DNA of 64,000 nucleotides from an uncultured Thermoleophilia bacterium (GCA_963773325.1 CAVZAI010000002.1:1532274-1596273); one strand, 5' to 3'; numbered from the stretch's first letter, positions 1 through 64,000 are shown. Notes: a model not told the origin generated them from the letters alone. Numbers and translations: made by a program.

Positions 1-112
1 CCACCAGGACACTGTTCCGGCAGGGACGACCGCGGCTGACGGGAGCGCCGAGGTGGGGGGCCTATACTCGAGCGGCGGGAGGTGTCGCGAGCTACGAGGT
101 GGGTGAGCGGAC

Positions 113-514
113 ATGGACATGCATGAGTTGACGAGCAGGGTCGGCGAAAGCCTGTCGGTTCGCCGAGCGTTCGGCGCTGCGTACGAGAAGAACGGCGTTC
201 TCGTGATCCCGGTTGCGCTTGTCGCCGGGGGTGGCGGGGGTGGACAGCGGGCGATGTCGCCCGGGGGCCAACACCCGCGCCCAGCCGCGAACGCGGCGGA
301 CGACGCTGACGGTGAGCCAGCCAGCACGACGCAGTCCGAGGCGGGCGGGGGATTCGGCGGCCTGATCATGCCCATCGGCGCCTACGTGGTGAAGGGTGAT
401 CAGGTGCGCTGGGTACCGGCAGTGAACGTCACGCTCATTGTCCTCGCCGGTCTCAGCACGATCCGAGTTCTGGCATTGCTACGGGCGCGCGGTCGGAGGC
501 GCCGGCACGTGTGA
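113..514 (+). CDS. GerW/YtfJ-family protein (sporulation-protein-YtfJ-like)
   Basis: 133-aa ORF. N-terminal SVRRAFGAAYEKNGVLVIPVA, a central Gly-rich stretch and PIGAYVVKGDQVRWVP fit the family pattern as I recall it. There is a C-terminal hydrophobic helix. Confidence 0.6.
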   Translation: MDMHELTSRVGESLSVRRAFGAAYEKNGVLVIPVALVAGGGGGGQRAMSPGGQHPRPAANAADDADGEPASTTQSEAGGGFGGLIMPIGAYVVKGDQVRWVPAVNVTLIVLAGLSTIRVLALLRARGRRRRHV

Positions 515-892
515 CGGTCGAATCCGCCGATCCAGCCTGTCCCGAGCGGTGATGTCCCAGCGCGTGCCTGTGCCTCGTTCAGCTGGCGGCGGGTGAGCCT
601 CGTCCAGCGGGTGACCGCGGGTCAGTGCCGGGTCAACAGACTCCACCGCACTCGGGCGGTATTGCGACGGCGGCCCACCTTCGCGTAACCCCACGCCGTA
701 CAGGGACTTCCGGGACGGCACGCAGACGCGCGAGCCGACGGCCGTTTCCGTCCGGGGCACCTCGTCGGCTGCCCGCTGGCAGAGGCCGGCAGGCCGTGGA
801 GCGCTGAGACGTCGTCACAGTGCCGCTGCGAGCGGTCCCGTGACCGCTCAGGTGCTCGGCACCCCAGCGCGCCCGACCCTGAGTCGGAACGA

Positions 893-1162
893 TCACGTGT
901 GGGTACGCAGCACCTCCAGATCGGCGTGCGCCAGTCGCGCTGCCGATGCGATCGACTGGAGTGCCTGTGCCACCATCTCTGCTTCGGCGGTGCGAAACGG
1001 GCCTGGTTGGACGATCTCGATCCACGGCACCGGCACGCCGCTGGACTCGTCGCGCTCGATTCGCAGCTGGGTGATTGGTCGACCGCCACTGGTGACCATC
1101 GCGCCATATGCCCATGGGCCGGGGTCTTCGGCAACCACGAACCGCGCCTCGTCGATCTGCAC
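893..1162 (-). CDS. hypothetical small protein
   Basis: 89-aa ORF with a GTG start preceded by AGGAG about 6 nt upstream (reverse complement of 1166-1170). The composition is non-repetitive. No family recognised. Confidence 0.45.
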   Translation of the reverse strand: MQIDEARFVVAEDPGPWAYGAMVTSGGRPITQLRIERDESSGVPVPWIEIVQPGPFRTAEAEMVAQALQSIASAARLAHADLEVLRTHT

Positions 1163-1462
1163 TGTCAGCTCCTATCGCGGCGTCAGGTGGAGGCCTACAC
1201 CTCACCGCCAGCGTCTCCGTGCCGTGGGTTGAGCGACTGTCGGCGCTGGCGCCCCCGAGCGTCAGACGAGGGCCCTCAGGTGATGGCCCGTGGGCGTTCT
1301 CGATCGCCCGTGGACCCGGTGATCGCCCCCCGGGCCACAATCGGGGGGGGCCGAGGTGCCGTTCGCTTGGCCCTCTGCACCATGGTTGTCTCGATGGCAC
1401 GGTTCGGACCTGGCGCCGTGGGCCGACACAGTTCCGGGAGACCGGATGGGATACTCCGTGAC

Positions 1463-2830
1463 ATGACGGCCGCCGCGTCATCCGCGCCGAGCGCAGTCCC
1501 CGTCGGCCCGTCGCGATTGAGCGGCCGCCGCCGCGCGGCAGTCTGGGCGCTGGTCGTGTTGGCGTCGCTCGCTGGCCTGCTGGCGATCGTGGCGATTTGG
1601 ATCAATCGTCAGTTGCTCAGTGACTCGGCGTCCACGCAGACGAGTACGGCACTGGTCCAGGATGCGACGGTGCGACGCGCGCTCTCGGGATACGTGGTCG
1701 ATCAGCTCTACGCGAACGTGGACGTCTCGAACGAGATCCAGCAGCGGCTGCCGTCCCAGTTCAAGCCGCTCGCAGCGCCCGCGGCGGCCGCGCTGCGCGA
1801 CCCCGCGGTCCAGGCGGTCAACTTCCTGCTCGCGAGGCCCAGCATTCAGGCCCTGTTCGTGGCGTCGGCCACTGACGCACATCGGCAGCTGATCAATGTC
1901 CTCGAGGACAGGACTGGCCTCGGCGTCACGACCGGCAACGGCACCGTGCAGGTCAACCTCGGGCAGCTCATCAGGCAGGTCGGCACGGAGCTCGGGCTTC
2001 CGGCGTCAGCAGTGAGCAAGCTGCCACCGAACGCCGGCGTGATCACGGTGATGCGCTCCGACCAGCTCGGCCTCGCGCAGACGGGCGTCCGCGCGATTCG
2101 GATTCTGAGCGTCTGGCTGCTCGTGCTCGTCCTTGCCTTGTTCGGCCTGGCCGTCTATCTCGCGGAGGGCGTCCGTCGCCAGACACTGCGCAATATCGGC
2201 TGGGCGTTCGTGGTCGTTGGGCTCATCGTGTTCGTGGCCCGCCGCCTGACCGGCGATTACGTGATTGGTGGCTTGACAACCTCCACCTATCAGACGCCGG
2301 CCCAGCACATCTGGGTCATCGGCACGTCGACCCTCGGCGAGATCGGTTGGGCGACGGTCCTCTACGGCGTGCTCATCGTGCTCGGTGCAGGACTCGCGGG
2401 TCCAACACGGGCCGCGACCGCCGTGCGCGCTTGGATTGCCCCAGTCGTCAACCAGCGGCCCGGGATCGCCTGGGCGGGTGTCGCGGTCGCCTTTCTCCTC
2501 GTTGTCCTGTGGGGTGGCACCTATGCGCTGCGAACGCCGCTGGGGATCATCATCCTCGGCGGACTGCTCGCCGCGGGGTTCTACGCGTTTCGACGCCAAA
2601 CCCAGCGAGAGTTCCCAGAACGGTCCGAACGCCGCGACCTTCGCGCCACGGCGATGGCCGCGGTCGGCCGCGTTGGCGAGTTTGTGTCGTCTCGGGAACC
2701 CACCTCCGGCTGGCGGATCCGACACCATCGATCCACCACGGAGGAACTCGCGCACCTCGCCGAGTTGCATGCCAGCGGAGCACTCACCGACGAAGAGTTC
2801 GCGCGCGCGAAGGCCGCCATCCTGGAGTGA
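1463..2830 (+). CDS. multi-pass membrane protein with C-terminal SHOCT domain
   Basis: Internal ATG of ORF 899..2830, chosen where coding-like sequence begins (MTAAASS...). Several hydrophobic helices. The C-terminus TTEELAHLAELHASGALTDEEFARAKAAILE is a typical SHOCT motif. Confidence 0.7.
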   Translation: MTAAASSAPSAVPVGPSRLSGRRRAAVWALVVLASLAGLLAIVAIWINRQLLSDSASTQTSTALVQDATVRRALSGYVVDQLYANVDVSNEIQQRLPSQFKPLAAPAAAALRDPAVQAVNFLLARPSIQALFVASATDAHRQLINVLEDRTGLGVTTGNGTVQVNLGQLIRQVGTELGLPASAVSKLPPNAGVITVMRSDQLGLAQTGVRAIRILSVWLLVLVLALFGLAVYLAEGVRRQTLRNIGWAFVVVGLIVFVARRLTGDYVIGGLTTSTYQTPAQHIWVIGTSTLGEIGWATVLYGVLIVLGAGLAGPTRAATAVRAWIAPVVNQRPGIAWAGVAVAFLLVVLWGGTYALRTPLGIIILGGLLAAGFYAFRRQTQREFPERSERRDLRATAMAAVGRVGEFVSSREPTSGWRIRHHRSTTEELAHLAELHASGALTDEEFARAKAAILE

Positions 2831-3044
2831 TGGCGGGGTGGGGCGCCGACGGGCTCGGTGGCGAGCGTGCGCGGTGATCGGCCGACCCGGCACGCGTGGT
2901 CCCGCCGCACGCGCCACCGCACCCGCGCCGCACGGCGCAGGCCGCTGAGACCGACACCGCGCCCCACCAGCGACGACCACATCCGGACGACACCCGGCGC
3001 GGCGGGTACGCGAGTTCAGCGGGCCAGCGCTCGGTGGTCCCGAT

Positions 3045-3350
3045 CTAGCTGCCGAGATACTGGTGAGACACCAGCGCGATCCACGTGATGTTCGACGGCG
3101 GTCCGGCAATGCCACCCTTGACAAGTGCCGGGCCGAGGCGGTCCTCCATGAACCTGGCCTGGTGGTCGGGTGTGTCCCACACCTCGATCACGACGAGGTG
3201 CCCGCCCTCATTGAGACCGGCGGAGTGCGCAATCAGGCCGTCGGGCCAGGTGCCCTCGCCGGTTTGGGCGTCCAGGCCGAGCTCCTTGTTGACCGCCCAG
3301 TACTCGTCGGTGGTGACTCCCTCGAACTCCAAGATCAACTCCGCAGCCAT
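3045..3350 (-). CDS. small cytoplasmic protein, possibly dimeric alpha/beta-barrel (ABM-like) fold
   Basis: Internal ATG (MAAELILEFEGVT...) of ORF 3045..3422. About 100 aa with no TM. The fold call is only a guess from size and pattern. Confidence 0.45.
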   Translation of the reverse strand: MAAELILEFEGVTTDEYWAVNKELGLDAQTGEGTWPDGLIAHSAGLNEGGHLVVIEVWDTPDHQARFMEDRLGPALVKGGIAGPPSNITWIALVSHQYLGS

Positions 3351-3449
3351 CGTGTCCGCCTTTCGCTGTCGGCACGGTTCATTAGCCTCGGCATCCTCCC
3401 AGTTCCGTCGCGACCGTGCCACCGGCCCCTCGACACCACAGCTGACGAC

Positions 3450-4103
3450 CTAGCCTCGATCGAACGTCGACCGAAATAGGTACGCGGTCGCCAGGCTGCG
3501 GTACGGACGCCATGGTTCGGCGATCTCGATGACTTCCGCCTCGCTGGGGAGGTGATCGAGTTGGTAGACGGACCGGATCGCCTTGCGCAGGGCGAGGTCG
3601 CCCGGCAGGACCACGTCGGGACGGTCGAGGGCGATGATCAGGAAGCCGTGCACCGTCCAGGGGCCGATCCCCGTGATCGTCGTCAACCGCGCTTCGATCT
3701 CGGCGTCGGACAGCGACTGCAGTTCACCGTCGCTCAGCGCGCCATCGACGTACTGCGCGGCGAGCGCGCGCAGGGTCGCGACCTTGCGTTGCGAGAGCCC
3801 TGCGCGGCGCAACCGCGCAGGGTCTGCTGCCAGGAGTTGGGCCGGGGTCGGCAGCTCGCCGCCGAAGCACTCGAGGAGCCGTGTGAGGATGCGCCGGGTC
3901 GCCCCCAGGGACAGCTGTTGACCGACGACCTGGAAGAGCAGCGCCTGGAAGCCGCCCATCGCTGGCAGGTCCGCGAGCCATGCCCGTGGCTCGAAATCGG
4001 GATACGCGGAGATGACCCGAGCCAACGCTGGATCCGCTCGGCGCAGGTGCTCGACGGCCTGCTCGGATGGATATCGCCTGGTTGTCGCAGGTCGCCGTCC
4101 CAT
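3450..4103 (-). CDS. DNA-3-methyladenine glycosylase II-like (HhH-GPD superfamily, AlkA-type)
   Basis: Carries the HhH-GPD signature region LTTITGIGPWTVHGFLIIALDRPDVVLPGDLALRKA. Start set at the internal ATG MGRRPATT, because the upstream part of the ORF is Arg/Pro-rich junk. Confidence 0.8.
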   Translation of the reverse strand: MGRRPATTRRYPSEQAVEHLRRADPALARVISAYPDFEPRAWLADLPAMGGFQALLFQVVGQQLSLGATRRILTRLLECFGGELPTPAQLLAADPARLRRAGLSQRKVATLRALAAQYVDGALSDGELQSLSDAEIEARLTTITGIGPWTVHGFLIIALDRPDVVLPGDLALRKAIRSVYQLDHLPSEAEVIEIAEPWRPYRSLATAYLFRSTFDRG

Positions 4104-4296
4104 GCGCGTCAGTCGATGAGTATGGCCGGTGGGGATGCGCGCATGCGAGAGGGCCTCGACTCTCCCGCCTCGGGAGGTGACAATGGTTGTGCTCGGGGCC
4201 GGGATCGCCGAGTCGATGCCCGGTCGTCGAGCGGTCGTCGCGGGTCCGGCGCGGGGTCTGTCCCAGGTGGCGCGGGCGTCGACTCCCGCAGCCGGC

Positions 4297-5535
4297 ATGA
4301 ACCACGTTGAGGGACGAACGGCGGACGTGCTCCGAACTCATGCCGACGTGCTCGTGATCGGCGCGGGGTTGGCCGGGAGCGCCGCCGCGATGCATCTGGC
4401 CGAGCTCGGCGCAGGATCGGTCGTCGTCGTCGATCCGGATCTCGCCGGCATCCGGTCGTCGTCGGAGCGCAATGCCGGCGGGGTTCGCGCGACCTGGTGG
4501 CAGCGCGTAAACATCGAGCTCTGCGCGGCATCGATCGACTTCCTGCGGGTGCACGGCTCCGAGGTCGGCTTTCGCCCCCTCGGGTATCTCTGGCTCTACG
4601 GACCGGAGTTGTGGGATCGCGCAGCCGGGCATGTCGCGCTGCAGCGTGCACTCGGCCAGGAGATCGAGCTGCTCTCCCACGTCGAGCTCGCGGGCAGCTG
4701 GCCCGAGATCGACCGATTGGACGGCATTGCGGGAGCCACGTTCTCGCCGATGGACGGATTGGTCAACGCCAACGCGGTCAAGGAGCTCTACCGCCGACGC
4801 GCACGGGCTGCCGGCGCTCGGTTCCTCGATCGGCGGCTGGTCGTCGGCGTCGACCGCGACGGAGTGCGGGCGCGCGGCGTGCGGCTACGGGCGCTGGGTG
4901 ACGAAGCGCAGGCGCTTGCGAGTCTCGTCGGTGTGCCGGTCGACGGCGAGTCGGAGCGCATCGAATGCGGACAGCTTGTGAACGCGGCCGGGCCCTGGGC
5001 CGCGAGCGTCGCCGAGCTGATTGGCACCCCGGTGCCAAGCCGCGCGGTACGCCGGCAGGTCAGCACGTTTCGTTGCCGTGACGTCGATTTGTCGCGCTAC
5101 GGGATGATCGTCGACACGACCGGGTGCTATTTCCACCACGAGGGCGGCGACCTCATCCTGGCGGGATTCTCACCGGCTGGTGACCCTCCGGGGTATCGGT
5201 TCGACTACGACGGGCGTGCGTTCTTCGAGTCGGAGATCTGGCCCCGGCTGGCCGCCCGCATGAGCGGCATGGACCGCCTGCAGTACGAGGGCGGCTGGGC
5301 CGGGCTGTACGAGCTGTCGCCGGACAACAGCGCGCTGCTGGGCCGCGTCCAGGGATCGGCCAACGTCTACGAGATGCACTCATTCTCCGGCCGCGGCGTG
5401 ATGCAAAGCTATGCCGCCGGTCGCGCGCTCGCGGAGCTCATGGTCCTCGGTCGCTTCGACACGATTGACGCATCGGCCCTCGCCGGCGTGCGCTTCGCCA
5501 CCGGGGCGTTGCAACTCGAGGAGCTCCACATCTAG
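4297..5535 (+). CDS. FAD-dependent oxidoreductase (DAO / sarcosine-oxidase-beta-like)
   Basis: N-terminal dinucleotide-binding motif DVLVIGAGLAGSAAA. Length about 410 aa. Start at the internal ATG MNHVEG. Confidence 0.8.
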   Translation: MNHVEGRTADVLRTHADVLVIGAGLAGSAAAMHLAELGAGSVVVVDPDLAGIRSSSERNAGGVRATWWQRVNIELCAASIDFLRVHGSEVGFRPLGYLWLYGPELWDRAAGHVALQRALGQEIELLSHVELAGSWPEIDRLDGIAGATFSPMDGLVNANAVKELYRRRARAAGARFLDRRLVVGVDRDGVRARGVRLRALGDEAQALASLVGVPVDGESERIECGQLVNAAGPWAASVAELIGTPVPSRAVRRQVSTFRCRDVDLSRYGMIVDTTGCYFHHEGGDLILAGFSPAGDPPGYRFDYDGRAFFESEIWPRLAARMSGMDRLQYEGGWAGLYELSPDNSALLGRVQGSANVYEMHSFSGRGVMQSYAAGRALAELMVLGRFDTIDASALAGVRFATGALQLEELHI

Positions 5536-5572
5536 GCCCCTGCGGACGACGACGCGCGGGACGCGCCCACGA

Positions 5573-6580
5573 TTACGCGCGCGCGCCCTCGGCCGGCCGC
5601 CAGACCGTCCGCAACGCGGGCGCGGTGCGCTCGTCGCGCATCCATCGGACGATGCTGGGACACGCCTCGCGCTGACGGCCAACGCCGTCCACGGCGAACC
5701 GCCCGAGGTGCGTCTGCATCGTGATCGCGGTCGCCGCCTGCCAGAGCGCGTCGGGGTCCGCGCTGCCGGCGACGCTGAGCGCGCGCTGCGCGACCATGCC
5801 CGCGGCGGCGCTCTGCGCCGCCGGATACTGGGCCCCAGGCGGGAGCCCGAAATCGGGCAGTGGTCCATCTCCCGGCCACTGGCTCGGTCCGAACCACCCG
5901 AGCAGCGCCGGGCCGAGGTCGAGCGCGGCCTGCTCGAGGCCGCAGAGCACCAGGCCGACGTAGACCGACCTGCCGCGCAGCGCCCGCGCGAGCGACAGAT
6001 CATCTTCCCGACGACCACATCCGACGATGACCTCCGCGCCGAGCTGAAGTGCGCGATCAACCTGCGCATCGACCCCTCGGGGCTGCAGGTCGGCGTCCCA
6101 GAAGGGTGTGCGCCGCAGGCTCGCCAAGGCCTCACGCAGGCCGGCGGCGACCGCGCGGCCGAACGGGGAGGGCCCCGTGAGGATGGCGATGCGACTGAGG
6201 TCCGCCCCAGCGTCGGAGAGCGCCTGCGGCAGGCCGGCCCAGTAGCGCTCCGCCGGGGCCAGGACGTCGATTTGGCGAATGGTCGTCGGCCGTGCGGCGG
6301 CTGCGCCGTGGTTCCAAACGACCCATGGCGCCCCGGCGAGTGCGTGTTGGACGGCACGCATCGGGCCGCTGCCGTACGGGCCGAAGAGCAGGTCGCAGCG
6401 GCCGGCGAGCTCGACCACGCGGACCGCGGTGCGCTCCCCGTCGCTGGTGCCATCGACGATCGTCAGATCGACGTCGGCGTGTGTTGCCCAGTGACGCAGC
6501 CCATTTGCGGCATCGCGACCGGCGAACGCGTACCGGCCCGAGAGCGCCAGCGCGGCAGCGGCCCGGACCCGGCTACGCAT
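5573..6580 (-). CDS. type-I periplasmic-binding-fold protein (Leu/Ile/Val-binding-protein-like / AmiC-like)
   Basis: This is the 335-aa C-terminal part of the 599-aa ORF 5573..7372, from MRSRVRAAAAL. It has the pattern of a branched-chain amino acid binding fold. There is no clear signal peptide. The upstream part of the ORF overlaps two real genes in other frames. Confidence 0.55.
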   Translation of the reverse strand: MRSRVRAAAALALSGRYAFAGRDAANGLRHWATHADVDLTIVDGTSDGERTAVRVVELAGRCDLLFGPYGSGPMRAVQHALAGAPWVVWNHGAAAARPTTIRQIDVLAPAERYWAGLPQALSDAGADLSRIAILTGPSPFGRAVAAGLREALASLRRTPFWDADLQPRGVDAQVDRALQLGAEVIVGCGRREDDLSLARALRGRSVYVGLVLCGLEQAALDLGPALLGWFGPSQWPGDGPLPDFGLPPGAQYPAAQSAAAGMVAQRALSVAGSADPDALWQAATAITMQTHLGRFAVDGVGRQREACPSIVRWMRDERTAPALRTVWRPAEGARA

Positions 6581-6693
6581 GCCGTCGCGGCGCGACCAGC
6601 GCCTCGCGGTCGCAGCGACGCGGTTCGCGCGACCCCGTCTCGGCCCCGCGCAGGGCGTGCAGGGCGCCGTGGGTCGCAGCCTGCCGGGACGAG

Positions 6694-6990
6694 TCAGCCT
6701 CCGGCCATGGCCCCCACGACGTGGAACGGCTCGTCGCCGGCAGACACCGAGTCCGGCAGCAGGGCGTCCGGGGATTCGTGCGAGAGGTCCTCTTTGCAGG
6801 CAAAGAATCGGATGAATGCCCGGCGGTGCTGGGTGGCGGGGTCGCGGATCGTGCCGCGAAGCACCGGGTAGGCCGCCTCGAGTGCATCGAGCACCCGCCG
6901 TTGCGTCGCTGGAGCGTCGACATCGAGCGCAACCTCGCTTCTGGCACCCGCGAGCGTGGAGAGATGGTGCGGCAGGATGACCCGGATCAC
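6694..6990 (-). CDS. MoaD/ThiS-family ubiquitin-like beta-grasp protein ending in Gly-Gly
   Basis: 98 aa. The C-terminus ...HVVGAMAGG is followed directly by a stop. The start overlaps the stop of the upstream BNR gene by 4 nt. Confidence 0.7.
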
Positions 6991-8102
6991 GGCAGCGCTT
7001 GGACCTCGACCGACATGACGCGGGGCAGGTCCCTGACGATTGCGTCCCAGCTCTCGCCGCCGTCGGGCGACGCGTAGACCTGCCCCCCGGTCGTCCCGAA
7101 GTAGATGCCACAGGGATCAAGGTCGTCGACGGCCATGGCTTCGCGCAGGACGTTGACGAAGCAGTTGTGTTGCGGCAGGCCGCGGGTGAGCGGCTCCCAC
7201 TCGGAGCCGCCGACACGGCTGCGATACACCCGCAGTCGCCCGTCGGGCGGATAGTGCTCCGAATCGCTGGTGATCGGCACGACATACACGGTGTCCGGCT
7301 CGTGCGCGTGGACGACGATGGGGAAACCGAAATCGGTCGGCAGGTCGCCGCTGATCTCTCGCCAGGTGTCACCCGCGTCGTCGCTGCGCATCACGTCCCA
7401 GTGCTTTTGCATGAACAGCACGTCGGGCCGCGCGGGGTGGCGGGCGATCCGGTGCACGCAGTGGCCGGCCTCGGCGTCGGGATCGGGGATGCCCGTCGAG
7501 CGCAGGCCGCGGTTCGCCGCCCTCCAGGTCTCGCCGCCGTCGTCGCTGCGAAAGACACCGGCCGCGGAGATGGCCACATGGATGCGCTCGGGATCCGTCG
7601 GATCGACGAGGATCGTGTGCACGGCCAGGCCCCCGGCACCGGGCTGCCACGTCGGCCCGGATCGCTGGGTGCGGAGCCCGGGGAGTTCCGTCCAGGTCGC
7701 GGCCGCGTCGGTCGACTTGAATAGCGCGGCGTCCTCGACCCCGGCATAGACCGTGTCGGGGTCGGTGAGCGAGGGCTCCAGGTGCCAGACCCGGGCGAAC
7801 GCCCACGGGTGCGGCGTGCCGTCGTACCACTGGTGCGTTCCGGCGTCGCCGTGGTAGACGAATTCGCTTCCCGCCGGTTGCCACGTCCGCCCACCGTCGT
7901 CCGACCGCTGGAGCACCTGGCCGAACCACCCGGTCGACTGTGAGGCGTAGATGCGATCGGGGTCGGCCGGTGACCCGACCATGTGGTAGATCTCCCAGCC
8001 GCCAAAGTGCGGGCCGCTGACGTTCCAGTCCGCGCGCCGGTCGTCGGCAGTCAGGACGAAGCCACCCTTCTGCGTTCCGACAAGGACTCGCACTGTGGTC
8101 AC
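6987..8102 (-). CDS. BNR/Asp-box repeat beta-propeller protein (sialidase-like / Ycf48-like), cytoplasmic
   Basis: Five Asp-box motifs: [40 protein letters not shown]. No signal peptide. Confidence 0.75.
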
Positions 8103-8309
8103 GGTGCTCCCCCCGTTGTGAGCAGCGCCACCGGATCTGACGCTGGTGTAACGATCTTATGGACGACAATCTCGGCGTCGTCAAGCGCTGCATGCGTCGT
8201 GTCGGTCGGCGGGCAGGTGACCGGTGGGTCGGCCGCATCGGATCCGGTCGAGAGGCGGCACGCACGCGCTTCTCGAGCGGTCGGCGGCGGGCGACCGTCG
8301 TCGTGCGGG

Positions 8310-8365
8310 TTGACATGGCGATAGATAACGATATATCGTGATATCTTGTAAGCAATCGGCTTACA
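8310..8365 (+). promoter_or_regulatory. putative padR promoter with two palindromic operator candidates
   Basis: TTGACA (8310-8315), an 18-nt spacer, then TATCGT (8334-8339). A perfect 12-nt palindrome ACGATATATCGT (8328-8339) overlaps the -10. An inverted repeat TGTAAGC-N5-GCTTACA lies at 8347-8365. This is a locally AT-rich island in a 70% GC background, 27 nt upstream of the padR start. Confidence 0.45.
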
Positions 8366-8391
8366 GACCAGCATCATGAAGGGAATCGCAC

Positions 8392-8955
8392 ATGTACGAG
8401 CACCCTTGCGGCAGCGGCCGCAGGTCCCAAATCGACGGCGATCGCCGTCGGCACCATCACCGCGGACCCGGCGGTCGGCCGGAGCATCCCGGCGAGCATC
8501 ACCGTGAGGCACGCGGTCCGGGACGGGCCCGACGCGGCGATGTTCGCGCCGCCATCCTGGCCCTTCTGGCCGAGCGGCCAATGCATGGCTACGAGATGAT
8601 CCAGGAACTTGAGGCGCGCACGGGCGGCGTCTGGAAGCCGAGCGCCGGGTCGGTCTACCCGACCCTGTCGATGCTCGAAGACGAGGGCCTGGTCCACAGC
8701 GAGACCGTCGCCGGCAAGAAGCTCTTCGCCCTGACCGCCACCGGCACCGAGGCCCAGAGCTCGGCCGACGCGGTCCCGTGGGCCGCCATGGTCCGCGACG
8801 CCGACCCCGCCCAGGTACAGCTGCGGGACGCCGTTCGGACCGTGCACATCGCGGCGCGCCAGATCGCACAGATCGGAACCGAGGAGCAGAAGGCGCGCGC
8901 GGTCGAACTGATCACCGAGCTCCGGAGGGCCCTGTATCTCCTCCTGGCGGGCTAA
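8392..8955 (+). CDS. PadR-family transcriptional regulator
   Basis: Winged-helix core AILALLAERPMHGYEMIQELEARTGGVWKPSAGSVYPTLSMLEDEGLV. Confidence 0.85.
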   Translation: MYEHPCGSGRRSQIDGDRRRHHHRGPGGRPEHPGEHHREARGPGRARRGDVRAAILALLAERPMHGYEMIQELEARTGGVWKPSAGSVYPTLSMLEDEGLVHSETVAGKKLFALTATGTEAQSSADAVPWAAMVRDADPAQVQLRDAVRTVHIAARQIAQIGTEEQKARAVELITELRRALYLLLAG

Positions 8956-9086
8956 CGGACACGGCGCGCCGCGCGCGGACACCGGCCTGGTCCGGGTCAC
9001 GCCGCGGCGCGGCAGCGACCTCCGGGGAAGCTGCACCGATGGGCCGGGACGCCCTGGGCGGAGCCATGGCGAGGTACATTTGTCGT

Positions 9087-9404
9087 ATGCAGGGATACGT
9101 CTACCGCCTGATTGCACCCCGGCCGACCTTCGCCGCCGACATGACGCCCGACGAGCGTGCGACGCTCATGCAGCACGGGGCATACTGGTCCGCGCTGATG
9201 GCGGCGGGCAAGGCCGTGGCCTTCGGTCCCGTCGACGATCCGCGTGGGTCCTACGGGTTGGGCATTCTCCTCGTGGACGACCTGGATGAGGCCGAAGCCA
9301 TCAGGGATGCCGACCCGGCGATCACCGCCCCGCACGGCCTCCGGGCGGAGCTTGCGCCGATGATCCGCTTGGTCACCGCCGACGGCGTCTTCGAGGGCGG
9401 CTGA
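9087..9404 (+). CDS. YciI-like family protein
   Basis: Internal ATG (MQGYVYRLIAPRP...) of ORF 8778..9404. About 105 aa with a YciI-like pattern (HGAYWSALMAAGKAVAFGPV...DADP). An alternative start lies at 9066. Confidence 0.65.
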   Translation: MQGYVYRLIAPRPTFAADMTPDERATLMQHGAYWSALMAAGKAVAFGPVDDPRGSYGLGILLVDDLDEAEAIRDADPAITAPHGLRAELAPMIRLVTADGVFEGG

Positions 9405-9418
9405 CGGGGCCCGGACCG

Positions 9419-9853
9419 CTAGTCGGCGACGCCCCGGACACCGAAAATCCGCGTCGGGGTTACCCGCACGAGCAGCTCGGACGGTACCGCGTTCCGCCGC
9501 CCGTACTCCTCGGCACGGTCTGGGCCCATGTACCGCCCGGCGATCCGCGTCGCCCAATAGAGCAGCTCGTCGCCGTCGGTCGACGTGTTGGCGATGCCGG
9601 CAACGGTGACGAACGTAAACGGCGGCCGCTCATCGTCCCAGCACATCGACACCCGCGGATCCCTGAGGATCGCCTTGCCTTTAAGGGTCGTCGCCGAGGT
9701 CAAAAAGACAATCTGGTCGTTGTCGACGTCGACCCAGACTGGGGCGATATGGGGCGCCCCATCGGCGCGCATGATCGCGAGCTTCGCGGTCCGGGCGGGG
9801 GCCTCAAGCACAAAGGACCGCCACCATGTGTCTGAGCTCTCGTCGGTGCTCAT
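9419..9853 (-). CDS. pyridoxamine 5'-phosphate oxidase family / PPOX-class F420-dependent oxidoreductase
   Basis: 144 aa. Pattern ARTAKLAIMRADGAPHIAPVWVDVDNDQIVFLT...GKAILRDPRVSMC is typical of PPOX-class split-barrel proteins. Confidence 0.75.
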   Translation of the reverse strand: MSTDESSDTWWRSFVLEAPARTAKLAIMRADGAPHIAPVWVDVDNDQIVFLTSATTLKGKAILRDPRVSMCWDDERPPFTFVTVAGIANTSTDGDELLYWATRIAGRYMGPDRAEEYGRRNAVPSELLVRVTPTRIFGVRGVAD

Positions 9854-10011
9854 GGGCGAAGCATACGCCTGGTCCGCCGGCGCCCTCGACGACCGGGCCT
9901 GCCGCCAGCATCCGCGCCGGGGCCTGTGGGCCGGCCTGGGCCGACCCCAGCGCGTGTCAGGGGTCCGGAACGGGGATATGATGGTCGGTGGGGATCGAGG
10001 AGGAACACGCC

Positions 10012-10494
10012 ATGTGGGTCTTGGCCAGCGTCCTGATCGGGCTGGCTCTCGCCGCGGCGGTGGCAGGGTTCCACTTGGGCCCGCATCTGCATGTCGCGGC
10101 CGGCGTCGTCGGGGTCGTGGCTGCCGTCTGGCTGCTGGTCATGGTGATCCAGGGTCAGTCGACCGTGACGCTCTGGGCCCTGTTAGTGGCGATGCTCATT
10201 GTCGCCGCCGGGGCTGCCGTGATCGGGTGGTACGGGCTCCGCGGGTCGGGCACGATCGCATACCATCCTGAGCGGGTCGAGGGCGCTGAAGGTGTCGCGG
10301 TGGTCGACCTGGATCCAGACGGTCTGGTGCGGGTCCGCGGTGAGCAGTGGTCGGCCACGTCCGTGAATGGAATCGCTCGCGCCGGGACACGCGTCCAGGT
10401 CCTGCGGCTCACCGGACTGCGCCTCGAGGTCTGGGCCGAGGAGCCCGATCTGCGCGTCACTGCGGGTGGGGGCAACGGCTCCGGGACGGGCTGA
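10012..10494 (+). CDS. NfeD-family membrane protein (short form)
   Basis: The ATG is preceded by GAGGAGG 8 nt upstream. Three N-terminal TM helices, then a C-terminal OB-like segment GLVRVRGEQWSATS...GTRVQVLRLTGLRLEV. Confidence 0.75.
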   Translation: MWVLASVLIGLALAAAVAGFHLGPHLHVAAGVVGVVAAVWLLVMVIQGQSTVTLWALLVAMLIVAAGAAVIGWYGLRGSGTIAYHPERVEGAEGVAVVDLDPDGLVRVRGEQWSATSVNGIARAGTRVQVLRLTGLRLEVWAEEPDLRVTAGGGNGSGTG

Positions 10495-11007
10495 GGCGAC
10501 AGTTCTCCACACGGGTCTGTCGCACACCTCGTGCGGTCGCGAAGGGACGCGCGACGGGGGACGCCAATCGGACAATCGTCGCGGGTGGCGGGCGGCCGTC
10601 GGGACAGGTTCTGCCACTTGCAGAGTGTCTTCTGGCCTCCCCGCAGGAACCATGCGCCCAGCCGTCCGCCGGGGCCGCTCGGCCACGCGCGGGACCAGCT
10701 TCCTGTACGCCCGCGGACCGCCCGTGTCGCGACGACTGATATTGAGTGCTTTCAGCTCGATCCTGGCAGGGATCGCGTCGTCGCCACCGCCCGGCCTGAC
10801 GACCGGGTTGCGTCCGCAGCCGATCGCCGCATTGCCGCCGCAGGTCGTCCAGTGGATCTTGCCGACGTACCCCGACGGGTCGCCGCCATTGAAGATCGTC
10901 GGCGGTCGCTGCGTTCCCCAGCCGATGGTGTCGTCGGGCCCCGGCAGGACGTACTTCGACCCGAGGACGACCCCGTGGTATGCCGAGGCGGCGATGAGTA
11001 GCGGCAC
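10183..11007 (-). CDS. hypothetical secreted-type protein, boundaries unresolved (possible remnant)
   Basis: Only residues about 1-100 (VPLLIAASAYHGVVLGSKYVLPGPDDTIGWG...IELKALNISRRDTGG) look protein-like. The rest is Arg/Pro-rich and overlaps nfeD on the opposite strand. The in-frame upstream sequence encodes a TM-like stretch but has no start codon. Confidence 0.25.
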   Translation of the reverse strand: MPLLIAASAYHGVVLGSKYVLPGPDDTIGWGTQRPPTIFNGGDPSGYVGKIHWTTCGGNAAIGCGRNPVVRPGGGDDAIPARIELKALNISRRDTGGPRAYRKLVPRVAERPRRTAGRMVPAGRPEDTLQVAEPVPTAARHPRRLSDWRPPSRVPSRPHEVCDRPVWRTVASARPGAVAPTRSDAQIGLLGPDLEAQSGEPQDLDACPGASDSIHGRGRPLLTADPHQTVWIQVDHRDTFSALDPLRMVCDRARPAEPVPPDHGSPGGDNEHRH

Positions 11008-11183
11008 CGCCGTGGTGCCGAGCGCCGCGATCCCGATGACGCCGGCCGTCGCGCTGTGCCGGCGTGCGCCGAGGCGGGTCTTGTCCTTCGAACGCGCATG
11101 TCGTGGTCACCACCTAGGCGCGATGCCGTGTCAGCCGCGCACGATCAGCCGAGCCGCGGGCGCAGTGCCGGAACAGCCGCGGG

Positions 11184-11618
11184 TCACTCGGCGAGTTGCT
11201 CGAAGCCCGATCCGGCCGGCTGGAACCGCGCAACCGAGAAGCCCAACAGCAGTGGGACGGCGATGGCGAACACCGCCAGCATCCCGATCAGGACAATCAG
11301 CGCGTTGCCGCGGGTGCCGTCGTAGATGAACGCGTAGCCGATCATGCCCGCGATCACCAGGTAGGCCAGGAGCGCCCAGCCGGCAACCAGGCGGAACGTG
11401 CCCCAGGCGAAGTCGTCGAGCCGGGCAAGGAGGACGACGTCGACCAAGAGCACCACGATCGCGAGGACCAGCAGCACGACCGCCGGCACGAGCGAGATGC
11501 TGCCGGGCAGGTTGGCCGCCATGTAGATGCCGCCGATGATCACCAGCACCATGGCGAGATCCGCGAGCTTGTCGATGGGCGGGAAGCTGCGTTCCTGCGG
11601 TGCGGGGGCCGTCGTCAC
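11184..11618 (-). CDS. integral membrane protein (4 predicted TM), unknown function
   Basis: The GTG start overlaps the stop of the upstream gene (GTGA). Hydrophobic helices throughout (MVLVIIGGIYMAANL..., LVPAVVLLVLAIVVLLV...). Confidence 0.6.
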   Translation of the reverse strand: MTTAPAPQERSFPPIDKLADLAMVLVIIGGIYMAANLPGSISLVPAVVLLVLAIVVLLVDVVLLARLDDFAWGTFRLVAGWALLAYLVIAGMIGYAFIYDGTRGNALIVLIGMLAVFAIAVPLLLGFSVARFQPAGSGFEQLAE

Positions 11619-12232
11619 TGCGTGGCCACCCGGGTCATGATGATGAGCGTCGCGACCTGCATGAGGCCGGTGATCCCGGCCGTGTAGATGAAGACCTTCA
11701 TCAGCCGGCCGATGCGCATGCCGTTGGGCTTCGGCTTCTTGAGCTCGAACAGCACGGCGAGGTTGGCGGGCTCGAGCAGGCCGATCGCGATCGTCGCCAT
11801 GATGCCGACCACGATGAACGAGGCCACCAGCCACGCGTGGTTGGGCGAGCTCGCATCGAGGTTGCCTTCGTGCCGGGCCAGCTGCCAGCCCGAGGCGAGC
11901 GTCATCGTCACGAGCGTCGGCATCAGGAGGACCATCTTGGGCATGAACCGGGTGGTGAACTCCATGCGGGCCGGGATCGACATCCCGCCGATGATCGGTC
12001 CGACGATGAGGCCCACGAACAGGTCGATGGCCGTCCAGAGTCCGCCGCCGACGACGTGGAAGAACACGAGCGCCCAGAGGTTGTTGCTCCAGATCGCGAC
12101 GATCAGGCCGATCACCACCGCAGCGACGATCGGGATCCCCTTGAGGGGTACGATCTGAAAATCGCGCACCGCCGGGGGCGGTCCGGCGTGGCTCTCAGGC
12201 GTGAGGGCGACAGCCGCGGCGTCCTGTGCCAT
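11615..12232 (-). CDS. integral membrane protein, unknown function
   Basis: 205-aa ORF with 5-6 hydrophobic helices. Translationally coupled to 11184..11618. Confidence 0.65.
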   Translation of the reverse strand: MAQDAAAVALTPESHAGPPPAVRDFQIVPLKGIPIVAAVVIGLIVAIWSNNLWALVFFHVVGGGLWTAIDLFVGLIVGPIIGGMSIPARMEFTTRFMPKMVLLMPTLVTMTLASGWQLARHEGNLDASSPNHAWLVASFIVVGIMATIAIGLLEPANLAVLFELKKPKPNGMRIGRLMKVFIYTAGITGLMQVATLIIMTRVATQ

Positions 12233-12539
12233 TGCGATACCCCAATGACGGTGACGGAGGAGTCATGCACCGAATGCGGGTGCAGTGATGGGTGCAATCT
12301 ACGACGCCCACCGGCGCCGGTCCATACCCCGCCCGCCCGCCACGCCGTCGCCGAACGGGCGCGCCAACCACCCTCGTCCGGGCTTTCCCTGAGCCAGATC
12401 GCGCCGCACGCCGGATGTTGCCCTGCTCAGAGCCGATTTACGCTTGCCGGACAAGGAGGACGACCGTGTCGGACAGATCACTGCTCAGCCGGGAGTCCAT
12501 GGCGCGTGCGCAGACGTCGGCGCGCAGCGCGGTGTGCCC

Positions 12540-14081
12540 GTGACGGCGCCGGTCGTGCGCCCGGCGGCCCGCCGGACCACCCACAACCTGGCCTGGGTCC
12601 TGCTCGAGCAATCGGGCCCTGGTGCCGCGGGCCTGCGCGCCGTCGTCGCCGAGGATGTGACCTGGACGGTGGCGGACCTGCGGGAGCGCACGGCGGACAT
12701 GGCCGCGGCCTTTGCCAGTCTCGGGATCCGCGCCGGGGACATCGTCCTCTTGCGTGCGCCCGATTCACCTGAGTGGATCGCGACCTTCCTCGGCGCGGTG
12801 CGGTGCGGTGCGGTGGTAGCGCTGGCCGGGATGGGCATCACCGGGGCGCGGCTCGCCGACGTCGCCGCACGGGCGACCCCGAACCTGGTCATCTCCGAGG
12901 GCCCACAGATCCTGCGGGACGTCCCGCAACTGGCGCCCGCGCAGTTCGCCGGCCTGGCCGCCGCCGGGACCGATCCCGGCATCTGCCCCGTGGGCGCCGA
13001 CGACCCCTGCTACATGCTGTTGACCTCGGGCTCCACGGGGCCGTCGAAGTGGGCCGTCCACCGGCATCGCGACATCCCGGGCTGCATCGCCACCTACGGG
13101 CGGCGTATCCTCAAACTGCGTCCCGGTGACCTGGTCTGGTCGGTGGCGGCCCTGCCGACCAGCTACGGCCTCGGAAAGAGCATGTACTTCCCGATCGGGG
13201 CGGGGGCGGCCGCCTGGATCGAGCGCCGCGACCGCGACCCCGAGCGACTCGAGATCGCCTGCCGGGACTTCGGGGTCAACGTCGTCGCCGGCGTCCCGAC
13301 CTGGTGGGCGCGCCTGGCGCGGCACGTGCGCGAGGGCCGCGTCGAGCGGGGCTCGTTCGCCGGCGTGCGTCTGGCGGTGGCAGCCGGCGAGCTGCTGGAT
13401 GTACGCGTCTGGGAGGCGGTCGCCGAGACGACGGGGATGCGTATCGTCAACTCGTTGGGGTCGTCGGAGGCGACGAACCTCTACACCTCCGATGTCGTCG
13501 GCAGTCCCGCGTCCGGGCGCACCGGCTGGGTCGTGCCCGGGTACCGGCTGCGCATCGCGCCGGTCGACGGCGCGCCGGACGGGGCCGGTGAGCTGCTCGT
13601 GGCCGGGCCGACGGTCATGGCGGGGTACTTCGGCGATCCCGAGGCCACGGCGCGCGCGCTCGACGGGGAATGGCTGCGTACCGGCGACCTGGTCGAGCGG
13701 CTCCCGGACGGGGAGATCCACATCCTCGGCCGCATCGGCGACCGCATCAAGGTCGGGGCCTCGTGGGTCGACCCGGCACGCGTCCGCGACGTCCTCTTGG
13801 CCGACGACGATGTGCTCGATGCGATTTGCGTTCCGGTCGTCGACGACGACGGGGTGACGCGGCTGGTCGCCGCCGTCGCGACCGCGCGGCCGGGTCGTGC
13901 CCTGGAGGAGCGCCTGCGCGAGCGTCTGCGCGCGCTGTCGGCGTCCGAGCGACCCCGGACGCTGCTGGTTGGCGCCGAGCTGCCGGTGACGGCATCCGGC
14001 AAGATCGACCGCACCGAACTGAACGCGCGGGCCCGCGCGGCACTCAGCAACCCAACCCAGAAGGTGACGCATGGCCACTGA
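12540..14081 (+). CDS. AMP-dependent synthetase/ligase (benzoate-CoA-ligase-like acyl-CoA synthetase)
   Basis: AMP-binding motif LLTSGSTGPSKW, TGD motif WLRTGDLV, and a C-terminal SGKIDR. The start is uncertain. I chose GTG 12540 because it overlaps the stop of a short RBS-led uORF. The ORF-track start is TTG 12444. Confidence 0.8.
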   Translation: MTAPVVRPAARRTTHNLAWVLLEQSGPGAAGLRAVVAEDVTWTVADLRERTADMAAAFASLGIRAGDIVLLRAPDSPEWIATFLGAVRCGAVVALAGMGITGARLADVAARATPNLVISEGPQILRDVPQLAPAQFAGLAAAGTDPGICPVGADDPCYMLLTSGSTGPSKWAVHRHRDIPGCIATYGRRILKLRPGDLVWSVAALPTSYGLGKSMYFPIGAGAAAWIERRDRDPERLEIACRDFGVNVVAGVPTWWARLARHVREGRVERGSFAGVRLAVAAGELLDVRVWEAVAETTGMRIVNSLGSSEATNLYTSDVVGSPASGRTGWVVPGYRLRIAPVDGAPDGAGELLVAGPTVMAGYFGDPEATARALDGEWLRTGDLVERLPDGEIHILGRIGDRIKVGASWVDPARVRDVLLADDDVLDAICVPVVDDDGVTRLVAAVATARPGRALEERLRERLRALSASERPRTLLVGAELPVTASGKIDRTELNARARAALSNPTQKVTHGH

Positions 14082-14493
14082 TGTACTTGATCCCGCGATC
14101 CTGGAGCGATGGAACGGCTGCGGGTACTACCAGCTGGTCGGTATGCGTGTTGAGCGCGCCGACGGCGAGGGGAGCCTGTTCCGGATCACGATCACTCCCG
14201 GGCACACGCAGCTGTACGGCACCGCCCACGGGGGAATCCTGTGCGGGATGCTCGACGCCGCGATGGCGCTGGCGCTGCTGGCGAAGATGCCCGTCGACGA
14301 AGGGTGCGCGACGGTCGAGATGAAGGCCAACTTCACCGCGCCCGGCAACCCCGGTGAGCTCGTCGGCACCGGCATGGTCCTCGACATGGGCCGGCGGATC
14401 GCCGTGGCACGCGCCGACATCCGTGACGAGGGCGGGCGCTTGGTTGCCAGCTCGCAAGGGACCTTCATGCGCTTCAAGACGGGTGACGCATGA
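14071..14493 (+). CDS. PaaI-family hotdog-fold thioesterase
   Basis: Motif GTAHGGILCGMLDAAMALA, 140 aa. Overlaps the ligase stop by 11 nt. Confidence 0.85.
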   Translation: MATDVLDPAILERWNGCGYYQLVGMRVERADGEGSLFRITITPGHTQLYGTAHGGILCGMLDAAMALALLAKMPVDEGCATVEMKANFTAPGNPGELVGTGMVLDMGRRIAVARADIRDEGGRLVASSQGTFMRFKTGDA

Positions 14494-15248
14494 GTGGCCT
14501 GACCCGACTCGACGGCAAGGTCGCGATCATCACCGGCGCGGCCGGTGGGATCGGCCAGGCCATCGCCCGGCTGCTGGGCGAGCGCGGTGCGACGGTCGTC
14601 CTGACCGACAAGGATCCGGCCGTGCTGGAACTCGAGGGCGCCTTCGGGCCCGACGCCCTGGTGCTGACGCATGACGTCACCAGCGTGGACGACGCCACCG
14701 CCGTGGTGGCCCGGGTGCGCGAGCGCTTCGGGCGCCTGGACGTGCTGGTCAACAACGCCGGCTGGGACCGGCCGAGCCTGTTCGCCGATTCAGACCCCGC
14801 CGACTGGCTGCGGATCGTCCAGATCAACTACCTGGGTGTCGTCACGGGCAGCTACGCCGCACTCCCGTTGCTGCGGGAGGCGCCCGACGGAGGTGTGATC
14901 GTGTCGATCGCCTCCGACACCGCCCGCGTGGGCGGATGGGGCGAGGCGGTCTACGCCGGCGCCAAGGCGGGAGTCGTCGCGTTCTCGAAATCGCTCGCCC
15001 GCGAGGTCGCCCGCGACGGGATCCGCGTGAACTGCGTTTCGCCGGCGGTCACGCAGACCGCGTTCCAGGACCGACTGGCCGCCGACCCGATCGGCGCGAA
15101 GATCGTCGAGGGCGCGATCCGTTCCGCGCCGATGCGCCGGTCCGCCGTTCCGGAGGAGATCGCCGAAGCCGTCGCGTTCATGGCCTCGCCCGCGGCGGGC
15201 TTCATCACCGGTCAGGTGCTCTCGGTCAACGGCGGGGTGGTGATGTAG
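14490..15248 (+). CDS. SDR-family oxidoreductase (FabG-like)
   Basis: TGAAGGIGQAIA cofactor motif, NNAG, and the catalytic YAGAKAG. The ATGA overlaps the upstream gene. Confidence 0.9.
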   Translation: MSGLTRLDGKVAIITGAAGGIGQAIARLLGERGATVVLTDKDPAVLELEGAFGPDALVLTHDVTSVDDATAVVARVRERFGRLDVLVNNAGWDRPSLFADSDPADWLRIVQINYLGVVTGSYAALPLLREAPDGGVIVSIASDTARVGGWGEAVYAGAKAGVVAFSKSLAREVARDGIRVNCVSPAVTQTAFQDRLAADPIGAKIVEGAIRSAPMRRSAVPEEIAEAVAFMASPAAGFITGQVLSVNGGVVM

Positions 15249-15255
15249 CCCGGCG

Positions 15256-16896
15256 CTAGTTGAGGGCCTTGGGCAGCTGCGCGGGGCGCCGGGGCGGGGT
15301 GACCTGGACGAAGACCGCGATGCTCCGCACGTCGATGCGGGTCGCGCGGGCGCCCGAGGCCGCGATGGCTGCCTGCAGCCGGTCGGCGGGCGGCCCGATC
15401 GGCGCCGCGAATGCCGGATCGGGATCGCGCGCGACCGCGGCGGCCATCGCGGGGAAGCGGTTGACCCCCGGCGTGCCGACGACGTCGATCGCGCCGTTCG
15501 ACGCGAACGCGATCGGGTAGGCGAGCCAGTAGTTCGCGTAGAGCGCGTGGACCCCGTGGGCCTCGAGCGCCGCAGCCACCGCGGGCATGTCTTGGGTGCG
15601 GATCGGCAGGCGGTCGACGTGCCCGGTGGTCTCGCCACGCGCGTCGGCGGTGCGCATGGTGACGATGCTCGTGCCGAGGATGGCGGCGACCAGCGCCACG
15701 CCGACGGCACCCGCAGCGCGGCGGGGCATCCGCAGGACGCCCCATGACAGCCCCAGGGCCAGCAGCGGGTAAAGGACAAACAGGTAGCGCGGCTCGCGCG
15801 TGTAGACCGTGAAGGCCGAAAAGCCGTACAGGACGGCGAACAGCACGAACCCGGCGAGCACCAGGTCGATCGGTGCGCGGTGCGCGGTGTGCAAGCGCAC
15901 CAGGTCGACCAGGCCGCGCCAGCGGACCGCGATCCCTGCCGCCAGCAGGGCCAGTGCGGCCACGAGTACCAGCGCCTCCGGCAGCCAGCCGAGTGCCGGT
16001 GCGCCGGAGAACGGTCGCAACACCCCGAGAAACATGCCGAGCACCGGGTGCAGCAGGCCGTCGAGCTTCGATCCGAACGAGCCCGTCGAGGCGCCGTTGC
16101 CCTGGGCCCAGGGCGGCGTCCAGCCGTGCTGGAGCTGATACGCGATCGACGGTGCGTAGCCGACCAGGACCCCGGCGAGGCCAACCGGCAGCAGCCGGAC
16201 GATCGACCCCCGGGTCGAGGCGAGCGCCCAGAGCACGGCGGGCACCACCAGGAACAGGGTCAGGGTGCTCTCCCAGAGGCCGAGCCCGAGGCACAGGCCG
16301 AGTCCCGCCGCCAGCCAGCGGCTGCGCGGCGCGGCCGGGTCGAGGCGGAGCGCCACCAGCAGCGCCACCACCCCGATGACCTGCGCGGCCCCGTACGAAC
16401 CGTGGCTGTGGATGCCCTTGTAGACGTTGTAATAGGGGCCGGCTGCGTAGATCGACGCCGCCAGGACGCCGCCCCAGGGCGATCCGGTCACACGCCGTCC
16501 GAGCAGCCCGACGAGCAGGCAGGTCACCCCGCACAGGGCGACCTGGACGAGCCGCAGGGTCGTCGGGGTGCTCGGGAGCACCCAGAGGACCGCCGCCTGC
16601 AAGTACTGCTCGAGCGCCCCCATGTAGTTCGAGCCGGCAAGGTACGCGAACCACTGCCCGTGCAGGATGTCGCGGGCCATGATCCCGGTGACGGCCTCGT
16701 CGGCATCCAGGCGTCCGATGGTCGAGACCAGCGCCACTGCGCGAATCGCGACGCAACCGGCGACCGCGATCGCGAGCACCACGGCCGGCAATAGGGTCCA
16801 GGCATCGCGGGCGGGCACCTCCGCCGCGACGTTATCGGGCACCGACCCGGCGGGGCCGCGCCGCGGTCGGCTCGCGAATCCCAGAAGACCGGTCAT
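15256..16896 (-). CDS. GT39/ArnT-like (PMT_2) membrane glycosyltransferase
   Basis: Internal ATG MTGLLGF. About 12 TM helices. The N-terminal loop DADEAVTGIMARDILHG is typical of dolichyl-phosphate-mannose/ArnT-type transferases. Confidence 0.7.
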   Translation of the reverse strand: MTGLLGFASRPRRGPAGSVPDNVAAEVPARDAWTLLPAVVLAIAVAGCVAIRAVALVSTIGRLDADEAVTGIMARDILHGQWFAYLAGSNYMGALEQYLQAAVLWVLPSTPTTLRLVQVALCGVTCLLVGLLGRRVTGSPWGGVLAASIYAAGPYYNVYKGIHSHGSYGAAQVIGVVALLVALRLDPAAPRSRWLAAGLGLCLGLGLWESTLTLFLVVPAVLWALASTRGSIVRLLPVGLAGVLVGYAPSIAYQLQHGWTPPWAQGNGASTGSFGSKLDGLLHPVLGMFLGVLRPFSGAPALGWLPEALVLVAALALLAAGIAVRWRGLVDLVRLHTAHRAPIDLVLAGFVLFAVLYGFSAFTVYTREPRYLFVLYPLLALGLSWGVLRMPRRAAGAVGVALVAAILGTSIVTMRTADARGETTGHVDRLPIRTQDMPAVAAALEAHGVHALYANYWLAYPIAFASNGAIDVVGTPGVNRFPAMAAAVARDPDPAFAAPIGPPADRLQAAIAASGARATRIDVRSIAVFVQVTPPRRPAQLPKALN

Positions 16897-16973
16897 CGGC
16901 TGGGAGGGTACGCGGACGACGGCACCCGGGGAGCGGGTACGGTCGATCCTCGGTGACGGCGCATGCGCGGCAT

Positions 16974-17609
16974 TCAGGCGCCGCCAGCTGCGCGCAGCCC
17001 AAGTCGCGCCGAGACCCGGTCGATCCAATCCCGGCGGCCGTTGGCTTCAAGGGTGGTGATGCCAAGCCGCTCGGCCGCCCGCAGGGCCTGGGGGCGGTCA
17101 TCGACGTAGAGCACCCGCTCGGGCGGCGGCCCGAGCCGTGTCAGCTGGGCGAACGCCCGCGGATCGGGCTTGACGAGTCCCGTGAGGCTCGAGATCAGCA
17201 GCGGATCGAGCACGTCGACCAGCCCCGCCGCGTCGAGGACCGGCAGCACCCATTCGGTCCGCTGGTTGGACAGGATGCCGACGGGGACCGCCGCCGCCCA
17301 GCCGCGGACCATCGCGATGTGGTCGAGGGGGCGCAGCATCGACGTGGTCATCTGGGTCTGCCAACGCCCGGTCTGGACCGGCACATCGGCAAACGCCGTG
17401 AATGCCGCCCAGAACTCCTCGAGGCTCATGCGCCCGCCCCAAAACGGGGCGAACAGCCGGGTGTTGAAGTGCCGCCACAGCTGCTGATCGGTCTTGGCCG
17501 AATGGGCCGCCAGATCCGCGATCATCTGGGGCATCGCCGACGGCAGGACGACGCCGCCCAGATCGAGGATCAGGTGCTCGACCGGGGGCGTGTCGATTGC
17601 CGTGCTCAT
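16974..17609 (-). CDS. HAD-superfamily hydrolase
   Basis: This is the C-terminal 211 aa of ORF 16974..19019, from MSTAIDTPP. Motif I-like ILDLGGVV, a later VGILSN, and YVDDRPQ. Confidence 0.7.
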   Translation of the reverse strand: MSTAIDTPPVEHLILDLGGVVLPSAMPQMIADLAAHSAKTDQQLWRHFNTRLFAPFWGGRMSLEEFWAAFTAFADVPVQTGRWQTQMTTSMLRPLDHIAMVRGWAAAVPVGILSNQRTEWVLPVLDAAGLVDVLDPLLISSLTGLVKPDPRAFAQLTRLGPPPERVLYVDDRPQALRAAERLGITTLEANGRRDWIDRVSARLGLRAAGGA

Positions 17610-17642
17610 CGCGGACCAGTCTAGGCCGCACGGCGCCGGTCC

Positions 17643-18875
17643 ATGACCGCCTGGAGGGACTACACTGGCCGCGCCATGGCACCGTCGCCACCAGACCGGG
17701 CCGCACGTCGGGCCGCCGCGCAACGGCGCCGCGTGCGCCGACGCCGCCAGATCGCGCTGCTGGCGCTCGCGGGCGCGCTCGTCGCCGCGCTGTTGGTCTG
17801 GACTGCGTTGGGCTCGTCGGGGGGCGGGGCGCGGTCGACCAACGCGGCGACCCGCACGTCGCCGCCCGCCAACCCGACGACCGCCGCCACTGCGGCGCCC
17901 GCCGTCAGTGCGAGTCCCGCTGCCCGGATCACCGTCGCGGCGGTGGGCGACACCATGATGGGGTCTCCGCCGTACGGTCTGCCGCCGGACAACGGCCGGT
18001 ACCTGTTCAGCGCGGTCAAGCGGTATCTGGTCGGCAACGTCGTGATCGTCGACCAAGAGGGCACCTTCACCGAGACCGGGCCCTCCAAGTGCGGCCCGAC
18101 CTCGACCGACTGCTTTGCGTTCCGGAGCCCGCCCGCCTACGCCGCGAACCTGACCGCCGCGGGGTTCACCGTGGCCAACTTGGCTGACAACCATACCTTC
18201 GACTTCGGGGCGATCGGGCTCACCAACACGGTGGCGGCGCTGAACGCCGTCCGGCTGCCGCACACCGGTCTGCCCGACCAGTTCACGATCCAGCATGTCG
18301 GCCCGACAAGCGTGGCGATCCTGGGATTCGCGCCCTACAACTGGTGCGCCAACTCCCTCGACCTTCCCGGCGTGCGCGCCCTGGTTCGCCAGGCGCGCCA
18401 TGCGGCCGACGTGGTGATCGTGTACTTCCACGCCGGGCACCAGGGGGCCGACGCGGTCCACGTCGGGCCGGGTGCCGAGGACGTCGACGGCAACCCCCAG
18501 GGCGACGTGCAGCAGTTCGCGCACACCGCGGTCGACGCGGGTGCCGACCTGGTCATCGGCACCGGCCCGCACGTCCTGCGGGGCATCCAGTTCTACCACG
18601 GACACATGATCGCCTACAGCCTCGGCAACTTCGTCGGCTACCGGGGCTTCGGGCTGGGCGGCAACCTGAGCACCAGCGCCGTCCTGCAGGCCACCGTCAC
18701 CGCCGACGGGCACTTCGTCGCGGCGCGCCTGCGGCCGGTCGAGCTCGACTCCAACGGCGTGCCGGCCCCGGGGGGTCAGGGCATTCCGCTGGTCCAGACG
18801 GTCTCGCGGCAGGATTTCGGTGCGACCGCGGCCCGGATCTCGAATGCGGGCGTGATCAGCCCGCCGGCGGCGTGA
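17643..18875 (+). CDS. CapA-family (PGA_cap, metallophosphatase-like) protein, copy 1
   Basis: N-terminal Arg-rich segment plus a TM helix. Motifs AAVGDTMMG, ADNHTFDFG, HAGHQG, GTGPHVLRG. Confidence 0.8.
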   Translation: MTAWRDYTGRAMAPSPPDRAARRAAAQRRRVRRRRQIALLALAGALVAALLVWTALGSSGGGARSTNAATRTSPPANPTTAATAAPAVSASPAARITVAAVGDTMMGSPPYGLPPDNGRYLFSAVKRYLVGNVVIVDQEGTFTETGPSKCGPTSTDCFAFRSPPAYAANLTAAGFTVANLADNHTFDFGAIGLTNTVAALNAVRLPHTGLPDQFTIQHVGPTSVAILGFAPYNWCANSLDLPGVRALVRQARHAADVVIVYFHAGHQGADAVHVGPGAEDVDGNPQGDVQQFAHTAVDAGADLVIGTGPHVLRGIQFYHGHMIAYSLGNFVGYRGFGLGGNLSTSAVLQATVTADGHFVAARLRPVELDSNGVPAPGGQGIPLVQTVSRQDFGATAARISNAGVISPPAA

Positions 18876-20008
18876 TGCGGACCCGTCCGCAGATCGAGGG
18901 CGTCGGCCTTCCGCCGCGACGTGGGCGCCTGGTGCTCGCGGCGGCCCTCCTGGGCGGTGGTGCGATGGCGGCCGCCGGGGCCGGGCTGGCGAGCGGTTCG
19001 ACGGCGCGGCCCGCGGCACTCGTCCCGACGCAGGCCCCGGCGCGCGGCGCGACGGTCTCGATCGCCGACGTCGGGGACACGATGATGGGATCGCCGCCGT
19101 GGGGGTTGCCGCCGTCCGGTGGCAGGTATCTGTTCTCGGCCGTGCGGGCCGATCTGGTCGGCAACGTCGTGACCGGCAACCTCGAAGGCACCCTCACCGG
19201 AGTTACCGGCACCTCCAAGTGCGCCCGGCCGAGCGCGACCTGTTTTGCGTTTCGCAGTCCGCCCGGGTACGCGGCAAACCTCAAGCACGCCGGGTTCACG
19301 GTCATGAACGGCGCCAACAACCATTCCCACGACTTCGGCGCGGCTGGTCAGGCGAACACCGCCGCCGCGCTGCGACGGGTCGGGATGCGTTACACGGGAC
19401 CGCCGGGCACGATCGCAATTCAGCATGTCGGCCCGGTCAGTGTCGCGATCCTTGGGTTCGCGCCATACAACTGGGCCAACAACTCGCTCAACCTGGCCGG
19501 CGTGGCCGCGCTTGTGCGCAAGGCGGCCCACGAGGCCGATCTGGTCATCGTGCACGTGCATGCGGGCGCCGAGGGGGTCGGCGCCCAGCACGTGCGCCCC
19601 GGCAGCGAGTACTACCTGGGCGAGAACCGGGGCAACGTGATCGCGTTCGCCCACACGGCGATCGACGCCGGCGCGGACCTCATCCTGGGCTCCGGCCCGC
19701 ACGTGCTGCGCGGGATGCAGTTCTGGCACGGGCGGCTGATCGCCTACAGCATGGGCAACTTCGTCGGCTACCGGGCGTTCGGGCTCGGGGGCGTCCTCAG
19801 CCAGAGCGCCGTCCTGCAGGTGACCCTCACGGCCAGCGGGGGGTTCGTCGCCGCGCACCTACGCCCCGTGAAGCTGAGCGCGATCGGCATCCCGTCACCG
19901 GGCGGGTACGGCATCGCCGACGTCCGGGCGCTGTCGCGGGCGGACTTCGGCACGACTGCTGCGCGGATTTCGTCCTCGGGGGCGATCACCCCGGCGCCGG
20001 GTCAGTAG
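18875..20008 (+). CDS. CapA-family protein, copy 2 (tandem paralog)
   Basis: The start (ATG 18875, or GTG 18872) overlaps the copy-1 stop. It shares the same motif set as copy 1: ADVGDTMMG, ANNHSHDFG, HAGAEG, GSGPHVLRG. Confidence 0.8.
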   Translation: MRTRPQIEGVGLPPRRGRLVLAAALLGGGAMAAAGAGLASGSTARPAALVPTQAPARGATVSIADVGDTMMGSPPWGLPPSGGRYLFSAVRADLVGNVVTGNLEGTLTGVTGTSKCARPSATCFAFRSPPGYAANLKHAGFTVMNGANNHSHDFGAAGQANTAAALRRVGMRYTGPPGTIAIQHVGPVSVAILGFAPYNWANNSLNLAGVAALVRKAAHEADLVIVHVHAGAEGVGAQHVRPGSEYYLGENRGNVIAFAHTAIDAGADLILGSGPHVLRGMQFWHGRLIAYSMGNFVGYRAFGLGGVLSQSAVLQVTLTASGGFVAAHLRPVKLSAIGIPSPGGYGIADVRALSRADFGTTAARISSSGAITPAPGQ

Positions 20009-20041
20009 GCGCCGGCGGCCGGCAACATGCAAGGAGGCGAG

Positions 20042-20896
20042 ATGGAGCGCATCAGTGTCGGCGGGATCCGCCTGGCGATCCGCCAAGCCGGGACGGGCGA
20101 CCCCGTCGTGCTCTTGCACGGGTTCCCCGAGCTGTCCTACTCATGGCGACACCAGCTGCCCGCCCTCGCCGACGCCGGGTATCGGGCTGTCGCGCCCGAT
20201 TTGCGCGGGTACGGTGCCTCGGATCGCCCGACTGGCGTCGACGCGTACACCGTGCCAGCGCTGGTGGGCGACGTCGTGGGGCTGATCGATGCCCTGGGTG
20301 CGGAGCGCGTGCACCTGGTCGGCCACGACTGGGGCGGCGGCCTCGCCTGGGCGACCACCGCCTTGCACCCGCAACGGGTGCGCTCACTGGTGATCGCCAA
20401 CGCGCCGCACCCGGTCGCCTCGGCCGAAGCCCGCCACGAGGACCCCGCCCAGCGCGCCAAGAGCTGGTACATGCTGTTGTTCCTGTTTGTCGGCGTCGCC
20501 GAGAGCTGGCTCGCCAACGACGACTTCCGGAATCTGCGGGAGATGGTGTTCGAGAACGCCGCGCCGGGAACGTTCACCCCCGAGGACGTGCGGGTCTACC
20601 TGGACGCCTTCGCGCGGGATGGCGCACTCACCGCCGCGCTCAACTACTACCGCGCCAACATGCCGGCCGCTGCCTGGCTGCGGGAGCCGCCGCAGCTGCC
20701 GGCCATCTCGACCCCGACGATGGTGATCTGGGGCGAGGCCGACACCTATCTCGGGCTCGGCCTGCTCGACCGCTCGATCGCGAAGGTCGACGGGCCGGTG
20801 CGGGTGGAGCCGCTTCCCGGGGTCAGCCACTGGGTCCAGCAGGAGGCGCCGGACGCGGTGAACGCGCTGCTCATCGACTGGCTGGCGACCGCCTAG
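20042..20896 (+). CDS. alpha/beta hydrolase (epoxide-hydrolase / haloalkane-dehalogenase-like)
   Basis: AAGGAGG lies 4 nt upstream of ATG 20042. Motifs HGFPELSYSWRHQ and GHDWGG. Confidence 0.85.
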   Translation: MERISVGGIRLAIRQAGTGDPVVLLHGFPELSYSWRHQLPALADAGYRAVAPDLRGYGASDRPTGVDAYTVPALVGDVVGLIDALGAERVHLVGHDWGGGLAWATTALHPQRVRSLVIANAPHPVASAEARHEDPAQRAKSWYMLLFLFVGVAESWLANDDFRNLREMVFENAAPGTFTPEDVRVYLDAFARDGALTAALNYYRANMPAAAWLREPPQLPAISTPTMVIWGEADTYLGLGLLDRSIAKVDGPVRVEPLPGVSHWVQQEAPDAVNALLIDWLATA

Positions 20897-23322
20897 GCCG
20901 CGTCGCGCAGCGCCTTGCGGTCCAGTTTGCCCGAGGGCAGGCGCGGCAGGTGCTCGCAGACGATCACCTCGCGGGGCGCCATGTAGGGCACCAGCCGGTG
21001 GGCGACGTGGCGGCGCAGCTCCGTGGCGAGGTGGTCGGGCACCGGGCCGTCCGGGACGACCCACGCGACGACGCGCACCAGGCCCGTTCGGTCGGCCACA
21101 CCGCCCACGGCGGCCTCGCGCACGACCGGGTGATCGAGCAGGCACGACTCGACCTCGCGCGGGCTGACCCAGCGTGCGTCGACCTTGAACAGGTCGTCCA
21201 CGCGGCCCACGTGCCGATAGCGGCCCGCGTCGGCGACCAACATGTCTCCCATCCTGATCCATTCGCCGTAGACGAGCTCGTGCGTCGCCGCGCCCCGGCG
21301 CCAGTACCCGGAGGTATTCGACGGGCTGCGGATCCACAGGCGTCCCGGCGTGCCGTCCGCGACGTCGCGGCCCTCGGGGTCGCGCAGCCGGACCTCCACG
21401 CCGGGCACCACCCGTCCGAGCCAGCCCGGCTCGGCACGCCCGGGCCGGGCCGAGATCACGACGTTCGAGCACTCCGAGCAGCCCAGCCCCTCGATCAGGG
21501 GGACCCCCACCCGCTCGGCGAACGCGCGCGCGACCCCCGCCGGCAGGCTGTCGCCCGACGACACGCACAACCGGACGCCCGTGAGCGCGTCGGGCTGCGG
21601 GTGTCGGACGAGGTACTCGACCAGCTGGGCCCAGAAGGTGGGCACCCCGGTCAGGACCCGGACCCCGTGGCGTGCCGCGAGCTCGATCGTTGTGCGCGGA
21701 TTGGGCCGGGCGGCGTTGAGCACCGCGGTGGCGCCGGCGCCGAGCACGCGGAAAAAGCCGTTGCCGAAGCCCAGTGAGGTAAACAGCTTGGCCGCGGAAT
21801 GGCATGGCTCGCCCGGCGCGAGCTCGAGCACGTGGCGAGCGTAGGTCTCGATCCCGGTCACCATGTCCCGGTGCGCGTGCATCACGCCCTTGGGCCGGCC
21901 GGTTGATCCCGAGGAATAGACCATGTACGCGAGGTCCTCGGGGTGCACCGCCGCGCAGCCGGGGCCTCCGACACCACCGAGCTCGTCCGGGTGCAGACCC
22001 GACCAGCCGCCCGCCGTGCCCTCGTCGTCGCAGACCACGATGCGCGGCTCACAGTCCTCGAGGATCATCGCGAAGCGGTCCGCGGGCCCGACCGGATCGA
22101 CCGGGATCGCCACGGCGCCCAGCCACGCGCACCCCAGGAACGCCGCGAACCAGGGCCGCCCGTCACGCAGGGCGATCGCCACGCGGTCGCCGCGCCGCAC
22201 CCCGGCGCGCGCCAGTGCGCCCGCGGCGGCGCGGGTGGCCGCCAGGAGTTGGGCGTAGCTCCAGCTGCCCCCGGCGTCGATCACCGCCGCCGTCTGGCCG
22301 GCACCGGCGGCGACGTGGCGCCCGACGAGGGTGTGGGCGAGGTTGGCCTCGGGCCGCACCCCGAAGGCGTGCGGCCGTGCGACCGGCTGCGCGGCTGCCG
22401 GCCGCACCAGCGCCTCGGCGAGTGCGGCATACCCCTCGTGCGGCACGCGTTCGGGCAGGGCGACGATCACGTCGGTCAGGCCGGCCGCGGCATATGCGGC
22501 GAGCCGCTCGCGCACCTGATCGCCGGTGCCGACCAGGCCGGTGGTGCCGAGCCACCGCAGCAGGCCCTCGGGCGAGGCGCGCAGATGCGCGGCCTGGGCG
22601 GCGACCAGCGCACGCCGTGCCTTTTCGGAGGGGCCCACCAGGCAGAAGGTGTAGAGCGCGACCGCCAGGGGTGGCCGCCCCGCCGCCGCCGCCGCGGCCG
22701 ATGCCACCGCGACCCGCCCGGCGAGCTCGTCCGGACTGCTCCAGGCGGCGATGATCCCGTCGGCATGGCGCCCGGCGTGGCGCAGCAGCACCGGGCCGTG
22801 GGCGGCCAGCCACACGGGCGGGCGCCGCACGAGTGGGCGCAACGGTGCGCCCGTGAGGAGCCCGTCGATCGTCGCGCCGTCGGGGTCGTCCCACATCGCC
22901 TGCATGACCGCCAGCGTGCGCCGCACGGCCGCGCTGCGCTCGGCCGGCGAGCCGAACCGGATGCCCCAGGCGTCGTGCTCGGCCACATCGGAGCCGGTCC
23001 CGAGGCCGACCACAAGGCGTCCGCCGGCGATCGCGTCGACGTCCGCGGCCATCTTCGCGGCAATCTGCGGGGGACGATAGCTGGCCGACAGCACCGCCAC
23101 CCCGAGGCGGACGCGCTGCGTGGTGGCCGCGAGCGCGCCGAGGGTCGTGAATGCGTCGAACGTCGGATCGGCCTTGGTGCGCCCGGGCGACTGGAAGTGG
23201 TCGTTGACCCAGAGTGCGTCGACGCCGGCGACCTCGAGCAGGTCGGCGACCGCGCGGATCTCGTCCCAGGTTCCGCCGTACTGCGGCACGCGGACCCCGA
23301 TGCGCGGTGCCGCCCGGCTCAC
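20893..23322 (-). CDS. fusion protein: N-terminal luciferase-like (LLM-class) oxidoreductase domain plus C-terminal AMP-dependent synthetase/ligase
   Basis: The GTG start overlaps the stop of the upstream gene (GTGA). Residues about 1-330 are LLM-like (DALWVNDHF...GLGTGS...). Residues about 340-809 have YSSGSTGRPKG, GVPTFW, GDM, and SGKLDRKAL. Confidence 0.75.
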   Translation of the reverse strand: MSRAAPRIGVRVPQYGGTWDEIRAVADLLEVAGVDALWVNDHFQSPGRTKADPTFDAFTTLGALAATTQRVRLGVAVLSASYRPPQIAAKMAADVDAIAGGRLVVGLGTGSDVAEHDAWGIRFGSPAERSAAVRRTLAVMQAMWDDPDGATIDGLLTGAPLRPLVRRPPVWLAAHGPVLLRHAGRHADGIIAAWSSPDELAGRVAVASAAAAAAGRPPLAVALYTFCLVGPSEKARRALVAAQAAHLRASPEGLLRWLGTTGLVGTGDQVRERLAAYAAAGLTDVIVALPERVPHEGYAALAEALVRPAAAQPVARPHAFGVRPEANLAHTLVGRHVAAGAGQTAAVIDAGGSWSYAQLLAATRAAAGALARAGVRRGDRVAIALRDGRPWFAAFLGCAWLGAVAIPVDPVGPADRFAMILEDCEPRIVVCDDEGTAGGWSGLHPDELGGVGGPGCAAVHPEDLAYMVYSSGSTGRPKGVMHAHRDMVTGIETYARHVLELAPGEPCHSAAKLFTSLGFGNGFFRVLGAGATAVLNAARPNPRTTIELAARHGVRVLTGVPTFWAQLVEYLVRHPQPDALTGVRLCVSSGDSLPAGVARAFAERVGVPLIEGLGCSECSNVVISARPGRAEPGWLGRVVPGVEVRLRDPEGRDVADGTPGRLWIRSPSNTSGYWRRGAATHELVYGEWIRMGDMLVADAGRYRHVGRVDDLFKVDARWVSPREVESCLLDHPVVREAAVGGVADRTGLVRVVAWVVPDGPVPDHLATELRRHVAHRLVPYMAPREVIVCEHLPRLPSGKLDRKALRDAA

Positions 23323-24032
23323 GGGTTGCCGACCACAACGACCAGCTGGGCCGTCGGCGCGGCCGCCTGGAGCGCGGCCGAGGCGGGGATGGGTGCGATG
23401 TCGGTGATGCCGAGGTCGGTCGCCAACCGCGCGGCGATGCCCTCGCCGCCGGGCCGATAATAGACAATCTGCGGCACGGTGGGCGTGGTCTGGCCCGTCG
23501 CGCTCGAGGTCGTCGGGCTCGCCGGCGCCGTGGCGGCGTGTGTTGTCGCCCCGGTCGCGGTGGGCGGCCCGGTCGCGGATGGTGTGGCCGAGCTCGTCGT
23601 GGGTGCGACCGTCGGCGACTGGGTCGGCACGAGGCTCGGCGGCAGCCTGACGTTGCCCGTGACCGGGGTCGGATAGCCGAGCTGGAGGATCCTGACCGCG
23701 ATCTGGACCGCGACGCCCGAAGTGGACCCGGCGTTGAGTACGGCGACCTTGACCTGGGCACGCGGCGGCAGCGCCGCCACGGGCGCGGTCGGGGTCGTGG
23801 ACGTGGCGGTGCCCGTCGTCGCGGTCGTCGTCGGGGCGGTCGTCGGGGTGGGCAGGATGATCACGTTGCGGGTGCGCATACCGGCAGGCACCGACGGGGT
23901 GACCGTCTGCGGATCGGCGCTTGAGCGATGCTGCCAGCCGATCCAGAACCCCAACAGCAGGCAGACGATTGCCAGTGCGGTCGCCGTGAGCTGACCGGTC
24001 GTCGGGCGCCACGACATGTCGGGTCGCTTCAT
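23319..24032 (-). CDS. membrane-anchored LytR_C-domain protein with Thr/Pro/Ser-rich insert
   Basis: Internal ATG MKRPDMSW, one TM helix. The LytR_C-like halves VKVAVLNAGSTSGVAVQIA and IVYYRPGGEGIAARLATDLG...LVVVVGN are separated by a low-complexity insert of about 60 aa. Confidence 0.6.
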   Translation of the reverse strand: MKRPDMSWRPTTGQLTATALAIVCLLLGFWIGWQHRSSADPQTVTPSVPAGMRTRNVIILPTPTTAPTTTATTGTATSTTPTAPVAALPPRAQVKVAVLNAGSTSGVAVQIAVRILQLGYPTPVTGNVRLPPSLVPTQSPTVAPTTSSATPSATGPPTATGATTHAATAPASPTTSSATGQTTPTVPQIVYYRPGGEGIAARLATDLGITDIAPIPASAALQAAAPTAQLVVVVGNP

Positions 24033-24286
24033 CGCGACGGGTCCCGGAACGCGAGCATCACCGCTGATGGTACCGGGCGACCCGGTGGGCCAACCGTCAC
24101 GCCGGGACCCGCGGGTGCGCCGCCGGGATTCGTGGTAACCTGCGCGCGGTCGCTGTCGTGAGGCGGTCGCTCCGTGCTGAACTGACCTGAGCGCCCGTCG
24201 CCACGCGACCCGAGTCCCCTGCACTCGCCCTCGCTTAGCCACATCGCTTCGCCGCATGTGTAGTCGTCGGCAAGCCCTGTCACTGG

Positions 24287-26824
24287 ATGCCAGTCAGCCT
24301 GCGTCCCACCTCGAACACGAGCGCACCGCCCTCGCCGGCCGAGGACCTCGCCGCTGCCCTCGACGATCCCGCCGTCGCCTGGCCGGACGTGACACTGCGC
24401 CCGCACCAGATCGAGGCGCTCGACGACCTGGCCTCGCGCCTCGCGCACGGTGTGCGCCGCAGCTGGGTCGATGCGCCGACCGGCTCCGGCAAGACGGTGA
24501 TGTTCTGCGCGCTGGCGGCCGCCCTCGACGGATCGGCCTGCGTGCTCGTCCCGCGCCGCAACCTCGCCGAACAGACCATCGCCGGTTTCGCGCGCCATTT
24601 CCCGTCGGTGAAGGTGCACGAGGAGGGGCCCGACGCGATCGGCCAGCCGGGCGTCGCGATCTGCACGTATCAGGCGGCGTTGCGACATGCGTCGCGCATC
24701 CAGTGGGACGACCTCACGCTGCTGGTCTGCGACGAGGCCCACACTGCACTGGGGGCGCAGACGCGGCTGCTGCTCGACCGTGCGACCAATGCGGTCATCG
24801 TCGGGTTCACCGCAACCGGGGCGACGACCACCGGGCACGTCGAGCAGATCTTCGGGCCGGTCGCCACGACGCTGGACCGGGCGTCGGCGATCGAGCGCGG
24901 GATCCTGTGCCCCTTGCGCTCCCTGCGGGTCGAGCGCGCGGTCGACCTGTCCGACGTGGCCCGCGTGCGCGGCGACTTCGATCAGGGCAGCCTCGGCAGG
25001 GCCCTTGATCGTGCGCTCTGGCACCAGGCGTGCGCGGAGGTCTGGACCGAGCATTTCCAGCCGCTCGCGCTGGCCGGCGTCGCGTACACGGCTACCGTTG
25101 CCCAGGCCCACAACCTCGCCGACGAGCTCACCCAGCGCGGGGTCAAGGCCGCCGCGGTCTCGGGCCAGACGCCGGGGCGCGAGCTGCAGATGATCCTCAA
25201 GAAGTTTGGCGAGGGGTACATCGATGTCCTGTGCAACGCCGACCTGCTGACCGAGGGCTGGGACGAGACGCGGGCGTCGGTGGTGATGCATCTGGCGCCG
25301 ACGACCTCCGAGCGCGTCTTCGTGCAGCGGCTGGGCCGCGTCATGCGCCCTGCACCCGACAAGGAGGCCGTCTCGGTCGAGTTCCTGCCCAAGGGCGATC
25401 TGATGGGAGTGAAGACCAGCCACGACGTGTTCGGGGTGGGCTGGTACAAACCCCTGGGCCGCGTCGCCGGCCCGCCGGACGCCGGCGACGAGCGCGGGAA
25501 GCTGGCCAAGGCGGCGCGCGTCCTCGCCGACCAGGCCGGGCACGTGGCCGAGCTGGTCAACCCCGGTGCGGATCCCACGCAGATCGCCGCCGGCTTTCGT
25601 GACGGCAGCTGGCGCGAGGTCGATACCGGCAAGCTGCGCGGGATCCTGATCGAGGAGTGGATCGAGGCCGCGTCGGCGGACGCGACGTGCATCGAGGTCT
25701 CCGAACGCGTCGCCGCAGGGATCCCGCCCGAGGGCGCGCTCGCCTGGTGGGGCCTGACCGGCGTGCTCGCCCGTAACGCACATGACGGTGTCGACCAGCC
25801 GATGTGGCGCGAGTGGGCGATGGCCCTGGTCGTGCAGCCGGACCTGCGCATGTGGCTGACCGACGATGCGCCGCGCAAGGTGCTCGACAATCTGCGCATG
25901 ACCGCCCGTGAACGGTTGCGGGCGCTCTGGAACTACGCCGACCACGCCGGCAAGTGGGACCGCATCACGGCGCTCGAACAACTCGGACGCTCGGGTGACC
26001 GCCGCCGCCGTTGGTCGGCGCTGGACGAGGCCTCGGCGTGGGCACCGGCGTGGGCGTGGGACGTCTCGCGTGGCCTGGCCGAGGCGCATCGGCCCGGGCG
26101 CAACCAGGAGGCCGCGCGGATTGCCGGCTGGGAGGCGCGGCACCTCATCTCGGCCGGCGGCGAGATCAACCTGATTGCCGGCTGGTTGCGCGCGGCCGGT
26201 GGTCCGCCGCCCGATCCGATCCCGCCGGATGAAGCGGCCTCCGCCGCCCTGCGGCTCGGGCAGATCGCCCGGCTGACCGTCGTGCTCGGGCCCGGCGACG
26301 TGCCGACGCGCCCCGAACACGTCCGGCTTGCCGCCCGGGCGGCCGCCGCAGCCGGAGGGTGGGCCCACCTGCGGGGCCTGCTCGACTCGCTGGACTTCAC
26401 GACCCCCGACGCCCGTCGGGCCCTGCGTGCCGCCGTCGGCGCGACGCAACCCAAGGCGCTGCTGTCGCGGCGCGGCTGGAACGCCCTGCGCACCCGGTTC
26501 CCCAGGCTCCCGTCGGCCGAGGAGATCGGGCTCGGCGACGGGCAGCGCCGGCGTGAGGGTGCCGCCGAGGACGGCGTCAAGCCACGCCGGCGACGGCGAC
26601 GGCGCCTGCATGCCCCGGCGGCCGAGGCCGCAAACGCGGCCGCACCGACGTCTGCCGAGGCCGCATCGCCCAACGGCGCCGGTCCTGGGGAGCCGTCCGC
26701 CGAGGGCGCCAGCAGCTCCGGCAACCGCCGCCGCCGCCGGCGTCGCCGCCGCCCGTCGCGCAGCGGCACCTCCGCGGGAGGCACCGGGGGCCCCGAGGAC
26801 GCGCCGCCACCCACCGGGGACTGA
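24287..26824 (+). CDS. SF2 DEAD/DEAH-box helicase (ResIII-like) with a large uncharacterised C-terminal region and poly-Arg tail
   Basis: Motif I APTGSGKT, motif II VCDEAH, motif III FTAT, motif VI QRLGRVMR. Residues about 400-845 are not recognisable. Two poly-Arg tracts (7 and 9 Arg). Confidence 0.8.
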   Translation: MPVSLRPTSNTSAPPSPAEDLAAALDDPAVAWPDVTLRPHQIEALDDLASRLAHGVRRSWVDAPTGSGKTVMFCALAAALDGSACVLVPRRNLAEQTIAGFARHFPSVKVHEEGPDAIGQPGVAICTYQAALRHASRIQWDDLTLLVCDEAHTALGAQTRLLLDRATNAVIVGFTATGATTTGHVEQIFGPVATTLDRASAIERGILCPLRSLRVERAVDLSDVARVRGDFDQGSLGRALDRALWHQACAEVWTEHFQPLALAGVAYTATVAQAHNLADELTQRGVKAAAVSGQTPGRELQMILKKFGEGYIDVLCNADLLTEGWDETRASVVMHLAPTTSERVFVQRLGRVMRPAPDKEAVSVEFLPKGDLMGVKTSHDVFGVGWYKPLGRVAGPPDAGDERGKLAKAARVLADQAGHVAELVNPGADPTQIAAGFRDGSWREVDTGKLRGILIEEWIEAASADATCIEVSERVAAGIPPEGALAWWGLTGVLARNAHDGVDQPMWREWAMALVVQPDLRMWLTDDAPRKVLDNLRMTARERLRALWNYADHAGKWDRITALEQLGRSGDRRRRWSALDEASAWAPAWAWDVSRGLAEAHRPGRNQEAARIAGWEARHLISAGGEINLIAGWLRAAGGPPPDPIPPDEAASAALRLGQIARLTVVLGPGDVPTRPEHVRLAARAAAAAGGWAHLRGLLDSLDFTTPDARRALRAAVGATQPKALLSRRGWNALRTRFPRLPSAEEIGLGDGQRRREGAAEDGVKPRRRRRRRLHAPAAEAANAAAPTSAEAASPNGAGPGEPSAEGASSSGNRRRRRRRRRPSRSGTSAGGTGGPEDAPPPTGD

Positions 26825-26874
26825 TCCCGCACGGGATCGCGCGTTCCGGTTGGCGGTGCGCCTATGCTTGGGAC

Positions 26875-27132
26875 ATGACCGAGCCGCTCGGATCTGAAGC
26901 CGTCGCGGACGCACTGTGGGACCGGGTGCGCCGGCTGGCCCGGACCGTCGACGGACTCGTCGAGGCAGACGCGCTCGGCGAGCTCGACGTCGACGGCAAG
27001 GCCCGCCTGGACCGTGCGCGGGTGCGGCTGCGGCGCGCCGTCGAGCGGGCGCAGATGGCCGACGACCTCGCCGACCAGATGGCCGAGCTGCGGTCAGCGC
27101 GCGCCGGCGGGGCCGGGTCGGTCGGCGCCTAG
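26875..27132 (+). CDS. hypothetical small helical protein
   Basis: 85-aa ORF with Asp/Arg/Ala-rich coiled-coil-like composition. Support is weak. Confidence 0.3.
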   Translation: MTEPLGSEAVADALWDRVRRLARTVDGLVEADALGELDVDGKARLDRARVRLRRAVERAQMADDLADQMAELRSARAGGAGSVGA

Positions 27133-28361
27133 CGGATCAGCTGGGCCGGGTGCACCACGCGAACCGGCGCCGCGATCTCGCGCAGGCCTGCGGCAATCTG
27201 GATCGCGCAACCAGGATTGGCGACTGCGACCGTGCCGGCGCCGGTGCTGCTGATCGCCTCCGCCTTCTCGCGCCGCAGCTGGGCCGAGAGCTCGGGCTGG
27301 AGCAGCGAGTACAGGCCGGCCGCGCCGCAGCAGCGGCCGCCCCCGGGGATCTCGACCGGCGTTCCGCCGACCGCCGCGATGGTCCGCCGCAGGTCCGGCC
27401 CGAGCGTCTGGCCGTTGATGTGGTGACACGCGTCGTGGCAGGCGATCGTCCCGAGATCGCGGCTCCGGGTCGTCAGCTCCATCTCCAGCAGGTCGCGGAC
27501 CCGTTCGGCGACGGTTTCCGCCCGCGCAGCCCAGGCCGGGTCATCGGCCAGCAGGTGCCCCCAGGACTTCATGTGGTTGCTGCAGCCGGCCGCGTTGACG
27601 ACGATCACCTCGGCGTCGGCGAACTCGGCGATCCGGTCCCGCGCCATCTGGCGCGCGACGTCCGGATAGCCGTAGTGCATCGCCAGCGCACCGCAGCAGC
27701 CGCCGGCGCGTGGCCGGAGCGCTCGGTAGCCGGACCCCGCGACGGCCCGCATGGTGTCGCGCTGCACGTCGCGGAAGGCCACGTCCATGACGCACCCGCA
27801 CAACAGTGCCGCCGTCGGACCCGTTCCCATCGCGCGCGGCAGCGGTCGGGCGAGCTCGCGCAACGACACCCGCGGGCTCGCCGCCCTGGTCGACGCGGGG
27901 GCGAGTCGGTCGAGGCGCAGCGCCTGCGCGAGCCCGAGTGCGGTGCCCGCGGCGTAGATGGCCCAGGGGCGCGGCAGGACCTGCCTGAGCCCGAGGGCGC
28001 GGACACCGCGCTCACGGATGGGGCGGACGGCCTCGGTCTGGGCGCGCGCGGCCTCGATCATGCGGCCGAAGGGCACCCCGCTCGGACAGGCGGTCTCGCA
28101 GGCCCGGCAGGCCAGACACTCGTCCATCATCGTGCGGAACGTGTCATCGACGACGGCCTGGCCTTCGGCCACCGCGCGCATGGCCGCGATGCGGCCGCGC
28201 GGCGAGGCGGTCTCGCGGCCGGTCAGGCGGAAGGTGGGGCAATGCGGCAGGCACAACCCGCAGGACACGCACGAGACGATGTCGGCGGCGGCGGGTGCCT
28301 CGACCCCGGGCAGCCAGTTGGCCGGCCGGATCGGCGGCGGGCGCAGTTCGTCGTCGCTCAC
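27129..28361 (-). CDS. glcF: glycolate oxidase iron-sulfur subunit
   Basis: Two ferredoxin-type clusters, [12 protein letters not shown] and [12 protein letters not shown], plus C-terminal CCG-type Cys motifs. The GTG start overlaps the glcE stop (GTGA). Confidence 0.85.
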
Positions 28362-29422
28362 GGTGCACTCATGCGATCGCCGACGAATTGGCCCCGGTTC
28401 AGGACTCCGGCCGGGTCGAACGCCGCCTTGAGGCGGCGCATGATCGCGAGCCCGGCAGGCGGCGGTCCCCAGGGATCCCGGCGCAGCTCGTCGGGTGCGT
28501 CGAGGATCACGGCATGGCCGCCGCCGTCGATCGCCCGCGCCCGCACGTGGTCGAGCTGGGCGCGGTCCTCGATCGCCACCGTGCAGACGCCGACTCCCAG
28601 GTGGGCCTGGAACGCGACGCCCGTCGCGGCCAGCTCGCTGGCGAACCGGGGCAGCGTTGCCGGGGGCACGCCGACCTGCGCGACCGCCGGCGCGCCGAAC
28701 ACCGGCGCGGGCTCGGACGGGGACATGCCCGGTGGGGCGACGAGGTCCTCGGGGGGTCCGATCAGCTCGATGTCCAGGCGCCGGGGGCCGAGCAGGATCG
28801 CGGCGGGCTGGTGGACACGGCGGCGGACCTGCTCGCCGAGCACGGCCAGCTCCTCGACGCGGCCCTCGGCGGTGAACCACGCGCGCGAGGTCGGCAGCGG
28901 CCAGAGCTTGAGCGTCACCTCGACGATCACGCCGAGCGTACCCCGCGCGCCGACCACCAGGCGCGGGATGTCGTAGCCCGCGACGCCCTTGACCGTCTTG
29001 CCCCCGGCCTGCACCAGGCGGCCGTCGCCAGTCGCGATCACGACCTGCAGCAGGGAATCCCGAATCGCCCCGTAGCGCAGGCGCCGGTGGCTGCTGGCCG
29101 CGCGGGCGACCAGGCCGCCCACGGTGGCGCCAGGGACATCGGGCGCCTGGATCCAGGTCTGGCAGTGGGTCGCCAGGGCCTCCTGCAGCCGCCGCACCGG
29201 CACGCCCGCCTCGACGGTGACGATCAGATCGGCGGGCTCGTGGGCGATGATCCGGTCGAAGTGCGCGGTCGTCGCGATCTCGTCGGGCGGGGGTGCGACC
29301 AATCCCGCCCGCCCGCCGCTGCCGCCGCCCGCAATGCGCACCTGGCGGCCCGCGTCGCTCGCGCTTCGCAATGCCGCGCACAGTGCGGCCCGGTTGGCCG
29401 GCGTCTGGTGGGTTAGATCCAC
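28358..29422 (-). CDS. glcE: glycolate oxidase FAD-binding subunit
   Basis: PCMH-type FAD-binding domain without the catalytic C-terminal domain. Sits between glcD and glcF. GTG start at 29422, overlapping glcD by 10 nt. Confidence 0.75.
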
Positions 29423-30858
29423 GTGCCCTCCGGCAACTGGCCGCCAGAGAAGCTGAGCTCGCCGCACTTGCTGCCGGCGGGCAGCACCTTGCGCGGGTTC
29501 ATGCGGCCCTCCGGATCGAACGCCTCGCGGCTGCGCGCCTGCGCGTCGAGGTCGGCGACGCCGAACTGCAGCGGCATGAAATCGCGCTTTTCCATCCCGA
29601 TCCCGTGCTCGCCCGACAGCGTCCCGCCCACGCGCATGCAGACTTCGATGATCTCGCGCCCGGCGCGCAGCACTCGGGTCACCTGGGCGTCGTCGCGGCG
29701 ATCGAACGAAATCAGCGGGTGCAGGTTGCCGTCGCCGGCGTGGAAGACGTTCATGATCACCAGGTCGTTGCGGGCGGCGATCTCCTCGATGGCGGCCAGG
29801 ACCTCGACCAGACGCGTGCGCGGCACCACGCAGTCGTGCAGGTAGTAGTTCGGCGCGATCCGTGCGCAGGCGCCGAACGCGTTCTTGCGGGCCTTCCAGA
29901 ACAGCGCCCGCTCGGACTCGTCGGCGGCGACGCGGATGTGGCTTGCGCCCGAATCACGGCAGATCTGCTCGACCACGGCGGTCTCCGCGGCGACGTGCGC
30001 AGCGGTGCCGTCGACTTCGACGAGCAGGACGGCCGCCGCGTCAACCGGTAGACCGGCGTGCACGAACGCCTCGACCGCCCGCGTCATCGTACGGTCCATC
30101 ATCTCCATGGCGGCCGGAATGACGCCCTTGGCGATGATGTCCCGCACCGCGCTGCCTGCCGCCGCCAGCGAGGTGAAGTCGACTAGCAGCGTTCGCACGA
30201 CGGGGGGGTTGCGCGTGAGGCGCACGCAGATCTTGGTGACGATCCCGAGCGTGCCCTCGCCGCCGACGATGAACCCGCGCAGGTCGTATCCGGGCGGATC
30301 CGGGGCCGGGCCGCCGATCTCCAGGACCTCGCCGTCGGGCATCACGATCTCGACGCCGAGAACGTGCTGGGCCGTGACCCCGGAGGCCAGACAGTGCGGG
30401 CCGCCGGCGTTCGTGCCGACGTTGCCGCCGATCGAGCATGCCGCCTGGCTCGAGGGGTCGGGGGCGTAATGCAGGTCCAGGTGGGTCACGGCCGCGGTCA
30501 GATCGAGGTTCAGGACCCCCGGCTCGACCCATGCGCACAAGGTGTCGTGGTCGACCGACAGGATCCGGTCCATCCGCGCCACCGAGATCACCACCGCCCC
30601 GTCGAGAGGGATCGCCGAGCCGGCCAGGCTGGTGCCGGATCCGCGCGGGACGATCGAGAGACCGAGCTGGGCGGCCAGGCGCACGCAGGCGGCGACCTCT
30701 GCGGTCGACTCACACAGAACGGCCAGGCCGCACTCGCCCTGGTTCATCGAGCCGTCCTTGGCATAGACGAGGCGCTCGAGCTGCTCGGCGAGCACGCGCT
30801 TCGGGCCCACGATCGCCCTGAACTGATCGATCGCGGATGGGGTGATCACCGTGCCCAT
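29413..30858 (-). CDS. glcD: FAD-linked oxidase, glycolate oxidase subunit GlcD
   Basis: Internal [11 protein letters not shown]. Motif [12 protein letters not shown] and a C-terminal [10 protein letters not shown]. Confidence 0.9.
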
Positions 30859-30869
30859 GACGAGCGAGA

Positions 30870-32153
30870 TTAGCGCGCCTCCGCCAGGGCTGCCGCGGCA
30901 CATTCCTCGCCGGCGCGAATGGCGTCGATGACCGCCGAGCCGCGGGCGAGGCGCAGCCCGCCGACGGCGTCCAGCAGGCCCGGAGCGGTGTTCACCGCGT
31001 CCAGTTGCGCCAAGTCGGGCGCCGGGTAGGCCGCGGGCAGCCGAACGACCTCGAGCAGGCGGGCCTGGCCCGGGTGGTCGAGCCACCCGAGCGGGTCGAC
31101 CAGGGCGGCCGCGCAGCGCCTCCCCAGATCCACATCCAGGCTGCTCCACACCGGGTCATCCTCGGATGGGGCGCAGTAACACTCCATGCCGAGCACCGAA
31201 CGATCGTCCGGGCACATCGCGCGGCTCCAGTTCGGCATCTCGAAGATGCGCGCCGCCGGCACGCGCGGATCGTCGACCTGGATCCAGGCTTGTCCGGTCA
31301 CGTCCGGCCGGGCGATCTCCAGGTACACGATGCAGACCGCGCGCATCGCCACGACGGGAATCATCTCGGGCGTCGGCGGGGGCTCGAGACGCCTGACGAC
31401 GGCGCCGGGTGGCGCGCTGACGACCAGTTGCCCGGTCGGGATCCGGGTGTGCCGCCCGCCGCGGGCGAGCGCCACGGCGCGGACCCGGGCGGCCGGCGCC
31501 TCGACACGCGCAACCCTCGTGCCGGTCAGCACCGCGCCGCCGTGGCTGCGGATGGCCTCGGCCATCACCTCCATCAGCTGGCCGATGCCCAGGCGTGGGA
31601 ACCAGAACCCGTCCGGGGCGGCCTGTTCGCGCATCAGTCGCAGCGGGCGCACGCCGGGGATGCGTGTGATCGGAACGCCATCGATCTTCTCGAGGTATGG
31701 GCGCAGCTCGGCGTCCACGAACGGCGCGCCGAACAGCGCATCGAGGATCTCGCGACCCGACGCGCGCGGTCCGGGCTCGGGGAACGGGCCCGGGACGGCG
31801 CCGAGCACGCCGCCCCCGGGGCGTTGGTCGAGGTAGCGGCCGGGGCGGATCGCCCCGTGTCGCCACGAGCTCACCGGTCGGGGCACCCACAGCAGATCGT
31901 CGCCGAGCAGCTCCGCCAGCCAGCGCCGCCGCTTGGCGTCGTTGACGAACGGGATATGCCCCCCCAGGTCGTAGCGCAGCCGTCCGGCGCGGCGCGTCAC
32001 GCACAGGCCGCCCACCTGTGGGGCCTGGTCGACGACCACGACGCGTGCGCCGATCCGGACCGCATGCAACGCGGCGCCGAGCCCGGCCGGACCGGCGCCG
32101 AGCACCACGAGATCCGGATCGGTGGGCAGGGGCGGAACTGGTCGGGCGGGCAT
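30870..32153 (-). CDS. NAD(P)/FAD-dependent oxidoreductase (amine-oxidase / desaturase-like fold)
   Basis: Internal ATG MPARPVPP. Motif DLVVLGAGPAGLGAAL...VVVVDQAPQVGG. Confidence 0.75.
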   Translation of the reverse strand: MPARPVPPLPTDPDLVVLGAGPAGLGAALHAVRIGARVVVVDQAPQVGGLCVTRRAGRLRYDLGGHIPFVNDAKRRRWLAELLGDDLLWVPRPVSSWRHGAIRPGRYLDQRPGGGVLGAVPGPFPEPGPRASGREILDALFGAPFVDAELRPYLEKIDGVPITRIPGVRPLRLMREQAAPDGFWFPRLGIGQLMEVMAEAIRSHGGAVLTGTRVARVEAPAARVRAVALARGGRHTRIPTGQLVVSAPPGAVVRRLEPPPTPEMIPVVAMRAVCIVYLEIARPDVTGQAWIQVDDPRVPAARIFEMPNWSRAMCPDDRSVLGMECYCAPSEDDPVWSSLDVDLGRRCAAALVDPLGWLDHPGQARLLEVVRLPAAYPAPDLAQLDAVNTAPGLLDAVGGLRLARGSAVIDAIRAGEECAAAALAEAR

Positions 32154-32278
32154 CGCGGCATCTTCGCGCGCCCGCCCGGTCGATGCCAGCGGTGGCCGCC
32201 GGCAACGGCGCCGGGAAGGGACAACCGGCCGGCGCGGCGGGCGTCGCCGGACCCGGGGACTGGAGTATCCTCGCCAGC

Positions 32279-32484
32279 GTGAACGCCTTGTACGACTCCC
32301 CGCTGCGGCTGGCGGCGTTCTGCCTCGCCGCCGTGATGATGATCCCTGCCGGCTGGCTGAGCCTGCGACACATGCTGGAGCTGCGGCCCGCCGAGGACAG
32401 CCCGCGCGCCCGGGCGCTCGAGGCCGTGTGGTCGGTCGCGCCGTTGGCGGGCCTGATCGCGCTGTTGATCTGGGCGGGGGTGCA

Positions 32485-32488
<4 letters not shown>
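32279..32488 (+). CDS. small two-TM membrane protein upstream of ctaB
   Basis: GTG-start 69-aa segment of ORF 32018..32488 with two hydrophobic helices. Its stop overlaps the ctaB ATG (ATGA). Confidence 0.4.
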
Positions 32489-33384
<896 letters not shown>

Positions 33385-33421
33385 GGCGCGGGTGCGCGAG
33401 CGCCCGGAAGGCGCCCGGCGG

Positions 33422-34579
33422 ATGGATGCGCCGATGGCGTTGATCCTGCTGACCGTGGTCATCGACCTCATCGGCTTCGGGATCGTGCTGCCGATCCTGC
33501 CGTTGTGGGCGCACCACTTCGGCGCGAGCGCGACCGAGATCGGGATCCTGTCGGCGACCTACGCGCTGATGCAGGTCATCTTCGCTCCGTTGTGGGGGCG
33601 CCTGTCCGATCGAGTGGGTCGGCGCCCGGTCATCCTGGTGACCCTGCTCGGCAGCTGCGTCTCGGCGTTCATGATCGGCATCGCCCACACCCTGTTGCTG
33701 CTGTTCATCGCACGCATCATCAACGGGGTCTCAGGTGCCTCGTATGCGACCGCACAGGCCTACGTGGCGGACATCACCACCGAGGAGGGGCGTGCGCGGG
33801 GCATGGGCCTGATCGGCGCCGCGTTCGGCATCGGCTTTATCATCGGGCCGGCGATCGGCGCTCTGCTGTCGCTGATCAGCGACGCGGCACCGTTCTTTTT
33901 CGCCAGCGGGCTGGCGGGCGTGAACCTGGTGCTCGCCTGGCGCCTGCTGCCGGAGTCCCTGCGCCCCGGCTCGCCGACCGCGCCGATGGGCCGCTGGCAG
34001 ATGATGCGCCACGCCCTGACCAGCCGGCGCCTGGCTCCGCTGGTGTGGATTTCGTTCATCGCCACCTTCGCCTTCGTCGGGATGGAGGCGACCTTCGCGC
34101 TCTTGGGCGCATACCGCTTTGGGTACGGCGAGGCCGCGATGGGCATGCTGTTTGCGTTCGCCGGCGTCGCCGCGGCGGTTGGCCAAGGGGTGTTCGTCGG
34201 TCGCGCGGTCGCCCGGTACGGCGAGACACAGGTCATGCTCTGGGGGCTGATCGGCACCGCGATCGGCCTGGCGCTGCTGGCGGCGGCCTTCAACATCGCG
34301 GTCGTGCTGCTCGCGCTCGCGATCCTCGGGGTGTTCTCGGGGCTCGCGTTTGCGACCATCAGCGCCCTCATCTCGCACGCCGCGCCGGTCGACATGCAGG
34401 GCGGGGTCCTCGGCGTCGCCGCGTCGGCGAGCGGCATGGCCCGGGTCGTGGGACCGGTCGTCGCCGGTGCCCTGTTTCAGTACATCGCCCCGTCAGCCCC
34501 GCTGGTGTTCGGGGCCATCCTGGCCGCCTTCTGCGTGGTGGTGGCGACGCGCAGCATCCTGCGTCCTGCGGCGGCCTAG
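33422..34579 (+). CDS. MFS transporter (drug:H+ antiporter-like)
   Basis: 12 TM helices with MFS motif A, GRLSDRVGRRPV. Confidence 0.85.
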   Translation: MDAPMALILLTVVIDLIGFGIVLPILPLWAHHFGASATEIGILSATYALMQVIFAPLWGRLSDRVGRRPVILVTLLGSCVSAFMIGIAHTLLLLFIARIINGVSGASYATAQAYVADITTEEGRARGMGLIGAAFGIGFIIGPAIGALLSLISDAAPFFFASGLAGVNLVLAWRLLPESLRPGSPTAPMGRWQMMRHALTSRRLAPLVWISFIATFAFVGMEATFALLGAYRFGYGEAAMGMLFAFAGVAAAVGQGVFVGRAVARYGETQVMLWGLIGTAIGLALLAAAFNIAVVLLALAILGVFSGLAFATISALISHAAPVDMQGGVLGVAASASGMARVVGPVVAGALFQYIAPSAPLVFGAILAAFCVVVATRSILRPAAA

Positions 34580-34693
34580 GAACACCCCGCGTGCGGGCGA
34601 ATGCATTTTCGTCAGCGAGTCGCATTCAAGGCCCAGATGCGGGACAGTTGACATCAGGGCTGCCCTCCTCCGGGGTCCGGGAAAATTGATAGC

Positions 34694-35467
34694 TTGCCGA
34701 TCGCGATGAAGAACCGTCACGTCCTGCCGCTTGCGGCCGTCATGCTTGTCGTCGGGGTCATCACCTTCGCGGTGATCTTCCTGGTTGATTGGCTGCCGGC
34801 TGCGGCGTCCGTCGAGGCGAAACGCTCGGACCAGCTGATCTGGTTCGAGACGGTCGCGTCGGGCGTCATCTTCACGATCGTCACCAGCTTCGTGATCTAC
34901 TCGGTCTGGGCCTTCCGCGCCAAGCCCGGCGACGAATCCGATGGTCCGCCGACCCACGGCAACACGAAGCTCGAGATCATCTGGACCGCCATTCCGGTCG
35001 TCTTGGTGGCGATCATCGCCGGCTGGTCGGTGATCGTCGTCGACCGCAACGAGGCGACGCAGCCTGTCCAGGAAGTCGTCCACGTCAAGACCTGGCAGTA
35101 CGCCTGGGAGTTCGACTACCCGTCACTCGGGATCTCCTCGGGCGACCTGCACGTCATCAAGGGCACGCAAGCCAAGATGAACATCAACTCCTACGATGTG
35201 ATCCACGGCTTCTGGGTCCCGCAGTTCCGTCTCCAGATGGACGCCGTTCCGGGCATCACCACCCATCTGCTGTTCACGCCGGACACGCTGGGCACCTGGG
35301 ACGTGATCTGCAACGAGCTCTGCGGCGCCGGCCACGCGCAGATGCGCGCGCGGATCATCATCCAGACGCAGGCCCAGTACCAGGCGTGGGCCGCCCAGGC
35401 CCAGGCCCAGGCGCAGGCGGCGGCCGCGGCCGCGTCAAGCACCTCGACCCCGCCAGCGACGCACTAG
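34694..35467 (+). CDS. ctaC: cytochrome c oxidase subunit II
   Basis: Two N-terminal TM helices and the CuA site HGFWVP...CNELCGAGHAQM. The C-terminal tail is low-complexity, AQAQAQAQAAAAAASSTSTPP. An alternative start is ATG 34706. Confidence 0.9.
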   Translation: MPIAMKNRHVLPLAAVMLVVGVITFAVIFLVDWLPAAASVEAKRSDQLIWFETVASGVIFTIVTSFVIYSVWAFRAKPGDESDGPPTHGNTKLEIIWTAIPVVLVAIIAGWSVIVVDRNEATQPVQEVVHVKTWQYAWEFDYPSLGISSGDLHVIKGTQAKMNINSYDVIHGFWVPQFRLQMDAVPGITTHLLFTPDTLGTWDVICNELCGAGHAQMRARIIIQTQAQYQAWAAQAQAQAQAAAAAASSTSTPPATH

Positions 35468-35534
35468 CGATGGTGGCGCGCCCTTCTTCACGACGATCCC
35501 CGAGATCGACTCCGAGATCCTGAGGACCTAAGCG

Positions 35535-38309
35535 ATGGCAACCCACGCACCGACCCATCAGCACGCCGATCACAGCCACGGGGACGGGCCGCATACGCCC
35601 CCGAAGCCGCTGAGCTACTGGTGGAAGCGCGCGTTCGTCTGGACGCTCGTGTCGGTGATCTTCGCGTTTGGCATCACTTGGTTCGTGCGGTGGGTGGCGG
35701 GCTTCCCCACCCTGTGGAACGCCGGGGTCTACGCGACCGTCGCGTTCAGCCTTGGTGGTATCGGCTTCGTCATCGGCATCGGCTGTTTCGACTGGTGGTG
35801 GGACTACCTGCGCGGCCGCCGCGTCGGGTTCGAGGACCACTCGATGCACGGGGCGACGTCCTGGAAGGACTACCTACGCCCGAACACCGATCACAAGGTG
35901 ATCGGCATCCAGTACATCGTCCTCACCTTCATCGCGTTCGTGATCGCCGGCCTTTACGCCGAGGGCGTCCGCGCGGCGCTTGCGCAGCCGGGTGAGCAGT
36001 TCGTCAACGGGCAGACCTACAACGGCCTGTTCAGCATGCACGCCACGATCATGATCTTCGGGTTCGTGATCCCCGTCTTTTCGGGCTTGGCGAACTACGT
36101 CCTGCCGCTCATGATCGGCGCCAAGGACATGGCGTTCCCGCGCCTGAACGCGCTCTCGTTCTGGCTGTTGGTCGTCGCCATCGCGCTGCTGGCGTTCGCG
36201 CCGCTGTTCGGGGCCTTCTCGTCCGGCTGGACCGCGTATCCGACGCTGGCGCTGCAGGGCACCACCGGCACGACCATGTTCGAGATCGCTATCCAGTTCG
36301 CCGGGGCGTCGACCATCGCCACGGCGTTGAACTTCATGGTCACGATCGTGACCATGCGGGCGCCGGGCATGACCGTCTGGCGGATGCCGCTGCTGGTCTG
36401 GGCGAACGCGACCACCTCGGCGCTCGTGGTGTTCGGCACTCCCTTCATCGCCGGTTCGCAGCTCATGAGCCTGCTCGACCGCGTGATGGGCACCAACTTC
36501 TTCAACGCGGCCAACGGCGGCGATGTGATCATGTACCAGCACGTCTTCTGGTTCTATTCGCATCCGGCCGTCTACATCATGATGCTGCCGGGCTTCGGGA
36601 TCGTCTCGGAGGTGATCGCGACCTTCTCGCGAAAACCCATCTTCGGCTATCGCGCGATCGCGTTCTCGACCGTCGCGATCGCGATCCTGGGCTTCGGCGT
36701 CTGGGCGCACCACATGTTCGTGTCCGGCATGGCGGCGTGGATCCGGATACCGATGATGATGACCACGATCCTGATCGCCGTCCCGACCGGCATCAAGATC
36801 TTCTCGTGGCTCGGCACGATGTGGAACGGCAAGATCCACCTCAAGACGCCGATGCTCTTCGCCATGGGGTTCATCGTCACGTTCACGATCGGCGGCCTGT
36901 CGGGCATCTACCTCGGGTCGCTGCCGACCGACATCGCGGTGCACTCGACCTACTTCATCGTCGCGCACATCCACTACGTGTTCTTCGGCGGCAGCGTCAT
37001 GACGATCTTCGCCGGCACCTACTACTGGTTCCCGAAGATGACCGGGCGAATGTACAACGAGAAGCTCGGCCTGTGGCACTTCTGGCTGACGTTCATCGGC
37101 ATGAACCTCACGTTCTTCCCGATGCACTGGCTCGGCACCCAGGGCATGCCGCGCCGGGTGGCCGACTACGCGCCGCGGTTCGCGAACGTGAACCTGTTCA
37201 TCTCGATCGCGAGCCTGCTCATGGTGGCCGGGACGGTCGTGTTCTTCTACAACATGATCTACTCGTGGGCGAAGGGCCCGAAGGCCCCGTGGAATCCCTG
37301 GCGCGGACGCACGCTCGAGTGGATGGTGTCCTCGCCGCCGAGCCTGTTCAACTTCGACGTCACCCCGCAGGTCGTCGGTGGCCCGTACCAGTACGGCATC
37401 CCCGGTGCCCGCCACGCGGTGGTCTTCGCGGGCCCCGAACTCGGCGGTGGCGAGCTGACCGAGACCGACAAGCGGCTCGTGCTCATCGTGGCCGACCAGG
37501 CTGTCGCGGCGCCGGCCCTCATCGAGGACATCCGCCGGCGCAACGCCGAGGGCTACTGGCGCTTCACCTACGTCGTGCCGAGCACGGTCGAGGAGCACCG
37601 GGCCGCCGAGCGGCGTCTGCAGACCGCACTGGCCGTCCTCGCGGAGTCCGGCATCGACGCCAACGGCACCGTGGTCGACGCCCCGCCGATGCAGGCCATC
37701 GATGCGGTCATGCGCGAGGACACCGTCCACGAGATCATCCTCACCACATTCCCGGTCGGGTCCTCGGCATGGCTTGACCAGGACCTCGTGGACCGCGTCC
37801 GCAAGGCCACCGGCGTCGGCGTCACCCACCTGACGATCCTGCCGAGCGAGGCTCGCGCGACGGTCGCCTCGTCGACGGTCGAGAAGGTCGCCATCATCGC
37901 CAACTACGGCATCGACGACCCGGGCCTGGCCGAGCTGGTCCAGCGCCGCGCCGACGCGCAGCCGCTGACGGCGATCGTGCTCTGCCCGCTGTCGCTGGAG
38001 GGCGCTGCGAACTCGCCCGAGGCCGAGGCGGCGCGCGCGGTGGCCTCACACCGGGCCGCGACGCTGATCGCCCGACTGCAGGAGGCCGGCATCCCGACGC
38101 GCGGCGAGACGATCGACGGCTCGGTGACGACCGCCGTCAGGGTGGCGCGCACGGCGCACCACGCCGACACGGTACTGCTGGCGACCCGTCCGGGTGATCA
38201 GCTCGAGATCACCGACGACATCATCAGGGCGGCCGGGACGATGACCATCGAACAGGTGTCGACCGACGGGACGACCTCGACCGCGTCGGGCGCGTCGGAG
38301 GGCCGATGA
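35535..38309 (+). CDS. ctaD: cytochrome c oxidase subunit I fused to two C-terminal USP-like (Rossmann-like alpha/beta) modules
   Basis: Residues about 40-620 form a canonical subunit I (WFYSHPAVYIMMLPGFGIVSEVI, HHMFVSG, VAHIHYVF). Residues about 646-924 form a soluble extension with two similar modules (LVLIVADQAV... and KVAIIANYGI...). Confidence 0.9.
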   Translation: MATHAPTHQHADHSHGDGPHTPPKPLSYWWKRAFVWTLVSVIFAFGITWFVRWVAGFPTLWNAGVYATVAFSLGGIGFVIGIGCFDWWWDYLRGRRVGFEDHSMHGATSWKDYLRPNTDHKVIGIQYIVLTFIAFVIAGLYAEGVRAALAQPGEQFVNGQTYNGLFSMHATIMIFGFVIPVFSGLANYVLPLMIGAKDMAFPRLNALSFWLLVVAIALLAFAPLFGAFSSGWTAYPTLALQGTTGTTMFEIAIQFAGASTIATALNFMVTIVTMRAPGMTVWRMPLLVWANATTSALVVFGTPFIAGSQLMSLLDRVMGTNFFNAANGGDVIMYQHVFWFYSHPAVYIMMLPGFGIVSEVIATFSRKPIFGYRAIAFSTVAIAILGFGVWAHHMFVSGMAAWIRIPMMMTTILIAVPTGIKIFSWLGTMWNGKIHLKTPMLFAMGFIVTFTIGGLSGIYLGSLPTDIAVHSTYFIVAHIHYVFFGGSVMTIFAGTYYWFPKMTGRMYNEKLGLWHFWLTFIGMNLTFFPMHWLGTQGMPRRVADYAPRFANVNLFISIASLLMVAGTVVFFYNMIYSWAKGPKAPWNPWRGRTLEWMVSSPPSLFNFDVTPQVVGGPYQYGIPGARHAVVFAGPELGGGELTETDKRLVLIVADQAVAAPALIEDIRRRNAEGYWRFTYVVPSTVEEHRAAERRLQTALAVLAESGIDANGTVVDAPPMQAIDAVMREDTVHEIILTTFPVGSSAWLDQDLVDRVRKATGVGVTHLTILPSEARATVASSTVEKVAIIANYGIDDPGLAELVQRRADAQPLTAIVLCPLSLEGAANSPEAEAARAVASHRAATLIARLQEAGIPTRGETIDGSVTTAVRVARTAHHADTVLLATRPGDQLEITDDIIRAAGTMTIEQVSTDGTTSTASGASEGR

Positions 38310-38938
38310 CGACCGAGAACCTGACGCTCGGGACGGACCTCCACGGCGGCGCGCCCGAGGAGCAGCCCCGGCACATCAGCCAGGCGACGCTCGCCATGCT
38401 GCTGTTCCTGGGCTCCGAGGCGATGCTGTTCGCCTCGTTCTTCACCGCGTACTTCATGGTGCGGTTCAACGTCGCCGGGAACCACTGGCCGCCGATCGAC
38501 CCGGCGACCGGCAAGCAGTACGTGCTGCCGGTCGCGGTCACCGGCGTCAACACGCTGTTCCTGGTGAGCTCGAGCTTCACGCTCTGGTGGGGTGAGTACC
38601 GCCTGCAGCACACGGGCTCGCGCAAGGCGCTCGAGCGCGGCCTGACGGTGACGATCCTGCTGGGCCTCACGTTCCTGGTGGTCCAGATCAACGAGTACGC
38701 GCACCTCGGGTTCCGCCCGAAGTCCCAGGCGTTCGGCTCGACCTTCTACGCGCTGACCGGCCTGCACGCCCTGCACGTGATCGTCGGCCTGTCCCTGCTG
38801 ACCATCTGCTTCGTCCGTTCGCGCCGACGCCACGAGTTCACGGCGGAGCGGGCCACCATGCTCTGGGCGACGTCGCTGTACTGGCACTTCGTCGACATCG
38901 TCTGGGTGATCCTGTTCTTCCTGGTGTACCTCCTATGA
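38306..38938 (+). CDS. ctaE: cytochrome c oxidase subunit III
   Basis: ATGA overlap with ctaD. Typical subunit III helices (LFLGSEAMLFASFFTAYF, FYALTGLHALHVIVG, YWHFVDIVW). Confidence 0.9.
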   Translation: MTTENLTLGTDLHGGAPEEQPRHISQATLAMLLFLGSEAMLFASFFTAYFMVRFNVAGNHWPPIDPATGKQYVLPVAVTGVNTLFLVSSSFTLWWGEYRLQHTGSRKALERGLTVTILLGLTFLVVQINEYAHLGFRPKSQAFGSTFYALTGLHALHVIVGLSLLTICFVRSRRRHEFTAERATMLWATSLYWHFVDIVWVILFFLVYLL

Positions 38939-39381
38939 GCGAAGGACGGCAGATGGGGAGAGTCCGGCGCGGACTGCTTGGGGCAGCGCTCATCGGCGCC
39001 GGTGTGCTGGCAGTGACCGGGTGCGGTTCGTCGAGTTCGAACGCGAACGACCTGGCCGCAGGCAAGCAGAAGTTCACCGAGCTGTGCGGTGGCTGCCACA
39101 TGCTGGCCGCAGCCGGCACCGTCGGTACGACCGGTCCGAATCTCGATGACGCCTTCGGCGCCGCCCGGCAGGCGGGCTTCAAGTCCAACGGCATGAAGCA
39201 GCTGGTCGAGCAGTGGATCCAGGAGGCCCAACCGCCGATGCCCCAGAACCTCGTCCACGGCCAGGACGCGGCGAACATCGCCGCCTACATCGCGAGCGTC
39301 GCCGGCACGATGCCCGAGAGTCAGGCCCGCACGAGCCCGCCGCCGGACCCGCAGGCCCGCCCGGTCAAGTTCCGGACCTGA
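38935..39381 (+). CDS. class I c-type cytochrome, lipoprotein
   Basis: Lipobox LAVTGC, heme site CGGCH, and a distal Met region QPPMPQ. ATGA overlap with ctaE. Confidence 0.8.
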   Translation: MSEGRQMGRVRRGLLGAALIGAGVLAVTGCGSSSSNANDLAAGKQKFTELCGGCHMLAAAGTVGTTGPNLDDAFGAARQAGFKSNGMKQLVEQWIQEAQPPMPQNLVHGQDAANIAAYIASVAGTMPESQARTSPPPDPQARPVKFRT

Positions 39382-39423
39382 TCCGCGCGGGTTCGCCCGC
39401 GTGATCCCGCGCGCCTGCCCACG

Positions 39424-40131
39424 ATGAGCCCGCTGCGCCTCGACGGATTGCATGCGGTCGTGACGGGGGCCTCGCGCGGCATCGGCCGCGCCATCGCCGA
39501 GACCTATCTGCGTGAGGGGGCGGTCGTCGTCGCGACCGCGCGCGAGCTGGCGCATCTGGATGCGCTGACCCGGGCGGCGGAGGGGCTGCCCGGACGCCTC
39601 GCGCGGACGCTCGCGCTCGAGCTGGAGGATCCCTCCTCGGTGCGCGCCGCGGCCAGCGCGGCGCGCACCGAGCTCGGGCGGATCGACGTCCTCGTCAACA
39701 ACGCGGCGATCCTCGGTGACCGGATCCCACTGACGCGCACCCCGGGTGAGGACCTCATCCGGGCGTTGGCGATCAACGTGGCGGGGCCGGTCGGGTTGGT
39801 GGCCGGCCTGTCGGAGGCGCTCTCGGATCGGGCGGTCGTGATCAACGTGACCTCCGGCGCGGCGGGCCGCGCCGACTGGGGCGCCTACGGCCTCACCAAG
39901 GCGGCGCTGAACACCGCGACGCGGATGCTCGAGGACGAGCTCGCCGCGCGCGGGGTGCGCTGCGTGGCGATCAACCCCGGCGGCGTGCGCACGGACATGC
40001 GACGGGCGGCATACCCCGCCGAGGAGCCGGCCACGGTGCCGCATCCGCGGAGCGTCGTCGAGCCGTTTGTCGCCATCGCGGCCGGCGCCCGCGCAGGCGG
40101 CGTCGTGGAGGCGCGCGAATGGAACCGCTAG
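39424..40131 (+). CDS. SDR-family oxidoreductase
   Basis: TGASRGIGRAIA, NNAA, YGLTKAA. Confidence 0.85.
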   Translation: MSPLRLDGLHAVVTGASRGIGRAIAETYLREGAVVVATARELAHLDALTRAAEGLPGRLARTLALELEDPSSVRAAASAARTELGRIDVLVNNAAILGDRIPLTRTPGEDLIRALAINVAGPVGLVAGLSEALSDRAVVINVTSGAAGRADWGAYGLTKAALNTATRMLEDELAARGVRCVAINPGGVRTDMRRAAYPAEEPATVPHPRSVVEPFVAIAAGARAGGVVEAREWNR

Positions 40132-40808
40132 CCCCGATCCCGCCGCTGCACGCCAACGAGGGGTGGCGGAACGTGGCGATCACGCCGGTCGACGAACCGC
40201 TGGTTCCGGTCGACGCGATCGACGCGCGGATCGTCGACCGCGCCCAGTACTACGCCTGGGGCCTGCCGGGCAGCCTGGCCCGCTCCTGGGTCCGCGCAGG
40301 CGTCGCCGCGCGGCTTGGCCGCGTGGCACGGGGCCTGCCGGAGGGGTTTACGCTGGTGGTCTGGGATGCGTACCGGCCCCTGGCGGTCCAAGCGGCGCTC
40401 TTTGACGCATACCTCGCAGAGCTGATCGCGGTCCACCCCGAACTGCCCGCGGATGCGCTCGAGCACGCCGCGGCCCGCTACGTGACCCCGCCGAGCCGCT
40501 CGGTGATGGCTCCGCCGCCGCACCTGACCGGCGGTGCGGTCGACCTCACGCTGGGCTTCGGGGACGGGGCGCCGCGTGACCTGGGCACGGACTTCGACGC
40601 CTTCGTGCCCGAGGCCGAGACCCACGCGTTCGAGGGCGGCGACGCGCCGGCCCGCGAGCTGCGGCGGCTGCTGTACTGGTCGATGCGCGCCGAGGGGTTC
40701 ACCAACTACTCCGAGGAGTGGTGGCATTTCGACTTTGGTGACCAGTTCTGGGGGCTGGTCACCGGACACCCGGCCATCTACGGGCCCGCGCCCGCGCCGC
40801 CCGCCTAG
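40119..40808 (+). CDS. M15-family D-Ala-D-Ala dipeptidase-like metallopeptidase (VanX/DdpX-like)
   Basis: Zinc-ligand context HLTGGAVDL and EEWWHFDFG. Confidence 0.75.
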   Translation: MEPLAPIPPLHANEGWRNVAITPVDEPLVPVDAIDARIVDRAQYYAWGLPGSLARSWVRAGVAARLGRVARGLPEGFTLVVWDAYRPLAVQAALFDAYLAELIAVHPELPADALEHAAARYVTPPSRSVMAPPPHLTGGAVDLTLGFGDGAPRDLGTDFDAFVPEAETHAFEGGDAPARELRRLLYWSMRAEGFTNYSEEWWHFDFGDQFWGLVTGHPAIYGPAPAPPA

Positions 40809-41524
40809 GTCCGCCCCGCCCCGTGTGCGCGCAGCACCCCGGTGAGCACGCCCGGACGGTTGGTCAGGATGCCGTTCACTCCGGCTCGCACGAGCCGTTC
40901 CATCTCGCCGACGTCGTCGACCGTCCCGGCGAAGACGGCGAACCCGTGCCGGTGCAGGCGATCGGTCAGGCCGGCCGAGACCAGGGTCGCGGGGACGCCG
41001 ATCCCCGAGATCGCCTGACCCGCGCCGGCATGGCCGGTGGCGAGGCTCGCGACCGCCGCCGCGGAATCGACGACCTGCATCACCGGGCTCGTCACGCCGA
41101 GGTTATGCAGCCGTTCGGCGATCTCCGGATCGAAGGTGGAGTAGGTGACACTGTCGGCCATCTCGAGCTCGCCGACCATCGCCACGAGACCATCGATGGC
41201 CTCGGGGTCCTTGATGTCGAAGGTGACCCGCGCACGTCCCCGGGCGAGCTCGAGGACCTCATCGGGCGTGGGGATGCGCTCCCCGCGCCCCGCGTCGAGG
41301 CTCCGGGCGCGGGCGTAGTCGGTGGCGCGGACCGGTCCGGTCGCGTTGGTGGTGCGATCCAGCAGCGTGTCGCTGATCACCAGCAGCTCGCCGTCGGACG
41401 TTGTGCGGACGTCGGCCTCGATGACGTCCGCCCCCTGGCGGATGGCTTCCTCGAAGGCGGCCAGCGTATTCTCGGGCCGGTCGACCGAGGCGCCACGGTG
41501 GGCGATGTTCCAAACCCCAGGCAT
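40805..41524 (-). CDS. glycerophosphodiester phosphodiesterase family protein
   Basis: Internal ATG MPGVWNIAHRGAS. PENTLAAFEEAIRQGADVIEADV is typical of GDPD. Confidence 0.85.
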   Translation of the reverse strand: MPGVWNIAHRGASVDRPENTLAAFEEAIRQGADVIEADVRTTSDGELLVISDTLLDRTTNATGPVRATDYARARSLDAGRGERIPTPDEVLELARGRARVTFDIKDPEAIDGLVAMVGELEMADSVTYSTFDPEIAERLHNLGVTSPVMQVVDSAAAVASLATGHAGAGQAISGIGVPATLVSAGLTDRLHRHGFAVFAGTVDDVGEMERLVRAGVNGILTNRPGVLTGVLRAHGAGRT

Positions 41525-41604
41525 GACGCGATGATACGCCCACGCCCAGCGGGTTCCGCGCGGCGCGTGCCGGAGCGCCCCGTCGCACGGACAGCGGGCT
41601 AGCA

Positions 41605-42504
41605 TTGGCGATCGTGACCGGAACTTCGTCCACCACTGAGGTCGCCCGCGGGATCTCGCTGATCGGCGCGTTCGCGTCCCTGGTGCGCTTCCAGCACACC
41701 GTCTTCGCCCTGCCGTTCGCGCTCGCCGGGGCGCTGATGGCCCATCAGAGTTGGCCACCGGTCTCGGTGCTGGGCTGGATCCTGCTGGCGATGGTGGGCG
41801 CCCGGTCGCTGGCGATGGCGCTCAACCGGGTCATCGATGCCGAGATCGACGCCAAGAACCCGCGCACGGTGGGTCGCGACCTGCCGAGCGGCCGACTGAC
41901 CCTCACCCAGGTCGCGGTGTTCTGTGCGATCAGCCTCGCGGCGCTCCTGGTTGCCGTCAGCCAGTTGCCGCCGCTGACCTGGTTCCTGTGGCCCGTGCCC
42001 GTCGCCGGCTTCGTGATCTACCCGTACACCAAACGCTTCACATGGCTGTGTCACCTGGTGCTCGGGGTCGTCATCGGCCTGGCTCCGCTCGGGGCGTGGA
42101 TCGCCGTGACCGGCCACTTCGCCGCCGCGCCGATATTCCTGTTCCTGGCGGTGGCCACGTGGATGTTCGGTTTCGACGTGATCTACGCGCTCATGGATGT
42201 CGAGTTCGACCGGGCGCACGGCATCCAGTCGGTGCCGGCCCGCTTCGGCGCCGCCCGGGCGCTGTGGGTCACGCGTGTCATGCACACCGTTGCGGTGATC
42301 TGCCTGATCCTCGCCGGCGTGCTCGCGGGGTCCGCGGCGCTGTATTTCGTGGGGGTCGTGATCTGCGCCGCGGTGCTCGTCGTCGAGAACATCGTCGTCT
42401 CCCCGGACGATATGGGCCGCATCCAGGCCGCCTTCGGGACGGCCAACAGCGTGCTGGCGCTCGTGTACATCACCTTCGTCATCCTCAGCGTCGGGGTCGG
42501 GTAA
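41605..42504 (+). CDS. UbiA-family aromatic prenyltransferase (4-hydroxybenzoate polyprenyltransferase-related)
   Basis: ALNRVIDAEIDAKNPRT (NxxxDxxxD) and a second Asp-rich motif YALMDVEFD. 8-9 TM helices. Confidence 0.85.
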   Translation: MAIVTGTSSTTEVARGISLIGAFASLVRFQHTVFALPFALAGALMAHQSWPPVSVLGWILLAMVGARSLAMALNRVIDAEIDAKNPRTVGRDLPSGRLTLTQVAVFCAISLAALLVAVSQLPPLTWFLWPVPVAGFVIYPYTKRFTWLCHLVLGVVIGLAPLGAWIAVTGHFAAAPIFLFLAVATWMFGFDVIYALMDVEFDRAHGIQSVPARFGAARALWVTRVMHTVAVICLILAGVLAGSAALYFVGVVICAAVLVVENIVVSPDDMGRIQAAFGTANSVLALVYITFVILSVGVG

Positions 42505-42509
42505 TCCGG

Positions 42510-43223
42510 GTGACGCCCGACGAGGAGACGCTGGTCGATGCACGCGGGGTCGTCCGCAGCTTCGGCGAGCGCCGCGCGGTGGACGGCGTGGACCTGCGCG
42601 TGCGCCCCGGGGAACGCGTCGCAGTCGTCGGACCCAACGGCGCCGGCAAGACGACGCTGCTGCGCATGCTGGCCACCCTGCTGCGCGCGGAGGCCGGCAC
42701 CCTGCGCATCGCCGGTGCCGAGATCCCGAAGCAGTCGCAGGTCGCACGGGCGCACATCGGGTACCTCGGGCACGATCCCGCGGTCTATCTGGACCTGACC
42801 GCGCAGCAGAATCTGGAGTTGTTCTGCGACCTCTACGGGGTGCCGGACGCCGGCGAACGCATCGCCGGCGCCCTCGCCCGCGTCGGGCTCCTGGCGCGCA
42901 CCCATGACCCGGTGCGGACGTACTCGCGGGGCATGGCCCAGCGGCTCGGGATCGCGCGCCTGACGCTGCACGCCCCCCGCCTGCTGCTGCTCGACGAGCC
43001 GTACACCGGCCTGGACACCCAGGGCGCGCGAATCCTTGACGAGCTGCTCGGCGACCTGGGCGAACGCGAGGCGGTCGTGCTGGTCACCCACGAGCTCGAC
43101 CGCGCACTGGACCTCGCCGGTGAGGTTGTCGTGATGCGCAACGGCCGCGTCGCGGCGCGGCGCGTGACCGCCGGGGTCCCACTCGCGCGGTTCCGCTCCG
43201 ACTACCAGGAGCTGACCGCGTGA
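42510..43223 (+). CDS. ccmA: heme exporter ABC ATP-binding protein
   Basis: GTG start. Walker A GPNGAGKTT, signature YSRGMAQRL, Walker B LLLLDEP. The assignment rests on its position upstream of ccmB and ccmC. Confidence 0.85.
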   Translation: MTPDEETLVDARGVVRSFGERRAVDGVDLRVRPGERVAVVGPNGAGKTTLLRMLATLLRAEAGTLRIAGAEIPKQSQVARAHIGYLGHDPAVYLDLTAQQNLELFCDLYGVPDAGERIAGALARVGLLARTHDPVRTYSRGMAQRLGIARLTLHAPRLLLLDEPYTGLDTQGARILDELLGDLGEREAVVLVTHELDRALDLAGEVVVMRNGRVAARRVTAGVPLARFRSDYQELTA

Positions 43224-43909
43224 ACCCGCGCGGCCGACGCCAGTACCTGGCCCTGTTGCGCAAGGACCTGCGCCTCGAGTTCCGTACGCGCGAGACGGTC
43301 GTGGCGATGGGGCTGTTCTCGCTGGTGATCATCATCCTGTTCGAGTTCACCGTGGGAGAGCGGATCGGCAACACCACGCCGATCGCCGGGGGGATCATCT
43401 GGGCGACGCTTGCGCTCGGTGCCGTGCTGGGGGTCGGGCGCACCTGGGTTCCCGAGCGGGAGCAACGCGTCCTCGACGCGATCCTGATCGCCCCGGTCTC
43501 GCGCCTGGTGATGATGGCCGCCCGCACGACCGCCCTGGTGATCTTCCTGCTGGGCGTCCAGGTCGTGGTCGTGCCCCTGGCGGTGGTCTTCTTCGTCAAC
43601 GGCACGAGCGCCGTCAACCTGCTGCTCATCGCGGGGGTCTGCGTGCTCGCCGATGCGTGCATCGGCATCATGGGCGCGCTGCTGTCGTCGATGAGCGTCT
43701 TCTCGCGCACCCGCGAGCTCGTCTTGCCGGTACTCTTGCTGCCCTCGCTGATCCCCGTCGTGATCACCGCCGGTGGTGCTACCGACGCCGTGTTGAACCC
43801 ATCGCGACAGATGGCGGAGTATCGTGGCTACTGCCTCTTCCTCGCCGTGTACGCAGTAATCTTCGCGCTCGTTGCCTACGCCACCTTCGACTACATCCTC
43901 GATGACTGA
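43220..43909 (+). CDS. ccmB: heme exporter protein B
   Basis: 229 aa with 6 TM helices. Overlaps ccmA (GTGA-type) and ccmC. Confidence 0.8.
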   Translation: MNPRGRRQYLALLRKDLRLEFRTRETVVAMGLFSLVIIILFEFTVGERIGNTTPIAGGIIWATLALGAVLGVGRTWVPEREQRVLDAILIAPVSRLVMMAARTTALVIFLLGVQVVVVPLAVVFFVNGTSAVNLLLIAGVCVLADACIGIMGALLSSMSVFSRTRELVLPVLLLPSLIPVVITAGGATDAVLNPSRQMAEYRGYCLFLAVYAVIFALVAYATFDYILDD

Positions 43910-44591
43910 CCCCGCGGTGCGGCGGATCGTCGTGCTCGGGGCGCTAACCGCCGTACTGACGGCGCTGGCGATCGTCGGACTGTTCCTGATCGCGCCCGAG
44001 GACACCAACGAGGGGCAGATCCAGCGCATCTTCTACTTCCACGTGTCGATCGCGCTGGTGTCGCTGCTGGCCTTCGGCGTGGCGTTCATCGCCGGTGCGA
44101 TGTACCTGCGCCGTCCGAGCCCGTGGTGGGACGACGTCGTGTTCACCTCCATCCGGCTTGGGCTCACGTTCGCGGTGCTGACGGTGATCACGGGGTCGAT
44201 CTGGGCCAAGGCGGCCTGGGGGACCTGGTGGATCTGGAGCGACCCGCGGCTGGCCACCTACACCCTGGTGATCCTGCTGTACAGCGCGTATTTCGTGCTG
44301 CGCAGCTCGGCCGAGGGATCCCGCCAGGCACGCTTCTCGGCGGTCTACGCGATCATCGCGTTCGTCTCGGTCCCGATCTCGTTCTATGCGGTGCGGGTGG
44401 CCCAGTCGGTCGTCCACCCCGTCGTGTTCACGAGTACGGGCGCGGCGATGCCGCACAGCATGCTGGTGTGGTTCGTCGTCGCGTTGGCGGCGATGACGGC
44501 CCTGTTCTTCCTGCTGCTCCAAGTCGAGCTGATGCAGCACCGCGCGCAGCGGGCCCTGCGCGAGGTCAAGCTGCGTCTGGAGAGAGGGTAG
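43902..44591 (+). CDS. ccmC: heme exporter protein C
   Basis: Trp-rich motif WGTWWIWSDPRL and conserved His-containing loops. Internal ATG MTDPAV. Confidence 0.9.
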   Translation: MTDPAVRRIVVLGALTAVLTALAIVGLFLIAPEDTNEGQIQRIFYFHVSIALVSLLAFGVAFIAGAMYLRRPSPWWDDVVFTSIRLGLTFAVLTVITGSIWAKAAWGTWWIWSDPRLATYTLVILLYSAYFVLRSSAEGSRQARFSAVYAIIAFVSVPISFYAVRVAQSVVHPVVFTSTGAAMPHSMLVWFVVALAAMTALFFLLLQVELMQHRAQRALREVKLRLERG

Positions 44592-44598
44592 GGCGCCG

Positions 44599-44784
44599 AT
44601 GAGCAGCGGTACGCAATTCGTGGTCGCCGCATATGCGGTGATCTGGGTCATCCTGGTGCTCTATGTGGTGTCCATGGGGCTGCGCACGGCCCGCCTGGCC
44701 CGGGAGGCCGAGCTGCTGGTCCGGCTGCTGGACGAACGCGACGCGGCCGCAGCACCGGACGAGGCGGCCGGGGTCGGCCACTGA
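44599..44784 (+). CDS. ccmD: heme exporter protein D-like small membrane protein
   Basis: 61 aa with a single TM (FVVAAYAVIWVILVLYVV). Sits immediately after ccmC. Confidence 0.6.
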   Translation: MSSGTQFVVAAYAVIWVILVLYVVSMGLRTARLAREAELLVRLLDERDAAAAPDEAAGVGH

Positions 44785-44905
44785 GGCCCGGCGGCGTCAT
44801 CGCGTGCGGGACCTTCGTCCTGCGCTGCGGGCTGTCCGGCCCTGGCGGCCCGAGCGGGCCGACGACTACCCTGGTTCGGGCCGCCGCGCTCCCAGCGGGC
44901 GGCCG

Positions 44906-45568
44906 GTGACCGTGTCCGCGGCGCCGCACCTGCCACTGTTCACCGACCTCACCGGCCGGGCGTGCCTCGTCGTCGGCGGAGGCCGCATCGCCGAAGGGAG
45001 GACCCGCTTGCTCGCCGCCCATGGTGCAGTGCTCAGACTCGTGACGCCCGAACTGTCGGACGGGCTTGCCGAGATGGTCGCCGGCGGGCAGGTTGCCGAG
45101 CTGCGCCGGCGCCCCTATGTGCCGGAGGACCTCGAGGGCATTTTTTTGGCGCTTGCCGCGACGAATCACCGCGAAATTAACGCGCAAATCGCCGAACAGG
45201 CGCACGCGCACGGCATTCTCTGCAATGTGGCCGATGACCCCGATGCCTGCGACGTGCACATCCCCGCGCTGGTGCGGCGCGGGGATCTGACCCTCGCGAT
45301 CTCCACCAACGGCGCGAGCCCTGCCGTCACCGCGGATGTGCGGCGCCGGCTCGAGGACCTGTTCGGCCCGGAGTGGGGCGACCTCCTCAGCCTGCTCGGC
45401 GATCTGCGCGAAGCCACAAAGCGGCGCTATCCTGAGCCTGCGCAGCGCGCCGCCGTCGTACGGGGACTGCTTGATGACGGCCGCGTGCTTGGGCTTTTGC
45501 GTGCGGGGGCGACCGAGGAGGCCTACCGGTACGCGCGCACGGTGCTGGACCTCGAGGGAGCGGTGTAG
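44906..45568 (+). CDS. sirC: precorrin-2 dehydrogenase / sirohydrochlorin ferrochelatase (SirC / CysG N-domain-like)
   Basis: GTG start within ORF 44663..45568. Motifs VVGGGRIAEGRTRLL and NVADDPDACDVHIPA. Confidence 0.8.
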   Translation: MTVSAAPHLPLFTDLTGRACLVVGGGRIAEGRTRLLAAHGAVLRLVTPELSDGLAEMVAGGQVAELRRRPYVPEDLEGIFLALAATNHREINAQIAEQAHAHGILCNVADDPDACDVHIPALVRRGDLTLAISTNGASPAVTADVRRRLEDLFGPEWGDLLSLLGDLREATKRRYPEPAQRAAVVRGLLDDGRVLGLLRAGATEEAYRYARTVLDLEGAV

Positions 45569-46895
45569 ATGCACGTGGTGATGGTCGGGCTGTCCCACAA
45601 GACGGCTCCGGTGGAACAACGCGAGAAGGCGGTGCTCTCCGACCGCGGCGGACGCAAACTGCTGCGCACGGTGATCGCGTCGGGGGCGGTCTCGGAGGTC
45701 GTCGCGCTGTCGACCTGCAACCGCACCGAGCTGTACGCCGCCACGGGCGACCCCGCGGCCGCCGAGCAGGTCCTGGTCGACGCGTTGTTGGCCAACACGC
45801 GCATCGGCGCCAGCGAGCTGGCCTGCGCCAGCTACACCCAGCGTGACGAGCGGGCCGCAACGCAGCTGTTCCGGGTGAGCTCGAGCCTGGACTCGATGGT
45901 CGTCGGCGAGAGCGAGATCCAGGGGCAGGTGCGCACCGCCTGGGAGCACGCGGTGGAGGAGAGGACCGTCGGGCCGATCCTCAACCAGCTGTTTCGTCAG
46001 GCGCTCGAGGTCGGCAAGCGCGTCCGCACCGAGACCCGCATCAGCCACGGGCCGGCCTCGATCCCGGCCGTTGCCGTGCACCTCGTGCGCCAGGGCACCT
46101 CGGACCTGTCGGCCAGCCGCGTCGTGGTCGTCGGCGCCGGCGAGATGGCCGAAGCGGTGCTGGTCAGCCTGACGGACGCCGGCGTGGGCGACCTGGTGAT
46201 CGTCAACCGCACCGTCGGCACCGCCCGTGCGCTCGCCGACCGGTTCGCCGGCCGTGGGGTGGGTTTCGACGCGCTCGCGACGGAGCTTGCCGGCGCGGAC
46301 ATCGTCATCTCCTCGACCGACGCCCCGCACACGATCCTCGACCGCGGGCAGCTGGAGCAGGCGCTGCGCGCTGGCGAGCGCGACGGGATGCTGATCATCG
46401 ACATCTCGGTGCCGCGGGACATCGACCCCGCCATCGCCCAGCTGGCGTCGGTGGTCCTGCACGACATCGACGACCTCGAGCGGGTCGTCGAGGCCAACCT
46501 CAACGGTCGCCGGATGGAGGCCGCCCTCGGTGAGCAGATCGTCGGGCGAAGCCGTCGTCGGATTCGCCGAATGGCGCTCCGGCCTGGTCGCCGCGCCGGC
46601 GATCGTGGGGCTCCGCGCGCAGGCCGAGGAGATCCGCCGTCAGGAGCTCGCGCGCACCGCCGACACGTGGGAGTCGCTCTCGGACGCCGACCGCGAACGG
46701 CTCGACGCGCTCACGAAGGCGATCGTCAACAAGATCCTCCACGAGCCGACGGTGCGCGCCCGCGCCGCGGTCCAGAATGCCGAGGGGCTGCGTCACATCG
46801 AGAGCCTCCGGCACCTGTTTGCGCTCGACGACCCCGAGCCCGTGCAGGATGCCGACCCGGTGCTCGCGCCGCAGTCGCTCGACGCGTCCCTGTAG
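45569..46895 (+). pseudogene. hemA: glutamyl-tRNA reductase with the reading frame broken by an apparent 1-nt insertion near 46545-46548
   Basis: The N-terminal about 325 aa (LSTCNRTELY, GESEIQGQV, VVVGAGEMA) are in the frame of 45569. The conserved C-terminal about 115 aa (EAVVGFAEWRSGLVAAPAIVGLR...NKILHEPTVRAR) continue in the frame of ORF 46530..46895. The original frame turns into Arg/Pro junk after ...GEQIVG. Confidence 0.8.
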
Positions 46896-46916
46896 GTCAG
46901 GGGCACGACCGTCCGG

Positions 46917-47795
46917 CTGGTCCTCGCCACCCGTCGCTCCGCGCTGGCGTTGGTCCAGAGCCGCGGCACCGCGGCGCGGCTCGCCGATCTCGGCCACGAG
47001 GTCGAGTTGCTGGAGATCGTCACGACCGGTGATCGCTGGAGCGCGGCGTCCGGCCAGCCACCGGCCGATCGGGGCATGTTCGTCAAGGAGCTCGAGCAGG
47101 CGCTGCTCGACGGCCGCGCCGACCTCGCCGTGCACTCGGCCAAGGACCTGCCCGTCGCGCTGCCGGACGGGCTGGCCGTCGTCGCGGTGCCGGCGCGCGA
47201 GGATGCCAGGGATGTGCTGGTCGGCGTCGACGGCGGGCTCGATGCGCTGGCCGACGGCGCACGGGTCGGCACGAGCAGTCCCCGCCGGCGTGCCCAGCTG
47301 CGGATGATGCGCCCCGACCTCGAGGTCGTCGAGCTGCGGGGCAACGTCGACACCCGCCTGGCGCGCCGCGACGCCGGCGACGTGGACGCGCTCATGCTCG
47401 CCGCCGCGGGGTTGCTCCGGCTCGGCATCCGACGCCCGGACATCCTGGTGCTGGCGCCGCAGCTGTGTGTCCCGGCGCCCGGGCAGGGGCTCTTGGCGAT
47501 CGAGGGACGCGCCGACGATGCATCCGTCCGAGCGGCCGTCGCGCCGCTCGACGACCCGGACGCGCACGCGAGCCTGATCGCCGAACGCGCGGTGCTCGCG
47601 GGGATGGGCGGCGGCTGCATGACCCCGCTCGGGGCGCTGTGCGTGCCGTCGGAGCTGGGGCTCTGGCTGACGGCGTTCGCCGCCGACGACGCCGACGGCG
47701 CCGGAGGGCGCCGTGTCACGATCACCCGCCGTGACCGCGATCCGGTCGCCGCCGGGCATGCGGTCGTCGCCGCCCTGCGCCAGGACGCGGCGTGA
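46917..47795 (+). CDS. hemC: hydroxymethylbilane synthase (porphobilinogen deaminase)
   Basis: Motifs HSAKDLP, GTSSPRRRAQL, GNVDTRL, and cofactor Cys GGGCMTPLGA. The conserved N-terminus (LVLATRRSALALVQS) lies upstream of the first canonical start (TTG 46950). I provisionally use CTG 46917. Confidence 0.8.
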   Translation: MVLATRRSALALVQSRGTAARLADLGHEVELLEIVTTGDRWSAASGQPPADRGMFVKELEQALLDGRADLAVHSAKDLPVALPDGLAVVAVPAREDARDVLVGVDGGLDALADGARVGTSSPRRRAQLRMMRPDLEVVELRGNVDTRLARRDAGDVDALMLAAAGLLRLGIRRPDILVLAPQLCVPAPGQGLLAIEGRADDASVRAAVAPLDDPDAHASLIAERAVLAGMGGGCMTPLGALCVPSELGLWLTAFAADDADGAGGRRVTITRRDRDPVAAGHAVVAALRQDAA

Positions 47796-49309
47796 CCACG
47801 ATCGGCTGGGTCGCACTCGTCGGCGCCGGACCCGGGGATCCGGGCCTGCTGACCGTGCGGGGGCGCGAGCTACTCGAGACCGCCGACGCCGTGGTCATCG
47901 ACCGTCTGGGCACCGAGGCGCTCGTGGCGCTCTGTCGGCCCGACGCGCGCATCATCGATGCCGGCAAGGCACCGGGGCGCCAGGGCCTGACCCAGGACCA
48001 GACCAACGAGACCCTGATCGCGCTCGCGCGCGACGGGCTCGGCGTGGTCCGGCTCAAAGGCGGCGATCCGTTCGTGTTCGGCCGCGGCGGCGAGGAAGCG
48101 CTGGCGCTGCACCGAGCCGGCATCCCGGTCGAGGTCGTCCCGGGCATCACGAGCGCGATCGCCGCGCCCGGGGCGGCCGGGATACCGGTGACGCATCGTG
48201 CGGTGGCGACGTCGTTCACCGTCGTGACCGGCCACGAGGACCCCACCAAGCCGGGCGAGCAGACCGACTGGCAGGCACTCGCCCGCACCCCGGGGACGCT
48301 CGTGATCCTGATGGGTATGGGCCGGTTGGCAGCGATCGCCGCGGCGCTGATCGCCGCCGGCCGGCCCGCCGATCAGCCGGCGGCGGCCGTCCAATGGGGA
48401 ACGACCCCGCGCCAGCGCCAGGTCGTGTCGACCCTCGGGGGCCTCGCCGACGAGGTCGGGCGCAGTGGGCTCGGCAACCCGGCCGTGGTCGTCGTGGGGG
48501 AGGTCGCCGGGCTGGCGGCGCAGATCGATTGGCGGGCGCGGCGGCCGCTGGCGGGGCGCACGGTCGTCGTCACTCGGGCGCGGTCGCAGGCGAGCGAACT
48601 CCGCCGTGAGCTCGCGGGGCTGGGTGCGGAGGTGATTGAACTGCCGGTCATCCGCATCGCCCCGCTCGAGGACCCGCCCGGCCTCGCACGGGTCATGGAC
48701 CGGATCTCGGCCTATCGGCTGCTCGTCGTCACCAGCGTCAACGGGGTCGAGTGCCTGTTCGCGCGTCTGGCCGAGCGCGGTCTCGACGCCCGGGCGATCG
48801 ACCGTGCGGCCCGGGTCGTGGCGATCGGCCCGGCGACCGCCGCCCGTCTCGCGGCCCACGGCATCCGCGCCGACCTCGTCCCCCAGCGGTTCGTGGCGGA
48901 AGGGGTGCTGGAGGCCCTTGCGGGCAGCGACCTCAGCGGCGTCCCGACCCTGGTCGCCCGGGCCCGTGGCGCACGCGCGCTCCTCGTCGACGGGCTCGCC
49001 GCCGCCGGCGCCGACGTGGACGAACTGGAGCTCTACGAAGCGGTGGCCGAGGTGCCCGAGCCGGACCAGCTCGCACGGGCACTTGCCGCCGATTACCTGA
49101 CCTTCACGGCCTCGTCGACGGTGTCGCGGTTCGTCGAGCTGGCCGGGCCGGACCGGGCGGGCCGCATCGCCGGCCGGACGATCTCGATCGGACCCGTCAC
49201 CAGCCAGACGCTGCGCGCCGCGGGCATGCCGGTGCACGTCGAGGCCGACCCGCACACCATTCCTGGGCTCGTGGGGGCGCTGCTCGCCGATGCGGCGCGG
49301 GGGCGGTGA
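47792..49309 (+). CDS. cobA-hemD: bifunctional uroporphyrinogen-III C-methyltransferase / uroporphyrinogen-III synthase
   Basis: The N-terminal SUMT domain has VGAGPGDPGLLT and LKGGDPFVFGRGGEE. The C-terminal about 250 aa are HemD-like. The GTG start overlaps the hemC stop. Confidence 0.9.
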   Translation: MTTIGWVALVGAGPGDPGLLTVRGRELLETADAVVIDRLGTEALVALCRPDARIIDAGKAPGRQGLTQDQTNETLIALARDGLGVVRLKGGDPFVFGRGGEEALALHRAGIPVEVVPGITSAIAAPGAAGIPVTHRAVATSFTVVTGHEDPTKPGEQTDWQALARTPGTLVILMGMGRLAAIAAALIAAGRPADQPAAAVQWGTTPRQRQVVSTLGGLADEVGRSGLGNPAVVVVGEVAGLAAQIDWRARRPLAGRTVVVTRARSQASELRRELAGLGAEVIELPVIRIAPLEDPPGLARVMDRISAYRLLVVTSVNGVECLFARLAERGLDARAIDRAARVVAIGPATAARLAAHGIRADLVPQRFVAEGVLEALAGSDLSGVPTLVARARGARALLVDGLAAAGADVDELELYEAVAEVPEPDQLARALAADYLTFTASSTVSRFVELAGPDRAGRIAGRTISIGPVTSQTLRAAGMPVHVEADPHTIPGLVGALLADAARGR

Positions 49310-50115
49310 GCCCCCGGGTCGTCACCCTGCTGACCGACTACGGTCCGCACAGCGAGTACGTCGGCGCGCTGCACGCGGTCTTGGTCGGCGCGGACCCGCG
49401 CATCGTGCGCGTGGATCTGGCCCACGACATCCCGCGCGGTGACATCCGGTTCGGCGCCGTCGTCCTCGAGCGCCTGGCGGGGAGGCTGCCGGCGGCCGTG
49501 CACCTGGCCGTCGTCGATCCGGGTGTCGGCACCGCGCGCCGCGGGCTCGCCGTGCGACTGGCCGGCGGTGGCGCGCTCGTCGGTCCCGACAACGGGCTGC
49601 TCGGGCCGGCGGCAACGGCGCTGGGCGCGGTCGCCGCCGTCGCGCTGCCGGCGCACTCCGGCCCGGCGGCAACCTTCGACGGCCGCGACGTGTTCGCACC
49701 GGCGGCGGCCCGTCTGGCGCTCGGCGGCGTGCTGGAGGACCTTGGCACCCGCCTCGATCCGTCCGGCATCGTGGCGCTCGTCGTGCCGGAGCCCGAGGTG
49801 GCACCCGGGCAGGTGCGGGCGGAGGTGCTCGGGTGCGACCGCTTCGGCAACGTGCAGTTGGCGGCACGCGCGTGGGTGCTCGAGCAGGCAGGCCTCCGGC
49901 TCGGAGCCCGCGTGCAGATCGTCGGGCCGGCGAGGCAGCGCGCCGCGACGGTCGGGCGCACCTTCGGCGACGTTGCGCCCGGGTCGCTGGTGGTCTACAT
50001 CGACGGCCACGGTCGGCTGGCCCTGGCGGAGCATTGCGGCGACGCGGCGTCCCGTCTGGGCGTCCGCGCCGGCGACATCATCACGGTGGCGGCGACGCCC
50101 GCCCCCGCTCCGTAG
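49306..50115 (+). CDS. SAM hydrolase / SAM-dependent halogenase family protein (DUF62)
   Basis: GTGA overlap with cobA-hemD. Motifs LLTDYGPHSEYVGALHAV...VDLAHDIP and AVVDPGVGT. Confidence 0.8.
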   Translation: MSPRVVTLLTDYGPHSEYVGALHAVLVGADPRIVRVDLAHDIPRGDIRFGAVVLERLAGRLPAAVHLAVVDPGVGTARRGLAVRLAGGGALVGPDNGLLGPAATALGAVAAVALPAHSGPAATFDGRDVFAPAAARLALGGVLEDLGTRLDPSGIVALVVPEPEVAPGQVRAEVLGCDRFGNVQLAARAWVLEQAGLRLGARVQIVGPARQRAATVGRTFGDVAPGSLVVYIDGHGRLALAEHCGDAASRLGVRAGDIITVAATPAPAP

Positions 50116-50140
50116 GGGCTCGCCAAGAGCCGGAGCGGGG
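50102..50140. terminator. hairpin between convergent genes (putative bidirectional terminator)
   Basis: CCCCCGCTCCG (50102-50112) pairs with CGGAGCGGGGG (50130-50140), giving an 11-bp stem and a 17-nt loop. There is no U-tract. Confidence 0.4.
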
Positions 50141-50157
50141 GCGGGTCAGGCCGCGCG

Positions 50158-50520
50158 CTACGAGATGACCTTGTCCTTGATCGCCTGGTATTCCTCCGGG
50201 GAGATCGCCCCCTGGTCGAGCAGCTGCTTGGCCTGCGCGATCTGGTCGGCCGGTGCCAGCCCGGACGCGGCGCGCAAGCGGTCGGCGTCCGCGAGCTGGG
50301 TCTTGACGGCGCGATCGGCCATGCCGTGACCACGCACGATCAGGTAGATCAGCACACCCAAGAAAGGCAGGATGATCAGCAGGATGATCCATCCAGCCTT
50401 GCCAGCGCCGGAGACGTCATGGCTGCGAAACAGGTCGAAGACGACCTGGAAGAAGATGATGATCCACACCACGAAGGCGAAGACGACCAGCATCTCCCAC
50501 AGGAAATGCCAAAAACTCAT
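50158..50520 (-). CDS. PLDc_N-domain membrane protein with C-terminal SHOCT domain
   Basis: Internal ATG MSFWHFLW with GGGAGG upstream. Two TM helices with the GWIILLIILPFLGVLIYL pattern. SHOCT tail QAKQLLDQGAISPEEYQAIKDKV. Confidence 0.75.
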   Translation of the reverse strand: MSFWHFLWEMLVVFAFVVWIIIFFQVVFDLFRSHDVSGAGKAGWIILLIILPFLGVLIYLIVRGHGMADRAVKTQLADADRLRAASGLAPADQIAQAKQLLDQGAISPEEYQAIKDKVIS

Positions 50521-50683
50521 TCGGGTCCTCCCGTTGCTCGGTTCTCGCGCGAGGTGGAGTGCACCCATGTGGGCGGGGCACAGGCGCAAGTCGACCCAGC
50601 ATAGCTGTGGGAACGGACCGTCCGACCGGGCCGGCGGCGCTGTTGCGGAAATTTGACCGACCGTTGGCGAATGCGGTTGCGAA

Positions 50684-51607
50684 TCAAGACGATTGCGATT
50701 CCATATGGAAGATCAGGCGATTTGCAGATGGGTCGGTGAGGACGATCTCGTGGGGGTCGTCCCCGCAGGCGAGCCCGGCGCCGCCGGCGCGCTCGTGCAG
50801 ACCGTCGAGGGCCGCCTGGTCGGGAACCGCGAAGGCGACCCGCTCCAGGTGCGCCATCGTGTCCGGCGCCGGCGGGGCAGCGCGCGACGACCAGGTGTTC
50901 GCGCCGATGTCGTGGTGGTAGCCGCCCGTCGCGAGGAACGCCGCCTGGCGGCCGAGGCGCGCCATCACCTCGAACCCGACGACATCACGCAGGAACGCGA
51001 CGGTGCTGTCGATGTCGGCGACCTGCAGATGCACGTGGCCCATCAGGGTCTCCGGAGGCACGCGGGCGCTGCCGCTGCTGATCGCGAGCGTCTCGAGCTC
51101 GCTGAACAGGTCGTTGATGTCGAGGCTCGCCGTCGTCATCAGCCGCACCTGACCCTCCCAGGTACTGCGCGGCCGGTCCCAGTAGATCTCGATCCCGTGC
51201 CCGTCGGGGTCGGTCAGGTAAATGGCCTCGCTGACGAAGTGGTCCGCCGCACCGACAAGCCGCAGCTGCTGCTGTGCCGCGTACGCGAGCCAGCGCGCGA
51301 GGTCGACGCGTTCGGGGACGCGCAGGGCGAAGTGGTACAGACCGGTGTGGCGGCCACCGAACGGCTGCACCCCCGGCCGCTCGACCAACTCGAGGATGAC
51401 GCGGCCCCCGACGGGCGCGAGCCCGAGGACGCCGTGCTCGTCAAGGGCGTGTGCGACGAGCCCGAACCAGCGATCGTACCAGGCCAGCGAGCGTTCGAGG
51501 TCGCCCACGCCGACCCGCACGGAGGCGAGGTGCGTGGTATCGGGGAGCGCGTGTGCGGGCGCTTGGTCGGTGGAGCTCATCGGGCGATGCATTCTCGGGG
51601 TCTGCAC
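50684..51607 (-). CDS. two-domain VOC-family protein (glyoxalase / extradiol-dioxygenase-like)
   Basis: Two repeated VOC modules (HLASVRVGVGDLERSLAWY... and MGHVHLQVADIDSTVAFL...). HFVSEAIYLTDPDGHGIEIY is typical. An alternative start is 51580. Confidence 0.8.
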   Translation of the reverse strand: MQTPRMHRPMSSTDQAPAHALPDTTHLASVRVGVGDLERSLAWYDRWFGLVAHALDEHGVLGLAPVGGRVILELVERPGVQPFGGRHTGLYHFALRVPERVDLARWLAYAAQQQLRLVGAADHFVSEAIYLTDPDGHGIEIYWDRPRSTWEGQVRLMTTASLDINDLFSELETLAISSGSARVPPETLMGHVHLQVADIDSTVAFLRDVVGFEVMARLGRQAAFLATGGYHHDIGANTWSSRAAPPAPDTMAHLERVAFAVPDQAALDGLHERAGGAGLACGDDPHEIVLTDPSANRLIFHMESQSS

Positions 51608-51701
51608 GCGGGTCTGAGACCGAAGATAGCCCGAGTTGCCCGGCGTGCGCCCCGGGGCGGTCCCGGTGGATGCGGTGTCTCAACGCGGTGACAGCCCGGC
51701 G

Positions 51702-52395
51702 CTACCACGTGCCCACGGCGAACTGCAGCAGCAGGCCGGTACACGCCACCGTCGCCCAGGTCAGCGTACCGAGCGCAAGCGGCCGGTACCCGGCGCGGCG
51801 CATGGTGCCCGGCCCGATGGCCGCGAGCGCGACGGTGATCGACACGATGACCGGGCTCGACAGCGCGGCATGCCACCCGGCCGAACGCCCCCGAGGCTCC
51901 CGAGCATGGCGGCGGCGATGAACCACACCAAGAACCATGGGATGACGGCGTGTCAGCGCACGCGCCGACCGGCATCGTGTCGCCGGGCGACGAACCCGAG
52001 GGCGGCGATCGCCGGGATGATGATCGTCGTGCGGGTGAGCTTGACGATCACCGAGTGCACACCGGCGGCATGCCCGAACGCATACCCGGTCGCGACGACA
52101 GAGAAGGTGTCGTTGACCGCGGTGCCCGCCCACAGCCCGAAGCCGCTCTGGGTGAGCCCCAACAGATGGCCGCTCGGCGGGAAGATCAGCACCGCGGTCA
52201 GGTTGATGACGAAGACGGTCGACATGGCGAAGGCGATCTCGATCCCCCACGCCTCGATCACGCCCGCGGGGGCGGCGATCGCCGACGCACGGCAGATCCC
52301 GGTGCCGATGCCGACGAGCGTGCGCAGGTTGCCCGAGATCCCGAGGGCGCGCCGGACTAGGAGCAGCCACACCCCGCACTGCGCAGCACCGATGG
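51702..52395 (-). pseudogene. YeiH/UPF0324-family membrane protein remnant
   Basis: The family core GIGTGIC(R)ASAIAAPAGVIEA...FGLWAGTAVNDTFSVVATG...VKLTRTTIIIP is present, but the first about 100 aa are missing. There is an in-frame TGA at 51953-51955, followed by ...IPWFLVWFIAAAMLGS in the same frame. A frame change near 51880 is needed to reach the C-terminal ...ITVALAAIGPGTMRRAGYRPLALG... Confidence 0.55.
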
Positions 52396-52842
52396 CTACG
52401 CGCAGGTCGTGGTCGTGATCGTCCGTTTTGCGCTGGCCGTCGACTGCGTACTCGCGCCCCACGCGGCGTCGGTGAGCGTGGTGGTGACGGCGAACCAGTA
52501 GCCGGTGCCCCCTGAGGTCCCGGTCAACGACGCGGTCGTAAACGGTGAGGTGCCAGTTCCGAGCGAGGTCCACGGCCCGGTCGCAGAGGTGGTTGAGTCG
52601 TAGACGGTATAGCTCGCGGCACCGGTCTCGGCGGTCCAGCTGACGGTGACCTTCGTTCCCGTCGCGCACGTCGCCGTGACTCCGGTCGGCGCCGGTGTGG
52701 CAGTCGGTGTCTGGGCCTGGGCCTTGCTGCCAGCGGCGAGCGATACGGTCCACGAGGTCGCGACGGCGATGCCGGCGGCGCCAAGCAGCGTCACGGCGAT
52801 CGCGAGCCCAACAGCCGTTCGTGAGTCGTGGCGGCGTGTCAT
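52396..52842 (-). CDS. membrane-anchored small protein with an FN3-like Thr/Ser-rich domain, partner of paralog 1
   Basis: 148 aa. One TM helix followed by ATSWTVSLAAGSKAQAQ, the same motif as in the paralogs. Then a VTVSWTAETGAASYTVYDS...GPW pattern. Cys at the domain start and at the penultimate residue. Lies 35 nt downstream of paralog 1. Confidence 0.6.
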   Translation of the reverse strand: MTRRHDSRTAVGLAIAVTLLGAAGIAVATSWTVSLAAGSKAQAQTPTATPAPTGVTATCATGTKVTVSWTAETGAASYTVYDSTTSATGPWTSLGTGTSPFTTASLTGTSGGTGYWFAVTTTLTDAAWGASTQSTASAKRTITTTTCA

Positions 52843-52877
52843 CGAGTCAGCGGTTCATTCGGACGGCAGTCCGTTCG

Positions 52878-53537
52878 CTAGGAGGTCCAGGCGTCGGTCG
52901 CGGGGCTTACGGTCGGCGTCCCGGATCCGGCGGTTGCGGTAATGGCGGTGAACGACGGCATCGCGAAGTACGTGCTCTTGCAGCCCGTCGGTGCCGACGT
53001 CCCCATCGTGACGTCGTTTGTGAACGTCACCGTCAGCGTCGAGTTGGCGCCGACCACTAGCGCCGTGGTGAGGGTGTGCGAGGTGCCGCTGACTCCGGTC
53101 GCGTAACGCCAGGCCACCGTTCCCTGCGCCGCAGTGCAGTTCGTATTCAGCGTCGACAGCGACGAGTTGGTGTAGCCCGTCGCGTAGGTCGTGCTCGTCG
53201 GCAGGTTGACAGCTGTGATCGTGACGGGCGCGGTGCTCGTGTTCGTGATCGTCACAACGGCGTCGCCGGACGCGCCGGGGTAGACAAGGTTGACCGGCGA
53301 GGGGACCGCAGACGCGGTGATCGTCAGGTTTGCGACGCTCGCGGCCCGGCCCTGGCCCTTGGATCCGCTGTTGAGCCCGACGGTCCAGTGGGTGGCGCCA
53401 AAGGCCACGCCGGCGACCGAGAAGACGGCCGCGACGGTGGCCGCGACCCGCCATGCGCGGGTCCCGCGGGCGCGCCGAAACGCCTGGTACCGGGGGTGTT
53501 CCTCTCGTGGCTTCCGCGGACGGGAGAGGGGTGACAT
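52878..53537 (-). CDS. paralog 1 of a membrane-anchored beta-rich two-Cys protein family (unassigned, TasA/camelysin-like only by architecture)
   Basis: 219 aa from ATG 53537. Basic N-tail SPLSRPRKPREEHPRY, a TM helix, ATHWTVGL..GS, PGASGDAVVTITN, LPTSTTYATGYT, Cys...Cys, and a C-terminal TDAWTS. Confidence 0.7.
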   Translation of the reverse strand: MSPLSRPRKPREEHPRYQAFRRARGTRAWRVAATVAAVFSVAGVAFGATHWTVGLNSGSKGQGRAASVANLTITASAVPSPVNLVYPGASGDAVVTITNTSTAPVTITAVNLPTSTTYATGYTNSSLSTLNTNCTAAQGTVAWRYATGVSGTSHTLTTALVVGANSTLTVTFTNDVTMGTSAPTGCKSTYFAMPSFTAITATAGSGTPTVSPATDAWTS

Positions 53538-53629
53538 GGGCAATGGTCTCGAGTGGCCTTCGGTACGTCGCGAACGACGGTCGTGCTCCGGGCGCGGGGG
53601 TCGGCCTGGAGATGGGCGACAGGGGGGAT

Positions 53630-53651
53630 CCGCTCATCACACCTATCGGCA
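53630..53651 (-). promoter_or_regulatory. conserved upstream element of paralog 1 (TGCCGATA-N8-GAGCGG)
   Basis: In minus orientation the TGCCGATA octamer ends 106 nt upstream of ATG 53537. The same octamer and spacing occur upstream of paralog 2, and GCCGATG occurs at 106 nt upstream of paralog 3. Confidence 0.35.
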
Positions 53652-53852
53652 TCCGGAGTTCGTTCTTGAGCTATCAATCCCTGCAAAATGGCGGTTTTTT
53701 ACGACTGCATCACACATTGGGACCGCCGGTGGTAAGGCCGCGGCGCCCTCGTCTCGCGGGGTCACACGTGGACCGGGGGGATCCCGCCCGGACCCGATCT
53801 TTGTCCCGGTGGCCAAGGAGCGCGAGCTGCCCGGGCCTTAGCCTGCCTTGGC

Positions 53853-55622
53853 GTGCGTGATGTCCCTGCAATTCGTGAACTCCGCTTCCTTCAGCGCCTC
53901 GCCCTGGCGGCCGGATCGACCCTTGACGGGGCGACGCTGGTGAACCTCGTGATCGCGGAGACCACCGAAGCGACGGAGACAGATGTCTGCTCGGTGTATC
54001 TTCTCGCGGCCGACGGCGAACATCTCGTTCTTGCCGCGACGAACGGGCTCTCTCAGCGCGGCGTCGGCCGCGTCCGGCTACGGATTGGTGACGGGGTGAC
54101 GGGCTGGGCGGCGGAGGCGCGGGCCCCTGTCGTGGTCCCGGATGTTCGGGTCGAGCCGCGGTTTCGGTGGCTGCCAGAGGTCGATCAGGACCGGTTCGTG
54201 TCGATGTGCTCGGTACCGATCATCTCCGGCGATCGGCTCGTCGGCGTGCTGAATGTCCAGACCGACCACCCCCGCGACTTCGGCGACGGCGATGTCGGGC
54301 TCCTGTCGGCGATCGCCGCCCACGTCGCCGGGGCGCTCGAGCGCACCGAGCTGCAGGGCCGGCTCGAGAGCCGCGTCGCGGAGCTCCACCGATCCGAGGA
54401 GATCCACAAGCGATTCACGGACCTCGCGCTCGCGGGCGCCGGACTCGATGCGATCTGCGCCGCCGTCGCTGCGCATGCGGGCGCCTCGGCTGCCGTCTTC
54501 GACGACGACGGCGAGCGCCTCGGCGCGAGCCCCGGCGCCGGGCTTCCGGACCGGATGGCGGGGGTCTCGGCGCCGGGACGACGCGACGACGGTATCGCGG
54601 TTGTGCCGATCCGGGCGGGCCAGGAGACCCTCGGCTGGCTCGCCATCGGTCCCGGCGGCGGTGCCGACTCGCACAGCCGGCGCATGGCCATCGATCACGG
54701 GACGACGGTGATTGCGCTCGACCTCATGCGCGAGCGCGCCGCGGCGGAAGCCGACCGGCGCCTTCGCGCCGACCTGTTAGACGAGCTGCTCGCGGCGCGG
54801 GCCGGCACGACGGACGCCTCGCGGCTCGCGCGGAAAGCCGCGCGTCTCGGTCTGCGCATCCGCGGACGCGTCTGGGCGGTCGTCATCGCGCCCGATGATC
54901 CGGAGGGCGCGCGGGCGGTCGCGACGGACCCCATCGCCCAGCGCGTCAGCCGAACGCTCGCCGACGCCATCGACGTGCCCGGCGGACAGGTCGTCGCGCG
55001 TGGGACGACCTTCGTCCTGCTGGTTCCGGGTGAGGCGGACCTGGCGCGTGTCGAGCAGATCGCGCGGGCGGCCGCCGATGCCGCGCAGGCACGGACGGGC
55101 GGATACGGCTTTTCGGCCGGGATCGGAAGCGGCGCCGGGGGTCCTGGCGAGCTTCGCCGCCTGGTCTCCGAAGCGGAGCAGGCACTCGCTCTCGTGCAGC
55201 GGGGGAGCGGTCGCAGCGAGGTGCAGGCCTACACGCGTCTCGGAGTCGATCGGCTTCTCCTGGAGATCTCCGACAACGAGTGCCTGGGCGCGTATGTCAA
55301 GGAGTGGCTCGGGGATCTCGTCAGTCACGATGAGCGGGGACCCGCGGCGGCTCCCCTCATCGAGACTCTCGAGGCGGTCGTTGCAGAGGGCTGGAACCTG
55401 CGGGCCGCCGCGCGACGGCTCAGCCTCCACACCAACACGCTCCACTATCGCCTCGGACGGGTTCAGGATGTCTCCGGGAGAGATCTCGACGACCCGACGA
55501 CCCGTCTCGCGCTCGCGGTCGCCCTCCGCGGGTATCTCCTGCTCGGAGCGCTGCGCGGCGCCTCAGGCCACCCACTGGGCGCCGAGGCCGGGCTGACGCC
55601 GCGGTCCGCCGCCGAGGGCTGA
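53853..55622 (+). CDS. GAF-domain sensor fused to a PucR/CdaR-family C-terminal HTH transcriptional regulator
   Basis: N-terminal GAF (VYLLAADGEHLVLAATNGL...VPIISGDRLVGVLNVQ). C-terminal PucR HTH (NLRAAARRLSLHTNTLHYRLGRVQDVSGRDL). Divergent from paralog 1. Confidence 0.85.
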   Translation: MRDVPAIRELRFLQRLALAAGSTLDGATLVNLVIAETTEATETDVCSVYLLAADGEHLVLAATNGLSQRGVGRVRLRIGDGVTGWAAEARAPVVVPDVRVEPRFRWLPEVDQDRFVSMCSVPIISGDRLVGVLNVQTDHPRDFGDGDVGLLSAIAAHVAGALERTELQGRLESRVAELHRSEEIHKRFTDLALAGAGLDAICAAVAAHAGASAAVFDDDGERLGASPGAGLPDRMAGVSAPGRRDDGIAVVPIRAGQETLGWLAIGPGGGADSHSRRMAIDHGTTVIALDLMRERAAAEADRRLRADLLDELLAARAGTTDASRLARKAARLGLRIRGRVWAVVIAPDDPEGARAVATDPIAQRVSRTLADAIDVPGGQVVARGTTFVLLVPGEADLARVEQIARAAADAAQARTGGYGFSAGIGSGAGGPGELRRLVSEAEQALALVQRGSGRSEVQAYTRLGVDRLLLEISDNECLGAYVKEWLGDLVSHDERGPAAAPLIETLEAVVAEGWNLRAAARRLSLHTNTLHYRLGRVQDVSGRDLDDPTTRLALAVALRGYLLLGALRGASGHPLGAEAGLTPRSAAEG

Positions 55623-55742
55623 CGCAGGACGCCGGCGCGGTGATCCACGCGTCGGTGACGCGACGCGGCCGCTCGCGCCGGCCACGAACCGGCGCCACGT
55701 TGCCGACGTCGACCACATGCACGGGAGTCGTGCGCGGTGCCC

Positions 55743-55782
55743 ACGACAGGGGGGCGGGCCAAGAAACCCGCCCCCCTGTCGT
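55743..55782. terminator. strong hairpin between the convergent regulator and paralog 2 (putative bidirectional terminator)
   Basis: A perfect 16-bp stem, ACGACAGGGGGGCGGG (55743-55758) with CCCGCCCCCCTGTCGT (55767-55782), and an 8-nt loop CCAAGAAA. Confidence 0.6.
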
Positions 55783-55848
55783 CGATCTGAGCTGCGACGG
55801 GCGCAGGGCCCGAGGGGTGATCCCCCGAGACCCCTGCTCGTCAGATGG

Positions 55849-56523
55849 TTACGAGGTCCAGGCGTTGGTCGTCGGGCTCGTGGTTGCCGTCGCGCCAGCG
55901 GTCTCCGAGGCGGTCACGCCCGTGAGCGACGGAAGTGAGAAGTACGCCGCTTCACATGCTGCCGGCGCCGCTGCCGTCATGCTGGCGTCGTTCGTGAACG
56001 TCACGGTGAGGCTGGAGTTGGCGCCGATCACCAGCGGGGTGGTGAGGGTGTGCGGGTTCGACCCGGCCGAGTAGTTCCAGATGACGTCGGACTGGTTGGC
56101 ACCGACGGTCGAGGTGCATCCAGAGATCGCACCGGTGAGGTTGGACGCCGTGTAGCCCGTCGCATAGGTCGTGGAGGACGGCAGGCTGAGGGCGGTGAGA
56201 GTCACCGCCACGGCGTTCGGGTTGGTGATCGTCGCGACGACGTCGCCGTTGCCGCCCGGGAAGAGCAGGTTCGTCGCCGCCGGCGATGCGACGGCGGAGA
56301 TCGTGAGGTTGGAGACGGTGCCTGCCTGGGCTTCACCGCTCGAGCCGCCGGTGAGGCCCACGGTCCAGTTCGTGGCCGCGAATGCGACCGCCGCGGTGAG
56401 CACCGTGCCGGCCACGACCGATGCAACCCGTACCGCGCGAGGCCGCCGCTTGCGCAGATCCTGGTAGTACCAGGGGGTCTCCTCCCTGGCTTTCCGGAAG
56501 AACGAGAGGGGTGACTTGGGCAT
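55849..56523 (-). CDS. paralog 2 of the membrane-anchored beta-rich two-Cys protein family
   Basis: 224 aa from ATG 56523. SPLSFFRKAREETPWY, a TM helix, ATNWTVGL..GS, PGGNGDVVATITN, LPSSTTYATGYT, Cys...Cys, and a C-terminal TNAWTS. By eye about half the residues are identical to paralog 1. Confidence 0.7.
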   Translation of the reverse strand: MPKSPLSFFRKAREETPWYYQDLRKRRPRAVRVASVVAGTVLTAAVAFAATNWTVGLTGGSSGEAQAGTVSNLTISAVASPAATNLLFPGGNGDVVATITNPNAVAVTLTALSLPSSTTYATGYTASNLTGAISGCTSTVGANQSDVIWNYSAGSNPHTLTTPLVIGANSSLTVTFTNDASMTAAAPAACEAAYFSLPSLTGVTASETAGATATTSPTTNAWTS

Positions 56524-56541
56524 GGGGGTACCACTTTCCAT

Positions 56542-56990
56542 TCATCGCGTGACAGTTGCTGCGTTGGGCGAAGGGGGGGGTGCATGCCCGCGCGGCGAGT
56601 GGCACCTGAGCGAACCACTCGCGTGAGATATCGGCAGCACGCGCTGGCACTTGAGCCGCGTTCCCGGCCGATGACCGGCGAGATGCAGGGCCTGTTCGCC
56701 GCCGCCAGCCTCGGCCCGGGCCGCGACGCGGTCGACGTCGTCGACATACAGATGCAACATCAGCGTCGCGGTGTCCGACGCGTCAGGCGCCACCGCAGCG
56801 AGATTCGGGACGTCCAGGCCGAGGATGATCAGCGAGTCGCCGATCGTCTGCTCGAAGCGCAATACCGGTCGGTCGGGGGTTCGCGGGCGGCCGCCCCGTT
56901 CGGTTGGGCCGAAGACCGCGACGTCGAACGCGATTGCCGCGTTGACATTTGGCCATGGACACAGCCGTGGGTGATTGCCGGAGATGCGCG
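56542..56990 (-). pseudogene. VOC/glyoxalase-family gene remnant
   Basis: In-frame translation gives ...NVNAAIAFDVAVFGPTE...RFEQTIGDSLIILG...LMLHLYVDDVDRVAARAEAGGGE, which is a VOC N-terminal pattern. There is no canonical start upstream of this, and the C-terminal half is unrecognisable. The ORF stops one codon before the longest paralog-2 ORF start. Confidence 0.4.
56615..56636 (-). promoter_or_regulatory. conserved upstream element of paralog 2 (TGCCGATA-N8-GAGTGG)
   Basis: The octamer ends 105 nt upstream of ATG 56523. Confidence 0.35.
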
Positions 56991-57070
56991 CGGTCAGGGG
57001 TCATTCCGGCCGTCGCGTCAGGTAACCGGTCCCAACCGCTGGCGTACGCCCGTGCCGGCGCGAGTGGCGG

Positions 57071-57433
57071 CTAGGCCTGCCCGAGTCGGTGGCCGCTCCA
57101 CTCCCGCACCAGCAGGGCGAGCGCCGAGCTGTCCCGCGCGCCGTGGCGCATCACGACGCCCAGCTTGGGATGCGGGTGCAGGATCTCGGCACTGCGCGCC
57201 GGGTGCTGCGGGCTCGACTGGCCTTCGATGAAGATCCCCCCGTTGCAGCAGGAGCAGATGAAGCGGGCGCGGGCGAAGCGCGTCGCGGGCAGGTAGGCCA
57301 CGCAGGCGCCGTCGGGCGTGCTCTCCGGGAACGCGATGTCGCGGCCCGGGTCGAACTCCGTCCAGCCATGCACGTCCTCCAGGTGTGCCCGGATCTCCTC
57401 GAGCGCTGCACGGGTCGGTGCCTGCTGGCGCAT
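57071..57433 (-). CDS. hypothetical cytoplasmic protein (Cys-rich motif CSCCNGG)
   Basis: ATG 57433 with GGAGG 7 nt upstream. 120 aa. No family recognised. Confidence 0.55.
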   Translation of the reverse strand: MRQQAPTRAALEEIRAHLEDVHGWTEFDPGRDIAFPESTPDGACVAYLPATRFARARFICSCCNGGIFIEGQSSPQHPARSAEILHPHPKLGVVMRHGARDSSALALLVREWSGHRLGQA

Positions 57434-57748
57434 CGTCTGGCCTCCTTGCTGAACGAGTGCGTGGCGCGATCTAGACAGGTTGTCGGCGGCCGCTGGGCCG
57501 CCCATAACCCCGCCCGAAACGGTTTGCGAAAAACTTCACATCTCGTGCCGTTTGACACGATCTCGGCGTCGCTCAGCGCGCCGGACGCGCGCCACGAGGC
57601 GGTGGGGAGCGGGTCGGAATCGCGGCGGATCTGCCTACGGGGGCGGTAGATTCGCTGCCCGAAGCCGGGCTCGACGACGGGTCACGCGGCCGTTGCCCGC
57701 GCGAGCAGGTAATGTCCACCGTCGAGGTTGCCAAGCCGAGGAAGGTAC

Positions 57749-58357
57749 ATGGCCGAGCAAGAGGGCATCTTCGATGCCTTGGCGAGCAACGTAGACGGAC
57801 TGACGGTCTCGGAGCTCGTCGGGCTGCTCGGCGCCTCCGACAGCCAGGTGCGGCGCAGGCTGTCGGCACTGGTCGCCGCTGGTGCCGTGACGACGCTCAA
57901 AGACGACCCCGCCGGCCCGGGGCGGCCGACGCTGCGCTTTCGCGTCTCGCCGACGACCAGTGGCTGGCCCGAGCTCGTCCGGATTCTCGTCGCGGTCGTC
58001 GGTACCGACACCGACCACGAAGCCGCGATGCTCACGCTCGCCCGGCGACGTGGCGCGGAAATGGCGAGCGGGGAGTTCCCGCACGGGGTCGTCGACACGA
58101 TGGCTCGGCTCGGATTCGCCCCGCGCGATCGGTCCTCCCGGCACGATGCCCGCGAAGGCGTCTACCGCGTCAGCTTCCAAAGCTGCCCGTTTCGTGACGC
58201 GGTGACCGGCGAGGATGGCCGCACCGTGTGCACGCTGCATCGCGGTCTCGTTGAGGGCCTGAGCGCGGCGCTCGGCGGACGGCTCGACGACTTCGACCCG
58301 CGCGACCCGATCGTGGCCGGCTGCGAAGCGCAACTGCGGGCAGCCCCGGCCGGGTAG
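57749..58357 (+). CDS. ArsR/SufR-like winged-helix regulator with a C-terminal Cys-containing domain (COG2345-like)
   Basis: ATG with AGGAAGG upstream. wHTH LTVSELVGLLGASDSQVRRRLSALVAAG. C-terminal CPFRDAV...VCTLHRGLVEG...GC. Confidence 0.7.
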   Translation: MAEQEGIFDALASNVDGLTVSELVGLLGASDSQVRRRLSALVAAGAVTTLKDDPAGPGRPTLRFRVSPTTSGWPELVRILVAVVGTDTDHEAAMLTLARRRGAEMASGEFPHGVVDTMARLGFAPRDRSSRHDAREGVYRVSFQSCPFRDAVTGEDGRTVCTLHRGLVEGLSAALGGRLDDFDPRDPIVAGCEAQLRAAPAG

Positions 58358-58443
58358 CCCGGCGCCGGAACTGCTCAGTCGGCAGGTGGATCCCGATGAC
58401 CGGGAGCGACGATGTCGGCTGTACCGACCGCGTGCGGTCGGGA

Positions 58444-58640
58444 ATGGCCGACGAGGCCAACGACCGGATCAGCCGATCCGAGGACCGCACGGTGCGCATC
58501 GTGCGGGGCGCGGTCGAGGTCGAACACGACCCGTCCGGGGCCCTCGTGCGGATCGTGGGCGGCCTGCAGAACGTCACAGCGCCCGAGCCGGTCACCGGCC
58601 GGCCAGCCGAGCTGCTCGCACGCACGCGTCGGCGTCCACA
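58444..58640 (+). pseudogene. possible PAS-domain gene fragment
   Basis: About 60 codons with high third-position GC encode ...EDRTVRIVRGAVEVEHDPSGALVRIVGGLQNVTAPE, which resembles the end of a PAS fold. No full-length gene surrounds it, and the 3' part degenerates and runs into paralog 3. Confidence 0.3.
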
Positions 58641-58725
58641 CTCTCGCCGGGACTCCGGACGGGGCGTCGTCGGGAGAGTCCGCGGACGGGTCAGGCCGGC
58701 ATCCGTTGCTCCTGCCGGACCCGCG

Positions 58726-59394
58726 TCAGGGTGACGGGCGGATCCACGTGTCCACGGCGGGGGCTGACGTTCTCACGTGGCCATCGGTGCGTGCGCCGAC
58801 GCCCGCGAGCCTCGGCATCATGAAGTAGGTCGCCTCGCAGGCGGCCGGCGCGGTCGCCTTCATGTACACGCCGTGCGCCATGGTGACGGTGACGGTGTGG
58901 TGCGCGCCGATGACCACGGGCACCGCCAACCGGGCGGCGATCGTGCGGGCTCGCGCGGATCCGTTCCACACGACACCCGAGGTCGCCGCGGAGCATCCGG
59001 CGCGCCGGGCCGTCTGGGCGCTGCTCGTGAACCCGGTCGCGTATGTCGTGTCGGACGGCAAGTCGAGGGCCGTCACTCGGACGCTGACGGTGTTGGGGTT
59101 GGCGATCGCAACCACGACGTCCCCGGTGCCACCCGGATAGACGGCCCGCACGCCCGAAACATGCGCGGCCGTGATCGACACGAGGTTGCGAGGGCCGGTG
59201 TGGCCCGAGGCAGCGGCACCGATTCCAGGCGCGTGACCGGCGGCCCAGGCCACGCCGGCGATGCCCACGGCGCCCACCACCACTCCGGCGAGACCCGTCC
59301 CCCAACGGGTCTTTCCCCCACGCCGCTTGCCGGGGTGGCGGTGGACCGCCGAACGGACAGTCCGGCGACGGTGTGCGAATGATGAAGCGGTCAT
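58726..59394 (-). CDS. paralog 3 (divergent) of the membrane-anchored beta-rich two-Cys protein family
   Basis: 222 aa from ATG 59394. Basic N-tail, a TM helix, PGGTGDVVVAIANPN, LPSDTTYATGFT, Cys...APAACEATYFMMP, and VDTWI near the C-terminus. The post-TM motif has diverged (VAWAAG). Confidence 0.65.
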   Translation of the reverse strand: MTASSFAHRRRTVRSAVHRHPGKRRGGKTRWGTGLAGVVVGAVGIAGVAWAAGHAPGIGAAASGHTGPRNLVSITAAHVSGVRAVYPGGTGDVVVAIANPNTVSVRVTALDLPSDTTYATGFTSSAQTARRAGCSAATSGVVWNGSARARTIAARLAVPVVIGAHHTVTVTMAHGVYMKATAPAACEATYFMMPRLAGVGARTDGHVRTSAPAVDTWIRPSP

Positions 59395-59500
59395 CACTTC
59401 CACGGTCGGCCAGGCTGCCGGGGTCCCCTAGTTTCCACCAAAAAACCCCAGCAGAACGTACAAGATGATCGCCGCGCGTTCCAGTCGAGATGTCGGGAAC

Positions 59501-59507
59501 CATCGGC
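59501..59507 (-). promoter_or_regulatory. GCCGATG element upstream of paralog 3
   Basis: Ends 106 nt upstream of ATG 59394, the same spacing as the TGCCGATA elements of paralogs 1 and 2. Confidence 0.3.
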
Positions 59508-60109
59508 GAATCAACGCGATGGGCGATCGTATCTCGCGGTGTCGACGCGGCGACTCACCGACGAGGCAATCCTCGACTCACGGGGAGCGCAGACCGTTCG
59601 TATGGCGGGCCTGCCGCACCGTCGCCGGTCGCCCGCGACCCCGCCGCCGCCCACGCGCCCGGTCTGCGCGACCGGGTCGCTGACCCGCCCGCGGTCGTTG
59701 TTCCGACGGACCCGAGGGCCACCACGTGACGTCGACGAGCAGCTGCAGGCGTCGGCGCCGAGTACGAACCGGCGCGTGGTCCGGTCGCCCTGTCCGGTCA
59801 AGGCGCGATCCATCGAGGGTACCCGGGGGGTCGCGCGGTGTCAGATACCCCGCGTGCTGGCACGCCGCCGGGACGTCCGGGGTTGGCGGGCGTCCGTGCG
59901 GCCGGCGTGCACCCCGCTGTTCCGACCGCACGGACCTGTCCGTGCGTACGTGGCGTGCCCCGGCCTGCCGCGCGATCCGAGGTGCGAATCCGCACGCAGT
60001 CGTCAGGCCCGCACTGGGGCGCCCTGACGTCCTCGGAGGGGTGGAACTCGGGCACGGTGGCCGCAGCGGGTGGCCCGTACCGGAGAACCGGGGTCGTGCG
60101 TCGTGCCGT

Positions 60110-60265
60110 TTACTTCTTCTCGGCCTCTCGGACCTCAGGGGTTGGGCCCTTGGTGATCTCCTCGCCCTCGTCCCCGTGGCCTTCCGCCGCGCGAATCTCG
60201 TGGGTGGGCCCGGACGCGAGTTCAGCCTCCTTGCGCCGGTCAGCCTCCCGTGATCCTTCGCTCAT
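60110..60265 (-). CDS. possible 51-aa highly charged small protein
   Basis: Not in the ORF track because it is under 60 aa. My own translation is MSEGSREADRRKEAELASGPTHEIRAAEGHGDEGEEITKGPTPEVREAEKK with a TAA stop. A purine-rich stretch GAAAGTAGG lies upstream. Confidence 0.3.
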   Translation of the reverse strand: MSEGSREADRRKEAELASGPTHEIRAAEGHGDEGEEITKGPTPEVREAEKK

Positions 60266-60506
60266 TCCGGTACCTACTTTCTGACGTGTGTCCCGAATGC
60301 TCGGTGCCTCCGGTCTAGCACGTCGCTCTCACGCCCTCCCAGGGGATCCGGCACGCGTTACGGAAAATCACCGGTATTACTGACAAGCCTGGATTCCGTC
60401 CGCGTCCCGGTCGACGCGTCGTCACACGCGGCGTCGACGGCGCCGGCGTTGGCGACGCGGATGGTGTGCGTCGCGCGATTGCTCCCTGGGCGGCGGCCGC
60501 AGCGAC

Positions 60507-60962
60507 TCAGTGTGGGCTCGCGTTCGGTTGTGCGCCGTTCGCGAGCATGACCCTGTTCCAGGCATTGATCGCCGTGATCACGACGACCAGCTGCCCGAGC
60601 GCGTCGTCTGGGAAATGGTCGGCCGCCTCGACATACGCAATCTCGGGCACGGGACCGGCTGGAAGCAGTGTCAGCGCCTCGGCGAGTCCCAGCGCGGCAC
60701 GCTCGCGATCCGTAAAGAACGGCGCCTCGCGCCAGACCGCGATGGCAAACAACGTGCGCTCCGGGACACCGGCCTTCTGCGCCAGTCCGCTGTGGAGATC
60801 CACGCAGTAGGCGCAGCCGTTGAGTTGCGAGACCCGCACCTTGACGATCTCGGCAAGTTCATGGTCGATGTCGGGCGTGGCACGGGTGAGTGCCGCGAGT
60901 GCGCGGTATGCGTCGGGCACGTCCCGTTTGATGTCGATGGCCGGAGCCGTCGCGGTTGCCAT
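60507..60962 (-). CDS. carboxymuconolactone decarboxylase (AhpD-like) family protein
   Basis: 151 aa. The CxxC-type motif VSQLNGCAYCVDLH is typical of the CMD/AhpD family. Confidence 0.85.
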   Translation of the reverse strand: MATATAPAIDIKRDVPDAYRALAALTRATPDIDHELAEIVKVRVSQLNGCAYCVDLHSGLAQKAGVPERTLFAIAVWREAPFFTDRERAALGLAEALTLLPAGPVPEIAYVEAADHFPDDALGQLVVVITAINAWNRVMLANGAQPNASPH

Positions 60963-61028
60963 GTTGTGTGCTCCTGTTCGGAGTGGTGATCTCGGAGACC
61001 GGCGTCACCGGTCCTCCGGCGTTCGGTA

Positions 61029-62104
61029 CTAGTGCCCGAATCGGACTTCGGGGAGCAGACGATGCAGCCAGGCCGGCCGCCACCATGCCCAGCGTCCGGC
61101 CACGCGCAGCGCCACCGGCACCAACAGCAGCCGCACCAGCACGGCATCGAGGGCGACGGCGACCCCGAGGATGATGCCCATCTCCTTCGGCGGAAGCGGG
61201 CCGGAGAGCGCGAAGGTGAAGAACACCGCGACCATGACGGCGCCCGCGGCAAGGATGACCCGCCCCGAGTGCGCCATGCCGCCGACCGCCGCCTCGTGCG
61301 GGTCGTGCGAGTGATCCCAGTGCTCCTTTGCCGAGGACAACAGGAACACGGTGTAGTCCATCGAGATCGCAAAGATCATCGCGAAGAAGAACACCGGCCC
61401 CAGGCGTCGAGGAACCCTTGGGACTGGAAGCCCAAGAACCCGGCGAGATCACCGTCTTGGAAGACGAGGCGCGCCACGCCGAACGCCGCGCCGGTGGCCA
61501 GCAGGCTCGTGAGCACCCCGATCGCCGCGACAATCGGGGCCTGCAACGCGACCAGCAGCAGGATGAATCCGAGGGCGAGGATTACCGCGATCACGATCGG
61601 GGTGTACTTCGACAGCGACGCCGCCAGATCGTGGTTCTCCGCAGCGGCTCCACCAACGAGGACGCCGGCCGGAAGCTCGGTCCGGAGCCGGTCGATCGTG
61701 GCGCCGGTGACCGGTGACGAGGGATCGGTCGTTGGAATCACCTGGAACAGTGCGAGGCCGTTCTGGCCCTGCAGCGCCGGAGTCACGCGCGCGACCCCGG
61801 GGTCGTGCTCGGCAACCCGTGCGGCCTGCGCCATCGCTTGCGGCGGACCGACGAGCTGGAGCGCACCCGGCGCACCGGTACCGAACGCGGTCTGGACCTG
61901 AGCGTATCCAACGCGCGACGAGTCGCTCGCCGGTACGACCTTGATGGACGGCATGCCGGTCTTGAGGCCGAACACCGGAACGGCGAGCGCGAGAAGGGCC
62001 AGCAAGGCCGGGACGCCATAGAGCGCCGGTCGTCGCCACAGGCGCTCGGCCCACGCCGCGAAGCGCGTGGACCTGTGCTCGCCGCTGTGGGCCCACGGCA
62101 ACAA
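61029..62104 (-). pseudogene. MMPL/RND-type transporter, C-terminal half only, with a frameshift
   Basis: ORF 61376..62104 (linker, TM, periplasmic domain, TM helices) and ORF 61029..61394 (FFFAMIFAISMDYTVFLL...WWRPAWLHRLLP) are consecutive parts of one MMPL second half. They are joined by a 1-nt frame change near 61385-61395 (GFLDAWG|PVFFFAM). No first half lies upstream. Confidence 0.65.
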
Positions 62105-62175
62105 CAGTGGAGAGGTGGCATGTGTCGGCAGGTGGTCTCACGCGCGATGTCAGTCGCTGGACGAGTGCTGGTAAT

Positions 62176-62196
62176 GAGACCCAGTCTCTCTATACT
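62176..62196 (+). promoter_or_regulatory. putative -10 (TATACT) and palindromic operator upstream of the metal ABC transporter
   Basis: GAGAC-CCA-GTCTC inverted repeat at 62176-62188 and TATACT at 62191-62196. The latter ends only 8 nt before ATG 62205, which suggests a leaderless or near-leaderless transcript. Confidence 0.35.
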
Positions 62197-62204
62197 CTGT
62201 CCTC

Positions 62205-63149
62205 ATGGTGCGTCGCGTACAGCTGCGCGGTCCGCTGCTCGTCACTGTCGTGCCGATGCTCGTGGCGCTGTGCGTGCTGCTCACCGGCTGTGGGGCCTCG
62301 TCGGCGAGCTTCTCGAAGCCCGGCGTGATCAACGCCGTCGGCGCCGAGAACGAGTACGCCGACGTACTCGCGCAAATCGGCGGCGCATACGTCCACGTGT
62401 CGTCGATCCTCAACAACCCGAATACCGACCCACACAGCTTTGAGGCCAGCCCGAGCGTCGCCGAGGAGGTGAGCCAGGCGCAGCTCATCGTCCAGAACGG
62501 GATCGGCTACGACACGTTCATGGACAAGATCGAGTCCGCGTCGCCCAATGCGCACCGGAAGGTCATCGTCGCGCAGCACGTACTCGGTCTTCCTGACAGC
62601 ACGCCGAACCCGCACCTGTGGTACTCGCCGGCAACGATGCCCGCGGTGGCCAAGGCCATGGCGGGCGCGCTGTCCGCGCTCGCGCCGGGCCACGCCGGGT
62701 ACTTCCAGGCCCGGCTGACGTCCTTCGACGCGTCCCTCCAGCCGTGGTTCCGCGCCATCGCGGCGTTCACGAGCGCCCACCCCGGTGCCACGGTCGCGAC
62801 CACTGAGCCCGTAGCCGACTACCTGCTGGAGGCAATGGGCATGCAGAACCGCACGCCGTCGGTCTTCCAGGCGGACGTCATGAACGGCGTGGATCCCGCT
62901 CCCGAGGACATCACCCTCATCAACGGGCTGCTCGCCACGCACCAGGTCAAGGTGTTCTGCTACAACCAGCAGGTCGTCGACTCGCTGACGGGCTCCATCC
63001 GGCAGCACGCGCGGTCCGCGGGCATCCCGATCGTTGGCGTCTACGAGACGATGCCGACGCCCGGCTATGACTATCAGGGCTGGATGCTCGCCGAGGTCGC
63101 GGCGATCACGGCTGCCGTGACGCACGGGACCTCGACGGAGCACCTCTGA
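62205..63149 (+). CDS. metal (Zn/Mn) ABC transporter substrate-binding lipoprotein (ZnuA/TroA family)
   Basis: Lipobox LLTGC, with DPHSFEASP and NPHLWYSP motifs. Confidence 0.85.
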   Translation: MVRRVQLRGPLLVTVVPMLVALCVLLTGCGASSASFSKPGVINAVGAENEYADVLAQIGGAYVHVSSILNNPNTDPHSFEASPSVAEEVSQAQLIVQNGIGYDTFMDKIESASPNAHRKVIVAQHVLGLPDSTPNPHLWYSPATMPAVAKAMAGALSALAPGHAGYFQARLTSFDASLQPWFRAIAAFTSAHPGATVATTEPVADYLLEAMGMQNRTPSVFQADVMNGVDPAPEDITLINGLLATHQVKVFCYNQQVVDSLTGSIRQHARSAGIPIVGVYETMPTPGYDYQGWMLAEVAAITAAVTHGTSTEHL

Positions 63150-63985
63150 TGGGGCGCGAGTCGTCAGTGGCGCGCGAGGTCCCCGTGCTTGAGGTCGAGG
63201 ACGTCAGCGTGGCGTATTCGGGTCGGACGATCCTCGACGCCGTGAGCTTCGAGGTTCGCGCCGGTGAGTTCACGGGCCTGATCGGGTCAAACGGCGTCGG
63301 GAAGACGACCCTGCTGCGCGTCGTCCTCGGGCTCCAGCGTCCGGGCTCCGGCGGGGTCCGTGTGCTCGGCGCGCCGCGGGCGCGGCGCGGCCGAGCGCTC
63401 GGGTACGTCCCGCAGAAGGTCCTGCTGGATCCGGATGTGCCGATGCGCGCGCGCGACCTCGTCGCCCTCGGCATCGACGGGCACCGCTTCGGGGTCGGGC
63501 GACGCTCGAAGCACCAACGCGAGCGGGTCGACCAGATGCTCCACGCCGTCGACGCCGAGCGGTTCGCGAACAGCCGCGTCGGCCGTCTCTCCGGCGGTGA
63601 ACAGCAGCGCGTGCTGATCGCCCACGCCCTGATCAGCCAGCCGAAGTTGCTGCTGCTCGATGAGCCACTGGCGAACCTCGATCCCAAGAGCGTGCAGGAG
63701 ATCGTCGCATTGCTGCATCGCCTGTCCACCGACCAGGACGTCGCGATCCTTCTGTCTGCACATGAGATGAACGCGCTTCTCCCGGTCATGGATCGAATCG
63801 TCTATCTCTCCGGCGGTCGGGCGGCCAGCGGGACGACCGACGAGGTCGTCCGACCCGAGGTCCTCAGCAAGCTCTACGGCCACCACGTCGACGTGCTGCG
63901 GCTCCATGGACGCGTGCTGGTGGTGGCCGAGCCGGGCGCCGGCGGTCACGACATTCCCGACCATCCGCCGCTGACGGTCGTCTGA
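63149..63985 (+). CDS. metal ABC transporter ATP-binding protein (ZnuC-like)
   Basis: Walker A GSNGVGKTT, signature LSGGEQQRV, Walker B LLLLDEP. The start overlaps the stop of the binding-protein gene. Confidence 0.9.
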   Translation: MGRESSVAREVPVLEVEDVSVAYSGRTILDAVSFEVRAGEFTGLIGSNGVGKTTLLRVVLGLQRPGSGGVRVLGAPRARRGRALGYVPQKVLLDPDVPMRARDLVALGIDGHRFGVGRRSKHQRERVDQMLHAVDAERFANSRVGRLSGGEQQRVLIAHALISQPKLLLLDEPLANLDPKSVQEIVALLHRLSTDQDVAILLSAHEMNALLPVMDRIVYLSGGRAASGTTDEVVRPEVLSKLYGHHVDVLRLHGRVLVVAEPGAGGHDIPDHPPLTVV

Positions 63986-64000
63986 CACGCATGCACGTCC

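Follow-up and report, generated by a model that had tools for sequence, protein, structure and literature searches.

The N-terminal segment of TasA, the fibre subunit of Bacillus subtilis, is the donor strand and is disordered in the monomer (PMC9674648), and TapA shares an N-terminal element with TasA (PMC10151520). Filaments of the TasA superfamily assemble without a machine (PMC9674648, PMC12337348, 10.64898/2026.01.04.697558). Archaeal Tafi combine the subunits TafA/E with a tip (TafC), an anchor (TafF) and a regulator (TafB), and the signal peptide of AbpX is 54 aa long (PMC12337348; 10.64898/2026.01.04.697558). In Clostridium perfringens the disordered N-terminal loop of BsaA inserts into the next subunit, and type IV pilus genes are needed for BsaA/BsaC secretion (PMC11580942).

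The locus described here lies in the window, meaning the whole stretch of DNA that was analysed (64,000 nt, uncultured Thermoleophilia bacterium MAG, GCA_963773325.1 CAVZAI010000002.1:1532274-1596273), and encodes three paralogs of a candidate surface protein, M, and a partner, P. TasA/TapA (SipW) of B. subtilis and CalY of B. cereus resemble M and P in that the subunit is secreted and measures about 20-26 kDa, its signal peptide is rich in Gly and Ala and has an aromatic residue at the junction, the N-terminal segment is disordered in the monomer, a companion protein carries the N-terminal element too, and there is no ATPase, usher or sortase. They differ in that homology is not detectable, no sipW-type gene is present at the M locus, M has a conserved Cys pair and no Lys/Arg, and the partner of M is an FN3 domain. 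The archaeal filaments (Tafi, AbpA/AbpX, CanA, Sulfolobus threads) share the locus logic of major subunit, variable tip and regulator, an anchor made of a single TM helix and a subunit-like domain, long signal peptides and chaperone-free self-assembly by N-terminal strand donation, which is only proposed for M. However, their loci include a dedicated signal peptidase, with or without DUF5305, that the M locus lacks, no fold similarity was found (CanA 9hdi, probability 0.03) and the hosts of M are bacterial and confined to Actinomycetota. BsaA/BsaB/BsaC are comparable as Gram-positive matrix proteins, with an inserting N-terminal loop like that proposed for M, and in their type IV pilus link, which recalls two loci of a sister family described below (L094, L095), but BsaA is locked by Lys-based isopeptides whereas mature M has no Lys, and the sipW carried by the bsa operon has no counterpart at M loci. 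Chaperone-usher pili (Fim, Pap, Caf1, Saf) also have an N-terminal extension with alternating hydrophobics, an Ig-like subunit fold, and subunits with the extension, without it (the tip adhesin with a pilin domain) and acting as chain terminators; unlike M they need a periplasmic chaperone and an outer-membrane usher, belong to diderms, and neither gene is found here. Sortase-assembled pili are likewise built from major and minor/tip subunits of Ig-like domains, in Actinomycetota, but M has no LPXTG, no pilin-motif Lys and no sortase gene.

The M family and its locus

ORF calling recovered all of the ORFs noted earlier (Table 1). The P gene starts 35 nt past the stop of M1. The GAF-PucR gene is divergent to M1, from which it is separated by a 315 nt intergenic region that includes an AT-rich stretch, and convergent to M2, while the HTH gene and the Cys-rich gene form a divergent pair between M2 and M3. 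Pfam scans identified no sortase or signal peptidase among the window's genes, and no dedicated peptidase, sortase or pilus machinery was found near the M/P genes.

Table 1. Positions of the M/P locus features, counted from the first letter of the window.
Feature	Position	Strand	Remarks
P, 148 aa	52396-52842	-	signal peptide, M-type N-terminal extension (Nte) TSWTVSLAAGSKAQAQ, FN3 domain with Cys pair at its close
Nte of P	52708-52758	-	after predicted A-V-A cleavage site
M1 (copy 1), 219 aa	52878-53537	-	signal peptide, Nte ATHWTVGLNSGSKGQ, two-Cys beta-sandwich; family profile 301 bits
Nte of M1	53337-53396	-	directly after predicted A-F-G cleavage site; motif scan, position statistics
GAF - GGDEF_2 - PucR-HTH regulator	53853-55622	+	Pfam matches
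M2 (copy 2), 224 aa	55849-56523	-	nearest of the three copies to the family consensus
Nte of M2, ATNWTVGLTGGSSGEAQAGT	56317-56376	-	best conserved stretch in the close family
Cys-rich ORF	57071-57505	-	likely start M25 at ~57433, giving 120 aa; predicted cytoplasmic
Winged-helix regulator, 209 aa	57728-58357	+	best match HTH_IclR
M3 (copy 3), 222 aa	58726-59394	-	divergent paralog, N-terminus reads ...GVAWAAGHAPGIG...

The three copies are homologous, as had been proposed, with 36-53% identity (M1 and M2, 53%, E 4e-67; M1 and M3, 36%, E 4e-35). Alignment reproduced the shared blocks first picked out from the sequence alone, namely PGxxGD, LP(T/S)xTTYATG, two invariant Cys, APxxC and a C-terminal W (the M C-terminus reads ...SPATDAWTS), as well as the tail SPLSxxRKxREExPxY common to copies 1 and 2. 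One point needs correction: M3 retains the beta-sandwich and both Cys and lacks the N-terminal NWxVGL..GSSGE motif common to M1, M2 and P. Orthologs of the M3 type occur in six other places (L011, L012, L013, P0196, P0209, P0213).

The earlier note could place these proteins in no family, and 0/42 diverse M members matched Pfam or NCBIfam. M is a new large family, absent from both databases and without a name. In the survey of homologs and neighbourhoods that the note proposed, clustering gave at least 1,444 clusters at 90% identity and 789 at 50%, and GTDB species genomes contributed 179 loci; the number of species-level genomes with the family is at least 179. All homologs were in MAGs of uncultured soil Actinomycetota, either Acidimicrobiales or Thermoleophilia, and the conserved neighbourhood was M then P. 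Two or more M copies were present in 23/80 loci. In mature M the median counts are 0 for Lys, 0 for Arg and 2 for Cys; Thr, Ser, Ala and Gly together make up 57% of the protein, a composition compatible with an exposed extracellular structural protein.

The fold of M was assessed with an AF2 model of mature M2 (pLDDT 92.4, pTM 0.82). It predicts a beta-sandwich of about 10 strands that is apparently complete in the monomer, in agreement with the folded beta-rich ectodomain proposed earlier, whereas residues 1-24 have neither strand nor helix and a pLDDT of 62-76. Foldseek comparison of the model to the PDB found no significant neighbour; the best E was 0.2, all matches were generic Ig-like domains and TasA was outside the top 50. 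SafA and FaeG were among the weak matches at noise level, and no donor-strand pilin or TasA-type subunit rose above it. Judged from this model, the M fold family appears to have no solved relative in the PDB. The Cys pairs of M and P presumably form disulfides.

The regulators varied more than M and P. The GAF-PucR assignment was confirmed by matches to PF01590 (GAF, 4.5e-20), PF17853 (GGDEF_2, 5.4e-14) and PF13556 (HTH_30, 5e-20), all above gathering scores. It had been taken for a dedicated sensor-regulator, and this stands in so far as some sensor regulator recurs nearby; GAF-PucR itself is restricted to the closest Thermoleophilia relatives (L008, L010, L013), with orthologs in the equivalent position in L008 and L013, and is absent from more distant loci. 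Elsewhere the adjoining regulator is a PAS-LuxR protein (PASx4-LuxR directly upstream), a GAF histidine kinase with a response regulator, or a GGDEF/EAL or GAF-GGDEF protein. Regulators near M and P are a context typical of surface or biofilm genes, but sensor regulators are common in these genomes and adjacency is therefore weak evidence. The regulator described as ArsR-like is indeed an HTH regulator, but its best Pfam match is HTH_IclR (4.6e-6) and ArsR and MarR match weakly. It is conserved (cluster 13) together with the Cys-rich gene in six Thermoleophilia loci, where the Cys-rich orthologs are 72-99% identical and always lie between M copies. The Cys-rich ORF had no Pfam or NCBIfam match.

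A signal peptide and N-terminal extension shared by M and P

A nearly invariant A-[YF]-A immediately precedes ATNW in 34-37/39 M sequences by position statistics, and P has A-x-A before [TS]xW. In distant members the signal peptide is of the ordinary kind and 30 aa long, as in MKIPRPFKSSSRKLKALSAVSGAVLAAGTAYA|ATNW. The hydrophobic segment, previously read as a membrane anchor, is therefore more likely a cleaved signal peptide, and M and P are probably cut and released rather than anchored. Against cleavage, the N-terminus of the signal peptide is itself conserved (MPKSPLSFF...PWY, or MKIPRPFK in other members); a conserved cytoplasmic tail is unusual for a throw-away signal peptide and the N-terminus could be retained.

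The Nte that follows is about 20 residues long (16-20) with alternating hydrophobics, W-x-V-x-L, and together with the junction has the consensus AxA|ATNWxVGLxxGSSGExQ. In the close family T51, N52, W53, V55, L57, G60, S61, E64 and Q66 are near-invariant. A six-frame translation of 1.5 Mb contained the motif in M and P genes only, apart from two chance matches. Conserved yet unstructured in the monomer model, the Nte behaves as expected for a segment that folds only against a partner.

The conserved unit of the locus is M then P, in agreement with the earlier view of P as a companion: this order was found in 56/80 loci, with a median gap of 70 nt. The FN3-like domain proposed for P is a true FN3; a profile of 34 P orthologs matched PDB 3mpc with an E of 3.8e-12 and titin and neogenin FN3 domains with an E of 1e-10 to 1e-4. 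Pfam fn3 matched window P at E 8e-4, below the gathering score, and a P variant in L044 at E 1.6e-6, above it. The second Cys of P is the penultimate residue (C-terminus ...TTTCA). Comparison of M and P by hhalign gave 93% (E 3e-7), confined to the signal peptide and Nte. This sharing between P and the M paralogs was absent from the earlier note and is a better description of P.

Relatives combine these parts in different ways. Window P is Nte and FN3 alone, whereas in L022, L034, L036 and L050 the P module forms the C-terminal end of 600-aa proteins that contain three repeats, which makes the motif internal, and in L044 and L090 P carries extra C-terminal domains. In L087 an M domain without Nte leads into a stalk rich in Pro and Thr and then a C-terminal TM helix, encoded directly after a canonical M, and in L090 an M-like domain without Nte is followed by nine Big_3_5 Ig repeats. 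Most M loci have no anchor-type subunit nearby. This module make-up suggests a surface fibre or adhesin system, and the pattern fits equally well with the Nte as a cell-envelope retention motif.

Homology to M extends across the entire domain in a sister family of 160 aa (hhalign 94%, E 1e-7), whose signal peptide is far better conserved than its globular part. The junction of this family reads AAFAYFTxxGSG, and its C-terminal D...NQDACQG...L.F aligns with D...QNvFQGdsi.L.F of TasA. In two distant loci, L094 and L095, some 1-2 kb separate the sister-family cluster from a prepilin peptidase gene; this gene belongs to an adjoining type IV pilus cluster, which also includes a PilB-type ATPase and true N_methyl pilins.

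Two pilin identities were considered for M and P and found no support. As type IV pilins they had no N_methyl match, and the regex G[FAVIL]T[LM][IVL]E was empty in both, whereas the true pilins adjoining L094 and L095 do carry the class III signal. As sortase-dependent pilins they had no LPXTG at their C-termini, and no sortase was present among the window's genes.

Proposed strand donation and alternative readings

We tentatively favour a surface fibre assembled by N-terminal strand donation, with M as the subunit and P as a cap or decoration, a reading that we hold to be possible rather than probable. The module pattern fits a fibre analogous to TasA/TapA or archaeal Tafi. In the proposed mechanism, in which we infer signal-peptide cleavage, disulfides, surface location and above all strand donation and polymerisation, M1, M2, M3 and P would be secreted through Sec, the general export route, and signal peptidase I would most likely cut them at A-x-A, leaving mature N-termini ATNW... 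(M) and TSW... (P). The products would be small, disulfide-stabilised extracellular proteins, with an M domain of about 150 aa. The Nte would serve as an assembly handle that adds a strand to the beta-sandwich of the adjacent M, and repetition from one M to the next would build a cell-surface chain or fibre with no need for a dedicated machine. P, which combines the handle with FN3 instead of an acceptor domain, would end or decorate the chain, and handle-less variants (M3, and the anchored or adhesin-fused forms elsewhere) would make up the other end. The adjoining sensor regulators, here GAF-PucR and the HTH and Cys-rich pair, would control expression. Type IV pilus genes (prepilin peptidase, PilB, PilC) were absent from the window and from within 10 kb of the 80 M loci and, as the window has no sortase or signal peptidase gene either, any assembly would be machine-free. 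Against this fibre count the complete-looking monomer sandwich, the lack of fibre subunits above noise among Foldseek matches, the conserved cytoplasmic tail and the scarcity of anchor-type subunits near M loci.

Some of these observations also bear on the alternative that survives best, which we nevertheless consider unlikely, that M and P do not polymerise and work singly or as an M-P heterodimer in the role of adhesins, binding proteins or envelope components, with the motif as a wall or membrane sorting/retention element or a localised-secretion signal. A monomer model that resembles a complete domain and has no Foldseek similarity to fibre subunits agrees with this, and TM-anchored M variants without the motif are expected if the motif serves retention. 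The conserved extreme N-terminus of the signal peptide (MPKSPLSFF, MKIPRPFK) points the same way; some signal-peptide motifs direct the site of secretion. However, a module that binds the wall non-covalently would be expected to exceed 16-20 residues, the motif of the 600-aa fusions is far from the N-terminus and still joined to FN3, and subunit docking accounts more simply for multiple M paralogs alongside handle-only and acceptor-only variants.

Less likely again is that M belongs to the TasA superfamily (TasA/CalY, BsaA, AbpA/AbpX, CanA, Tafi) as a highly divergent branch that uses the donor-strand mechanism and a SipW-type peptidase encoded elsewhere in the genome. The elements occur in matching order, with a Gly/Ala-rich signal, junction aromatic, first strand and L-x-PG-x-GD strand, and hhalign of M to TasA aligns the signal, cleavage-junction, first-strand and L-x-PG-x-GD regions. 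The alignable junction and C-terminal stretch of the sister family and the tips, anchors and regulators of published TasA-superfamily loci (PMC12337348; 10.64898/2026.01.04.697558) also agree with such a branch. The kinship to TasA/camelysin suspected in the earlier note was nevertheless unsupported in Pfam, NCBIfam, Foldseek against the PDB and hhalign against a real TasA/CalY alignment. Peptidase_M73, TIGR04088 and TIGR04089 had no match at E <= 0.1 in 42 diverse M members, the window proteins or 8 distant-locus proteins. TasA homology found no support in hhalign, where M scored 2.7-3.5% and the sister family 13.7-19%; against the bona fide TasA/CalY alignment (A11, six annotated Bacillus plasmid genes) the values were 3.5% and 19%, and a very remote link could have escaped this shallow profile (Neff ~2). 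The Foldseek search missed TasA with a pLDDT-92 model. In addition, none of the 80 M loci adjoins a SipW-type peptidase gene, no peptidase cluster recurs among them, and a motif resembling SPase I was found in 1/80 only, 8 kb away (L042).

A two-dimensional surface lattice of M, S-layer- or sheath-like with P as an accessory or anchoring component, is improbable: the acidic, Lys/Arg-free, Thr/Ser/Ala-rich composition, the several paralogs and the lack of an assembly machine would suit it, but a subunit of about 17 kDa is small for an S-layer protein, Pfam/NCBIfam scans found no SLH or other wall-anchoring domain, and the handle-only and acceptor-only variants point to polar, linear assembly. 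Most improbable of all is that M, P and the small subunits resemble pilins and serve as substrates of a type IV pilus or type II-secretion-like machine, either becoming part of a pilus or being driven across the wall by one. For this reading the L094 and L095 clusters, the well conserved signal peptide of the sister family, a PulG-like JGI label on one member, a weak Foldseek match to archaeal type IV pilin 8fk7 (probability 0.63, E 0.5) and the precedent of BsaA/BsaC (PMC11580942) can be cited, but against it stand the lack of N_methyl matches and of pilus genes in the window or within 10 kb of the 80 M loci, the absence of a G|FTLIE-type class III signal from M, P and the small family alike, and the conservation of M after the hydrophobic stretch and not inside it.

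The strand-donation fibre can be put in a more specific form, which we regard as doubtful: an undescribed class of machine-free fibre with Lys/Arg-free, disulfide-locked beta-sandwich subunits, an ATNWxVGLxxGSSGE handle, handle-only FN3/adhesin caps and handle-less anchored or Ig-stalk starters, found in soil and peat Acidimicrobiia and Thermoleophilia and independent of the TasA superfamily, chaperone-usher, sortase and type IV pili.

Significance for Acidimicrobiia and Thermoleophilia

The two-gene cassette of M and P is about 1.1 kb, which makes for easy synthesis and allows in vitro testing without culturing the hosts. If the fibre model is true, M would be a new family, apparently independent by sequence and structure, among the few strand-donation filaments that do without a chaperone, usher, sortase or ATPase. 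If it is wrong, M would still be a large new secreted-domain family with a shared N-terminal sorting or assembly motif worth naming. In soil and peat the Acidimicrobiia and Thermoleophilia are abundant and have almost no cultured members, and to our knowledge their cell-surface biology is essentially undescribed; a true fibre would be the first candidate fibre or adhesin system for both.

The M family, its range and its fold

Three homologous minus-strand paralogs had been described in the earlier note, and all three (M1, M2 and M3, which with their relatives make up the M family) are present as ORFs, as are the regulator and Cys-rich genes that it placed between the copies. M1 is 53% identical to M2 (E 4e-67) and 36% identical to M3 (E 4e-35), and the listed sequence blocks and two invariant Cys are seen in the alignment. 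A family-profile scan of the whole 64 kb found no additional M copies. The window is high-GC (~70%), and M2 was matched at 100% in the best segment of the L010 contig (uncultured Thermoleophilia MAG MFD01872.bin.4.195); it also matches ENA contig ERZ25039517:contig_46965. The remaining 55 kb encodes cytochrome c oxidase, functions for making haem and cytochrome c, and other, unrelated metabolic steps, and no signal peptidase, sortase or pilus machinery was found across all 64 kb. The regions upstream of M1, M2 and M3 were compared for a leader or promoter and showed neither conservation nor a sigma-70-like site. A prophage or defence origin of M and its FN3 partner P was rejected, as there were no neighbouring phage genes and the chromosomal contexts were stable and varied.

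Positions of the M genes, the partner gene P and the intervening regulatory genes in the window
Feature	Positions	Strand	Evidence
P	52396-52842	minus	ORF; start 35 nt after M1 stop
M1	52878-53537	minus	ORF
GAF-PucR	53853-55622	plus	ORF
M2	55849-56523	minus	ORF
Cys-rich ORF	57071-57505	minus	ORF
HTH regulator	57728-58357	plus	ORF
M3	58726-59394	minus	ORF

M2 homologs formed at least 1,444 clusters at 90% identity in a collection of 5.8 billion proteins, all unnamed or "hypothetical" and none with a Pfam domain. The M profile detected 789 clusters at E <= 1e-3 (95 at E <= 1e-30) among 1.84 billion representatives, and 179 M loci were confirmed in GTDB species genomes. The best 80 of these 179 loci are all from MAGs of Acidimicrobiales/Acidimicrobiaceae and Thermoleophilia (Solirubrobacterales, Gaiellaceae and Conexibacteraceae), recovered from sites such as Danish soils, Stordalen Mire and SPRUCE peat. 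Pfam and NCBIfam returned only noise for 42 diverse M members, the most distant at 24% identity. Single M proteins and profiles likewise found nothing in Pfam, NCBIfam or the PDB sequences, the M profile not even at E 10 in the PDB. No M homologs were found on plasmids, and searching protein databases for cultured hosts or named homologs gave unnamed metagenomic proteins only. As the 42-member, PDB and plasmid searches were all empty, the earlier statement that the paralogs fit no family holds true family-wide. M is a large, real, undescribed family of secreted proteins.

A first AF2 model, using the full-length protein and 41 close homologs, had a pLDDT of 63.5 and meaningless Foldseek matches, and was replaced by a model of the mature part (175 aa) built with 94 diverse sequences. 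The second model (pLDDT 92.4, pTM 0.82) was all-beta with about ten strands and one short helix, and its residues 1-24 (ATNWTVGLTGGSSGEAQAGTVSN) were without secondary structure at pLDDT 62-76. The proposed ectodomain thus folds in the model, although no significant structural neighbour was found. Foldseek against 350,542 PDB chains gave nothing better than E 0.2, viral structures gave nothing, and overall only generic Ig-like matches (E >= 0.1) were seen. The PDB matches listed were generic Ig-like modules, including glycosidase accessory domains, transglutaminase barrels, complement MG domains, DUF1425, WxLIP, TRAP and an archaeal pilin; TasA was absent from the best 50 and CanA had a probability of 0.03. 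This outcome argues that the M domain, as modeled, is a beta-sandwich with no recognisable close relative.

Several other features of the window were recorded. The gene for a YeiH-type membrane protein (PF03601, E 3e-29; 51758-52372, minus) starts 24 nt after P and overlaps ORF 51953-52753. It has an in-frame stop after which the frame is lost, which points to a pseudogene or to an error in long-read assembly; only L013 has a homolog behind P. Genes that look split against Pfam models lie at 61029-62104 and about 45.6-46.9 kb, and L010 10001-10671 is also affected; MMPL is divided over two ORFs and GlutR is reduced to its dimerisation domain. M2 itself is frameshifted in the GenBank MAG contig and intact in the window. 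The split genes and the M2 frameshift suggest long-read-type indel errors, and apparent pseudogenes here call for caution. The cytochrome oxidase subunit I gene (35535-38309, plus) encodes 924 aa of which the COX1 domain spans only residues 123-560, suggesting a fusion or long extension. Compared with its neighbours, the whole cox cluster (34.7-39.4 kb) shows an unusually low GC at first codon positions and a very high one, 0.92-0.98, at third positions. Proteins of 590 aa (15256-17028, minus) and 205 aa (11615-12232, minus) have good coding statistics and no Pfam match, a 643-aa protein (899-2830, plus) has a C-terminal SHOCT domain as its sole recognisable part, and another SHOCT protein, SHOCT/PLDc_N, lies at 50158-50589.

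Partner P, the shared N-terminal element and export

The proposal of an FN3-like partner with a Cys pair behind copy 1 was borne out. P contains a true FN3 domain (profile against PDB 3mpc, E 3.8e-12) flanked by two Cys, one where the domain begins and the other as the penultimate residue. Between signal peptide and FN3, P carries an element, [TS]xW[TV]VxLxxGSxxE/Q, that equals the post-signal element of M. Profile-profile comparison of M and P gave 93% probability (E 3e-7) over the signal peptide and element only. A regular-expression scan of 1.5 Mb in six frames, covering 86 loci and the window, placed every occurrence of the element in an M or P gene, bar two chance matches. Among the best 80 loci, M was followed by P on the same strand in 56 genomes (median gap 70 nt), making the pair a conserved unit, and 23 carried at least two M copies within 10 kb.

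The element directly follows the export signal. Counting from the invariant Trp in M, position -6 was Ala in 34 of 39 sequences, position -5 was Tyr or Phe, and position -4 was Ala in 37 of 39, with A/V-T-N-W next. The pattern is a canonical signal peptidase I site of the A-x-A type, and cutting at this point would give a mature N-terminus of ATNW...; the P junction reads A-x-A followed by [TS]-x-W. Distant M members have ordinary 30-residue signal peptides before the same junction. From these junctions and signal peptides we think that M and P are cleaved off and released, and the membrane anchor assigned to M earlier gives way to a probable cleaved signal peptide. The extreme N-terminus is itself conserved (MPKSPLSFF...PWY; MKIPRPFK) and may therefore have a separate function. 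An anti-sigma-like reading (cytoplasmic tail, TM helix, sensor domain) was rejected because the tail is only ~30 aa, AxA is conserved and a linked sigma factor gene is absent.

Archaeal Tafi is Tat-dependent. A Tat signal was considered here too: RR pairs occur without consistently matching the Tat consensus, and the Cys pairs speak tentatively for Sec export. The median counts for mature M are 0 Lys, 0 Arg and 2 Cys, and Thr, Ser, Ala and Gly make up 57%; mature M would therefore be overlooked altogether by trypsin-based proteomics. A few Asp and Glu were seen in mature M1 and M2 (52881-53396 and 55852-56376) and in the M alignment. Adaptation to the acidic peats and soils where the MAGs were found may explain this composition.

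In one Acidimicrobiales subclade the M ORF continues ~140 codons further upstream, in frame and without a stop (L034 11292-11720, L022 about 11100-11400, and proteins P0046, P0110 and P0116). This extension conserves C-x2-C-x10-H-x3-H ... QPDxLAxM-P/A-RGPFY and is moderately coding-like, with a GC3 of 0.68 against 0.82 in the core; its conserved Met is the start used by the window genes (MPKSPLSFF). It could be a genuine zinc-finger-like domain in the cytoplasm, a conserved leader or an upstream ORF.

Regulators and module shuffling among relatives

A survey of neighbourhoods in Actinomycetota upheld the M-then-P order and confined GAF-PucR to close relatives. Only in the window's closest relatives (L008, L010 and L013) does GAF-PucR sit between M2 and M1, and it is absent from L011, L012 and every Acidimicrobiales locus. 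Directly upstream of the pair, other sensor regulators are found repeatedly: about 15 loci have four-PAS LuxR-type regulators or a GGDEF-EAL protein (L016), about 10 have a GAF/HisKA_3 kinase together with its response regulator, and L087 has a GAF-GGDEF protein. A sensor regulator close to the genes thus recurs, but not any particular one. Regulated, condition-dependent expression of M and P is plausible. The HTH and Cys-rich pair is kept between M copies in six Thermoleophilia loci at 72-99% identity. The Cys-rich protein is about 120 aa with a CxxxxxxxxxxxxxxxCSCC pattern and no family, and in these six loci it and the winged-helix gene are better conserved than the flanking M genes; the two may be a dedicated regulatory pair.

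Relatives combine the element and the M domain in several ways. In L022, L034, L036 and L050 the gene behind M encodes a ~600-aa protein with its own signal peptide, three ~150-aa repeats (no Pfam match), an internal NWxV...GEA element, and FN3 with a Cys pair; the internal position indicates that the element travels with FN3 and needs no adjoining signal peptide. P versions in L044 and L090 have additional C-terminal domains. The additional domain at L044 10835-11875 weakly matches Pfam Enas (endospore appendages) at E 0.003, below threshold. In P0225 the same domain stands in place of the C-terminal half of an M protein, perhaps through natural chimerism or misassembly.

M domains without the element were also found. 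P0189 (L087) and P0192 add a stalk rich in Pro and Thr, then a TM helix at the C-terminus with a conserved tail; in L087 the anchored gene lies directly behind a canonical M and the GAF-GGDEF protein, and the tail motif RIDRxDPKL was found in none of 86 loci. L012 2926-3660, P0205 and P0218 end in a Pro-rich tail, and M3 of the window and its orthologs kept the domain and lack the element. A 1,291-aa protein in L090 has an M-like N-terminal domain without the element, followed by nine Big_3_5 Ig repeats, and adjoins three M genes, two P variants and a 160-aa protein. The last founds a sister family of 131 clusters without a Pfam match, which is homologous to M along the full domain, both Cys included (hhalign 94%, E 1e-7, 139 columns). 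Its signal peptide is almost invariant (MKRFMNKKVAAIGLAAGLALGAAGAAFA, followed by YFTxxGSGxG), and this conservation would imply a specific recognition partner, such as a specialised peptidase or a targeting factor. The mature domains are only 27-36% identical despite the near-invariant MKRFMNKKVAAIGLAAGLALGAAGAAFA (for example L095 10001-10480). The superfamily therefore holds proteins with element and domain, element only and domain only, the last group bearing membrane anchors or long Ig stalks.

Known fibre systems and a candidate assembly mechanism

Membership of known pilus classes was rejected for M and P: there was no LPXTG or sortase, no chaperone or usher, and no class III signal or N_methyl match. 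Complete type IV pilus gene sets do lie beside sister-family clusters on two large contigs (L094 1-9000 and L095 1-8400, clusters from 10001 onward), with N_methyl pilins carrying GFTLIEL, a T2SSE ATPase, a Peptidase_A24 prepilin peptidase, DUF7305 and GT87 glycosyltransferases. The clusters comprise a small subunit, an Ig adhesin, M and P, and the layout recalls type IV pilus-dependent BsaA/BsaC secretion in C. perfringens.

The suggested likeness to TasA/camelysin failed in four tests. TasA/camelysin family models matched neither M members nor distant-locus proteins, the structure search placed TasA outside its best 50 matches, and hhalign gave 2.7% for M against a single TasA sequence and 3.5% against an alignment of TasA with six annotated TasA/CalY genes from Bacillus plasmids (19% for the sister family). 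The low-scoring M/TasA alignment pairs the signal junction and PG-x-GD strand, and D..NQDACQG..L.F of the sister family aligns with D..QNvFQGdsi.L.F of TasA. Because the paired regions are topologically equivalent, we leave a small chance that M is very remotely related to TasA.

As a whole we infer a docking-strand chain mechanism. The N-terminal extension would act as an intermolecular docking strand, a reading suggested by its amphipathic W-x-V-x-L pattern, by its being the most conserved yet unstructured part, and by its presence exactly in proteins that would need attachment to an M domain. M would form polar chains with P or adhesin-bearing P versions at the end with the free acceptor domain, and extension-less variants (M3; anchored or Ig-stalk forms) at the opposite end. 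Assembly would be spontaneous after Sec export, since the 80 loci have no linked dedicated peptidase or pilus ATPase and the window carries neither a sortase nor an usher. The main rival, in which M is a surface protein that does not polymerise and the same motif is a retention or sorting signal, we consider unlikely, if of some weight. From the comparative anatomy we tentatively favour a strand-donation surface fibre or adhesin as the best explanation. The observation in the earlier note was confirmed, and its surface-module interpretation supported in part, for the undescribed family and the FN3 partner. Spontaneous docking-strand assembly is established for TasA (PMC9674648), TapA-primed TasA (PMC10151520), archaeal Tafi (PMC12337348), and AbpX and CanA (10.64898/2026.01.04.697558), and proposed for BsaA (PMC11580942). 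The proposed M/P system would, in our rating, fall among such machine-free fibres of secreted beta-sandwich subunits.
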